Assembly: GCA_050273025.1 (NCBI GenBank)
Contig: CP158635.1
Location: 18,600,001-18,664,000, forward strand
Length of the DNA stretch: 64,000 nt
From: Cenococcum geophilum
Taxonomy: Eukaryota
Direction of reading: 5' to 3'
Numbering within the stretch: the first letter of the stretch is position 1; each line of letters starts with the position of its first letter. The notes beneath the pieces were generated by a model. The model saw nothing but the letters and a program-made list of their open reading frames with translations, had not been told where the DNA came from and ran no database searches. Position numbers and translations under genes: made by a program. Shown piece after piece: positions 1-64,000 of this stretch.

Positions 1-1745
1 ATCTATAAACTAGTTTATTAGTTCCTCTATATCCTATAGGTGCTAGCTCTTATAGCTAATAGCTTGCGCTATACTTAGCGTCCTTATAAATTTAGCATGC
101 GTTATTATAACAAAACATAAAACTTTTAATTAAACACTCTTTTATTCCTTGTAGTATATTATCGTCCCTCTATACGTATATATTATCTACTAGCCTCGTA
201 CCTTTTACTATATAGTAACTCTGCTTACTTCTATAGTCTCTAACGTAATAACCCTGTTTTCCGCAATTTATATAAGCTTCTTCTTTAAACTATTTCTCTT
301 ACTATAGAGTCCGCCTAAATATCTTCTGCTATTAAGATCCCTAATTCGGCCTTTACTTCTTAGACCTTTAATTACTTAATCCTTGTTCTCTAGGTTTCTA
401 TAGTTTACTCCATCTCTTATAGGCTTCTTTAGTACCACTTAGGTCTATTAGCTCTGCGCCATACTATAGTTTCTAACTTAGCTTTTGTCGTTATATACTC
501 TGTGCCTTATACGACTATAGAACTCTATTCTAGCCTCTCTTAGCCTGTTCCCTTTAGTAGATCTAATTATTAATCTTAATTGCCTAATCTATTAGTTCCC
601 TTAGGGTGTCCGCATCTTCTATTAGAATAATTACGTCCTAGACTTTAGCCTTAAGTCCCTATTTATACTATGCTATAAGCGCCCTATTATTTTACTCTAC
701 TTATATTGCTAGTGTCTAAAATTATATTGTATACTTAATTGCTAAAGTTCGTTACATAAGGTTCTGGAGTTTTCTTTTTACTATAGTTGTTTCTTCTAGG
801 TCTCTAAATATCTGCGTAAGTCGCTCTATAAATTCTTCCTAACTTAAAAATATAAATCGCATATCTTAGTTAGTAGTCGTTATTCCATTTGCCTGTATCT
901 CTATAAGGTAAGGTTTGAACTACTTAAGTGCTTTTCCTAATAAAAATAGTCCTATATAGGCTATCCGATCCATAGGTATAAGTAACTTTGCTCCTTCCTA
1001 TAAGACCTTAAAGTGCATTTATATAAGGAATCCTTTAAGCTTTAACCTCTCTCCTATAAATCTCTTAATTAATAGTAGCTTAATCTTTACTGCTCTTATC
1101 CCATTAAGTCTTTCTTCTAACACTATATTGTTAGCTATTAGCTAGTTAACTATTTTCTATAGCTATCCGACCGTCATAGGTTGCTATAAGTTAGTATCCG
1201 CTATACTAGTATTACCTCCTATCCCTAAAGTAGTTGCTGCCATTAATGGCATTATAGTAGCTGCTTTTAGTAGCATATTGTTTAACTTCTTATATTAATA
1301 CCGTAACTAGGTAGTGATTGTGTAACGGAACCTTATAGCAAGAACTACAATAGGCTTGTTATTAGGCTAGGTGTATAGGAAATGTAAGTATAAAAGTTAA
1401 CAATGTAATAATAACTAGTAGAGTGGTTGCCTAATAAATTAACTCCAATTATATTCTAAGAATTACTATAAGAAAGGAACTATCTAAGTAGGGACTAAAG
1501 GTCCTTAAATACACAACCGTACTCCTATAAAATCCTTCTTATACATAATATACGTCTTATATATAAGGTATATGAGTTCCTCTTATTCCTCTTGTTTAAT
1601 ACGTAGCATATTATATAACCTTAGTTACTATTCCTTGTCACATAGTTCTACCGGCTCTATCCTGGACCGTGCTTGAATTAACCAACTAGCTTCTTCCGTC
1701 TCTTTTCCAAGTAGTCGTAACATTGTACTTAAAGCGTCTGTAACA
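1..1745 (-). mobile_element. Gypsy/chromovirus LTR retrotransposon, family A, 5' part (5' LTR + gag relic), runs off the left edge of the window
   Basis: 1-1320 is a reverse-complement match to the gag region of the full copy at 31226-32550. LTR at 1321-1745 (TGTAAC...GTAACA) matches LTRs 30802-31225 and 38330-38753. Many RIP stops. Confidence 0.92.
1321..1745 (-). repeat. LTR (family A, 425 bp)
   Basis: TG...CA termini; reverse-complement match to 30802-31225 and 38330-38753. Confidence 0.92.
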
Positions 1746-2833
1746 GCTAAACGTTTACCTATACTTTTTATACTAAGCCTCAAAAAGCTTCCAAAGTCTC
1801 TATATATACTAAGCTCGCTAATATTACGTTAAATCCACGTCTTTAAGTCGTAAAAAGCATACTTAATTAGGTTGAACTCTGGAGAGTATAGAGGAAGATA
1901 TTCTATATAAACACCTACTTTTTTACAAAGAGCTCGGAGCTCCTATTTTATATTAATATATATATATAGTTACTCACCTAATTAACAATCTTACCTAACT
2001 TTTATATATTAATGCATTATCTATAATTAGAGTTATATAACTAGGCGTACACTACGGAAGAACTACAGCTTTAATCTATATATTAAATATCTTAGAGGTA
2101 ATAAAGCCTTAATAAATTAGAGTCCTAGGGAGGAAGCCATCACAGGTATAGGTAGGTAGTACACTCCACCTCTTAAAGCGTCGAATTAAGGAGACTTTTA
2201 CTGCAGGTAGAGCAATAGGACTTTATCTAAACTTCCTATAGCTAGTTCTCTTATTAGCTCCTAATTCGTTAATAAATACTAATTAATAAATGTCCTATAC
2301 GATTTAACGTCCCTTCTATAGGGCATGAAGATCCTCTGCTCGCTCAAGCGCCTTCCTCTATATAATCTTACGACTCCACCACAGGCGCGCAAGAGTCTTC
2401 TATATAGTTGAGAGGTTTATAGCTAAGCTGAACTCGTTATATAGGAACCAGGCCATTTTATTAAGGAATGCAGTTGGGCGATCGGCGAGAAACGCAAGTA
2501 GAGCCTATAATATCTATAAGAAAGCAGCTCTAACACCATAATATTAATTATCGCGAACCTACTTATGCATTGGTTTAAGAGCTTAAGGCCTTCCTTGCTA
2601 AGCAATATGGGGGGGGTATGGAGTTCCCCATATATCTAGAGACGTTCTCATGCGATATATAGTTGAGTAATGCACTTAGGTAGCTGCTGCGATCCATGTA
2701 ACCTTCCAGCCGTAGTATAAGGCGACGCATATTTGAAAGACGCGATAAGAAGGAATCTTGAGAGGCATAGTGAGTGTATTTAAACCAAAAAAGTAGTGCG
2801 CATTCGACGATATTCGATTTGTATGTGATTTTG
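1746..2833 (-). mobile_element. Tc1/mariner (IS630-Tc1, DDE_3-type) transposase relic, interrupted on the left by the family-A LTR element
   Basis: Minus-strand motifs VFINELGANKRT (VFIDESG), RWSVLPTYT, IDNALIYK (MDNASIHK), EYLPLYSPEFNLIKYAF (YLPPYSPEFNPIE). The right boundary near 2833 (followed by TA) is approximate. Confidence 0.8.
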
Positions 2834-2900
2834 TATATAATCAAAATATTTTGATGTGGGCGGCTCTTATCAAGCGAACTTTGCAGATGATAAGAAAACC

Positions 2901-4374
2901 TTGACTCAGCATGCTCAGACCAAGAAACCGATGAATATCCGCTGCGCGGATAATCGAATATCCGCAAGCTAACCTATTCGATCGATCGATCTGTTTCTTG
3001 GTCTGAGCCACTTTGGCAAGCTTTTGGAAGCCGAGCCGCTTTATTTGTATGAGGCAAATCATTAACTTTAACGAAATTAATGTAAGTAACCGCCACATCT
3101 ATTATCCTGTTAATACCTGTATTAGAGTCACCTTTATCAGCTCTCTAATCGATGGATTTTCCAGAACCAACTGCCGGCCATGGGTGCATCTAAAAGGCGT
3201 GGAAGAAACCCCTATTTTATTTAGCAGGAACCAGTCTTCTCAAGCTTTCGATCGAACGGTAGATATCTGGGACATCTGTATTGTGTACTAGTGCATCTAA
3301 TGCGACTAGAATTCAAATTTAAGACGTTGGGCGCACGTATTTAACATACAAATGGTCTTTATTAATATCTATAAGCGTTACGTGGTAGTTTTACACCACT
3401 TCTCTAGTAATAGCAGCATTGTAGCCGTGACAGATTAACTAGCTATAAATAGTATTACAATAGGCAGAAGGAGAAGAAGTAGGCCCAACAGCGACCTCGG
3501 CAGCAGCCTCTACAGTAACCTCTGCAACAGCCTCTATAACAGCCTCCGCAACAGCCTTCGCAATAGCCTCCGCAATAGCCTCCGTAACAGCCTCCGCAAT
3601 AGCCTCCGTAATAGCCTCCACAACAGCCTCCGCAGTAATCTCCACAGCAATCTCCGCAGCAATCTCCGTAGCGGTCTCCGCAGTCTCTGCAGTAGCCTCC
3701 GTGCTATTGCTCTAGTTGTAACCAGCCACGCCAACCCTTCTAACTTAGCCGGTTTAAAACTTGCGAGATTTGCTATATAACCAATAAAAAAGCTCTATAC
3801 TAAAGGTCTAAGCGGACGCAGTTATATAACTAATAACGGCTAGGATGGTTGCTAGTAGCCTAGATGGTAGTGGCTAAAGCAGCTAGAGTAGGGGACGGTA
3901 TGGCAGCAGTAGCAGTAATGGCAGTAGTGGCAGCAGTAGGGCAGCAGTAGGGCAGTAGTAGGGTAGTAGTAGGGTAGTAGCAGGTTAGTAGTAGGGCAGT
4001 AGCAGGGCAGTAAAAATTGAGGGCTGTAAGTTCTTGGAAAATTTGGCAGAATTCTCGTATTGTATACTTTGGCAAACCATGTTACGGCTATTTTAAAATT
4101 AATGTTAGGAACGGGAAGGCAGGGAGACTTTTTATATAGACCATTTGATTCGCCAGAGCTTAATATATAATCGATGGATTTTTCAAGCTGCCCAAACTCG
4201 TTATAATAATAAAAAGTGAATATCCGTAATATTAGCAATGTGGATTTAGCGACGTGCTTTATAAACGTCTGCCAAAGTGTCTCAGACCACACAGGGACAG
4301 ATGGCCTAAACTAGTTTAGTGCCATCGGGCCGGATTTATCCGGCGTCCCATGTGGTCTGAGCATGCTGAGACAA
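2901..4374. mobile_element. Non-autonomous Mutator-like (MULE) TIR element, 1474 bp, 9-bp TSD
   Basis: Flanking direct repeat AAGAAAACC at 2892-2900 and 4375-4383. Terminal inverted repeat TTG(A/T)CTCAGCATGCTCAGACCA, with a second inverted block TGGTCTGAG(C/A)CACTTTGGCA ~85-100 bp inside each end. The superfamily is inferred from TSD length only. Confidence 0.78.
3490..3705 (+). repeat. 12-bp degenerate tandem repeat (GCAACAGCCTCC-like; Q/P-rich if coding) inside the MULE-like element
   Basis: Repeated cagcctccgca / tagcctccgta units; these explain the low-complexity ORFs 3439-3645 and 3534-3734. Confidence 0.75.
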
Positions 4375-4516
4375 AAGAAAACCACTGTAAGAAGCCGCAC
4401 GTGACTACGCGGCCGCCTCGATCGCCGAACGTATGAACATCATCATCATTTTCACATCATGCAGCCCACAATTATATGCTTGAACTCTTATCCCGTGGTC
4501 GTGGAACCCTAGGAAG

Positions 4517-6827
4517 ATGGCAGAATCAATGGATATTGGGTCCGAAGCTCCTCGAGGAACCAAACGGAAGGCAGATGAAGTGCATCTACCAGATGCACCG
4601 CGAAGGATTAAAGCGCTATCCCAAGATGTCGTTAACAAAATCGCCGCCGGCGAGATCATTGTTGCTCCAGTCCATGCTTTGAAAGAGTTGATAGAGAACG
4701 CTGTTGATGCGGGCTCAACTGCTCTCGAGATCCTGGTTAAGGATGGTGGTTTGAAGCTCCTGCAGATCACAGACAACGGACACGGTATAGATGTAAGCAT
4801 TGTAATTACTAACGTATTCCTATACTAACAGTGTGTAGCGGGAAGATCTGGCCATCCTTTGTGAGCGTTTCACTACCTCTAAGCTGAAGGCGTTTGAGGA
4901 TCTGACCTCAATCGGGACGTACGGCTTTCGCGGTGAAGCTCTGGCAAGTATTAGCCACATAGCTCATCTTAGCGTCACTACAAGGACGAAAGAATCGAGC
5001 TGCGCTTGGCGGGCTCATTATGCAGATGGAAAGCTCATCTCACCGAAACCAGGCCAGAGTCCTGACCCAAAGCCAGTCGCTGGTCGTCAAGGAACTCAAA
5101 TAACGGTTGGGCTAGCACTAGTCTCCACCTGAGTCTATTTTATTTACTGTTTTTAGGTTGAGGATTTATTTTATAACGTTCCCTCTCGCCGGCGGGCTTT
5201 TCGTTCCGTGAGTGAGGAGTATGCGAAGATTCTTGATCTCGTCGGCCGTTACGCTGTTCACTGCAGCGGAGTATCATTCACATGTAAGAAACATGGTGAT
5301 TCAACCATGGGAATCTCCGTGCCGGCAATTGCTGGGACCGTTGACCGGATCCGTCAAGTTTACGGCAGCCCTGTTGCCAACGAATTGATTGAATTTAAGG
5401 CCGCAAATGATCGCTGGGGTTTCAAATCGGAGGGATGGATCAGTAACGCAAATTACAGCGTCAAGCGGACTACTCTTTTGCTCTTCATCAATCATCGATC
5501 TGTTGAATCATCAACCATCAAGAAGGCCGTTGAGCAGACTTATACTACCTTCCTTCCGAAAGGAGGGCACCCATTCATCTATCTGAGTCTGGAGATTGAC
5601 CCACATCGCGTCGATGTCAATATTCATCCAACAAAACGAGAAGTCAACTTTCTCAACGAAGACGAAATCATTGAAATCATTTGCGATGAAATTCGAGCAA
5701 GCCTAGGTAAAGTCGACACTAGCAGGTCTTTCATGACGCAAAGTTTACTACCAGGGGCCAGGGCTCCCCTAGCGTCTGTGGCACCATCGCCAATGGGGGA
5801 TTCGGGACAGGGAAGCTCAGGTCCCACTACACCTGCTGGCCCTTCCCATAAGTTTCCATCGCAGAAAACATTGACAAAAAGGCCCTATGAAAACAATCTT
5901 GTTCGAACCGATGCTAGTGTTAGAAAGATAACATCCATGCTCCCCGCTGGACAGCATCCGCCTTCGGATTCTGCGCCTCAGGACGAAACAGCCATCGACG
6001 ACATGGAATACGAATATTCTGAGAAGGAACCTACGCTTTGTCGGCTAACTACAGTCAAGGACCTCCGAGCAGAAGTTCGGGATAATATGCACAATGAGTT
6101 GACAGACGTCTTCGCGGGACATACATTCGTTGGCCTAGTAGATGAGCGGAGAAGGATTGCAGCCATCCAGGGAGGAGTAAAACTCTATCTCGTTGACTAT
6201 GGCATGGTTTGCAACGAATACTTCTACCAGGTTGGCTTGACCGATTTTGGAAATTTCGGCAGCATTCGATTTGATCCTGCCTTGAATCTGAAAGATCTTT
6301 TGCGTATTGCTGCAGCTCACGAAAAGGACGTAGCTGAGACTGATGACGAGGTTGACTGGGATGAAGTCGTTTCTATCGTCAAGGATCAATTAGTCAGTCG
6401 TCGTGATATGCTTGCGGAGTATTTCTCCTTGGAAATATCGGAGGAGGGTAATTTGCTTGGAATTCCTATCTTGATTAAGGGATACATGCCCTCACTAGCC
6501 AAGCTCCCCCAGTTCCTCCTACGGCTAGGACCTCATGTTGACTGGACGGATGAAAAAGGTTGTTTCCACAGCTTTCTTCGGGAACTAGCCAGTTTTTACG
6601 TGCCAGAATCACTTCCGAATCCTCCATTACCAGACGAGGACGGAGCGGAAACCACAGCAACGGAAGGCCCAGAAATTGTGGCAAGAAGGAAGCAGCTCAC
6701 CCGCGCAATTGAATATGTCATCTTCCCAGCATTCAAGGCTAGATTAGTTGCTACCAAAGGTCTGCTAAAAGGCGTTATGGAAGTTGCCAATCTCAAGGGC
6801 TTATACAGGGTATTCGAACGATGCTGA
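4517..6827 (+). CDS. MLH1: DNA mismatch repair protein Mlh1 (MutL homolog), join(4517..4792,4839..5105,5157..6827), ~737 aa
   Basis: GHKL ATPase motifs [58 protein letters not shown]-terminal LYRVFERC typical of MLH1. GT-AG introns at 4793-4838 (branch site TACTAAC) and 5106-5156 join in frame. Confidence 0.98.
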
Positions 6828-7639
6828 ACTGTTCAGCAATTCCCTGAATACTCCAGAGGACGTTACAATGTTTTTAAAATTATGCCGAAAATCGTACACC
6901 CCGAATGGTTTCAAAGGATTCCTCTCGGCATTCCATAGATATGGGCGGCTGATTCGGAAAGCCACTGAGCGATATATTATGATGCGGTTCGCACTTGCAG
7001 CAATGCATTGGACGGTTCATTGAAACACTTGTTCACTTTTGCGGGTAGAATAATAAAAAAAGCCATCTCTGAAGCAAATATCCCAGCAACGGTAAAATTC
7101 GTCCACACATTTATCGACAAGGCTTAGCCAATAGGATCAATAGGATCTAGAGGCATGCTGAGAAATATAAGGTTGATGATATTTGTCGATTGCAATACAA
7201 TATTCCTATATACACTCAATATGCCGAGTTGAACCGCTCTAGATGAGGTAGCCAACATTTATCGCCTCTATAGAAAGGTATCGGAGGTCCGGGTTAGGCT
7301 TGGCATAACCTCGGGTTACGCACGACCCCCCAAGGTCCGCGACTATCGTCCAAATATCACCCCCCCCTTTGGTGGTGGCCCCTACTTTTCGGACGCGTTT
7401 TTAAGGCCTAGGTTAGTACTAGGTTAGTATAGAGGGCCTCAGCGCGCCTTCGACCTCACCGTCGCCTTAACGATCCATTTTCCAACCCTCTCTTGTCCTT
7501 GTGCCCGCACTAGCTCGTATAGGGCTTCTAATTTTATATAGAAAGGCCTACCGTAATTATAATTATATAATATAGAGCCCTCTTCTTCTTCTCCTCCTTT
7601 AATATTTACGCGTTTAGTAGCATTATTTACCCGCGCCGC

Positions 7640-10600
7640 GCTTATGCGTTTCCCCCTTACCTCTTACGGATATAGAGTATTTTAAGAATCTCCTTACCTT
7701 ATGGTCCACTTTACGGTCGACAGAAGCCCCCCTAGCCTTCTCCCCCTATAGCCTCTAGAGCGAATTTAAGGCCCAAACAGCACGGCTATACAATATTCAT
7801 AAGGCCTAGCGCTTAAAAAATACTATAAGGGCGTATAAGCTAAAGTAGAAAGAGTAGGAAGACTAGTATATAAAACTAGAAGGTAATATGGACGGCGCCT
7901 AGGTAATAGAAGATAAGCTTTACCTATTTTTAGAGTAGTAAGTTATTAACTAAGAATTATAGGCTGCTAGCTATTAAAAATGGAAGTTAAAATAGAAAGA
8001 GATATGGAAAGATAGCGAGCGGGTAAAGAAAAGGTAGAAGACGGTTAAGCGGCTAAGGTAGCTAGGGGGGAAGGCAGCCGTAGGGGTAGCTATAGGGGCA
8101 GCCGTAGGTATAGGGGAGGAAGCTATAAAGGAGGAAGGGGAGATATAGGATAAGGAGGCCCTAGACGCCCTATTTAATAAAATAGTCCGATACTTAGTTA
8201 TAAATAGCTATATCTTTACTATTACTAAGCTTTATATATAGTAGTTGGAAGGTAAGACCTTATAGCCGCTATAGGGGGTAAAGCTCTTAGTAGTACTAGA
8301 CAGCGTCCGCCGTAATAAGGACCGGATTTAACGCGTTAACTTTATTAATTAAGGCCTATTTATAATTACTAGCGGCTATAATATTAAAGGGCTTAAAAAG
8401 GTAATTACTTAGTACTAAAAGGTAGGCTCTAAGATACTAGGTTTAGTTAAGTCTTACCTTTAAACTATAGCTAAGCATTTATTAGGTTCGTATATACCCT
8501 ATCCAGTCTATATAGCTGCCGTTTTCTAACCTATTCCTTAGGCTATACTACCATTACCCATAGTAAAAGTAGATAAGATGTTTAGCTTACTAACCTTATT
8601 TTTATTAAACTAGAGAATAAAGGGCTTAAACTAGACGAGTTAGCGCCGTGTATAATTATGTTAATAATATAAGGGAAGTAGAATTAGTATGGTAAGGTTA
8701 AGTATATAGGCTATATATGGAACGCTAACCCTATCCTCCACCCCCTCTCTATAATGTCTTTTTACTTCTTTAACCACTAGGGTAAAGATAGCGCTAAGAG
8801 CTTCCTATCCTTTTAATAGCTGGAGGACTATTATAACCTATACGTCTTCCCTGGTAGTATTAAAGTACTATAACGGCCGCTAAGCTATTATACGCAATTT
8901 AAATAAAATAAAAAGATGTTTTAGGGGGTAGGAATTTACTTAAAAGAGAAAACCTATATTGCCTATAAGCAGAGCGTCCAGTATACTAAGCTTAGCGGCG
9001 TTAAGAAGACCTAAATTAGACGGGCTAGATGCTGGAATATAGATGCGATAATAGGAGCCTACCTTAGCTACCTACCCTATGCGTTTATACGGTTAATCGC
9101 CGGCTTCTTAAAGGAAGGAAAGGGCTACTTTCTCCTATATATATAAGAGGTGCCAAAGAAGGCCCTTTATTTAAAGATATAGCCTAAGACTAATATTTGG
9201 CTAAAACGTATAAAGGCCTACTACCTAGGTAGGGCTGATAATAAGGTTATATAGCTTAACCTTATAGGCTTAGGATTTCTACGCCTCCTCTATATGCTTA
9301 GGGTAATCCTATTATAGGACTTAGTAATCCTATATAAGCAGTTCCCGCTCTACTCCCTATAAAAGGACCCCCTCTTTAGCTATAAGGAGTACTAGAGGTT
9401 TACCGCGTAGGTAGAAAGCTTACTAGCTAACGTAGTTACGCTAAATGAGCTAATAATACGGAAATACTGGCCCGCCTATAAGGCCGTAACTAAGCTAAGA
9501 TATAAGGCCGCAATCTCTAAAATAAAGGGGGTTTAATTACGCGTGTAGATAATCTTAGAACGCCTTAGCGAGATAAAAAGGTTATTAGCATTATTTATAC
9601 CTTATAGATTTAGTAAGGGAAGATGGGCATCTAAATAGGGCCTACGGAGTCCGTACGTCCGTCTTTAAACGGCCCTATATTTATACCTAAGTCCGTTCCT
9701 AAATACGTTAACGGCTAGATTTAGACTTGCTATTAAGCAAGCTGGCTTAATAGCTTACTTGGCTTACTTAATTAGTAATTAAGTAAGCCAGTAAGCCGAA
9801 GGGCCTAATTTGGGCAAGCCAGCAAGCTAAAAGAGGGCCTACTTGCTTGCTTGCTTACCCGCTTAATAGGAAATATATATATATAATTTTAGTAGAGATC
9901 TAAAGTTTATAATAGATTTTGGTGTTATAGATAAACGATTTTAGATATTTCTAAGTATGCAAATAGAGTAAATAGGACTATTTAGGTAATATACTAGCTG
10001 CGTGGCTTAAAGCTCTATTGACGCGTCTAACAAATATAAAGCTTAAAAAACTCTGCCGCTACTACTAGACGATTACCTATTAGCAAACTACTTGGCTGAA
10101 GCTTGCATAGATGGCTCTTAATATATTAACTATACTGGCTATAAGCGACGACTGCGAATAGGTATTTGGTGAAGCTAGTGATCTACTAGAACCGCGTTTC
10201 TTAAAGCTTCGCCCTAATATTATTACTGCTTTATAGTATAATCGCAGCTATTTAAGAATAGGCTTTAAGGATCTTATAGATAAGGTAATAAGTTTACCGG
10301 GATTAGTATAATTAGTAGCTAACTGTTAGAGTTAACAGTAGGATCTTTCTACTAAAGCCTTCCTACTAAAGCCTTCCTAGCGAAACCTTCCTCATTACTA
10401 TGCTAAGCCTTATAATAGACATCCTTAGCTACGCGAACTTCCTTATTATATTATCTCTATGCTATCTTATATTTTAATGACTATAAATCAGGGCTGTAGA
10501 GGAGCTTTTTAGCCAATTAGTGGTTAGGGGGCTTAATTTTATATATTACTCTAAAATATTTATAAAATTAAGCAAGCCTTTAAGCAAGCTAAGCAAGCCG

Positions 10601-11207
10601 ACTGTTTTGACCTATTAAGCTAAGTAAGCTAGCTTTAGGTGCGAAAAGTTTTAAGCTAGCAAGCTAAGGCTTTCTGGCTTGGCTTGCTTGCTTAATAGCA
10701 AGTCTAGCTAGATTCTATCTTTAGATAAACCCTTTTTTGTATATTTAACCCCTATAGAGATACTAAGGGGTTCTTAACTGTTTACTGCTGTAGAGCCTAC
10801 TATAGAGCCTACCACAAAGCCTACTTAGCCGTTTACCATAACGTCTACTATACCCCCGCCGCAGCTACCACAGGCTAACGCTTAGCCTTTCCTATTTATT
10901 CTTAATTTATAAGCACCGCTAAGGAAATATAAGATGCTTTAGGGCGGTAATTTAGTGTTCTAGCTCTAGGCTAAGTAGACTTTAGGGCTAGTAGGTGGGC
11001 CGTTAATTAAAGCTTTTAATCGCTGCTAGGGGGTATACTAGTAGGTTAATAGCGAGGCTATATTCTACAGCCGTCGCCGTAGGATAATTAAGGATATAAG
11101 ACGGCGTGTAGAAGACGGTACGGCAAGAGATAAGAGATAGGCTATCAACCAGCTGGAATAGCTACGAGGTTAGCATTCTTTAGATTAGCTTTATAAGAAT
11201 ATCTAAA
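7640..11207 (+). pseudogene. Crypton tyrosine recombinase + GCR1_C-like domain pseudogene (start approximate; split by hAT insertion)
   Basis: Motifs as above, with many TAA/TAG replacing CAA/CAG/TGG codons. Confidence 0.78.
9722..10706 (+). mobile_element. Non-autonomous hAT element (985 bp) inserted in Crypton 1
   Basis: TIR TAGACTTGCTATTAAGCAAGC at both ends; 8-bp TSD GCTAGATT (9714-9721, 10707-10714); internal hAT dimerisation-domain remnant WLKLA*MALNILTILAISDDCE*VF (~10090-10260); AAGC/GCTT subterminal repeats. Confidence 0.92.
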
Positions 11208-11214
11208 TAGTTAT

Positions 11215-11455
11215 TTTACTATAGTAATTAAGACGCCTTAATATATAACTATACTACAGTAACTAAGACGCCTGTATACGATTATACTACAGTAACTAAG
11301 ACGCCTTAATATATAACTATACTATAGTAACTAAGACGTCTTAATATAGGATTATACTAGTAACCGAGACGTCTTAATATAGGACTATACTATAGTGACT
11401 AAGACGTCTTAATATAGGACTATACTATAGTAACTAAGACGCCTTAATATAGGAA
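11215..11455. repeat. Minisatellite, ~7 copies of a 33-35 bp unit (TACTATAGTAACTAAGACGCCTTAATATAGGACTA-like) in the Crypton 1 3' region
   Basis: AGACG(C/T)C recurs at ~35-bp spacing with no unique spacers. Confidence 0.85.
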
Positions 11456-12711
11456 TAGAGCCCGTTTAGGTGTTATAAATTTAGAGTAACATTACGCGAC
11501 CGCCCAGAAGTACCAATCTAACATAAATTATATACCTTTTCGCCTAAAATCGTGTGCGAAAGTACTCGGGGGCGGTCGCTGCGCGACCTCGTGCGGGGTT
11601 CGGGCGTGTTATTAGTAGGGGTAGCCCTAACCTCGTATTAACCCGGGTCGTAACCGCGCCAAATCAGCCCCCCCAATATGTGATAGATATTAGGGAGGGC
11701 GTAACTCCTTATTAGACACTTATTCTACCTTAAAGAAGCTTTAGTAACCCTTATTAAGTAACCTTATACCCCTATATATAGTGTATATAGCGGTATTATT
11801 AACTAAGCTTAAAGGAGAGTGTTAGAAAATAAGCCCGTAACGATATTACGTAATAAAACTTATAGGAGAAATCTCTTAGCAGGAATCTAACCAATTAGGT
11901 AACTTTAACCGTCGGTTAAAGTTCCTTAAAATCTCTTTAACCACCTATATAGAAAATAAGCAATATATAGAGTTTTAGCTCTATAACCTTAATTTAACAA
12001 TATAAGCACCCTACTAAACTTATACCGCACTAAAATAAGCCCCTAGGGGCTATAGATAAAGGTTTTAATAGAAGACTTAATAGAAGACCCCTTAGTATTT
12101 TAGAGATATATACTATTTACAAGCTTTTCTACCTGCTTAAAGCCGTTTATAAAGCTAATCTAGTAAGTACTGCATCTGCTCCTACCGTAGATTAACCTAC
12201 TATATAGCCGCTTCCTCGCTAGCCCTCTAGGCCTACGCGATCCGCTCAGTCTCCTTAATAACCTTAAGTCGTAGGGAATACCATTAAAGCTCGTTCTACT
12301 GGCTAGCCCACTATTTACTACCCCATTTAGAATCTAGCGCTGCTATAAAAGGATTACCTCTAAGCCCTTTAGTTTACTTACGCTAAAGGGCCCGTACGGA
12401 CTTTATTACGCGGCACATATAATATACGGGCGGCTGCTTAGACTTAGGCCCTTACTATGGCTATAGTTACGGCTGTAGCTATAGTTGCGGCTGCGGCTAT
12501 AGCTGCGGCGGCGCTAGCAAAGGGGAAGCTATAGCGCTCGCCTAGGCTGACGTATACTAGCTTAATCCCGTAATAGATAGAGGCGCTAGTAGATATACCG
12601 TTAGTAGATATACTATTAATAGCCGTGCTAAAAGAACCTTAAGCTAAAAGGTAAGGCTACTAGATATAAGCAATTAAAGCTATAAAGACTACGCCTACTG
12701 GGACTTAGCTA

Positions 12712-15700
12712 TAAGCTCGGACCCCCCGAACTCGTTTACCCCACCAAATTGGCCACACCACTTTGGAAGCTATTTACACTTAACGAAATCAAATCGATTA
12801 TTTACTCTTATATACTATTTAGTATATCGACCTCGGGCTTTCTATCTAGCGCATTTTAAAGCCTTAATTTTAGCTGCTTTACCCTTATTTTAGCCTTTTT
12901 TCCCTCTGCCTCCACTATAGCTTAGTGAATTAAATCTATATATTTTGGTATTATATTTAGATCTACCGTTATCCATTTATAAAATTTTAGACTTTTAAGG
13001 TCTTTGAGTTATAATTAAAAGCTATATATTTAAGCGTCTATATATATAGCCTTTATAATAACTCTCTAAAGTTGTTAACTTATTTTTTATAAAAGTGACC
13101 AAGTCTTTTAATTAAGTATATACTTATTGTAAAGGCCTTAAGCTACTTAATTATATTATAAGGCTTCTTTAGGGTCATTATAATATTAAATTACTTACTA
13201 TTAGCTTATTTAAAGCTTAATCCTATTATTAAAGCCCTATTTTTAACCTAAAAAGATTTATAGCCTTTTATAGATTTTATAAGTAAATACTAAAGATATA
13301 CTAGCTAAATTTAATTACTTTTGTTATAAGGCCTTCTTTTAGGTATTATAGTAATACTTAATAAAATAATACTTTATAATTAGACCTATATAATTAAGAT
13401 ATATATACTTTATAATTGACTAAAATATTTTAATTTAACAGAGGGGGAATAAAATAGATTTAAGGGTTATAATAAAAAATAAAGTAATAAAAAATAAGCT
13501 ATATATTATATAATTTATATTTTAATAAAAATCTAACTATATTATGGCCTATCTAGCTATTAATGAAATATAATTAAGCTTTATTACTAAATAATTTAGT
13601 TTTTAGTATAAAAAATAATAAAAAATAGCCTAAATATAATAGAATTTAATATTTAACTATGCTTTTACGTTATATGTATTTAATAAAGTATTGACATACT
13701 GCCCCTGAGGATTCCAGCTCCTATACAAACCAAAAGCAGCTACACGCGTGTGCTTCATAATTAGTAAGGCTATTAGCCTGTCCTTATGGTTATGGCAGGC
13801 AGTTAACCTAGATATTATAATTATAACAATCTAAACATATAGGGGACCGGTATAAATTATTAATGTGTATAACCCTAGGGTTAAAGGGGTCCTATAAACA
13901 GAGAATATTATATCGGTAATAAGCTTACTAGAAACTAAAGGTATAGAGTTTATTTTACTAGGAGATATAAACCTCTACCACCCGCGGTAGGGGGGTATCT
14001 ATATTGCTGCAGATTAATAGTTAGAGTGCCTACTAAGAGCTATAAATATCTGGGGCCTTAAGCTAGCTACCCTCTTAGGAGCAATTATATGGCAATAAGG
14101 CACCGCTAGAAGTATAATTAACCTTATATTTATAAACAAAGGCCTATACTAAAGACTTAAAAGGTGTAACCCTAAAGAAGAATAGGCACTTACCCTAGAC
14201 TATATCCCTATCCAAATATAGCTAGACCTAAATACTAAAGCGTAACTAAATAGAAAAAGATACGCAATAAGGAAGCTTAAGACAGACAGTTTCCTTAATG
14301 CAGTTAAACAACAACTTTAAGACCTAGAAGAAATCCACCTAATACTAAATAAGCGAGGCTTATTAGCCACCCCTAAGGAAATTAACTAAAGACTAGAAAG
14401 GATCTAGGCAGTAATTAAAAATGGGCTAGAAGAGTACTATCCAATCTTAAAACCGGGCCCCTATGCGTGATATATATGGTCTATATAATACGCAGTTTTA
14501 GTTACCAGCTAATGATAAGCAAGAAGGAAATATATAAGTAGCTATAACCCTAAAGACGAGAGACGATATAAAGATATAAGAAACCAGCTAAAGAATACCC
14601 TAAAAAAAGAAGTAAGGAATAACTGGAGACGGTTTATAAATGAGTATACTTTTAACCTAAGCCTCCCCTATAATAAGGGCCTTTGGGATATAGTAAAATA
14701 GGTAAAAAAAAAAAAAGGTAGGGCGCCTAGTAAAAAACCTATATTTACTACCCCTATAAAGAGTAGGAGAATTATAGGCTATAAATAATAATAATAAGAA
14801 GGCAAAGATCCTTATAGAAAGGTTCTTCTCCTAATTAGCTCTAGTAGACCTTAGTAATATTATAGGCGAAATACTAGTGACTTACCTATGGGTTAATAGC
14901 GATATAATAATAGAGGAAATAGTTAGAACTATTAGCCGCCTTTTAAATAATATAGCACTAAGACTAGATAGGATTCTAAATAAGGCCTTAAAAACCTATA
15001 GGCCACTTATAGCACCTTAGCTTATAGATATAGTTAGAGTATGCTTTACTATAGGCTACTACCTATAACTTAGAAGATCTATAACAACGGTTATCCTATA
15101 AAAAGAAGGTAAAGTAGATTACTTAATCCTAGGAAGCTACCGCCCTATTGCTTTAGAAAATACCCTTAATAAGATCTTAGAAAGGGTAATAGCGGAATAT
15201 ATAGTAGATATAGTAGAGGAATACGCCCTACTATTATAAAGCTAAATAGGGGCAAGAAAGAACCGCTTAATACTATTAGTACTTATACTACTTACTACTA
15301 CCATTAAATCTACATAGGCGATGCGAAAGGACTTTATAGTATTAATACTTAGCCTAGATATTAGTGGTGCCTATAATAATATACCCTATAAGTGTCTCCT
15401 ATATATCCTTAGGGTAAAGCTTTCTAGAATAGATTATATAATTTATTTAAGGGTTTATAGGCTAGAAAGAAATATTACTAGTCTTTAGCGGATACTAGAG
15501 CCCCCTTATTGTAGTTATAATAGGAATACTATAAGAATTACCCCTCTTGCCTATACTCTTCCTTTTCTTTATAAGCAACCTACTTAACTCCTTTAAGAAA
15601 GGGGCGACCTAGGGGATAGGCTTTATTAATAATATAAACCTAATTATATACGGGCTAATAGCTATAAAGAATTATAGAATACTAGAGAAAGCCTATAATA

Positions 15701-18061
15701 CTTATATAGAATAGGCAAAACGTTATAGAGTTTAATTCTTACTAGAGAAATACTAGCTAATCTATTTTATAAAAAAACGTAACTAATCTGCAGATCTTTA
15801 GTATATAATTCGCATCTAAGGCTTTAGGGGTTAACTAGTTTAGGGCCTAAGGGTATTAGGAGTATAGGTAGATAGTAAGCTCTAGTAGAGCGCATATATA
15901 GCATAAGCGGCCTATAAAGGCTAAGTATAGTTTATCGCTTTATCTAGGATTGTTAATTTTATATAGGGTCTATACTTTTAGAGGTCACGCCTATTATATA
16001 TAGTAGTTGTCCAGCTAACCATAATATATAGATCTAGTATTTAGGCCATTAGAGAAACTAAAAAGGGCCCCCTTAAATTACTCCTTAAACTACTTTAAAA
16101 GGTCTAGATAGCCTACCTCTAGAGTATTATAGGCGGGTATAAGTAAACGGCTATAGTACTGCTTAAGAAGGAATTTAATATTCCCCCCTTATAGTTATAT
16201 ATTAAAGCCACTGTAATATAAAGGACGTAAAATAAATATAACTCTAATATTATAAAGTATATTAAGACATGTCTAAGTAAACTATAGAGGGACCCTAGGG
16301 TGCCCTGTAGGAGAATAAACTAATAACCCTAAAGTAGGGAAAAGATATTAGAGAAACAGGTAAAGAAAGTAGAAGAAAAATAGTGCCGCTTTAGGGCCTA
16401 GGCCTATATAGAGGAGAAAGGGAGACGCGTAAGAGGTTAGTAAAGATAATAGTAAGATAGAAAAAGGAGCTAAAGTAAAATATATAAGAACGCTAGGAAA
16501 CCATTTACCGTAATATAATACTAGTTAGATTAACGCTAAAGAGGTAAATAGGAGTTAAAGGTATAGAGGCTAACTTAGGTAAGATAAACCTAAACTATAG
16601 TATAGTTAACGCTATAGGGGGTAAATACCTAAGGGCTCCGAGAAGGCCTAATAAAGGTAGAAAATATAATAGCAACACTCTTAAAAATAGGAATAATAGG
16701 ACTAAAAGATTGGCTTTATTAGGTAAGTATTCTAGTAGGTAGCCTAAGATGCGAATATAGCTGGCTAAAATAGATACTAAAACACGTAATACTGCTATGC
16801 CCCCTATATACCAATTAAAAAATAATACTCTTAGTAGCTAGTATAGAGAACTATAATATACTACTCTTAATATAAAAAGGCCTTAAGGCGGTTACCTAGT
16901 GGCTTATTAGTTAAAATATGCTAAATTAGTTCTGGGTTATAAGAGAAATAGTAATAGAAGGCAAGGGGGTAAGTAGTAGGTGCCCCCTAGTAACTCTACA
17001 GTAGTAGAGTAATAGTTTGTAATACTAGCGCGTCCGTAGGCTTGTTATGGCAGCAGTAGTTCCTAAAAAGGTTAAATAATAAGGTAGTAGAGCACTATAG
17101 GCGACTTGTAGGCGCTAAGTAGGCGAGTCCTAAAAGGCGGGGAGATAGATTATGGGGTTTTCTTATTTTTTTTAAATAGAGTTTTCTCCCTATATGTAAA
17201 TAAGGAGTAGTCCGCGTGGGCCCAATAGGGATCCAAATCGGACGTTAAGCAATGAATTATTATTATTATTTAATAAAGTATTTTACTTTAGTATACTTAT
17301 ATTAATTAGGGGTATATTCCTTTAAAATAAATTATTTAGCTAAGGGTAAATATTTTCTTTATAATAAATACCTATTTATAATTATTAAATAACTTTATAA
17401 ATAACTTTTTTTAAAGATATATCCTATAGTAATTAAATTTATATATATGCTTAATATAACTCTAAATTTGTCTAAATTTGAGGTGTTTTTTTGCCTATAT
17501 ATTAACCTTTTTTACACCCCTTTATAAAGGCTATAAAACTTTTAAATTTACTTTAGTTATACCCTATTAATATATATACCTTCTATTAATTAGATATATA
17601 TAGATTTTATAAAAAGATTTTATTTAAAGTAGCTAATTACCTATATTTTACTAAGGGGCTTAATATTACAACCCTAACCAAAGACCTAAGCTATTATTTT
17701 TTTCATAATTACGTATATAATAGGAATATTTTTTATAAATCCTATTTAAGTACCCAATTAGTAAGGAAGGCCTACTATATAGGAGTTAATTGCTATTCGC
17801 ATTGGTATATACATTGTTATAGTAGCCTGCCATTTAATTGGTCGCTTAAAATTGATAAAGGAATACCGTATACAAGTATAGCTTTTCGCGCATACTTATA
17901 AACACCAGATTTGAGGTCTATGATGGCCATTTATAAGTTCTGCTTATTTTTGTCCATATTAATCGATTCGTTATGGAGAAAATAGGTTAACAAATTGGTA
18001 GTTTGATTTTGGTTAGGTCGCCAAGTTCGGGGGGTCGCCGAGTTCGGGGGGCCCGAGCTTA
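12712..18061 (-). mobile_element. Fot1/Pogo-type DNA transposon (~1.76 kb without the LINE), heavily RIPped
   Basis: TIR TAAGCTCGG(A/G)CCCCCCGAACTCG with TA TSD (12710-11, 18062-63). The transposase starts at ATG 17957 (-) with HTH-psq-like MDKNKQNL.MAIIDLKSGVYKYARKAILVYGIPLSILSDQLNG. Confidence 0.88.
13693..17266 (+). mobile_element. Tad1-like LINE, 5'-truncated copy 1 (ORF2: APE endonuclease, RT, C-terminal zinc knuckle)
   Basis: ~16-bp TSD TATTTAATAAAGTATT (13677-13692, 17267-17282); LLGDINLYHP, YRPIALENTLNKILE, SLDISGAY; 3' (ATT)n tail; near-identical to the reverse copy at 20676-30620. Confidence 0.92.
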
Positions 18062-19137
18062 TAGTTAAATGACGCCTATAGCTTATATGCTTTTTTATCG
18101 TTTTTATATACTCTTTAGTTGTTTTAGGTGTCTATAGTCTTTAAGTAGTCTATAATAGCTAGTATGGCCTAGTAGAGTATTAATAGCTAGCTAAGGCCTT
18201 TTTCCTTCTACTATAGATAGGCTTCGACCTTCTGCGTAAAGGGTAGATAGGCCTTATACTAGAAGACCGGGTAGTTCTATATAGGGCTACTTAGAAACAT
18301 TTTACGAAGAACTACTAAGTCTTATAAAATAACCTCCCAGAGGTAGAATAGGAGGTTTATAGCGCCTATAGCTATAAGGTTATTAATCTAGCTAACCTAA
18401 GGGCTAAACTAACCCTTTTAAATATTTAGCTCTAGCTAGATTATTAACAGTAGTACGTTAGGGGGGGGGCGACGCTTGCCTTACGAATCTTAAAGCAGCC
18501 TATCTGCTGTGTATAGCCGGCTATCGTCTGTATAAACTCCCATAGTAGTAAGTTTAAATAATAGCTAATTATCTATTCCTAGTTTTACCTACTAGCGCGT
18601 CTAATCTAGTCCTTACTAACCCCTTTTAGCTCTACCGTCTTAGTGCTAGCGCCCCGTCTAATATAGGTCTTCTTCTATAAGAAGATACTAACGTATTAGA
18701 ATGCCTTAGTAACCCACTTCCGCTATAAGTCATATAAAAAGGCCGCCTTACGGTCCCTAGCGCTGCTCTTAATTAGGTGGATATTATACTACGTTAACTA
18801 TTTACTAAAGTTTAGGAACGGCTTATTGCTAAGGCCCTAGCGGTATAAGAGGTAGAAAGCTAGCCCGCTAAGTATATAGATAAGCGGCTTCTTATTATAT
18901 AGAGCCCTAATAGTTTTAAGGCCATTATGCTAGTTCTACTTACTAGCGCGTATAGGGCCTTTGCCTTTAAACTTAAAGGTAAATAGGTCTAAGATTTTAG
19001 CGGAGCGCTTATTGCCGCCGCGGGTAAGTATATAGTGGCCTAGTAGGATATCTATAAGTATGCGGAGGTAGTATTTTAGCGAGGAGTCTCCGCGGGCCTA
19101 TAGCTAGCGGTAAATATTCTTAAACTCATCCTCTATA

Positions 19138-19390
19138 TATTATAGCGCTAGTAAAAACTAGTGGAAACTGGTAGAAACTAGTAGATTATTGCGGATAGTT
19201 ATAGACAGTTTTATATAGTTTTAGATAATTACCGTTATGTAACTAGAGGATTATATATAACGTTAAGCGAAGCTACCCTCTATCTCCTTTTCTTTCTCTA
19301 ACTTTAGATCCTTATTTATAGACTACCAATTATATAGGCTTGCGCGTCCCTCTTACTATGCTTATGCCTTAATTAACTAAGTTACTAATA
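19138..19390 (+). repeat. 5' LTR of element F
   Basis: RIPped TG..CA ends (TATTAT...CTAATA); 3' half matches the reverse complement of 42156-42290. Confidence 0.8.
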
Positions 19391-20978
19391 TTATCTAAAG
19401 CTTATCTACTCTTTTTCCTAAGAAGGAACTTAAATATATTTATAGGACTATAAATAAGAATAAAACATGGAAGTAGACCTAAAGACTATTACTAGAACTT
19501 AAAGAATAGAAAAGAATAATAAGACCTATAGAATAAGCATAGACTACAACCCCTGTAGAACCCTATTAGAAGTTACCCTAATAACTATACTACTATACTA
19601 AGAAATACAGTAGCTGGCAAAGCAGCTATAGGACCCTTAAATACCTCTAATAGTGAAATAGTAACTGACTTAAACTCCTAGGAGGAGCTTATAGCAGCTA
19701 ATACCGAAATTAAACGACTTTAAAAGCTACTTAAAGCTAGAGAACCCCCTATACCTAGTAAAGAGTTATTAGACACCTAGAGACTTGCTATAGTCCTTAA
19801 AACCCTAGCCCAATATATAGTATTAGCGTTATTACGGTCCGTAAAGGTCGTGGATCCCCTATTACTTATAGATAAAACTAACCCTATATTTAATAATTGG
19901 AAGCTTTAATTATAAGATAAGCTTAAAATTAATATAGACTACTTCCCTACTACTTAGGCTAAAATAGCTTACGTCTTTAGCTATACTAGTAGGGATATAT
20001 AGATATACCTACGTCCGCGATACGTATAGAACTTAGTAGATCCCTTCCTCTCTAAAGAAAAGATAATTGTTTACTTATCTTCTATCTATAAGGACCCCTT
20101 TAAAGTATAAAACGCCTAACTTGATTATAAAAGCCTAAATATAAAAACTATAGAGATCTTCTTAGCTTTTTAGACCCGCTTTCTACACCTAGCTAGCTAG
20201 GCTCGAATTCCCTAAGAAGATTTAATACTAGACCTATTTAATAAGCTTACCCTAGACCTATAGCGAGCCGTACTATTAGTTTTTGCTACTATATAGACGC
20301 TAAAGAAACTTATAGATTAGTGCTTAGCTATTAACTAAGGCCTTTATTAAATTAAGGTACGCGCTAAACGGTATAAGGCTAGAAACCCTTTAAATTAGAC
20401 TATAAGCAATATAAAAACGGCCCGTAATATCCTAGTATAATTAGCAACCCCTGTAGCACTACCTATATAGCCCGCCGCTAATTTAGTAGCTAGCTATACG
20501 GCTAGTCCTACTATAGGTCTAGCGAATGCTCGGCCTATATATAGCAACCCCTATATATAGGCCCTTAGTAATTAAGGAGCTTACTTCTCTTATAGTTAAA
20601 AAGGCTACTATATAAAAAATTGCCTAATAAACGTAAAAGTGGACAAGGTCCTATTAATCTAGAAGGATAATATAATAATAATTCATTGCTAAACGTCCAA
20701 TTTGGATCCCTATTGGGCCTATATGGACTACTCCTTATTTATATATAGGGAGAAAACTCTATTTAAGAAAAATGAGAAAACCCCGTAATCCATCTCCCCG
20801 CCTTTTAGGACTCGCCTACTTAGCGCCTATAAGTTGCCTATAGTGCTCTACTACCTTACTATTTAACCTCTTTAGGAACTACTGCTGCCGTAATAAGCTT
20901 ACGGACGCGCTAGTATTATAAACTATTACTCTACTACTATAAAGTTACTAGGGGGCACCTACTACTCGCCCCCTTACC

Positions 20979-23900
20979 TATTACGGAGTGAGCACAAACG
21001 GTAATAATATATAGCGAAGTAGGTATTATTAAGCTATGTACATAAACTGCGTGATGAAGTTAAGACGTTGCGTAAGGAAAGAAGGTAGGAAAACGGGAAG
21101 AAAGGGCATATATCGTTGGCTTAGTTGCTTAATTAACACGTACATAGGCAGAATAGGGTTCAAGTTATAGTCCTGGCAGAACTTGGCAGAATTTGGTGGA
21201 ACTTAGCAGAATATAGCAGAATGCCGTAGATTGCCATTAGATTGCCATCAGATTGCCATTAAATTGCCATTTTACGGTTAGTCTCTAATTGCTAAGTTAG
21301 TAGAAATAGGTAGACGTATATAAGGTATTACGGGGATATCCTATAACAGTACCCCCCCTTTAAACTCAAGCTTCTGCAAGATGGGGCTATAGTAGTTCTG
21401 GGTAAAGTTTGTAAAAGTCTTCTGCGGCTTATATAAGTCCTATAGAGTTAATAGGTTCCCATAAGGACTTAGTAAAGCCTCTCTATTTTGTAAGATATAT
21501 ATATTAGCGTTTCCGTTTATTATACTTAATATTATTAATTCTTTTAACAAAGTACTCGTTCTTACTATCCACTTTAACTAGTAGGGGAGGGTCTTATATC
21601 TGTCTAGGCAGGGCGTTTAATACGGGGGTAGTAGGGTAAAGGACTAACATATAGAATACGGGGTGGATTTTAACCGTATTAGGGAGCTTTAGTTAGTAGG
21701 TATAAGGAAAGATAACCTTTTTAACCTTATAAGGGCCAGCGTTCTTCCAATTAAGTTTCTTAGTAGGTCGTTTTATATTTAGATTTCTTATATCTAGCCA
21801 GACGAAATCGCCAATTTAGTAGGCTGGTGCTAGGGTTTATTTCTTATTCGCTGCGGCTTTATAGACAGATTAAGCCCATATTATCTTATTAGTAAGGAAC
21901 TGTTATAGTTCCTCTATCTTCTCTACAAATTTATTTACTTCTACGACTTATAAGGCGTAATAAGTAGGGTAAGGAACATTACTAAAGGGTTTAAAACCCA
22001 TTTATAGGTGCTAGCCGTAATTAGCTAGGAATGGGGAGACTTTTATAGTTTCCGAGACGGAATTATTTGTAGTAAACTTAGTAAATACGAGCCAGTTGAT
22101 CTAGTCATCCTATAAATATAATATGTATATCCGAATATACTATTCTATTATAGCATTTACGCGTTCTATTTGGCCATCCGTTTCTAGGTAATACGTGGTA
22201 AATAATAGTGCTTTAATACGGAGTCGAGTAGTTAGTTCCTTCTAGAATGCTAAGATAAACTAGCTACCTCTATTGGAGATAATCGTTTTAGGGAGTCTGT
22301 GGAGTTTCTATATATAATCTAGGAATAGTTAGGCGATGGCAGGCGTTAATATATTAGGGTAGGCGATTAAGTGTCTTATTTTAGATAGTTGGTCTATAAC
22401 TACTATAATGTTTATACAGCCTTTACTCTTAGGAAGGTTAATAATAAAGTTAATTAAGATATCCTTCCATCTTTAGTTTGGAACGGGCAGCGGCTTTAAA
22501 AGACCGTTATACGTCTTATACGAGGCTTTAGCTTATCGGTAGGTGTAGCAGCTAGAGACGTACCTTTATATTATATTATATATATTCGGCTAATAATACT
22601 CCCGTTAGAGTAGTTCTAGGGTCTTTCCTTAGCCTAGGTGGTTGGCAATAGGTAGATTATATACGTGTTTAAGGAGTTTAAGCTTAAGCTTATTATAATT
22701 AGGGATAACTAGACGGTTCCGGTAATATAAGCGATTTTTGTAGGCTTTATATTTACTTAAAGAAATCTTTTTAGAGCGTCTAATGCCATCTTATATTAGC
22801 TTAAGCGTCTCTTAGATAAACTTGTTATTTAGGTATTTATTAACTATAATCTATTTAATTAATCAATTAGTTATTTTAAGGACGTGTACCGTAAGATCTT
22901 TAGTAGGAGGGTTAAATAGTTTAGGGCAAAGTAGGGTCTAATTTCGGTAAGAGCGCGCTTCTTCTAGGGCTAGCACGTCTTGCGAGCGTTAGGTTAGGGT
23001 ATTAGGCTTCTAACCTTAGACGCCTAGGTAGTACGTAATTAAGAATCGGAAACAAGATAGATATTCTAACTAGCGGGCCTAACAATAACTTAGCTGTTTT
23101 ATGGTTGTAAAGTACTATAGGTTCTTATAGTTGCTAAGGACCTTAATTAGAAATCCAGCGCCTTCTAGTTTGGGTCGCTATTATTTAAAATACCTAATAA
23201 TAGCTAACAATTCCTTATCGTAGATCTCGTAGTTATATTTAGCTGGGCTTAGTTATTTTAAAAAGTATGCTACAGGGTGCAATACTCTATCCTTATTATA
23301 CTAAAATAGGATGCCTCTAGTAACGTAGTTAGATAAGTCGGCTTCTATAACACTTATTTAGTTTAGGTTAAAGTATTAGAGTACGGGCGCAGTAGTAAAT
23401 ATAACCTTTAGATAGGCAAAAGCCTTCTTATATTCCTTATTAAAGATAAAGACTTTATTCTTTTAGGTTAAAGCTATAAGGGGTAAAACTAGGGTAGAGA
23501 AGTTATTAATAAACCGTTAGTAGAAATTAGTAAATCCTATAAAGGCTCTTACATCCTTAACGTTCTCGGGTTCTTACTAGTTTATAATTACTTTAACTTT
23601 CTTTAGGTCTATTTATATACCGTTTATAGAAATAAGGAGTTTAAGGTATAGGACTTTTGTTTTATAGAATTTATATTTATCTATATCTAATTATAGACTA
23701 GCTCCGTGTAGGGCTTATAGGACAAGGTTAACGTGTTTCCAATATTTAGTCAGGTTATTACTATATATTAGGATGTCGTTAATATAAGCAGTATAGAAGA
23801 TATCTAGGTAGGGGCGTAGGGTATTATTTATATAATGTTAAAATAAGCTCAGGGTGTTTATAAGGCTAAAGGGTGTTACTAAGTACTTAAATAGTCCATA

Positions 23901-26869
23901 TCGGGTATAAAATACAGTAAGCCATTCGTTCCCTTTTATAATGCGAAGACGGTTAAATATAGAGATAATATTAAGCTTCGTGTAGTAACAAGCCTTACTT
24001 AGTTGGTTTAGTGTCTCCTATATTAACGGGATTAGATATCGGTTCTTAATAGTAACGGCGTTAAAAGCTTAGTAGTTTATATAGAAGCACAAACCGCCGC
24101 CGGGTTTCTTAACGAAGATTACTAGTGCGGCTATAGGCGATAAGCTTACTCTAATAAATCCTTTACTTAGGTTCTTATCTAAATACTTTTATAGTACTTA
24201 GAGTTTGTTTTAGGATATCCCGTATAAGGGTCCAAATCTAGGCTACTTTCTTTCTTTAAGTATAATCTTATAGTTATATGATTAGTGTTCCGGTAGCTTA
24301 TCGGCTTCCTTTTATAAGAATGCCTCTAGGCGGTTATAGTACTCTACTAGTACCTTTATAGCAGGGTTGGTATACTTCTTTAGTGCTAAGGCCTTCTTAA
24401 TATTAGCTATAGTGATAGCAAAGATTGTATATTTAGGTTTCTTAGCAAGTTACGCTAATAGAGTAGCTCTAATTATGCGGATATTTAGGGTACTGAGCTT
24501 ATTCGGCTTGTCCGTAGTTTCTTATTTAGGTTTAAGTTTAGTATTAGGTACGGAGTTAGTATTAGATTTAAGTTTAGGTTCTTTAAGTATTCTTTTTATT
24601 ATAGGATACTAGTCCTTCTAGTAGTTTTATATACTAAGTTTAAGTTTTTATTTAGTTTGGGGCGGTATAGTGCTTGGTAATAACTTATGGAGCTTAGTAG
24701 AATTTTCGGATCCTTGGTGGGTGTCAGTGGAATTCTTATATTAGTAGAATTTAGTGGAAATCTTATGTTGGTGGAATCTGGTAAATTCTTTAGATTTCGG
24801 TTCTAGGTCTAAGTAGTAAGTTATAAAGCACTTCTGCTTATAATAGGAGGTGGTAAATAGAAGCTTAAGGTTATCTTAATTAATAGTCACCTTATATAGC
24901 TTTATTTAGGGTTATTTAAGGATTACTAAGTGACCCAAAGTGGTAACGAAAAGCTTAATTAGTTCTTTATAGTTTAGGTATTAGAGTTTTAGGGTTACTA
25001 TATAGGTGATATAGCCTAAGACGGTGCGTTTGCTATTAAATCTAAATACGTTAATATGCCAGTTAAGGGGGGTTAGGGTAAAACTATTATCTTACATAAA
25101 GATCTTGTTAATAAATCCTATGCCGCTAGCTCCTGTGTTAATTAGGATTTAAGCGTTAGCCTATTAACTATTCTGCCGAAGATAACAGTTAATGGTTATA
25201 CTATAGTCCCAAGAGTTGGAGTTTATAACGTTAAATGCGTTTAACGAGATCCTGTGGCAGAGCCGTCCTAGAGAGCGACTTAGCTTTAGGACCTTCCTTT
25301 TGGAGGCGATCGGGGTGGGGTTCTTATAGGACGTTAGCTGTAGCTTCGTCCTTATAAATAGTGCTTGCTAGACGTAGGGGTAAAACCAGATAAAGATCGG
25401 GGACGGTAACTAGAAGATTAATGTGGTAAACGGCTGCTAGTGCTAGCCGTTTATAAATCGTTTTAGGGTATAGGGACGGAGTAGTGGTTTAAGAGGTGGG
25501 AGCTACTTCTATATTTAAAGCAGAGGCCTAGCTTAATGCGTTATTCTTATTTAGAGGACCCTAATAGGGCGTATCCTAGGGTTTTAGTGTTAATATCTAT
25601 GGCGTTGGGGTGCTTAGGTTAAGATAATGACTTAGTAAATATTTGCGGGGTTATTGTATTGTACCGATAAACGGGCTTCAGTATAAGGCGTAGTATATCA
25701 TTATACTGTTTGTTAATAACGTTTGCGTAGGCGTTAAGAGTTTCTAGGAGGTCTACGCCTATTAGGGAGGTTTTTAGTTTAGGGCTTAAGGACTTAATAA
25801 GGCTGTTAATTAGTGCGGAGTTATTCTAGCCTGTTTTCTTTATATAGCGGTTAAATTTAGAGAAGTATATTAGGAAACTTTTCTTTTCTTAAGTTATTTG
25901 GTTTATCTTTCTTTAAGTAGTGGCTTAGCGGTTTAGGTTACCGTATATAGCTTTAAGAAGTATAACTAGGCTTTATACTAAGTTTGGTTAGAGAGGTTTA
26001 ATAAGGTTAGCTACGTCTCCTCCTAGTTAACTTAGGGCGTAATAGAGTTAGTTAGCTTTGGTTGGGTAGCGGTTAGTATTACTAGTTAGCTTATTCTTAA
26101 GCCGGCTTAAGAATAATTAAAGCTTTTATTGTTTACCGGTGAATACTAGGGGGTCTAGTAGTTTCTTGGATCGTTTTAGTATAGTAGTTAGTTCTATGGG
26201 ATAAGTAACTACTACTAATTTAGGGCTTGCGTTCCGCGTATTTATCTCTAGAGATAGTATTTAGTCTTAGGGCCTTAATGTAGGCATCTTAAGGATGCGG
26301 ACTTTTTCTTAAAGTGCTTTAATTAATTATTGTTATCGTGCTTCTTATTTAGCTTGCTATTAAGTTAAAGTGGCTTAGTGCTATATAAGGGCGTTTATAA
26401 AGGACTTCTATATACCTACTAATTGTTTTTAAAGTGTAGCTATAATAGCGTTGGCTGTTATGGGGGCTTTAGGGTCGTTCTGCATTTTTGGAGGGTAGTA
26501 TAGGTTTTTAACGCAACGTAGTATTACGGAGTAAGTATAAGCGGTAATAATATATAGCGAAGTAGGTATTATTAAGCTATGTATATAAACTGTGTAATAA
26601 AGTTAAGACGTTATATAAGGAAAGAAGGTAGGAAAACGGGAAGAAAGGGCATATATTGTTGGCTTGGTTGCTTAGTTAATACGTGCATAGGTAGAATAGG
26701 GTTTAGGTTATAGTCCTGGCAGAACTTGGTAAAATTTAGTAAAACTTAGCAGAATATAGCAGAATGCTATAGATTGCCGTTAGATTGCCATTTCGCGGTT
26801 AGTCTCTAATTGCTAAGTTGGTGGAAACAGGTGGACGTGTGCAAGGTATTATAGGGGTGTCCCGTAACA
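20979..26869 (-). mobile_element. Full-length Gypsy/chromovirus LTR retrotransposon G (5.9 kb), RIPped
   Basis: LTRs 20979-21348 and 26522-26869; 5-bp TSD TTACC; PPT next to 21349; gag ATG ~26485; domain order protease (LINTGASG)-RT (KNRYLIP, YINDIL)-RNaseH-integrase (TDGQIER)-chromodomain. Confidence 0.93.
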
Positions 26870-29425
26870 TTACCTTCTATTACTATTTCCCTTATAACCT
26901 AGAACTAATTTAGCATATTTTAACTAATAAGCCACTAGGTAACCGCCTTAAGGCCTTTTTATATTAAGAGTAGTATATTATAGTTCTCTATACTAGCTGC
27001 TAAGAGCATTGTTTCTTAATTAGTGCGTAGGGGGTATAGTAGTATTACATGTTTTAGTGTCTGTCTTAGCTAGCTATATTTATATCTTAGGCTACTTATT
27101 AGGATACCCACCTAGTAAAGCTAATCTTTTAGTCCTATTATTTCTGTTCTTAAGAGTGTTACTATTATATTTTCTGCCTTTATTAGGCCTTCTTAGAGCC
27201 CTTAGGTATTTACCCCCTATAGTATTAACTATACTATAGCTTAGGTTTATTTTGCCTAAGTTAGCCTTTATACCTTTAACTCCTATTTACCTTTTTAGCG
27301 TTAGTCTAACTAGTATTATATTATAGTAGATGGTTTCCTAGCGTTCTTATATATTCTACTTTAACTCCTTTTTTTATCTTACTGTTATTTTTGCTAACCT
27401 CTTACGCGTCTCCTTTTCTACTCTATATAGGCCTAGGCCCTAAAGCGGCACTATTCTTCTTCTGCTTTCTTTACCTATTTCTTTAATATCTCTTCCCTAC
27501 TTTAGGGTTGTTGGTTTGTTCTCTTATAGGGCACCCTAGGGTCCCTCTATAGTTTACTTAGGCGTATCTTAATGTACTTTATAACATTAAAGTTACGTTT
27601 ATTTTACATTCTTTATATTATAGCGGCTTTAATATATAACTATAAGGGGGGAATATTAGATTCCTTCTTAAGCAGTACTGTGGCCGTTTACTTATACCCG
27701 CCTATAATACTCTAAAGGTAGGCTGTCTGGACCTTTTAAAGTAGTTTAAGGAGTAATTTAGGGGGGCTCTTTTTAGTTTCTCTAATAGCCTAAATACTGG
27801 ATCTATATATTATAGTTGGCCGAACGACTGCTATATATAGTAGGCGTAACCTCTAGAAGCATAGACCCTATATAGAATTAACAATCCTAAATAAAGCGAT
27901 AAACTGTGTTTAGCCTTTATAGGCCGCTTATACCGCATATACGCTCCACTAAAGCTTACTATCTACCTATACTCCTAATACCCTTAGGCCCTAAAGCCTT
28001 AGATGTGAATTATATACTAGAGATTTATAGATTAGTTGCGTTTTCTTATAAAATGGATTAGCTGGTATTTCTTTGGTAAGAATTGGACTCTATAATGTTT
28101 TGCCTATTCTATATAAGTGTTATAGGCTTTCTTTAGTGTTCTGCAATTCTTTGCGGCTATTAGCCCGTATATAATTAGGTTTATATTATTAATAAAGCCT
28201 ATTCCCTAGGTCGCCCCTTTTTTAAAGGAGTTAAGTAGGTTACTTATAAAGAAAAGGAAGAGTATAGGCGAGAGGGGTAATCCTTATGGTATTCCTGTTA
28301 TAACTATAATAGGGGGGCTCTGGTATCCGCTAAAGACTAATAATATTTCTTTTTAGCCTATAAACCCTTAGATAAATTGTATAATCTATTCTAGGAAGCC
28401 CTTTACCCTAAGGATATATAGGAGACGCTTATAGGGTATATTATTATAGGCACTACTAATATCTAGGCTAAGTATTAATACTATAAAGTCCTTTTGCATT
28501 GCCTATGTAGATTTAATAGTGGTAGTAAGTAGCGTAAGTACTAATAGTGTTAAGCGGTTCTTTTTTGCCCCTATTTGGCTTTATAGTAGTAGGGCGTGTT
28601 CCTCTACTATATCTACTATGTATTCTGCTATTACCCTTTCTAAGATCTTGCTAAGGGTGTTTTCTAAAGTAATAGGGCGGTAGCTTCCTAGGATTAAGTA
28701 ATCTACTTTACCTTCTTTTTATAGGATAACCGTTATTATAGATCTTCTAAGTTATAGGTAGTAGCCTATAGTAAAGTATGCTCTAGCTATATCTGTAAGC
28801 TAAGGTGCTATAAGTGGCCTATAGGTTTTTAGGGCCTTATTTAGAATTCTATCTAGTCCTAGTGCTATATTATTTAAAAGGCGGCTAATAGTTCTAGCTA
28901 TTTTCTCTGTTATTATATCGCTATTAACCCGCAGGCGAGTTACCGGTATTTCGCCCGTAATATTACTAAGGTCTGCTAGAGCTAGTTAGGGGAAGAACCT
29001 TTCTATAAGGATCTTTACCTTTTTATTATTGTTGTTTATGGCCTATAATTCTCCTACTCTTTATAGAGGTAGTAGGTGTGGGTCTTCTACTAAGCGCCCT
29101 ACCTTTTTCTTTACTTATTTTACTATAGCCTAAAGGCCCTTATTATGGGGGAGGCTTAGGTTAGAAGTATACTTATTTATAAACCGTCTCTAGTTATTCC
29201 TTACTTCTTTTTTTAGGGTATTCTTTAGCTAGTTTCTTGTGTCTTTATATTATCTCTTGTCTTTAGGGTTATAACTACTTATATATTTCCTTCTTACTTA
29301 TTATTAGCTAGTAACTAGAACTGCGTATTATATAGACTATATGTATCGCGTATAGGGGCCTAGTTTTAAGATCGGGCAGTACTCTTCTAGCCTATTTTTA
29401 ATTGCTGCCTAGATCCTTTCTAGTC

Positions 29426-29599
29426 TATCACGAGACAAGGTCAAGAGGCTCTAAGAAGGTCGTGGTATTGACTAAGTACATAACAGGATGTTGCACGAAG
29501 GTGCAAAGAGGTGCGGAGGCACCGTAGATTTATATACTGTGGGTGCCAAGGCTCGCCTAGGGCGAGCCCTTGGCGGTGCTACGGTCGGAATCCGTGACA
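29426..29599. mobile_element. Solo LTR (174 bp) inside LINE copy 2
   Basis: T(A)TCACG...CGTGACA inverted ends; 5-bp TSD TAGTC; absent from LINE copy 1 at the equivalent position. Confidence 0.9.
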
Positions 29600-30801
29600 T
29601 AGTCTTTAGTTGATTTCCTTGGGGGTAGCTAATAAGCCTCGCTTATTTAATATTAGGTGGATTTCTTCTAGGTCTTAGAGTTGTTATTTAACTATATTAA
29701 GGAAACTGTCTGTCTTAAGCTTCCTTATTGCGTATCTTTTTCTATTTAGTTGCGCTTTAGTATCTAGGTCTAGCTATATCTAAATAGGGATATGGTCTAG
29801 GGTAAGTGCCTATTTTTCTTTAGGGTTGCACCTTTTAAGTCTCTGGTATAGGCCTTTGTTTATAAATATAAGGTTAATTATACTTTTAGCGGTGCCTTAT
29901 TGCTATATAATTACTTCTAGGGGGGTGGCTAGCTTAAGGCCCCAGATATTTATAGCTCTTAGTAGGTACTCTAACTGTTAATCTGTAGTAATATGGATAC
30001 CCCCCTACCGTGGGTAATAGAGGTTTATATCTCCTAGTAGGATAGACTCTATACCTTCGGTTTCTAGTAAGCTTATTACTAATATAATATTCTCTGTTTA
30101 TAGGACCCCTTTAACCCTAGGGTTATATACATTAATAATTTGTACCGGTCCCCTATATATTTAAATTGTTATAACTGTAATATCTGGGTTAACTACCTGC
30201 TATGACTATAAGGATAGGCTGATAGCCTTGCTGATTATAAAGCATACGCGTATGGCTGCTTTTGGTTCGTATAGGAGCTGGAATCCTTAGGGGCAGTATG
30301 TTGATTATGTGAAGGTATTATAATACGGTTCTTGTATAGCAAGGATATAGTGTTTCTCTGGGTTTAGACTGTCTAGTAGGGGCCTTACAAGGCGGTGGTT
30401 TGTGTTGCCGTAGTTATACTATATAATGGATAGGTGGCGGACCCCCGGCGAGGGTCCTTTGACTCTCCTTCGTTCCTTACTTCTTCTGTTTCCACTTTCT
30501 TTAAGATATTCGGAGCTTCTATCTCTTATATCTACACCTTAGTTACTACTTATTTTATATAGAGCTTTCCATTTCCGTGTCTTATATTCCTGTTAGCGCT
30601 TCTATATCTAAATCTGTTATTAGAAGGATAATATAAAGTTAGAAAAAGAGGAACCCTAAAGGAAGACTCTTCTCTAGAGTTAAAAGGGATTAATATATTA
30701 TATATTAATCTAGGTCGGCTAATTAGTAGAAAAAGCTACACTATCCCTTATACTTTATTCTGTAATAAATATTAAGTTTTAACCTCTACTTTAGCTAACT
30801 C

Positions 30802-33800
30802 TGTTACGGACGCTTTAAGTACAATATTATGACTACTTGGAGAAGAGACGGAAGAAGCTAGTTAGTTAATTTAAGCACGGTTTAGGATGGAGCCAATAGA
30901 ACTATGTGACGAGGAATGGTAACTAAGGTTATATAATGCGCTACGTATTAAACGAGAGGAACGAGAGGAACTTACGTACCTTACGTATAAGACGTACATC
31001 ACGTACAAAAAGGTATTTCATAGGAGTACGGTTGTGTATTTAAGGACCCTTAGTCCCTACCTAGATAGTTCCTTCTTTATAGTAATTCTTAGAATATAAT
31101 TAGAGTTAATCTATTAGGCAACCACTCTACCAGTTATTATTACGTTATTAACTTTATACTTATATTCCTACACACCTAGCCCAATAACGAGCCCATCGTA
31201 GTTCTTGCTACAAGGTTCCGTTATATAATTACTACCTAGTTACGGTATTAATATAAGAAGTTAAATAACAATATGCCACCAAAAGCAGCTACCATAATGC
31301 CATTAACGGCAGCAACTACTTTAGGGACAGGAGGTGATACCAGTATGGCAGACACTAACTTACAGCAACCTATAACGGTTGGATAGCTATAGGAAATAGT
31401 TAACTAGCTAATAGCTAATAATATAGTATTAGAAGAAAGACTTAATGGGATAGAAGTAGCAAAGATTAAGCTATTATTAATTAAGAGATTTATAGGAGAA
31501 AGGTTAAAGCTTAAAGGATTCCTTACGTAAATGCACTTTAAGGTCTTATAGGAAGAAGTAAAGTTACCTACACCCATGGATTAGATAGCCTATGTAGGAC
31601 TATTCTTATTAAAAAAAGCACTTAAGTAGTTTAAACCTTACCTTATGGAGATATAGGCAAATAGAATAACGACTACTAACTAAGATATACGATTTATGTT
31701 TTTAAGTTAGGAAGGATTCACAGAACGACTTATATAGATGTTTAGAAACCCAGAAGAAACAACTATAGCGGAAAGAAAACTCTAAAACCTTATGTAATAA
31801 ACTTTAGCAATTAAGTATACAATATAATTCTAAACACTAGCAATATAAGTAGAGTAGAATAATAGGGTGCTTATGGCATAGTATAAACAGGGACTTAAGG
31901 CTAAAGTTTAGGACGTAATTATTCTAATAGAAGATGCGGACACCCTAAGGGAACTAATAGATTAGGTAATTAAGATTAATAATTAGATCTACTAAAGGGA
32001 ATAGGCTAAGAGAGGCTAGGATAGAGTTCTATAGTTATATAAGGCGCAAAGTACACAATAACAAAAGCTAAGTTAAAAACTATAGTATAGCGTAAAGCTA
32101 ATAGACCTAAGTGGTACTAAAAAAGCCTATAAGAGATAGAGTAAACTATAAAAACCTAAAGGACAAGGATTAAGTAATTAAAGGTCTAAAAAGCAAAGGC
32201 TAAATTAAGGATCTTAATAGCAGAAGACATTTAGGCGGACTCTATAGTAAGAGAAATGGTTTAAAGAAGGAGCTTATATAAATTGCGGAAAATAGGGTTA
32301 CTATATTAGAGACTATAAAGGCGGGCAAAGTTACTACGTAGTAAAAGGCATAAGACCAATAGACGATATACATATATAGAGGGATGACAATATACTACGA
32401 GGAACAAAAGAGTGTTTAATTAAAAGTTTTACGTTTTGTTATAACAACGTATACTAAATTTATAAGGACGCTAAGTATGGCGCAAGCTATTAGCTATAAG
32501 AGCTAGCACCTATAGGATATAGAGGAACTAATAAACTAGTTTACAGATCGAATATTAAGGATAATAAATTTAACCTAAGCAAAATATTCCGTAATAATAA
32601 GGTAATAAGGGCCGCTTACTAGGAGCGAGTAGACCTCAGAGATGTTATACTAGAGGTAGAGGATAATTCCACTACAGAATAAGGAACATTAGTAGGGATT
32701 AAAACCCTACTAGATATAATGTCTATTACTTTATAAGACGTAAGAGAAGTAGGATAGCGAACCACTTTAGCACTTAATAAAGGCAAAAGGCTAAAAGCTT
32801 GAGATTCTTAAGACAAGATAAGAGACAACTAAGATTCTTAAGACGAGATAAGGCGTACCCTAGGACCTATAACGGACGAAAACCGATAAAGCAGGGCAGT
32901 AGCTTAGTTTAAAAATATACGAATGAGCTTAGAATAAAGTTTCCTATAGATATAAGACTCTTAAGACGAGATAAGTAAAATTTAAGACTCTTAAGACAAG
33001 ATAAGAACACTATAGACGCCTAGTTAAACTAAGGCGGGAGCCAAGCTTAAGTTAGAAGTAAGCTTAGGATTAAAGAATCTAAAGGACTAAGATTTTGGAG
33101 TATAAATAAGGATACCTATAGGCAAGAGGTAAGGAGCTTCTTTATAGATTAGAGAATCTATAATATAAATAGCAGTTAGATTAGGAGATAGATATATAGA
33201 CCTAGAAGACTTACTAGGGGAATATAGTGTTTAGCCTAAAGATTAAAAGTTTAATACTAGGATTAAGAAGTAAGACGACTTTAAGGATTAAGGCGTAAGG
33301 CGCAAACTAAAAGAAACTATAGAAGAATTTAGGCAAAGAATTATTATATAGCAAGAATAGAAACTAGATAAAAGATCTAGTATATTAGGATATATAAAGG
33401 ACAGAGCACTAGTATAAAGAATTACTAATAGGCTAAGAGCAGGTATACTAAGAGCTAAGTGGCTTACTAAACTAGAAAATGAAGAGGATCTAGGGATTTT
33501 AACTAGGTTCAAAAAATAATATATAAAAGGCTATCACAATATAGTAATAAAAAGATACTTCCTTATGGATAGACCATATACACTCTAGTAGCTATACTAA
33601 AAGTGGTATAGGTAAAGGCATAATAATAAATAGGAAGATTTCTATATATAGTTGGATAAAAAAGTTATTTAGGACTACCTAATTATAGAGAAGGCCATAA
33701 TACATATTAAAGGAGCCTTAATTATAACGTTAAAGGATCTAGAGGAATGTTTAGAGGACTGGAGAAGCGAGAGACGTATCTTAGTACTTGCGAATAAAGT

Positions 33801-36800
33801 CGTAACGTTTAGATTAGTACGATAAAGGTTTAAACTTAGGGACGAAGACGAGCTAAGAGTTAACCTAAAGCACCTAGTATACTATACGTTATTATAGATT
33901 GCGTATATAGACAATATATACAAAATGCATAAGAATCCAAAGGAAAAGAATTGGAAATACCCTATAAGAATATACTGGATAACGGATAAATAATAGTATA
34001 GGAATGCTAAATATATATATAGATGGCATCCAGCAGAGGTTTAAGAGGAAGGAAGTGTAATACTTTAACTAGGAAGATTTCTTATGGAAGAATGCTTAGA
34101 CGGACGATAGTAGTAGAAATGCCTAAAAAATATATATCTATAGTATATTAAAGATAAAAAGCGAACTAGGTATTAGCTAAAGAGTAAGCTAAGTGCACTA
34201 GGATTAAGCAGCTAATAGTTAGGAAAAGTAGAGGCCTATAGAACTAGAGGGAGCTAGTGGTAGAGCCTTAGACCCTTAAAGGAATTTAAGGACAATACCT
34301 AAATTTATAAATTAATTGGTAGGATTAGCAGTTTAAAGCGCTAATAGATAGTAGAGCAACGCGAAACTATATCTTACTAGTAGCAGTTAAGAGAATAGGA
34401 CTACCTTATAGACAGAAGGAGTAATTTTACCTATTAGTTATGATTTTAGGGGATCTAATAACCTATAGAGGAGGGATTATTAATCTTAAAATAGGACCTA
34501 TTTAGATAACTATTAAAGGAAGATAAATTAAGATATCTTTTAATATCCTACTATTAGGACAGGACGAGGTAGTATTAAGTATGCCTTAGTTACAGGAATA
34601 TAATTTAAAGATTAATTAGATTACGGGTTAGATTAATATTAAAGATACTTAACGCCGTAAGATGTAATAATAAGCTAAGTTGGTATAGTACTAAGTAGGA
34701 GCAATCTATAAAGAAGTAGAAAAGGGACTAAGTTATATACTAAAGAGATACTATAAGTATGGCAAAAAACTATGGTTACTAGAAAGTAAAAAGCTGTTAA
34801 AATATGCAGTATAGGACTATAAAATAGAATTGGAACTAGAAATAAGTTTAAGGTTTTTTCTAATCTACAAGCTTACTAAAGAAGAAGGTAGAGCGCTAAA
34901 AGAGTTTATCTAGGAAAATTTATGAAAGGGATATATTAGACCATTATAGTTATTAGCGGGTTATCTAGTACTGTTTGTACTAAAAAAAAATGGTAAACTA
35001 AGGTTGTATATTAACTATAGACAGTTAAATAGTATTACTAGGAAGGATAGGTATCCTTTACCCTTAATTAGCGAAATCTAAGACAGGATAGGTAATGCGT
35101 AAATCTTTATGAAGATAGATCTGAGATGGGCGTACTATTAGATTAGGATTAAGGAAGGTAATAAATAAAAGGCAGCCTTTAGGTTAAAGGAAGGACTATA
35201 TAAATTATTAGTTATATAATTCGGACTTATAAACGTACTAGTAATGTTCTAAAAACGTATTAATAATATATTAGGGAAATACTTAGACGAATTTGTTATA
35301 GCATACCTCGATAATATTATTATCTATTTAATAACTAAGGAAGAATATAGGGAACACGTTAAATAGGTTTTAAAGAGACTATAAGAAGAACAGATATTAG
35401 TAGCAATTGAGAAATGCGAGTTTTTTACTAGGAAGACCGATTTTGTTAAATTTATTATTAAACTAGGCTAACTTAGTATAGATCTAAAGAAGATTAAGGC
35501 TATAGTAAATTGGTAGGAACTAGAGAACGTTATATAGTTAAGATTGTTTTTAGAGTTTTATAATTACTATAGAAGGTTTATAGCGTAGTAGTTAAAGGAT
35601 ATTAAGCTATTTACGCGGTTAATAAAGAAAGAAGAACTATAGGTATGGGGAGAGGAGTAAAGAGAACTCTTTAAGAAAGTTAAAGAGTTGTTTACCCAGG
35701 AGCCAGTTTTTAAAATCTATTAACTAGGACTAGAGATAGTTGTAGAGATAGATGTATTAGATTATATACTAGGGGCGTGCTTTATATAAAGGTATTAAGA
35801 TAGATAGCACCCAGTGGTATACTATAGTCGGAAGATAACACTATTAGAGTTAAACTATAACATCTATAATAAGGAGTTATTAGGTATAGTTATAGTATTA
35901 AAAGAATAAAGGGCATTCTTATAAGGTATAGAGAAACTATTTATAGTTAAGACGGATTATAAAAACCTAATAGGATTTCTAATAACGAAGGAACTTAACT
36001 AAAGATAGGTTAGATGGGCAGAGATGCTTATAGAATACTATTTTAAGATTTAGTATACTAAAGGAACAGATAATATGCGGGTAGATACTTTAAGCTATAA
36101 AGCTAAACTATAAAATAAGGAAAAGCTATTAGGGGCTTTATTACAAAAGGATATAGATAGATTAATTAGGTATAATTATCCGGAAATTGTAGTAACTTAA
36201 GAAGATAATAAACTAGAGAAAGTCTATAAGACGCTGGAAAGCTTTTAGGCATAAAGAATTCTAAAAGCACAGCTAGAAGATCTATAGACGGATATATATA
36301 AAAATTAAGAAGCGAAATACATCCTAAGAAGTATAGTAGAGTAGTTTATAGAAGACTTTTATAAGGGACTAACTTAAGGACATAATAGGGCTACGGGCTT
36401 AGTGTTAAGACTTTAGAAGGAATATATTATTAACGGAATCTAGAGAATAGCTAGAAAAGTTATAAAGGAATGTTTAGATTGCTAAAGGAATAAACCGACA
36501 AGGCATAAGCTATATAGAGGGCTACAACCTATTAAAATACTAGAGAGACTATAGGAGGTTATATTATAGGACTTTATTATTAAGTTACCAAAATTAAAGG
36601 ACCTAATTACCGGATAAGATTATAACGCGATCTTAGTAATAGTGGATAAGCTTATAAAGTGGGGATACTTTATAGCATATACAGAAGAAATCTTAGCGGA
36701 AGATATTGCTAGAATCTACGTTAAAGAAGTGTTTATAAGATATAAAGTACTAAGCAAAATTATATTAGATAGAGATCTAAGATTTATAGTAGTATTCTAG

Positions 36801-38753
36801 GAAGTGTTCTTAGCAGAGCAAGGAGTTTAAGTAGTAACTTTTATTATATATTATCTATAAACAGACGGTTAAACGGAAAGATTAAATTAGATACTAGAAT
36901 AATATCTAAGGCATTATATTAATTATGCATAGAATAATTAGGTATCGCTATTACTAGTTATATAATTTGCATATAATGTAACACCTTAAGAAGGAATAGG
37001 TATATTACCATTTAAGGCAAATTATAGATATAAGCTAAGAACATCGTTATTACTACGGTAAGTAAAGAAAATAAGTAGTATAGCTAAAGAAAGGATAAAG
37101 GATTTAATAAATCTTTATACAAACCTTATAGAGATAGCTAAAGTAGTATAATAGAGAATGAAAAGGTACTATAATGCTAAGAGATCTAAGGGACCAGATC
37201 TTAAGGAGGGAGATAAAGTATAGCTATTATATAAAAATTTTAAGAGTTAACGACTAAGTAAGAAATTGGACCATGTTAGATTAGGACCTTTTAAAATTAT
37301 ATAAAGGATTTTACTAGTTACGTTTAAGTTAAACCTACTAGCCAAAATAAAGATCTACCCTATACAGCATATTATAATACTAGAGCCAGCATATAGGAAT
37401 ATTAAGCCACCAGTTTATAAAGCAGACATATATAGAGGATAAAAAGAAGACAAATAGCAAGTTTTAAAAATCGTTAATTATAAGGACATTAACAACAAAA
37501 TATGGTATAAGGTTAAGTAGATAGGCTATACTAAGACTACCTAGAAACCACTAGAGAATTTAAAAAACACTATAAGAAAGGTACAGGAGTATTAAAAGAA
37601 ATTAGGTTAGGCAGTATTAATAAAAAAGGATCGCTAAAGAATAAGTTACCTAAAGGGGACCTAAGAAGAGCAGTTACCGAACTACTTAGATCTATTTCCT
37701 TCTCTATTGGAAGAGAATCCGTTCTTTTATTACCTAGTTCCTATAAACCTTATTTTATAAGTTTCTACTCCTTAGAACAAACCTTCTTATAAACCTTCTT
37801 AAGACAAAGTAAACGAGTAGACGCCGTAATTTAAGCATTTAGGGCCTTCTGTTCTGCGTTATGGGAACGTTCTAACTTAGTAAGGGCTTGCGATAGTTTA
37901 CTATTTAGCCGCGTAGCAGTAGATTAAATATAAGACCCTAAGATAAATTAATTAGGGAACTAGACGACTATTAAGAGTAATAGGTTGCATATATTTAGCA
38001 TTAAAAGTAGAGCGAACGTCATAGGACAAGTAAATATTCGCTTTAGTATACTTTAAGCAAGAGGACGGTTGTTATAAAGATGGGTTCGCTAACGTAATAT
38101 AAACTAATCCCTCTTTCAAACAATAAGAATACGGAGATAGTATGATTTTACTAAGAGATAATATTGCAGTAATAGTGCGGGCACGACGTTAGGCGTATAA
38201 AGAAGAAATTGCTTTAGGTATAATAAGTAATAATAGTAACTAAATTAATTAGACGGATATTATACCTCTAGTAAATAACTTAGAGATATTTTAAATCTTT
38301 AAGGACGAAGATAAAGAGGAGGGAGATGGTGTTACGGACGCTTTAAGTACGATGTTATGACTACTTAGAGAAGAGATAGAAGAAGCTAGTTAGTTAATTT
38401 AAGCACGGTCTAGGATGGAGCCGATAGAACTATATAATAAGGAATAGTAACTAAGGTTATATAATGCGCTATATATTAAATAAGAGGAACGAGAGGAACT
38501 TACGTACCTTATGTATAAGACGTATATTATATACAAAAAGGGATTTTATAGGAGTACGGTTGTATATTTAAGGACCCTTAGTCCCTACCTAGATAGTTCC
38601 TTCTTTATAGTGATTTTTAGAATATAATTGGAGTTAATCTATTAGGCAACCACTCCACCAGTTATTATTACGTTGTTGACTTTATACTTGCATTCCTACA
38701 CACCTAGCCCAATAACGAGCCTATCGTAGTTCTTGCTACAAGGTTCCGTTACA
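30802..38753 (+). mobile_element. Full-length Gypsy/chromovirus LTR retrotransposon A (7.95 kb), RIPped
   Basis: LTRs 30802-31225 and 38330-38753; TSD AACTC; PPT GAGGAGGGAGATGG; gag ATG 31273 with CCHC relic ~32275-32320; pol ~34270-37640 with LIDSRAT protease, KDRYPLP/YLDNII RT, RNaseH, integrase, chromodomain. Confidence 0.95.
37570..38221 (-). pseudogene. Antisense accessory gene relic in Gypsy A: Zn(II)2Cys6-like motif + coiled coil, probable intron
   Basis: Translates colinearly with the copy at 40961-41612; the 3' end is approximate. See findings. Confidence 0.65.
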
Positions 38754-40960
38754 AACTCTAGAGTAAATACTTTTACCTTAATAAATACCTAGTATACTGT
38801 AAAGCTAGCTAACTTTTTAAATATACCTATTAAAGAACTGCCTAAACTAATTTTTATTATAGGTATAACGGGCGGATAGGGCCACCTATTATAACTATCT
38901 TGTGGATTTACCTCCGTATTAATAGATAAAGGTAGTATAATATTCCCTTCCTTATTACGGACCTAGGAAGTTATAATATAATCTTAAAAAGAAAATGGCT
39001 AGCCTATTTAGGCTTATAGCTTAATATATAGAGTAAGGGGCTTATTTAGCCCAAAACCTTACCCCTAACCCCTTTTTTTATAAAAGAAATTAGCATTATA
39101 ATAGAAAACCTTATGCAGCCCTAAATTAATACTATTTACTAGGCAGATGCTATATATAAGGACTAGGCCTTTAAGAAAGATATATAGCTTAACCTATAAC
39201 GGATCCGTATACTATACTGCCCCTAGACTAGCTATACTACGCTACCTATACTAGAGACCTAGAAAGCTAGTAGTAATTTAGCTAAGTTAACTATAGAGGA
39301 TTTAGGCCCTATATAGCTATAAAGGAAAGCTAGAAATATTAGACGCTATACTAAACTAATAGATAGGAAAGATAACTTATAGAAAATAGAATATAAGCTA
39401 AGGAAGACTATAGACCCTATATCGTAAAATATGACCTAATAGATATTTATAAAGAAACTAGCGGACCTCCTACTAGTTAATATCTGCTATATTAGTACCG
39501 TAGGATTCTACTAGAACTTAGTTTAGTCTAATACTATTACCTTTACAACTAGCTTATATAAAATTAATTAAATAATTAAAAAAAAGGAAGGTAAGCTTAG
39601 TAGACTAAAAAGTAAACTTATAGATAAGGAACTAGTGGAATAAAAGCTACCCTATTAACACTAGAAATTTAAGGACGTATTCTTTAAAGTAGCGTCTAAT
39701 ATACTTCTACCTTATTAACCCTATAACTATAAGATTAAGATTAAGCAGGGTAAGAAAAATACCCTTAGCTTTAGCCCCCTTTATAAGCGGTTTATTACCG
39801 AATTATAGGCTATAAAGTAGTATCTTATTAATAACCTAAATAAGGGCTTTATTAAGCCTAGCTAAGCCCCTTTTACTTTACCTATTCTCTTTATTAAAAA
39901 GCTAAATAGAGAACTTTACTTCTATATTAACTACTATAAGCTAAATAATAGAACCCGTAAGGACCGCTATCCGCTATCCCTACTTAATAAAACTTTAGCC
40001 TAAATAAGTAGAGCTAAGGTCTTTATAAAGCTTAATATCCGCTAGGCCTTTTATTAAATTAGAATAGACCCTAGGTCTAAGGATTTTATTATATTTTAGA
40101 CCTATTACGGAACGTATAAATATAAGGTACTTCCTTTTAGACTAACTAACGGACTAGCTACGTACTAGCGGTATATAAATAATATACTCTTTAACTACCT
40201 TAATAACTTCTATACGGCCTATTTAGACGATATTATAATCTATTTTAAGAATAAGCTAGAATATAAGGAGTATATCTATAAAGTCCTATAATGGCTCCGC
40301 GAGGCTAGCCTTTAGGTTAATATTAAGAAGTTAAAGTTTAGTATTAAGCGTATAAAGTACCTAAGCTTTATTATTAATATAAACGGAATTAAAGCCAACC
40401 TAGAGAAAACGGCTATAATTAATTAGTAGGCACTGTAACGAAGCCTTATAGTAGGAACTACGGTAGACTTATTAATGGGCCGGGTATATAGGTAAACAAG
40501 AAGTTAATAATGTAATAATAACTAGTGGAGTGGTTGCCTAACAGATTAACTTTAATTATATTCTAAGATTTACTATAAGGAAAGAACTATCTAGGTAGGG
40601 ACTGCGGTTCCTTAAATATATAACTATACTCTTAAGAAATCCTCCTTATATGTAATATACGTATAGTATATAAGATACGTAAGTTTCTTACGTTTCTTTT
40701 GTTTAATATAGAGTATATTATATAACCTTAGTTACTATTCCTCGTTATATAGCTTAACTATTTCCATTCTAGACTATGCCTATATTAACTAACTAGCTTT
40801 TTCCAACTCCTCTCCTAGTAGTTATAATATTATACTTAAAGTGTCCATAACACCATTTCCCTTCTCTTTATCTTTATTCTTAAAGATTTTTAGTATCTCT
40901 AAGTTATTTACTAGAGGTATAATATCCGTCTAATTAATTTAGTTAATATTGTTGCTTATT

Positions 40961-41612
40961 ATGCCTAAAGCCTCTTCTTCTTTATACGCGCAATATTATG
41001 CCCGCACTGTTGCTGTAATTCTATCGCTTAGTAAAATAATACCGTCTCCGTGTTCTCGTTGTGCGAAAAAAGGGTTGGCTTATGTTGCGCTAGCAAGCCC
41101 TTTATCTTAATAACCCTCTTCCTATTTAAAGTGTACTAAGGCGAACGTTTAGTCCTTTTGTAACGTTCGTTTTACTTCTAACGCTAAGTATACACGTCCT
41201 ATTACTCTTAATAACCTTTAAGTTTCTTAAGTAATTTGTTATAGGGTCTTATGTTTAATCTACGGCTACGAAGTTTAATAGTAACCTAGCGCAGGCTCTT
41301 GCTAAACTTAAACGCTCTTATAATACGGAGTAAAAAGCCCTAAATGCTTATATTGTGGCGTCCGCTTAACTACTTCGTCTTAAAAAGGTTCGTAAAAAGG
41401 TCCGTTTTAAGAAGTGAAAACTTATAAAATAAGGTTTATAGGAACTTAGTAATAAAAGAACGGATTCTCTTTTAGTAGGGGAGGAAATAATTCCAAGTAG
41501 CGTGGTAGCTGCTCCTCTTAGGTCCCCCTTAGGTGATTTATTCTTTAGTAATCCTTCTTTATTAATATTACCTAACCTAATTTCTTTTAATACTCCTATA
41601 CCTTTCCTATAG
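40961..41612 (+). pseudogene. Antisense accessory gene relic in Gypsy B: Zn(II)2Cys6-like motif + coiled coil, probable intron
   Basis: ATG 40961: MPKASSS...PSPCSRCAKKGLAYVALASP...PSSYLKCTKANV*SFCNVR, then after a putative intron a helical segment with A*LLRLKKVRKKVR. The 3' end is approximate. Confidence 0.7.
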
Positions 41613-42155
41613 CGTTCTTTAAATTCTATAGTGGTTCCTAGGTAGTCTTATTATAGCCTATTTACTTAACCTTATACTATATTTTATTGTTAATGTCCTT
41701 ATAACTAATGATTTTTAAAACTTACTATTTGTCTTTTTCTCGTCCTCTATACGTGTCTACCTTATAGATTAGTGGCTTAATATTCCTATATGCTGGCTCT
41801 AGCATTGTAATATACTATATAGGGTAGATCTTTATTTTAGCTAGTAGGTTTAACTTAAATATAACTAGTAAAATCCTCTATATAATTTCGAAAGGTCCTA
41901 GTCTAATATAGTCCAACTTTTTACTTAGTTGTCGACTCTTGAAATTTTTATATAGTAGCTATACTTTGTCCCCCTCCTTAAGATCTAGTCCCTTAGATCT
42001 CTTGGCGTTATAGTGCTTTTTTATTCTTTCTTATACCTTTTTCGCTAATTCTATAAGGTCTATATAAAGATTTATTAGTGTCTTTATTCTTTTTTTAGCT
42101 ATACTACTTGTTTTCTTTGCTTATTATAGTAACAATAATATTCTTAGCTTATATC

Positions 42156-42392
42156 TATTAGCGACTTAGTTAATTAAGGCATAAGCACGGTAAGAGGGAC
42201 GCGTAAGCCTATATAATTGGATTGTCTATAAACGAGAATCTAAAGCTAGGGAAAGGAAAGGAAAAGAAGAGTAGCGCCGCTCGATGTTATATAAGATCTT
42301 CGCGTTACGTAACCGCAATATACGGCAATCTGTGGCAACTTGCTAGTGCGAAGATCTGCTAAGTTCTGCCATTTTCTGCTAGTGCCGTAATA
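42156..42392 (-). mobile_element. Solo LTR related to family F (237 bp)
   Basis: 5-bp TSD ATATC (42151-55, 42393-97); interrupts B integrase relative to copy A; homologous to 19138-19390. Confidence 0.88.
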
Positions 42393-44591
42393 ATATCTAT
42401 AATTTGCCTTAAATAGTAATATACCTATTCCTTTTTATGGTATTATATTATATATAAACTATATAATTAGTAATAACAATACCTAATTATTCTGTGTGTA
42501 ATTAATATAATATCTTAGATACTATTCTAGCGTCTAATTTAATCTTTCTGTTTATCTATCTGTCTGCGGATAATATATAGTAGAAGTTGCTGCTCTAACT
42601 CCTTGTTCCGCTAAGAATACCTTCTAAAATACTGCTATAAATCTTAAATCCCTATCCAATATAATCTTACTTAATACTCTATGTGTTAGGAGTATACCAC
42701 GTATAGTAAGTTGCCGTCACGTAAGGCCGCGGCAGTAGCGTGGTGAGGAGCCTTAAGCTCCTCGCCCTCCCTTATTTAAAAGAATAGAAGAACAATTATC
42801 ATACTATCTACGACCCGTAGCTACGTGGTACCACCTTGTGTAACCAACACTAATTAGTGCTTAACTTTACTGTTATACTATAGAACAGCTAGGTATTCTA
42901 CTAAGAAGAGACGAGCTACTGTACCAGTGCTACTTGTACTAAAGGGAGCTGTCTTTTAAGGTTAGAACTGGTCCTAAACCTTAAATAGAACTCTTCCACA
43001 AATCTAAGGATCTAAAGGCCAGAACTGGTCCTAAGCCTTTCCTAGATTATAGATTCTTACGTCCATTACGCAGAATAACACGCTTTACGAGTCTTCGCGA
43101 TTTAAGGCCAGAACTAGTTCTAAGCCCTATAATCGCAAATACACGTTATAAACGCGTACTAAACAACGAACGCGTACTAAACGACAATCCCTACCCTAAT
43201 AATACTTCCCCCCAAAAACATAGTTACGCCTACCTTAAACGACTAGGAAGACTCCTTACTACTAGGGGTAGCTTTATACGCGAAACTTATTAATGAAGAT
43301 TGGGACGAATTTACTATTAATATAATAACTTATACCGCAAAACAAGTTAACGGCTTTCTCCTACACCGTATTATATTTTACTAAAGTAGATACTACGCCG
43401 ATCTACAGCTGTGGGAATATTTTAGGGAGGATTTTATAGGATGGACCGCTAACACCTAGGCACTTAGCAATATTAATATTGTTTAGGATTTTCAAGACTT
43501 CCTTTGGGAAAAAGGAGTATTTGTCCCTATAGATGGGGGTGCTATTAGAGACAATATTTAAAAGCAAGTCCTTAATGTAGAAGAAGAGCACGAATGGACT
43601 CTATAAGAGATTGAGATTAAGCACCAAATACGCGCTATAAAGAAGTCTAACTCTTAAGGGAATCCCAATAACGGATAGCCATAAGCAACACTATAGACAA
43701 CCTTAGGCTATTAAACACCTTAAGTTCCTCAGGCTGCCGTATCTCAACCCGTGCCTTAAGCTCCGCAACAACCTCTATAAGAACCTCCGCTAATTCCACT
43801 AGCTATTCTAACTGCTATATTACCAGTTATCCCAATCGCTACACCGCTAGCTACCCCAATTGCTGCCCCTGCTACCCTACTTGGTCCTCCTCCTACTTAG
43901 CAACAGTATAACTTTTAGTAGCCTACCTATTAGCAACAGCCTCTATAAGAATCTCCGCAGTAATATCCGCAGCAATATCCGCAGCAACCTCCGTAGTAAG
44001 AATATCCGTAGCAGCCGCAGTAACCGCAGCAGCTATATATACATATACCACCTAAACTGGCTATAACTAGTATAGAGTAAGGACTTAGGCAAGGACCTAG
44101 ATACAGTAAGGAGGTGGCCATAATTATAAAGATCTATATAAACAATAAGTTATTTGTAGCTTGCTAGGGAGTTCCTACCTATAGAATTGCCGTCTCAAAT
44201 CCTGGAGAAGACTTGTCTCAGTTAATTAATAAGTTGCAGCCCTTAATTACTGCACGGGAGAAGGAACACCCTAGTTAAAAAGTGTATACTACCTTCTTTA
44301 CGGATCGCCGCTACCACAATTAAGATTAAGCTCCGTTCTACCAGCAATCTCCGTAACAACCTCCACAATAACCTCTATAACAACCTCTACGTAGCCGAAA
44401 TAAGTGTCGGTTTGGGGCACGTGCGCACCCACCAAAATCATACTTCACGATCACAATACCATAATACAGCCAAATCAATTCAATATCGAGTCATCTGCCC
44501 GTCAGCCCTAATACACTCATGTAGGCGCTTCGTGTACCAGCTGTACATCTCTGCAATCTTCTCCTGATCCACTTAGTTCTCCTAAACATCT

Positions 44592-47500
44592 CATCAGCAA
44601 AATGTTTTTCAGCCAGGCAGGTATCAAGACAAATGACATTAGCTAGCTGATAGGTAGAGACACAGAATTGTACGAGTGATCTATTTTATTCAAAGGTGGC
44701 TCTAAGAGCCCTAATATACATAAGAGAATTGACCCCCTACAGGGGTCCCTAGAGAGTGATGATACAGGTTGAAACTAGACTGACACCGTCTGATACGGAC
44801 GTCGAATAGCACCCGTCGCACCTCTGTAGTAAGGCTACCTTCGTGGCCAATACACCCCCTCAGATCTGAAGTAGAGCGTCAGAGCTGGATTACCGGATTA
44901 GGCAGTCGGGATAGAAGAGCTGGTGGTGAGCTTTGCCGAGCGTCAATTGACCAGATGTCTGATATCGCGGAGCCCCAAGACTTCGACGAATTTTTGATGA
45001 TTTTGCTTTGCGAGAGCTTTAGTTAGTCCGTCTGCAGCCATCTCGCTCGTTGGTACCCATTGTACGACGAAGCTTTCGTTTTGGACCTCTTGGCGAAGCC
45101 AGAACTAATGGATATCTACGTGTCGGAGTTTTGTAGATACCGTAGGGGTCTCTTTTGTCACGATCCGTACTGACTGCTGATTGTTATAATTAATAATAAC
45201 GTCTTGTTCTAGATTAAATCTGATGGCTTTAAAGATCCGAACTATATGCTTAACCTCTCCACTAACGCGCGAGAGAGCTAGGAGTTCTGCCTCCGTAGTG
45301 GACTTAGTAACTACCTTTTGTCTAGTTACCTGCCATACTATAGGCCCATTAAATAGGCTTATTAAGAAACCCTATAAGCTCCGTTATATTAGAGCATTAT
45401 TAGCAAAGCTGGCATTAGAAGCAGCTTTTAGAACCTAGTTTATCTTATACGGCGTAATAGCAGAGAACTTAAGTGCGAGGTATCTGGTATTATAGAGATA
45501 GGTAAGCAATCTATTAATCTCCACAAGATAAGCTAGCGACGGATTTTGTAGGAACTTAGCTAGCTTGCTAACAGAAAAGGCGACGTTAGGTCGTATAGTA
45601 GATGCCGGATATATTGCAGAACCTATACAGCGTTAATATCCTTTTATCTAATTTAGCGTAGCTTCTCCCTTATACGGTGTTAATTCCTAGCCTAATAGTG
45701 GTGTAGCTAATAGCTTTAGATATTCTAGATGGTATATTAAGACTAGCTTCTTAAGATACTGATTTAGACAAAGCTAGAGCTTTCCCTTTTGTCGATCTCG
45801 CACGACACGAGTATTTAGAAATGACGTAAATTAAGGTATTTGGCGTATCTCGAATCGATCTTATAGCTACTATAGGATGTCCTATATCTGCTAATAACAG
45901 CTTAGGTATCCTATAATTAGGATATCATCGACGTAGAAAAACACAAAGATAGGTTTAGTAGGGTGTACGTAGAGACATAGCTCGTCTGGTATAGCTATTA
46001 AACCCATGCTTTGCAGAGCAGCAGACATTTCTAAGAACCACAATTTAGGAGATTTCCGTAGTCTATATATTGCCTTTCTTAGACGGAGAGAGAATCTAGG
46101 CGGTAGGTTTATACCCTTAGGGGGAATAAGGTAGACCTTATCGTTAACTAAGGTATTAACGAAGGCGTTTACGGCGTTAATCTGTATAACGTCTAGGTTA
46201 AAGCCAGCGATAAGAGCGCAAAGTAGACGAAAGGTTTAATAGGCTGCCGTTATAGCTTTAACATCCTCTTATAAAACTGCTTAAAGGTCTCCGTAGATAA
46301 CTAGACGAGCTTTAAATCTCGTAATAAAGCCGTCTATATCTTCCTTGTACGTAAAGACCTATATAGTAGGAAGTTGATAAACCTTTTTAATTAGCCGTAC
46401 CTCGTCCTAGGTCTGCTTTCCAGTTAAGGCCTTTATCTCGGTATAAGCAGCTACTTTAAACTCTATAGCGTACTTATAATTAAGCATCTCTTTCTATAAC
46501 TTTAGTAGCGGTAGAAAGTCGTCTCGATGTCCGTATGTCTTTATAGCAGCAGTATAGAAAGCGTAAGCCAATAGTGTTGTATCTAGATTAATAAAATTAT
46601 TACCGTTATTAATTTGAACCGCAAAGGCTCGTTATTATAAATTCTAATTTAGTATATCTTTCTTCTTTGCCGTAGACCGCTTTTTACGGCTAAAACGTCT
46701 CTTACCCCCTAATAATAAGCCTGCTGTTGTCTAAGGTTTGGAATAAGGTATAGGATCTACAAACAGTGGTTTAGTAACTTCAGAAGATAACTAAGTAGTA
46801 GATGGTGTCTGTGGCGTAGATGCCGTAATAAATGGTAATTGCTAAGGCGCTAAAGATGCTAATAGTTTAGACGGTTCTAGAGTTAGCTTTAGGGTAGGTA
46901 GCTAACGGAGTTCTTCTGTTAAGATCTAAATGCTTTTTAACGTAGGAGTAACGTTAATATTTACTAAATACGGCAGTCCTATATCCAGTTCTTTATTAAA
47001 GTTCTCTATCTAGTCCTTGCTACCATCTTAAAGATTATCTAGTAGGTCCTAGGTTTGCTGAAAACAATCCTTTTAAGCCTATAAGATAATAAGGTATTCT
47101 GGTGTTTCGGGAGATTAATATCTCTTTAACTTATTAATTCATACATTACGAGATCAGATAATGCGGTTAGTAGTTGGTATCTATATCCTATAGATATTTA
47201 ACGCTTCCATACTAATAAGATAACCTATTTAGGCTTATGGCTTAAACTTTGCCTTCCTAGGAATACTGTGTTTAATAAGCACGTAGGTTAAAGATCTGGC
47301 TATATAAAGCCCTGCTAGCTATAGCTTCCATTTATACAGCATCTTAAATAGGGTCTTTTAGTCGACGGACTTAATAGGAGTTTAATTAAGTAGGAATACT
47401 GCTAGAAGCATAAACTTGGGCCATAGATCCACGGGTAACTTTACTTTAATAACAGTAGTCCTTACTTATTTAGAAATGGCCCTTTTTAACCTCTCTATAG

Positions 47501-50500
47501 GTTTATTTAGAGCTAGGGTATCTAGTATTAATTGCTTAATAATACCTCCATTAAGTTAGATAAGATTCTTTACCCTAGCGCCTATACCTTACTCCTTATC
47601 TATATACCAAATGCGGACACCTTAAGCATTAAATTTCTTCGTAAATGCTATTATTGATTTAAAGAGTAGGAGCAGTGTCTCTTGCTTGTGGTTCTTAATA
47701 GGAAAAGCATAATAGTACTTTATATAGTTATACTAAAAGTAAGCTATATACGTGTCTCTATTAAACCTATCTTTTTCTATAATAACATTAAAGTATATAT
47801 ATTTAAAAGGGTAGGTTCCTTTTACTAATATTCTACAAGATGTCTGCTAGGTTATTTTTCTAAGAATATATAGTTTATAAAGTGGTACACCATACGGAGT
47901 TCTTCCTCTGTTTGTCTTAACTACTTTAACCCTATTTACCGTAGTTAGCAGATAATCTACTAACTCTATATTATAGTGTAGTAAGCGTTAATGCTATACT
48001 TTATTATATGCTAAGGTCTTAAAAAATCTAGTGGATACAGCGTAGGCGGTAGAAGTAGGTAGTAAGGTAGCAATAGCATTAATGAGGTAAAGACCTCCGT
48101 GTTCCGTAAGGTTAGTAAATAGGGTTCCGTTATCCTTATAGCGTAAATAGTCTGTAAATTGGTTAATAATTACTCTAACCCTGCGGAGCTTTACTGCGGA
48201 TATTAAATTGGTATGAAAATAGGGAGCGTACGCTATATTCCTTAATATCAGATACCGAGTTAGGCGTTATTTCCCCACCTTAATTGCCAAGTTGATATTA
48301 CCGTATCTATAGATTTCTGCTCCTGAATCTCTAGCTGTTGCTTTAGATATACAAGGCTTAAGGTCACAAAAGTATCTGATATTATTGCAGAAGTGGGTGT
48401 CTGCCATAGTGTTATACCCCTAGGCATTAATTAACGACAGATCCGGATGTTCCTGCAATAATAACGATGAGTAGGATGTTGTTACAGCCGCCGCTGTAGC
48501 TCGAGGTCGGTCCAGATCCTCGATCTTTTCGCTAGTAGACGAAGCTGATAGAGACGTCCTTGACCTAGGGCCTTCCCTCTTAATCTGCTTAAGCCTCCTA
48601 TCGTAATACTGCTTGTTTGTTGGGACCTTAAGCCATTCCTAATACCTCCGTAGATATTTATTATTTGGTATAAAGTTCGGACCTTAAAGAGACTAAAACA
48701 GTTGCTTGCAATTCTTTAACTTATAGGGTAAACCATAAGCAAAGCACTTTGCCTTAGGTGATTGAGAAGGTATTAGGGTGGTAGACGTCGTAGGATCTGC
48801 AGCTGGCTGCCCTAAGAGTGTAGCATGGGCGTTACGTCCCGTATTCGGATGCTTATAGAGGAGGTTAAATTCCTTAATTATGGTCGCTATTTCGAGCTTC
48901 TCTAACCTCTTCGCTACCTTTTAAATAAAGGCATAATATAGAGCTAGATAGATCTCCTTATAGTCCTGGACAAAGGCTTGTATAACGCTGCTTTCTGTTA
49001 CCTCTATTAACCCTTCCTCTAGCTCTTTGCCGTTCTGTATAATAGTAATATAAAGCTAAAGCCATAATTCTAGAGTCTGGCGTTTAGGCCCTTATTTCCA
49101 TTTCTTAAGATCGTCTAATACCATTTGCTGCAACGTAGCTTAAGATAGCCTTGCTACCTTCTTCAGCTATCTTAGAATCAAATGTAGTGTGGTAAGGTTC
49201 TTAAAATACCCTAAGAAGTTGGTGCCTATGGTAGCATGCAAGAGTGCTGCAAACGTATAGAGCTTCTCTTCCCGCTTTAGGTAGTCCTGTCGTTAGAGCT
49301 TATAGAGCTCGAAGAGCATTCTCTATATCTCTAGAGATTGCTAAGTTTGTTGTCCTTGACTTAATAACCCAGGTGTAGCTGTTCCAGTAGATGATGGAGT
49401 TGCTGCTGGAGCTGTAGGAGCCGCTGCTAGTGCTGCAGGAGCTGCAGGATCCGCTGCTGGTGCTGCAGGATCTGCAGGTGCTGGTGCAGGTGCTGTAGGA
49501 GCTGCTGCTATCGAAGGTATGGCTGGCTCATTGTTTTCTTTAATTTCGTTCTCCGTCTTATCTAGGTCGACATAGTCCCAGATCTTTGCAAAACTTGCCT
49601 CTTAGCGGATAAATTAAAACTATATAGGCCAGTCTTTCTAGGTTAGCAAAAGAGGGTTTATAGAGTCCTTGGTTGCTATATTAGCTTTTGTTTTAAGGTT
49701 GCGTAAAGAGACGCGCTTACGCGTAAAGCACACAATATTTCGTGACGAACTATGCTCAAAGAGGCTTAGTGGTAGTCGTCTGGCCACTGAGATTTCCCTA
49801 GTGCTCAGAAGGTTACCGGGCTTATAACTTTCAGCCAGGCAGGTATTAAGATAAATGACATTAGCTAGCTAATAGGTAGAGACACAGAATTGTACAAATG
49901 ATCTATTTTATTCAAAGGTGGCTCTAAGAGCCCTAATATATATAAGAGAATTGACCCCCTATAGGGGTCCCTAGAGAGTGATGATACAGGTTGAAACTAG
50001 ACTAACACTGTCTGATACAGACGTCGAACAGCACCCGTCGCACCTCTATAGTAAGGCTACCTTCGTGGCCAACAATGTTTATGCCTCCTAACAGTACTGA
50101 CAGCTCCTAACAGCTCCTGTTAGGGCTGTTAGGAGCTCCAGAAGACACTTACACTCGGCATCCTGTTAGGAACCTGTCAGGAGGTCGCCCGGACCACCAG
50201 GACCACCAGGACCTTTAGGACCTTTAGGACCTTTAGGACCATTAGGACCATCAGGACAACAATAAAAATTCTAGATTTAAAAATAAGGTATATTAACACT
50301 CCAGTATTTGCAGCTAGTTAAAAAATATAAAATTAATTTAATTATATATAATCTAAATAATCCAAATTAATCTCTTTTGTTTACCGCCTGTGTCTGTTAT
50401 AGAGCTCTACTTAGGCGTCGGGCGATTAACTAAGGAGCCTCTCGCGGAGGCTCTAAATCGTCAATCGGCGGTGTTCCCGATAATCTACTGGCCGTGTGCT

Positions 50501-50522
50501 GATTTCCTAACTAGGCCTAGTG

Positions 50523-50557
<35 letters not shown>

Positions 50558-51855
50558 ATCTGCCTATCCTACCTATCTATGCCTGCCTATGCCTGTCGTG
50601 CCCACCTATCTATCCTACCTGTCTGTATCTGTAATTCGGGGGAGAGGTTAGCCCGATCGAAGGCTCTGCTTAATTCGATTGCGATTAATTATATTAATTT
50701 AAATCGTTCTCTATAGGCGTTTATTGGCTATATATTTAAACGGTAGTTATCTAGGGTGCCTCCCTAAGAGGCCTTAATTCAATTTAATTTGGTAATAGGC
50801 TGATATTAAGGCTCTAGTTTAATTCAATTGATTAATCAAATCAATCGTGGTGTTTGCTGGCTGGTTGTTTAAACAATTATCGTCTGGTTCTAACGATAGT
50901 CCTCTCCTACTTACCTACCTATCTACCTACCTACCTATTTACCTACCTGCCTATGTCAGTATCTGATTTAATTTAGGGGAGAGGTTAGCCCAATTAAAGG
51001 CTCTAATTAATCCAGGTTGTTCTCTATAGCCGTTTGCTAGCTGTATATTCAAACGGTAGTCGTCTAGGGTGCCTCCCTAGGAGGCCTTAATACGATTTGG
51101 TAATGGGCTAATATCAAATTCGATTAATCGATCAATTAAATCGTTCGTGGTCTTCGCTAGCTAGTTGTTCGAAAGGTTGTCGTCTAGTTCTTGTAACGGT
51201 CGTCTGGTTCTGGCGACGGTCGTCTGGTTCTGGCGACGGTCGTCTAGTTTTGGCGACGGTCCTCTGCTGGCTGCCGTTCTAGTGCCTCCTAAGGGAGGAT
51301 ATAAGGAAGGGTAAAGAATGGGGTGACTGCAAAGGGGGTAACTTAGCAGAGGCACATGTAGGCTATTAGGAATATAGCGGGGACCTAATAGCACTGTGTG
51401 TCGCGCGCACGCGTATATAGGGTCGTGTCGCATTAAGGGGGAGGTATCCCATTAGGGGGGGTATTACAGTAGGGAGGGTGTCGTATTGGGGGGGTGTCTT
51501 AAGGGGTGTGCATAGGAGGTGTTGCTTTAGGGGGGGGGGTTAGGAGGGGTATCGCTTAGGGGTATCCTGTTAGGAACCTAATAGGATAATTAAGAAAATT
51601 AAGATCCTGCCAAGAGCCTGTTAGGAATGATTAGGAAATACTAGTTTCCTATTAAGACCCTAACAGGACCGTAAGAGGACGATTAGGAAATCAAAGATCC
51701 TGCCAGAAGCCTATCAGGACGACTAGGACAATTAGGAAAATTAAAATCCTACTAGGAGCCTGCCAGGAGCCTACCAGGACGATTAGGACCTTTAGGAAAG
51801 TCAAAATCCTATTAGGAGGCCTCTAGGATCTTAGCACCCCAACAAAATGCTAATG
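44592..51855. mobile_element. Non-autonomous TIR element with 2-bp TSD and subterminal repeats (CACTA/CMC-like?), ~1.79 kb without the Copia
   Basis: Ends CATCAGCA...TGCTAATG with TSD CT. Removing it restores the Tc1 reading frame (ERFI-DV*EN). Clusters of CCTGTTAGGA/CTCCTAACAG repeats near both ends. Confidence 0.68.
44607..50074 (-). mobile_element. Full-length Ty1/Copia LTR retrotransposon (5.47 kb), moderately RIPped
   Basis: 246-bp LTRs 44607-44852 and 49829-50074; TSD ATGTT; PBS GTTATAAGCCC (GGTTATGAGCCC type); PPT; integrase before RT; motifs FKARLV, IDAVNAFVN, FFYVDDI, KLRHVDIH, MAADGLTK. Confidence 0.95.
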
Positions 51856-53568
51856 CTATAAAACGCTCTAATGCTATATCCTCTTCCACGCGCTTTAAAT
51901 GGAATTTCTTCTTAATAGGATGGGCTAAGGACTCTATAATTAATAGATCTGGTGATAAACCAGGCAATATTAAAAGCTTTAAGTCCCATTCCTTTACCCA
52001 GGCTAAAGACTCCCTTAATTTATGCGCTAAATCTGTATCCTGGTATAAAGTAATTCCCTTAATATTAAACTTTAAAAGAAGCCATGGTAACACCTACTTG
52101 GTATAGGCTTTTAAATTTATCTTACTTACCTGGTTATCCACCTTATATAAGAAGAACTTTTTTTAGGTCCTGCTAATAATAATAAAGACATTAAACAGTT
52201 TAAGATGTTTCTTCTCCTAGGCCTTCTCCTTTTTATCCTTTTTAGTAACCCCCTTCTTCCTATAAATATTCTATGGTAAATAGCGGTAAAGATTACTACT
52301 TTTTCTCTTAATTTTATGGGTTTCTTCTGCACCTAAACTAAAGTAATATTTATTATAAAAAGCAATATTATTCTAGTCTTTAGGATAGGGTCTTTTTTCT
52401 AGCTATAAATAGTACTAATTCTTTCTTCTATCTGCCTGCTCCTAGTTAAGCTACTTCTCTTCTTCTATCTTTGCATTAATATACCCTTTATCCTTTTTTA
52501 TAGCTCTTTAAATTAGCTTATTTCTAAGAGGTTAGTAACTTATTCTTTAAGTTAGAACTATTAGAAGATCTTTATAATTTAGGGCCTTTTAAACAATAGT
52601 CTGCTATAGGGCTAATTTTAAGTCTTAATTAAGATTGGGGTCGTCTAAATACACAGCAATAGCGTGGATATCTTCCTTTATAAGAGCTCGATTTCTCCCT
52701 CTTATTTCTAGCCTAAAATTATATATAGTTCTGCATTGCTTTAAGGCCACAATACGTTACTAAGAGTGCTCTATAATTCTAGTAGCCTGCTATATAATAG
52801 CTAGAGGAATGGCCTTGCCCAGTAATTGGCCAAAGATTTTAGCGTAGAGAACTCCTATACGTAGAGGAGTCTTTAGATGCTTATTTTCCCTAGCATTATA
52901 GTATAATTCTGGGGGTGGGGTAAAGTGTTTTGCCCGTATTTTTCGGGATGCAGGCTCCTTGGTAACTTGGGTCATAATTAGTAATTGCAGCGAACGAATT
53001 TGGGTGCGAAATGGTGGTGTTGTGAGGTTTGTTATGATTGTGAGGCATGCTCAGGGGGCTTTGTTTGGGTGGGGCGCGCACGTGCCCTAAACCGACACTT
53101 ATTTCGGCTACGTAGAGACAACCCAGATCTGCGAACAGTACCTATATTGCTCGTTTTTGGCACCTACCCCTAAATGACTAACGATTCTCTACTATCTCTA
53201 TCCGTTACGTAACGAGCTAAGGCTATCCGTAAGGCAATTTGAGGTTATAACAGCTTTAGATTTACCACTTAGTTAACCACCATTTTCTTTAGCAAATTTT
53301 AGGATAGCGAGACTTATATTGCAATAGCAATAGTAAGTAAGAAGGATTGATATTCATTACGCTAGTTAAGCGGTATTTATATGTAGATAGCAACCATAAA
53401 AGAAGAGTTGCTAGTGTTGGGAGTATACCACGTGTGGCAAGTTGCCGTCACGTAAGGCCGCGGCAGTAGCGTAGCAAGGAGCCTTAAGCTCCTCGCCCTC
53501 CCTCATTCAAAAGAATAGAAGAACAATTATCATACTATCTACGACCCGTAGCTACGTGGTACCACCTT

Positions 53569-54007
53569 CGTCAGGAAAAAATTTAGCAGCATTTTACCAG
53601 CATTTTTAGCATTTCGCAGCATTTTGCAGTATTTAAAACAGACTATACGCATTAAGCAGCATCTAGGCAGCTCTATATATATATTATATATAAAAAATTT
53701 ATTTTTAGATAGATAATTGGATATAGTATATTATATAATAATTTTTTTTATAAATTACTTATAAATTACGTAAGTTATTCTACTTCTAAAAAAAGTTTTA
53801 ATTTTTTTAATTTTTTTTAAAAAGTAGAATAACTTACGTAATTTATAAGTAATTTATAAAAAAATTATTATATAATATACTATATCCAATTATCTATCTA
53901 AAAATAAATTTTTTATATATAATATATATATAGAGCTGCCTAGATACTGCGAAATGCTACAAAATGCTAAAAATGCTGGCAAAATGCTGCTAAAATTTTT
54001 CCTAACG
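53569..54007. mobile_element. Foldback/MITE-like element, a near-complete 439-bp palindrome with 2-bp TSD
   Basis: Ends CGTCAGGAAAAA...TTTTTCCTAACG; TSD TT; absent from the sister LTR (42684-42849); arms complementary up to a centre near 53800-53815. Confidence 0.9.
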
Positions 54008-55179
54008 TTGTGTAACTAACACTATGTCTTATAAATACTTCTTCAATATAGATTCTAGCGATATCTTCTACTAAGATTTCTTCTGTGTATGCTATAAAGT
54101 AGCCCTATTTAGTTAACTTATTTACTATTACTAAGATTACATTATACTCTTATTCGGTAATAGGATTTCTTAACTTTAGTAACTTAATAATAAAGTCCTA
54201 TAATATAACCTCCTATAGTCTCTCTAGTGTTTTAATAGGTTATAGCCCTCCGTATAGCTTATACCTTATTAGTTTATTTCTTTAATAATCTAAATACTCT
54301 TTTATTACTTTTCTAGTTATACCCTAGATTTCTTTAATAATATATTCTTCCTAAAGTCTTAACACTAAGCCTGTTGCTCCGTTATGTCCTTAAGTTATTC
54401 CCTTATAGAAATCTTCTATAAAATGCTCTACTATGCTTTTTAGGATATACTTCGCTTTTTAATACTTATATATATTCACCTATAAATCTTCTAGCTATAC
54501 TTTTAAAATTCTCTATACCTAAAAGCTCTTTAGTATCTTATAGACTCTTTCTAGTTTATTATCCTCTTAAGTTACTACTAGCTTAGGGTAATTATATCTA
54601 ATTAACCCCTTATTATTTCTGCGTAGTATTACTTCTAATAGTTTTTTATTGTTTTATAATTTAGCTTTTCTACTAAGTATATCTACTCTTACATTTTTAG
54701 TTCCTTTAGTATGCTAAATTTTAAAATAGTATTTTATAAGCATCTCTACCTATCTAACCTATCTATAATTAAGTTCTTTTATTATTAGGAACCCCGTTAG
54801 GTTTTTATAATCCATCTTAACTATAAATAGTTTTTTTACGCCTTGTAAAAATGCTCTTTATTTTTTAAGTGCTGTAATTATACCTAATAACTCCTTATTA
54901 TAGATGTTATAGTTTAACTCTAGTAGTGTTATCTTCCGACTATAGTATGCTACTGGGTGCTATATATTTCTATACTTCTATAGTAAATATACTCCTAGTA
55001 TAAAGTCTAATATATCTATTTTTATAATTATATCTAGTCCTAGCTAATAGATTTTAAGGATTAGCTCCTAGGTAAATAGCTCCTTAAGTTCCTTAAATAG
55101 CTTCTTTTATTTATCTCCCTCTACCTATAGTTCCTCTTTCTTTATAAGCCTAGTAAATGGTTTAATATTCTTTAACTAC

Positions 55180-58100
55180 TATAGTGGGGTAAAATGGGCC
55201 ACTACTTAGTGCCTTGGCATTTTCCTATATATATCGAGCCTTTGGCTTCTCTCCTTCTCTCGAGCACAACCTACCAAAATACATTCTTTCCTTTCTTCTT
55301 ACTGACTGCTTTCCTACTAATTAATTATGACTAACAACCGACCGACCGACCGACCGACCGACCGACAGACAGACAGACGGCACTGTGACTTTCCTATCTA
55401 AGAGTAGTCGTACCCTCCCACATATTTTATAGCATTCCACGTGGGGACAACAGCAAGCTCTTTGGATTAGAAGTCTAGCATTTTATACACAACTATATAC
55501 ACAGGAGGTACGTAGGAATATACTACAGCTATAGAAGAACAGCCAGCTACAGAAGAACCGCCAGCTAGATAGACGAGACAGCAGAAGCAGAAAATTACAG
55601 TATCGGACAACAAGGGGAACCAGGCAGTCCCGGAAAAGACAGGACAGGACAGCCAGACTCAACACACAGGCCAAAGAAAGGCAAAAAGGGGTAGCAAAGG
55701 TCTTGGAAAGTTATATAAAGGACGTCAAGCGAACCAGCAAGCCAATTAGACGACGTCGACCGGCAGTCAGAGTTACCCAATATCTTACCACCCGCGCGCG
55801 CACGAGCATGGCTAGAGCTTTATTAAAGATATAGAGATAATAGGTAGCCAAGGGCCAACGAGATCTAAGGCATCTGGCGGCAAAGGAAGTTAGCGCTGCC
55901 CTTTAGGAACAGAAGAGAGAATACCAAGTAAGGTTATAAGTACACAAGATCAGATCTGCCCTTAAAAGCTTCCTATTCTGGCTTAGCTTTATCTTCTTTC
56001 AAGTTATCCGGATTATATCTGCGGCAGCTCTAAAGGCGTTCCATAAAGAAGTAGATGCAGGCGGAAGCGTAAGACTTAGCAGCACCCTACCGCGCGGAGT
56101 AACGGCAGGCCAAAACAGACGGACGTATCGAGACCCAGCAGTAATAGAAGATGGCGATTCTATGCTCTCCCACGAAGACCAACCTCCAGGCGTTAAGAAG
56201 CAGCCAAAAGGAACCGAAGCCTATACTTCTTTTACTAAGTATAAACCAACACCAGGACAGCTATCTGGGACACCCTCTATTAAAACCACGGCCATACAAG
56301 CAGACCTACCGTAGCGCTTACCCATAACACCTAGGACCGATGGCCCTCAGCAAACAAAGAATAAGAGCCGTAAGGACCACCTATAAGCTCCTAAGGAAGC
56401 TCTAGATGCACATAGACAGCGGTTAACAGCTTAAGACAAGGTCTACGTTATAGTCCAGCCTATACCAGCCCCAGGAACCATTAGAACTCCGTACTTTACA
56501 GGGCAAAACATATTATAGTTTATCAAGCAGTATAAACGGCTATGCGTCCAACACTATGTAATAAGTAAGGAGAAGTACTAGGGCCTTCCAGAATACTACA
56601 ATTACTAGATAGGGATGTGGATCCAAAGCTTGCCTAAATTCACAGCTAGTGACTGGACGGAGCTTATAAGAAAGCTTAGGGCAGAATACTAAGGAAGTAA
56701 CCAATTTCGACAAATAGAAATGGTAGAATTCTTAGAAGCCTATATATAGCAATATAAGGACAATCCACCAAATAGTATACGCGAGTACTATAGACAGTTC
56801 GCATTAATCTCTCAAAAGGCTACTAAAGCTAGCAATTTAGATAATAGTTAGCGAGGATACTAGTTTATAAAAGGACTTCCGCTTAAATATTAAAGACACG
56901 CCATAGCTAAAACGGGAGCTAACCCAGATAGACAAACGTCCTTTAACTTCTATCAGCTGCAAAAAGCCATAAAGGACAGACTTAGTTTATATAAGGGCGC
57001 AGATTATCTATCAAAAATAGACCCTAAAGATTAGGGCCTTTATTAGCTAGTTAAGCAGTTCTATAATTAGCAGACAGTTATAAGCAAAGATGCTACCCTT
57101 TAACCACCTATAATCTTTTAGCTAAATAAGACAGCCAACGCCCGTTAAGCTAGCTAGGAAACGGACCTAGAACTTAAGGAGCTCAACTATAGGAGAGAAG
57201 AAAGACTTCTAGACCTAGTGAGACCAAGTATACACAGAGGAGCCCTAACACAGCAGCAGTCACCACCCACTATAGACTAGGAGATAGACGAAATGGCAAG
57301 CCAGTTAAGTCAAAAATTAAGTAAGACGGAGCTTGCGGCAGCTACATAATTAATACCATTCCTTAACCGAATCCAAAAGAACCTAGATAGGTTTATAACG
57401 CTATTAGATTAAGCTGCAGTTTAAGACCCAGTATAAGGATACAGCCTAGCACTAGGATATAAAGACTAGCAAAACAGTACCCAAGCTCCCTTTATCCCGC
57501 AAGACTCTCAACCTCTATAGAATTATCAATATCCACAGGACTCCCAATATCCGCAAGATTCTACTGCCTTTAGACAACTATAGCAGGACGTACGGGGTTA
57601 GCAAGGCACGCGAGGACAAGGCCAACAAACCTGTTTTAGATATAAAGGGAGTTACTATTTCACCAAGTACAAATACTAAGGGCTTAGGGATCTTATTTAG
57701 TAAGGACTTATACATCTATCTAATTAAGGAAGACTAGTAGCTAAGATACGCGAGCGGCCTAAACCTATACTTCTATGGCTCGGCAATAAAGGACAACTAA
57801 AGGGTATTAAGGACTGGCTCCGTATATACTAAGGGATAGACCTAGACAGACCAAGGAAAGAACAAACGCAGTAGCGGGCCTTCTATGACAGAGCAGCGCT
57901 AAAGATTAGTGACGAGAAAAGTATAAACTAGGGGGACTACTATCAGAATCGCCTAACCCTTAAAGACAGCTGTGTAACTAGGACAGCTATAAAGCCGCAG
58001 GAGAATAATATACGACTAGGAGATTACATCCAGATTAGGTTACGGCCTATAGATAAGGCAGCTAAAGCTAGGGAAGACTATTATTAAGTGGTACCTATAG

Positions 58101-61100
58101 ACGGATCGTCCGACCCTTAGCCGTGACCTTAGAGACGACCGTGCAACTAGGCTCCGTAGCAAGCACCATAGTAGGCTCCGCAGTAGGCTCCGCCGCAGGT
58201 ATAGGATTTTCAACTAGGGGACAGTCAAGTTCTAAGGTGGGGGAGGGGACGTAGGTGACGGCCGGTAAAAGATTTCTATTTATCTACTTATTTACTATAT
58301 TTCCTAAAGCTCCTTTCTTATTTACTTTCTTAATTGCGACGCGTCGACGCGTCCTACTATAAAGATGTTAGTTTAGCTTACCGCCTATTACCAAGCTAAT
58401 AGCGATTTTCCATGCCCGGCACGGAAAATCCTAATTAGTCCATTTAGCAATAGAACCGGCAGAACTCTACACCGCCCCTAGAATTTAATAATACGCCAGC
58501 TATATAACGAGAACGGCACTAAGAGCCTTAATTAATTGCACGGATACAGAGCCAATTATATAATATAGAGCCAGATGCAGAGCTATACGCGGAGCCTTAA
58601 TCAAACAACTGTACGGAAGCCTTAGTCTTAAATAACCGCACAGAAGCTACGGTTAGTCGAAGGAACAAATCAAGCCAGAGCCTCAATATCAGCACGTCGC
58701 CGTCACTAAATCGTATTAGTCAAATGTCGTCAAATTAAAGCCTTTAACCGGGCCAACTTTATTCCTTATTCGAACAACAGCTAATCGCAGCTCTACCCTA
58801 CCACCCAAATTCAATACTGCACTGGCTACACAACAAGAATAGACACCGCGGCAAGGAAGGGACCTACATACAAGGACAGCAGCACAATATTAGAAACAAG
58901 CACCGCGGAACTATAAAGCAGTATACAAAGAGGCACTAACAAAAATGCTCTGCAAGAGATCGTACACAGGGCATAGCTGACTATATTAAGCCCAAGCCAT
59001 CCTTATACGACTAAAGACAGGACCAAGCCGTGTCTAGCTAAGCTAGTGAAGGACCTTATTAGGGATTACAAGGGGAATAGGAATTAGACATACAGGAACC
59101 AGCGCTTTTCTTTAGAGGTTGTCTAATAAAGGGCTATATTATAGATATAAGGCCAAGGGATATACGACGGAGGTAGTTATAATAGCCGAGAAGCTGCCAC
59201 TAGATAGTTTCAAAGGACAACTTAGACAAAGCATAGAGTTAGCAGGACAGCGACAAAGAGACTAGAAACAGAAGACAATCCTAAGAGGGTTCTTAAGCCG
59301 GAAGAAAATCAAGGATACGTAAGTATACTGCCAGCAGCGGGAACAAAGAAGCAGCCGCAAAAGCCTAAGGATGCACTAAAGAAGCCAAGAGCAAGGACGG
59401 CTCAGAAAAGGAAGAAAGCAGCTATTAAGGACGTCCTATAAAAGCACTAGGCCTATTATAGTAGTTTAGAGGAAGCTACCGTTAGTACTCGCAAAGAAGA
59501 AAGTCTTAAGACGGGTCTCTAGATTAGACGTCTAGTAGATACTAAGAGCCCTAATTATACAATACGGAGCCTTAATCATATATACAGCAGAAGACACCTT
59601 AAGTCAAGCCAGAGCCTCTGTCAAATCCTAATCAGTCAAACGCTACCTCTACAGTTAAGTCGTCAAATTAGAGCCTTCGGTCGGGCCAACCTAATACCCT
59701 ATCTAAACGTCAGTCGATTGTACGTTGTCACAGTTAAATCAAATCAGTCACCGTCGCCGTCAGACGTCTTCAATCAGCAGTCAAAGATTCTATAATAGCA
59801 GGCATGTAGGTACTAGACCTAATCAGGAAGCCAGTACACAGCCAGAAGAACGTCGGAAACACGGCCAATTAGCATCTTAAAGCCTCTACAAGAGTCTCTC
59901 CCTTTAGCCCCCCTTATTAATTAATTACCGCCCATCTTAACGCCCACAGATTAGTTAACTAGAATAATCTTTCCTACAAATATAGATATAGAGCTTTACA
60001 CGGAGTCTTATATAGACCCTACGGATATAGAGTATACAGGTACAGAGCCCCAATTAAACAATAGTACGGCAGCTTAACTAAACGCCTATAGATATAAAGC
60101 CTTAATTAAACGGCAGATGCAGAACCTTAACCAATCGGATGTCTACACGGAAGCTTTAATTAACTATCTATAAATGCAAAGCCCTAGTCATACATGCAGC
60201 AGAAAACACCTTAAATTAAGCCAGGGCCTCATTAAGTCTAGATTAGCTAAACGCCGTCTCCACATTTAAATCAGGACAATCAGGGCCTTTAACCGGGCCG
60301 ACTTTCTACCTTAATCGAACTACCGACCAATCAGTTACAGCACATCATCGCCGACCAATTAGGCAGTCTTTGTCTAGCCATTAAAGCAGGTATAAAGGCA
60401 CGTACGTAGACACATACGCAGAGACTAGGCCTATATAGGAAATCAGTACACAGTTAGTAGATCATCGGAAGCATCGCTAGTTGACGTTCTAGAACTATAG
60501 GTGTGAATATGGACGCAGAGTATATAATACAGAGCTACTAATGCACAGCCTAATGCGCAGCCTAATGCACAGCCAGATGCAGAACAATGCGGATGTAAAG
60601 CCTAATAATGTAGGACCTAATGCAAAGCCACCAATAAAGCCTTAATTAAGAGCCGCATACAATATAGACTAATGTAGAGCTAGATGCAGAGTCCTAATAT
60701 TAAACGACTAGCCGAACCACCCAGTCGGGCCATAGTCTCTGCCAGTTTAATTAACTGGCCTGCCGTCGCCGCTACTACTGCCGCTATTCCGTCCAGCTAT
60801 TTCGTCCTTGCTGTCTTAACTAACTGCTGTCTCTACCGTCCTAGATCTATACCGCTGCTAGGTCTATTTACTACTAGATCTACTAGGTCTGTTATGCCGT
60901 TCTATACTGCTATTCTAACCGATCCGTTTTACTGCTGCCGACCAGCTATTCTACCGCTGCTACTACTGCCATTACTATACCGACTGTTCCGTCTCTACTA
61001 TTCTATCTTACTGCGCCAGATCTATACCACTGCTAGATCTACCGGATCTGCTATATCGTCCAACTATTCCGACCGACCTGTTCTAGGCCTAATGCTATTT

Positions 61101-61948
61101 TAGCTGTTCTACTGTAGCTCTCCCAACCGCCAGACCCTACCGTTTCAATCGCCCCGCCGCCGCCTAACTAGCTGCCTCCGACCGACTGCTACCGACCGTT
61201 CTATTATTAACCGTTCTATTACTGCTACTACTGCTACTGCTACTACTGTATTAACCAACTGCTACCGACTAACTGCCATCGACCGTCTGCCGTTACTAAG
61301 ATTTCTGCTACCAAAAGTTCTGCTGCCGGATGTCCTACTGCTTACTAACTATTAGTAAGTTCTTCTACCAACTGTTCTACCACCAACTGTTCTTTTTTAT
61401 TTTACCACGCTAACTGTCTACTTTTATTATTATTGCTACTACCATTACCGCTACCGTTACTGCCGTTACTGCTACCGTTATTATTTCTAGTTTACTACTG
61501 TCCTAGTTACTAGATTAGATCTTAGCTATAGGTAACAAAAGGACGCTATAGAACAGTTCTATAGGAGGGCTGAGGACGAGGTTATCTACGTTCTCTTAGG
61601 GATGCGCTTTCCTTTTTCTATTCTGCTTTTACTATTCTTTTATTTAGCTATTCTTCTATAGTATAAAACGTTAGGGGACAACGTTCTTAGTAGGGGAGGT
61701 ATATAGTAGGGTAAAATAGGCCACTACTTAGTGCCTTGGCATTTTCCTGTATATATCAAGCCTTTGGCTTCTCTCCTTCTCTTAAGCACGACTTACCAAA
61801 ATACATTCTTTCCTTTCTTCTTACTGACTGCTTTCCTACTAATTGATTACAACTGACGACCGACCGACCGACCGACCGACCGACCGACCGACAGACAGAC
61901 AGACGGCACTGTGACTTTCCTATCTGAGAGTGGTCGTACCCTCCCACA
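55180..61948 (+). mobile_element. LTR element D (6.77 kb), gag-like ORF but no recognisable pol (non-autonomous, LARD-like)
   Basis: LTRs 55180-55422 and 61702-61948 containing (CCGA)n(CAGA)n; 4-bp TSD CTAC; PPT before the 3' LTR; gag relic PAPGTIRTPYFTGQNI..FIKQYKRLC (~56460) and a knuckle relic ~57630; no RT/integrase motifs seen. Confidence 0.85.
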
Positions 61949-63173
61949 CTACTATACTATAAACCTTCTATAGTAATTACAAAACCCTAAGAATAACCTT
62001 AACTGCGTTATATTCTCTAGTTTTTACTAACTTACTATAGCTTTAATCTTTTTTAGGTCTATACTAATATAACCTAATTTAATAATAAATCTAATAAAAT
62101 TGGTCTTCCTAGTAAAGAACTTATATTTCTTAATTGCTATTAGTATCTATTCTTCTTATAGTCTCTTTAAGACCTATTTAATATATTCCCCATATTCTTC
62201 CTTAGTTATTAAGTAGATAATAATATCGTTAAGGTATATTATAATAAACTTATTAAGGTGTTCTCCTAATACATTATTAATTTATTTCTGAAATGTTACT
62301 AGTATATTTATTAATCCAAATTATATAACTAATAGTTTATATAGTCCTTTCTTTAACCTAAAGGCTGCCTTTTATTTATTGCCTTCCTTAATTCTAATCT
62401 AATAGTATGCCTATCTTAGATCTATCTTTATAAAGATTTACGCATTACCTATCTAGTCCTAAATTTTGCTAATTAAGGGTAAAGGATACCTATCCTTCCG
62501 AGTAATGCTATTTAACTATCTATAGTTAATATATAGTCCAAGTTTTCCGTTCTTCTTTAGTACGAATAATACTGGATATCCTACTAATAACTATAATGGT
62601 TTAATATATCCTTTTTATAAGTTCTCTTAAATAAACTCTTTAAGTACTTTTAACTCCTCTTAAGTAAACTTATAGGTTGGAAAGAACCTTAGACTTATTT
62701 CTAGTTCTAATTATATCTTATAATCCTATGCTGTATAATCTACTAGCTTTTTACTTTCTAGGCTCTATAGTTTTTTACTATACTTATAGTATCTCTTTAG
62801 TATATAACTTAAGCCTTACTTAATCTCTTCGTATATTACTCTAACTTAGTACTATATTAACTTGGTTTACTATTATATTTTACGTTATTAAGCATTTCTA
62901 ATATTAACCTAACCTGTAATCTAATTAATCTTTAGATTGTATTTTTATAATTAAGGTATCCCTAATACTGCCTTATCCCGTCCTAATAGTAAAATATTAA
63001 AAGATATCTTAATTTACCTTCCTTTAATAGTTATTTAAATAGGTCCTGTTTTAAGGTTAATAATACCTCCTCCATAGGCTATTAGATCTCCTAAAATTAT
63101 AACTAATAGGTAAAGTTGTTCCTTCTATCTATAAGGTAATCCTATTCTCTTAACTGCTATAGGTAAAATATAG

Positions 63174-64000
63174 TGTTACGGAACCCCACCGCAGGGGCCT
63201 CTATAGGAGAACCCCGTGCTCTCGCGTACACCTCGCGTACAGCTTATATTAGCTACGCGTAGGTATATTACCTCCTTACGCCCTTGACCCTTACAATCGA
63301 TCGCGCAACGTCTTATAGACTCCTCGAATACATACGCTCTATAGCCACTGCCCTTATCCCATAACATTACGTTACGCCTTTTTTACTACTAATACTTAAC
63401 CTATAACTAATTCTACGTCTCTATAATACCGTAGGCGCTGCTAAAAGCAGCGTGTTTATAAGTTACCCTACTCTATACTTCTAAAGAACCTATAATAGTA
63501 AGACGATATTCCTTACTAGCCACTATATTAAACCTAAAGAATAATCTAATACCTATACTTAACCTACGCCGCCAATTAACCCCAGAAGAATTTAACTTAT
63601 TAGCCCTAGCCTTAACCCCTAAGGGGAAGTCTAGTGGCTTAAAAGATTATAACGACCTTAATAAGGTAGATATTAATAATGTCTTATCCTTTATTAACTA
63701 TATAACTACGGATAAGCAAGTGGAAGAGCTACTACCTATTAAAATTAAAATATGAGACGCTAAGACGTTGATAAAAAAGGTAGTATAAGAACCTAATAAA
63801 TACTACCGCCTTCTATAGAACTACTATTTAAAGCTTATATAAGCTGAAATGCATACTGCCTAAGATCGCGATATTATCTAAGACCTGTAAGCTTGTAAGG
63901 CGCTTGCTAACAATATACGCTAAAAGACTAAAGACAACCTCTGTGTGTCTAAACGCGACGTCTAACGGTTAAAGAAGGCTAAGATTATACTTATTGCTAT
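63174..64000 (+). mobile_element. LTR element E, 5' LTR (63174-63366) and start of internal region, truncated by the window end
   Basis: TGTTACGG...CCATAACA ends; B protease sequence does not resume after the LTR; the PBS-position sequence is complementary to an LTR-internal 9-mer. Confidence 0.75.

Follow-up and report, generated by a model that had tools for sequence, protein, structure and literature searches.

Two stretches of the window, the 64,000-nt segment of Cenococcum geophilum contig CP158635.1 analyzed here, are very probably RIP-killed copies of a real third gene that belongs to one lineage of fungal Ty3/gypsy chromoviruses; we assign this reading a probability of approximately 0.9. 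The gene lies between the end of the chromodomain and the PPT, on the strand opposite to pol, and consists of two exons separated by one 55-nt intron. It encodes a protein of approximately 198 residues, with a basic N-terminus, six cysteines, a predicted helix that spans at least 75 residues and, at the C-terminal end, a short tail that is conserved. The gene is conserved, and intact natural copies exist (loci L003 and L004); where the element is intact, purifying selection on the gene is comparable in strength to that on pol. In the window, it is dead: copy B has nine in-frame stops after splicing and copy A has seven (16 in total), the ATG is lost in copy A, and the donor GT has become AT in both copies.

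Host element and antisense gene in the window

The host element is a Ty3/gypsy chromovirus, as judged by the order of the pol domains, the chromodomain (in relatives), the LTRs and the PPT. The gag-pol frame of copy A contains, in order, a protease-like region, RT, RNase H, integrase, an SH3-like domain and a chromodomain region (Pfam: RVT_1, 1.4e-19; RT_RNaseH, 8.6e-20; Integrase_H2C2, 3.2e-5; SH3_Tf2-1, 8.1e-6). The pol of copy B (minus strand) is interrupted rightward by nested repeat insertions, with further pieces of the same element beyond them. Pfam Chromo had no match in the RIP-damaged window copy, which aligned by tblastn to the pol ends of L003 and L004. These intact relatives scored 35.7 bits (L003) and 36.7 bits (L004) for Chromo (Pfam cut-off, 25.1), and their pol ends were also above the Pfam cut-off for SH3_Tf2-1.

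The region around both copies is AT-rich, repeat-laden and of RIP type. TpA/ApT was 1.62 in copy A and 1.73 in the copy B part, and (CpA+TpG)/(ApC+GpT) was 0.44 and 0.38, respectively; the corresponding values in a GC-normal stretch used for comparison (3000-7000) were 0.90 and 1.22. The RIP call is based on these two indices, read against background thresholds. The contexts of the transitions between A and B showed no clean CpA preference.

Copies A and B lie tail to tail, and self-BLAST aligned 37024-38753 with 42158-40434 (81.5% over 1733 columns; 1409 identical columns, 260 transitions, 56 transversions and 7 gap columns). None of the gap columns fell within 40961-41612, where the DNA was 81% identical. 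The preliminary description, which had been made from the letters of the window, noted the colinear translation of the two copies. By itself this observation carries no weight, because without an indel between A and B in 40961-41612 every frame is colinear.

Table 1 Features of copies A and B of the element and of their antisense genes, in positions of the window
Feature	Position	Strand	Basis or remark
Copy A 5′ LTR	30802-31223	+	92.2% identity to 38330-38751 (self-BLAST)
Copy A gag-pol, single frame with X at stops	31224-37614	+	Pfam
Copy A antisense gene, whole	38221-37570	-	Opposite strand to pol
Copy A exon 2, including stop	37570-37937	-	Alignment
Copy A intron, 55 nt	37938-37992	-	No indel relative to copy B
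Copy A exon 1, with ATA at the start codon	37993-38221	-	Alignment
Copy A PPT	38297-38329		Just inside 3′ LTR; read from sequence
Copy A 3′ LTR	38330-38753	+	Self-BLAST
Copy B 3′ LTR	40434-40852	- (pol strand)	78-79% identity to 1321-1745 and 30802-31223 (self-BLAST)
Copy B PPT, purine-rich on minus strand	40853-40885	-	Directly inside LTR; same stretch in copy A
Copy B leader, PPT to start codon	40886-40960	+	Start codon 75 nt inward of PPT
Copy B antisense gene, whole	40961-41612	+	Opposite strand to pol
Copy B exon 1, with ATG and three in-frame stops; encodes the basic N-terminus and the six-Cys motif	40961-41189	+	Aligns to P0076, P0099, L003 and L004
Copy B intron, 55 nt	41190-41244	+	Donor AT, acceptor TATAG
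Copy B exon 2, with six internal stops and the final stop at 41610-41612; encodes the long helix (coiled coil) and the C-terminal tail	41245-41612	+	
Copy B pol, 3′ part, coding for the chromodomain and the SH3-like end of integrase	41581-42158	-	Chromodomain end by transfer from L003
LTR copies in the window other than the copy B 3′ LTR	1321-1745, 30802-31223, 38330-38753		Self-BLAST

Removal of the 55-nt intron left a 597-nt in-frame coding sequence in each copy (Table 1). Exon 1 of copy B ends on the first base of a Trp codon, which is split T|GG, and the final 30 nt or so of its exon 2 are shared with the opposite-strand pol end that codes for the chromodomain (transfer from L003). All 16 stops of the window copies align to Q, R or W codons (CAA/CAG, CGN and TGG) of the intact relatives L003 and L004. 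The six Cys codons read TGT TGT TAT TAT TGT TGT in copy B and TAT TGT TAT TGC TAT TAT in copy A. As had been described, at least one copy keeps the Cys codon at five of the six places, and both read TAT at the third. A protein database relative, P0076, and L003 and L004 all have Cys at this third place, in agreement with the proposed change of TGT to TAT. Most transversions that separate A from B were at codon position 3 of the antisense frame: exon 1 has 13 of them, 11 at this position, and exon 2 has 8, with 5 at this position. The coordinates, strands and letters quoted in the preliminary description were accurate, and the protein had been correctly reconstructed from damaged sequence.

Relatives in protein databases and metagenome contigs

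A HMMER profile of both window exon-2 peptides matched 51 proteins at E ≤ 1e-3, 15 of them at E ≤ 1e-10 (best, 2.1e-23). The 51 proteins were 36-335 residues long, a single one exceeding 151 residues, and many share the end point and the final residues of the window frame. A second profile, built from 14 relatives, matched 53 proteins, and a search with the intact N-terminus (the exon-1 part of relatives) found eight. P0076 (152 aa) and P0056 (239 aa) contain exon-1-like and exon-2-like parts in one chain, with all six Cys. The spacing proposed for the damaged gene, C-x2-C-x6-C-x13-C-x2-C-x8-C, is exact in P0076, L003 and L004, and the third Cys is kept in intact relatives where both window copies have TAT. 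Protein P0099 is identical to copy B over its first 11 residues and also has the third Cys.

The exon boundaries can be read from these proteins. Six of them (P0076, P0056, P0001, P0018, P0069 and P0052) are continuous over the junction, with a Trp codon split T|GG there, and their exon boundaries place the window intron at 41190-41244. P0095-P0099 run on into unrelated residues beyond the end of exon 1, as expected from read-through into the intron, and P0053 and P0007 have unrelated residues right before the start of exon 2. Sequence together with short contigs suggests that the junction-spanning proteins derive from spliced RNA.

In a scan of metagenome contigs, 424 stretches matched, 108 of which encode a relative; 80 loci from six contig-name series were kept. 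Gypsy pol matches were present at 79 of the 80 loci, and the exon-1/exon-2 pair was on the same strand, antisense to gypsy pol and tail to tail with the chromodomain, at 77 of them. In 69 of these 77 loci the pol end, on the opposite strand, was located 16-55 nt inside the 3′-end of the gene. The junction was resolved at 58 loci and the intron was present in all of them, with a length of 55 nt in 55 loci; two of the remaining introns measure 127 nt and one 61 nt. At 20 loci the intron has the ends GT..AG, at 37 AT..AG and at one GT..AA; a TpG-to-TpA change at T|GT would produce the AT donor. One further locus outside the 58 (L028) has a partly deleted intron. Most of the related loci are themselves riddled with stops, and only L003 (209 residues) and L004 (197 residues) of the 58 are fully intact with six Cys. 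Place, strand and intron site were constant across subfamilies whose proteins are 36-69% identical to the query.

The single intron that had been proposed, with its TAG acceptor (TATAG) and a damaged donor (AT in both window copies, where 20 of the 58 related loci have GT), is upheld, whereas its length is 55 nt and not 65-70 nt. The suggestion that an antisense intron would survive retrotransposition fits its retention in 58 of 58 resolved loci.

Two properties of the damaged copies would be in line with a chance origin of motif and helix from two related AT-rich non-coding 3′ regions: the colinearity is trivial, and the raw copies of the gene gave no match (none of the raw window peptides in Pfam, Zn_clus included, and none of copy B exon 1, with X at stops, in a word-index protein search). 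Such an origin is refuted, with a negligible probability left to it, by the profile match (E = 2e-23), the arrangement at 77 of 80 loci, the dN/dS of 0.06-0.21 described in the next section and the 16 of 16 stops on Q/R/W codons. The antisense gene that had been claimed between the chromodomain and the PPT is real.

Selection on the two strands

In L003 and L004, the pol frame contains no stop for 301-320 codons beyond the chromodomain, a stretch that spans the gene, its intron and the PPT and reaches into the LTR; L018, a member of another subfamily, has at least 137 open codons before its contig ends. This raises the alternative that what is really encoded here is a long extension at the C-terminus of Pol, the antisense frame being only its mirror image. 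When the antisense coding sequence was re-coded synonymously, with the protein and the codon usage kept, only 2.5% of 5000 trials left the pol frame stop-free, which favors the extension, as does the position of the stops in the pol-frame tail of the window copies, 23 of 28 in B and 20 of 25 in A being at Q/R/W codons of L004. Because the pol frame is open through the gene, both frames were tested on the L003/L004 pair.

L003 and L004 were 80-89% identical in every segment. The preliminary description had put forward dN/dS among relatives as a check of the gene; the values obtained, 0.06 for antisense exon 1 (30 synonymous and 8 nonsynonymous differences) and 0.21 for the part of exon 2 that does not overlap the chromodomain, rest on this one pair, the only fully intact loci of the 58, and speak for it. 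In the pol frame, this part of exon 2 had a dN/dS of 1.33, and the amino-acid identity was 80% in the antisense frame vs. 55% in the pol frame. Shifted frames resulted in values of 1.35-2.8, and true pol in 0.08-0.09. The dS was similar in the gene (0.65-0.75) and in pol (0.72-1.1). Over exon 1, the pol-frame dN/dS (0.20) is uninformative, because both frames share third positions there; for the same reason the codon-position test cannot separate the two frames in exon 1.

Codon positions were compared at transversion-variable sites, defined by a minor class of 4 or more among 57 aligned copies. The numbers of such sites at codon positions 1, 2 and 3 of the gene were 11, 7 and 32 in exon 1 and 24, 26 and 48 in exon 2. 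Because the third codon position of the gene coincides with the second of pol in this exon, pol position 2 has 48 sites, compared with 26 at pol position 3. The comparison of frames, by dN/dS and by codon positions, thus indicates selection on the antisense protein. A Pol extension as the real coding feature is very improbable, given this contrast in exon 2, the conserved 55-nt intron with GT..AG ends and the junction-spanning proteins, and the pol tail contains no Pfam domain. The tail may still be translated, although selection does not keep its sequence.

Transversion-variable sites were scarce in the leader (4 of 60; 57 copies). A hypervariability of the exons had been considered on account of the low read depth over 40956-41419 and of transversion distances of 0.084 and 0.111 in the exons vs. 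0.034 in pol (57 copies). We dropped this idea because L003 and L004 are evenly diverged and transversions are selected against harder in pol.

Cysteine domain and predicted structure

The preliminary description had likened the Cys motif to Zn(II)2Cys6. The Zn2Cys6 pattern of PROSITE is C-X2-C-X6-C-X5-12-C-X2-C-X6-8-C, and five of the six spacing elements of the gene agree with it; the exception is the middle loop (Cys3 to Cys4), whose 13 residues exceed the range of 5-12 by one. Between Cys2 and Cys3 there is only one basic residue. Pfam Zn_clus (PF00172) was the most frequent family among 14 N-terminal sequences, with 11 matches at E ≤ 10, but all 14 sequences were below the gathering cut-off of 21 (best score, 17.0 bits; E = 0.0063), and the matches cover only half of the profile. 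DUF3716 (PF12511) was matched by five of the 14 sequences (best E, 6e-4). Its match to L003 scored 18.6 bits (E = 0.0017; cut-off, 22) and covered profile positions 4-59 of 59. Among all PDB chain sequences, a profile search at E ≤ 10 recovered a single unrelated match (E = 0.59) and no zinc-cluster protein.

The AF2 model of P0076 had a mean pLDDT of 81. The helical segment that had been expected after the Cys motif is predicted at residues 77-151, with pLDDT > 93. Short helices start directly after Cys34 and Cys58, in a Cys region with a pLDDT of only 48-73 in this model (37-73 with the model of the N-terminus included); when the N-terminus was modelled alone (80 residues), the mean pLDDT was 56.8. 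Foldseek found no match to the 152-residue model in the PDB at E ≤ 0.001. In a wide VIA-align search, the best Z for the 80-residue model, a low-confidence model (pLDDT, 56.8), was 2.7, and no zinc-cluster protein was among the rows. The resemblance to Zn(II)2Cys6 lies in the spacing, with five of six elements in agreement; membership of the Gal4-type family is at most a candidate assignment, given the score below the Pfam cut-off, the lack of a match in the PDB and the low confidence of the fold in the Cys region.

Homodimers were modelled with the alignment left out and with Zn included. The model scored 0.52, compared with 0.00 for the best control. In benchmarks, this mark was reached by 21 of 30 solved same-chain pairs and 0 of 23 single chains and, in eukaryotes, by 17 of 29 pairs and 0 of 30 single chains. 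At least 79% of the contacts agreed among runs, with a pLDDT of the partner of at least 79, and the contacts ran along residues 79-150 in antiparallel orientation. A long helix and self-association are predicted. In Gal4, the short helices begin at the CxxC pairs; the antiparallel pairing modelled here is unlike that of Gal4.

A true Gal4-type binuclear cluster is a tentative reading, with the balance against it. The likeness to Gal4-type PF00172 factors comprises the motif C-x2-C-x6-C ... C-x2-C-x8-C, the short helices modelled at the CxxC pairs, a linker and a long helix predicted to self-associate. The differences are the score below the Pfam cut-off, the 13-residue middle loop and the few basic residues between Cys2 and Cys3; in addition, the helix is much longer and pairs antiparallel in the model, the protein has no activation or middle-homology region, and the gene is element-borne, with only approximately 200 residues.

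That the gene is real but encodes another zinc module, either DUF3716-like or a knuckle or ribbon on the two CxxC pairs, and not necessarily a transcription factor, has a substantial chance, somewhat below even. The near-full DUF3716 profile in L003, compared with half of the Zn_clus profile, points in this direction, together with the longer loop, the single basic residue between Cys2 and Cys3 and the antiparallel model. DUF3716 is likewise a fungal Cys-rich domain of approximately 60 residues, and the sub-threshold match spans nearly the whole of it. DUF3716 occurs among the accessory genes of one transposon (PMC8232023) and also in a protein described as the ortholog of a telomeric-sequence binder (PMC10776026). 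The likeness is limited by the score (18.6 of 22 bits) and by the number of matching sequences (5 of 14), and the transposon is a DNA element (PMC8232023). The more frequent match to Zn_clus (11 of 14) argues against a different module, as do the five spacing elements and the helices at the CxxC pairs, which fit Zn2Cys6 and Gal4; both families scored below cut-off.

The weak similarity to Zn_clus could also be explained by a recently captured fragment of a host Zn2Cys6 transcription factor that is passively carried by the element, and host zinc-cluster genes are numerous in ascomycetes. Such a capture is improbable, at long odds: place, strand and intron site are the same across subfamilies that are 36-69% identical, the gene is under purifying selection, and no match to a host-type factor reached the Pfam cut-off. 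An ancient capture from a host is conceivable.

Comparison with known systems

The antisense arrangement itself is not new. In the excerpts of three papers (PMC8365987, PMC7264820 and PMC4227169, citing Zhao et al. 2011, Virology 417:248), Boty-like elements of Botrytis and Sclerotinia are described as having an extra antisense gene, brtn, in the interval that separates pol from the 3′ LTR. This gene is missing from the current B05.10 annotation according to the excerpt of PMC8365987, and the excerpt of PMC7264820 groups it with plant antisense ORFs of unknown function. The gene described here and brtn, as presented in these excerpts, are alike in being an extra gene of a chromodomain-bearing fungal gypsy element, in the pol-3′ LTR interval and on the opposite strand. 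This likeness is one of arrangement, and the window copies are RIP-dead. Two properties of a gene of the brtn kind were found: a location on the strand opposite to pol, in the pol-3′ LTR interval, and coding conservation among copies and subfamilies. In the literature, we found no description of a zinc-cluster antisense ORF in fungal gypsy elements.

The plant gypsy elements Grande, RIRE2, Retand and PvRetro13 resemble the present case in position, orientation, conservation within families and absence of a known function, as set out in the excerpt of PMC7264820. They differ in their hosts, and the lineages listed in that excerpt include non-chromoviruses; a sequence relation is not expected.

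Proposed function and transcription

Accessory genes of LTR retrotransposons are rare, and we know of almost none with a known job. The following model is proposed for intact elements. Transcription would proceed inward from the side of the PPT and 3′ LTR, and the transcript would be spliced. The intron would be antisense to the genomic RNA and, for this reason, would be retained in each round of retrotransposition. The six Cys would bind zinc, and the long helix would pair two chains. The protein would then act in the nucleus on nucleic acid, most likely the LTR or the DNA of its own element, and would be an element-encoded regulator. The preliminary description had likewise proposed a regulatory or anti-silencing role, together with an antisense promoter in the 3′ LTR; both are hypotheses.

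The chances that the protein is a zinc-binding, self-associating nucleic-acid binder are about even. The full proposal goes further and is unlikely, although conceivable: a spliced antisense gene would supply a widespread fungal chromovirus lineage with a small factor of its own that binds zinc, pairs with itself and binds nucleic acid, the factor would control the element's own LTR or counter host silencing, and the gene would be overlaid on a pol frame kept open to the LTR, so that 600 bases would be read on both strands. If the protein is a DNA-binding factor, this would be an element-encoded regulator in fungi, where the compartments of the genome are shaped by such elements. The window copies, being dead, lack any activity themselves.

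In one raw-read RNA run, of which approximately 12% was read, there was no read over 40666-41361 and no splice joint; the copies there are dead. The absence of reads fits dead, silent copies in the window and has no bearing on intact copies elsewhere. The same run included approximately 11 reads over the chromodomain part and some LTR reads, in both directions. A contig set that is RNA only by guess gave thin cover by diverged pieces, and DNA contigs of two organisms contained very many diverged copies of the element.

Pol frame beyond the chromodomain

In both intact related metagenome loci, L003 (3832-4718) and L004 (32-906), the pol frame showed no stop after the chromodomain and was open across all of the antisense gene, including the intron, and across the PPT into the LTR; in a relative from another subfamily, L018 (7-381), it was open for at least 137 codons, up to the contig end. 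The probability of such openness by chance was approximately 0.025. The pol tail had a dN/dS of 1.33, indicating no selection on its sequence.

Antisense gene and its product

The intron site was at the same codon in other subfamilies, but the intron length was 61 or 127 nt.

In the homodimer model of P0076, a 152-aa database relative spanning both exons, residues 79-150 were paired in antiparallel orientation, with residue 94 contacting residue 136 of the partner copy; thus, the two Cys domains would sit at opposite ends. The Gal4 dimer is arranged differently from this modelled pairing.

The N-terminal domain (L003:4034-4273 and 13 relatives, alignment A9) gave a nearly full-length yet sub-threshold match to DUF3716 (Pfam). 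This fungal Cys-rich domain is described from the accessory genes that a DNA transposon of Zymoseptoria carries (PMC8232023), and also from a protein reported as the orthologue of a Neurospora protein that binds telomeric sequence (PMC10776026).

Element pieces and other repeats in the window

Copy B seems to be interrupted by large insertions, including GC-normal DNA at approximately 43000-52000 and 55200-61900, because its far-right pol pieces keep their order and strand. RNA reads of run X21 mapped to the LTR (40434-40665) in both directions with long unmatched ends, and probably derive from other, diverged LTR copies.

Element features in the window and in related loci.
Feature	Location	Strand or orientation	Remark
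Further copy B pol pieces	window 42393-42688, 54023-55181, 61948-63174	-	order kept
Third copy of this element, incomplete (gag start with 5′ LTR)	window 1-1746	inverted	89.7% identity to 32548-30801
Pol-tail stretch	window 40853-41612		counterpart of open tail in relatives L003/L004/L018
Intron, 61 nt	L007:548-608		
Introns, 127 nt	L014 and L016		
Intron, 5′ part lost	L028:359-394		RIP-damaged copy

A second repeat family was also present in the window as inverted copies approximately 90% identical (13694-16964 vs. 30301-26870, and 16959-17266 vs. 20979-20672).
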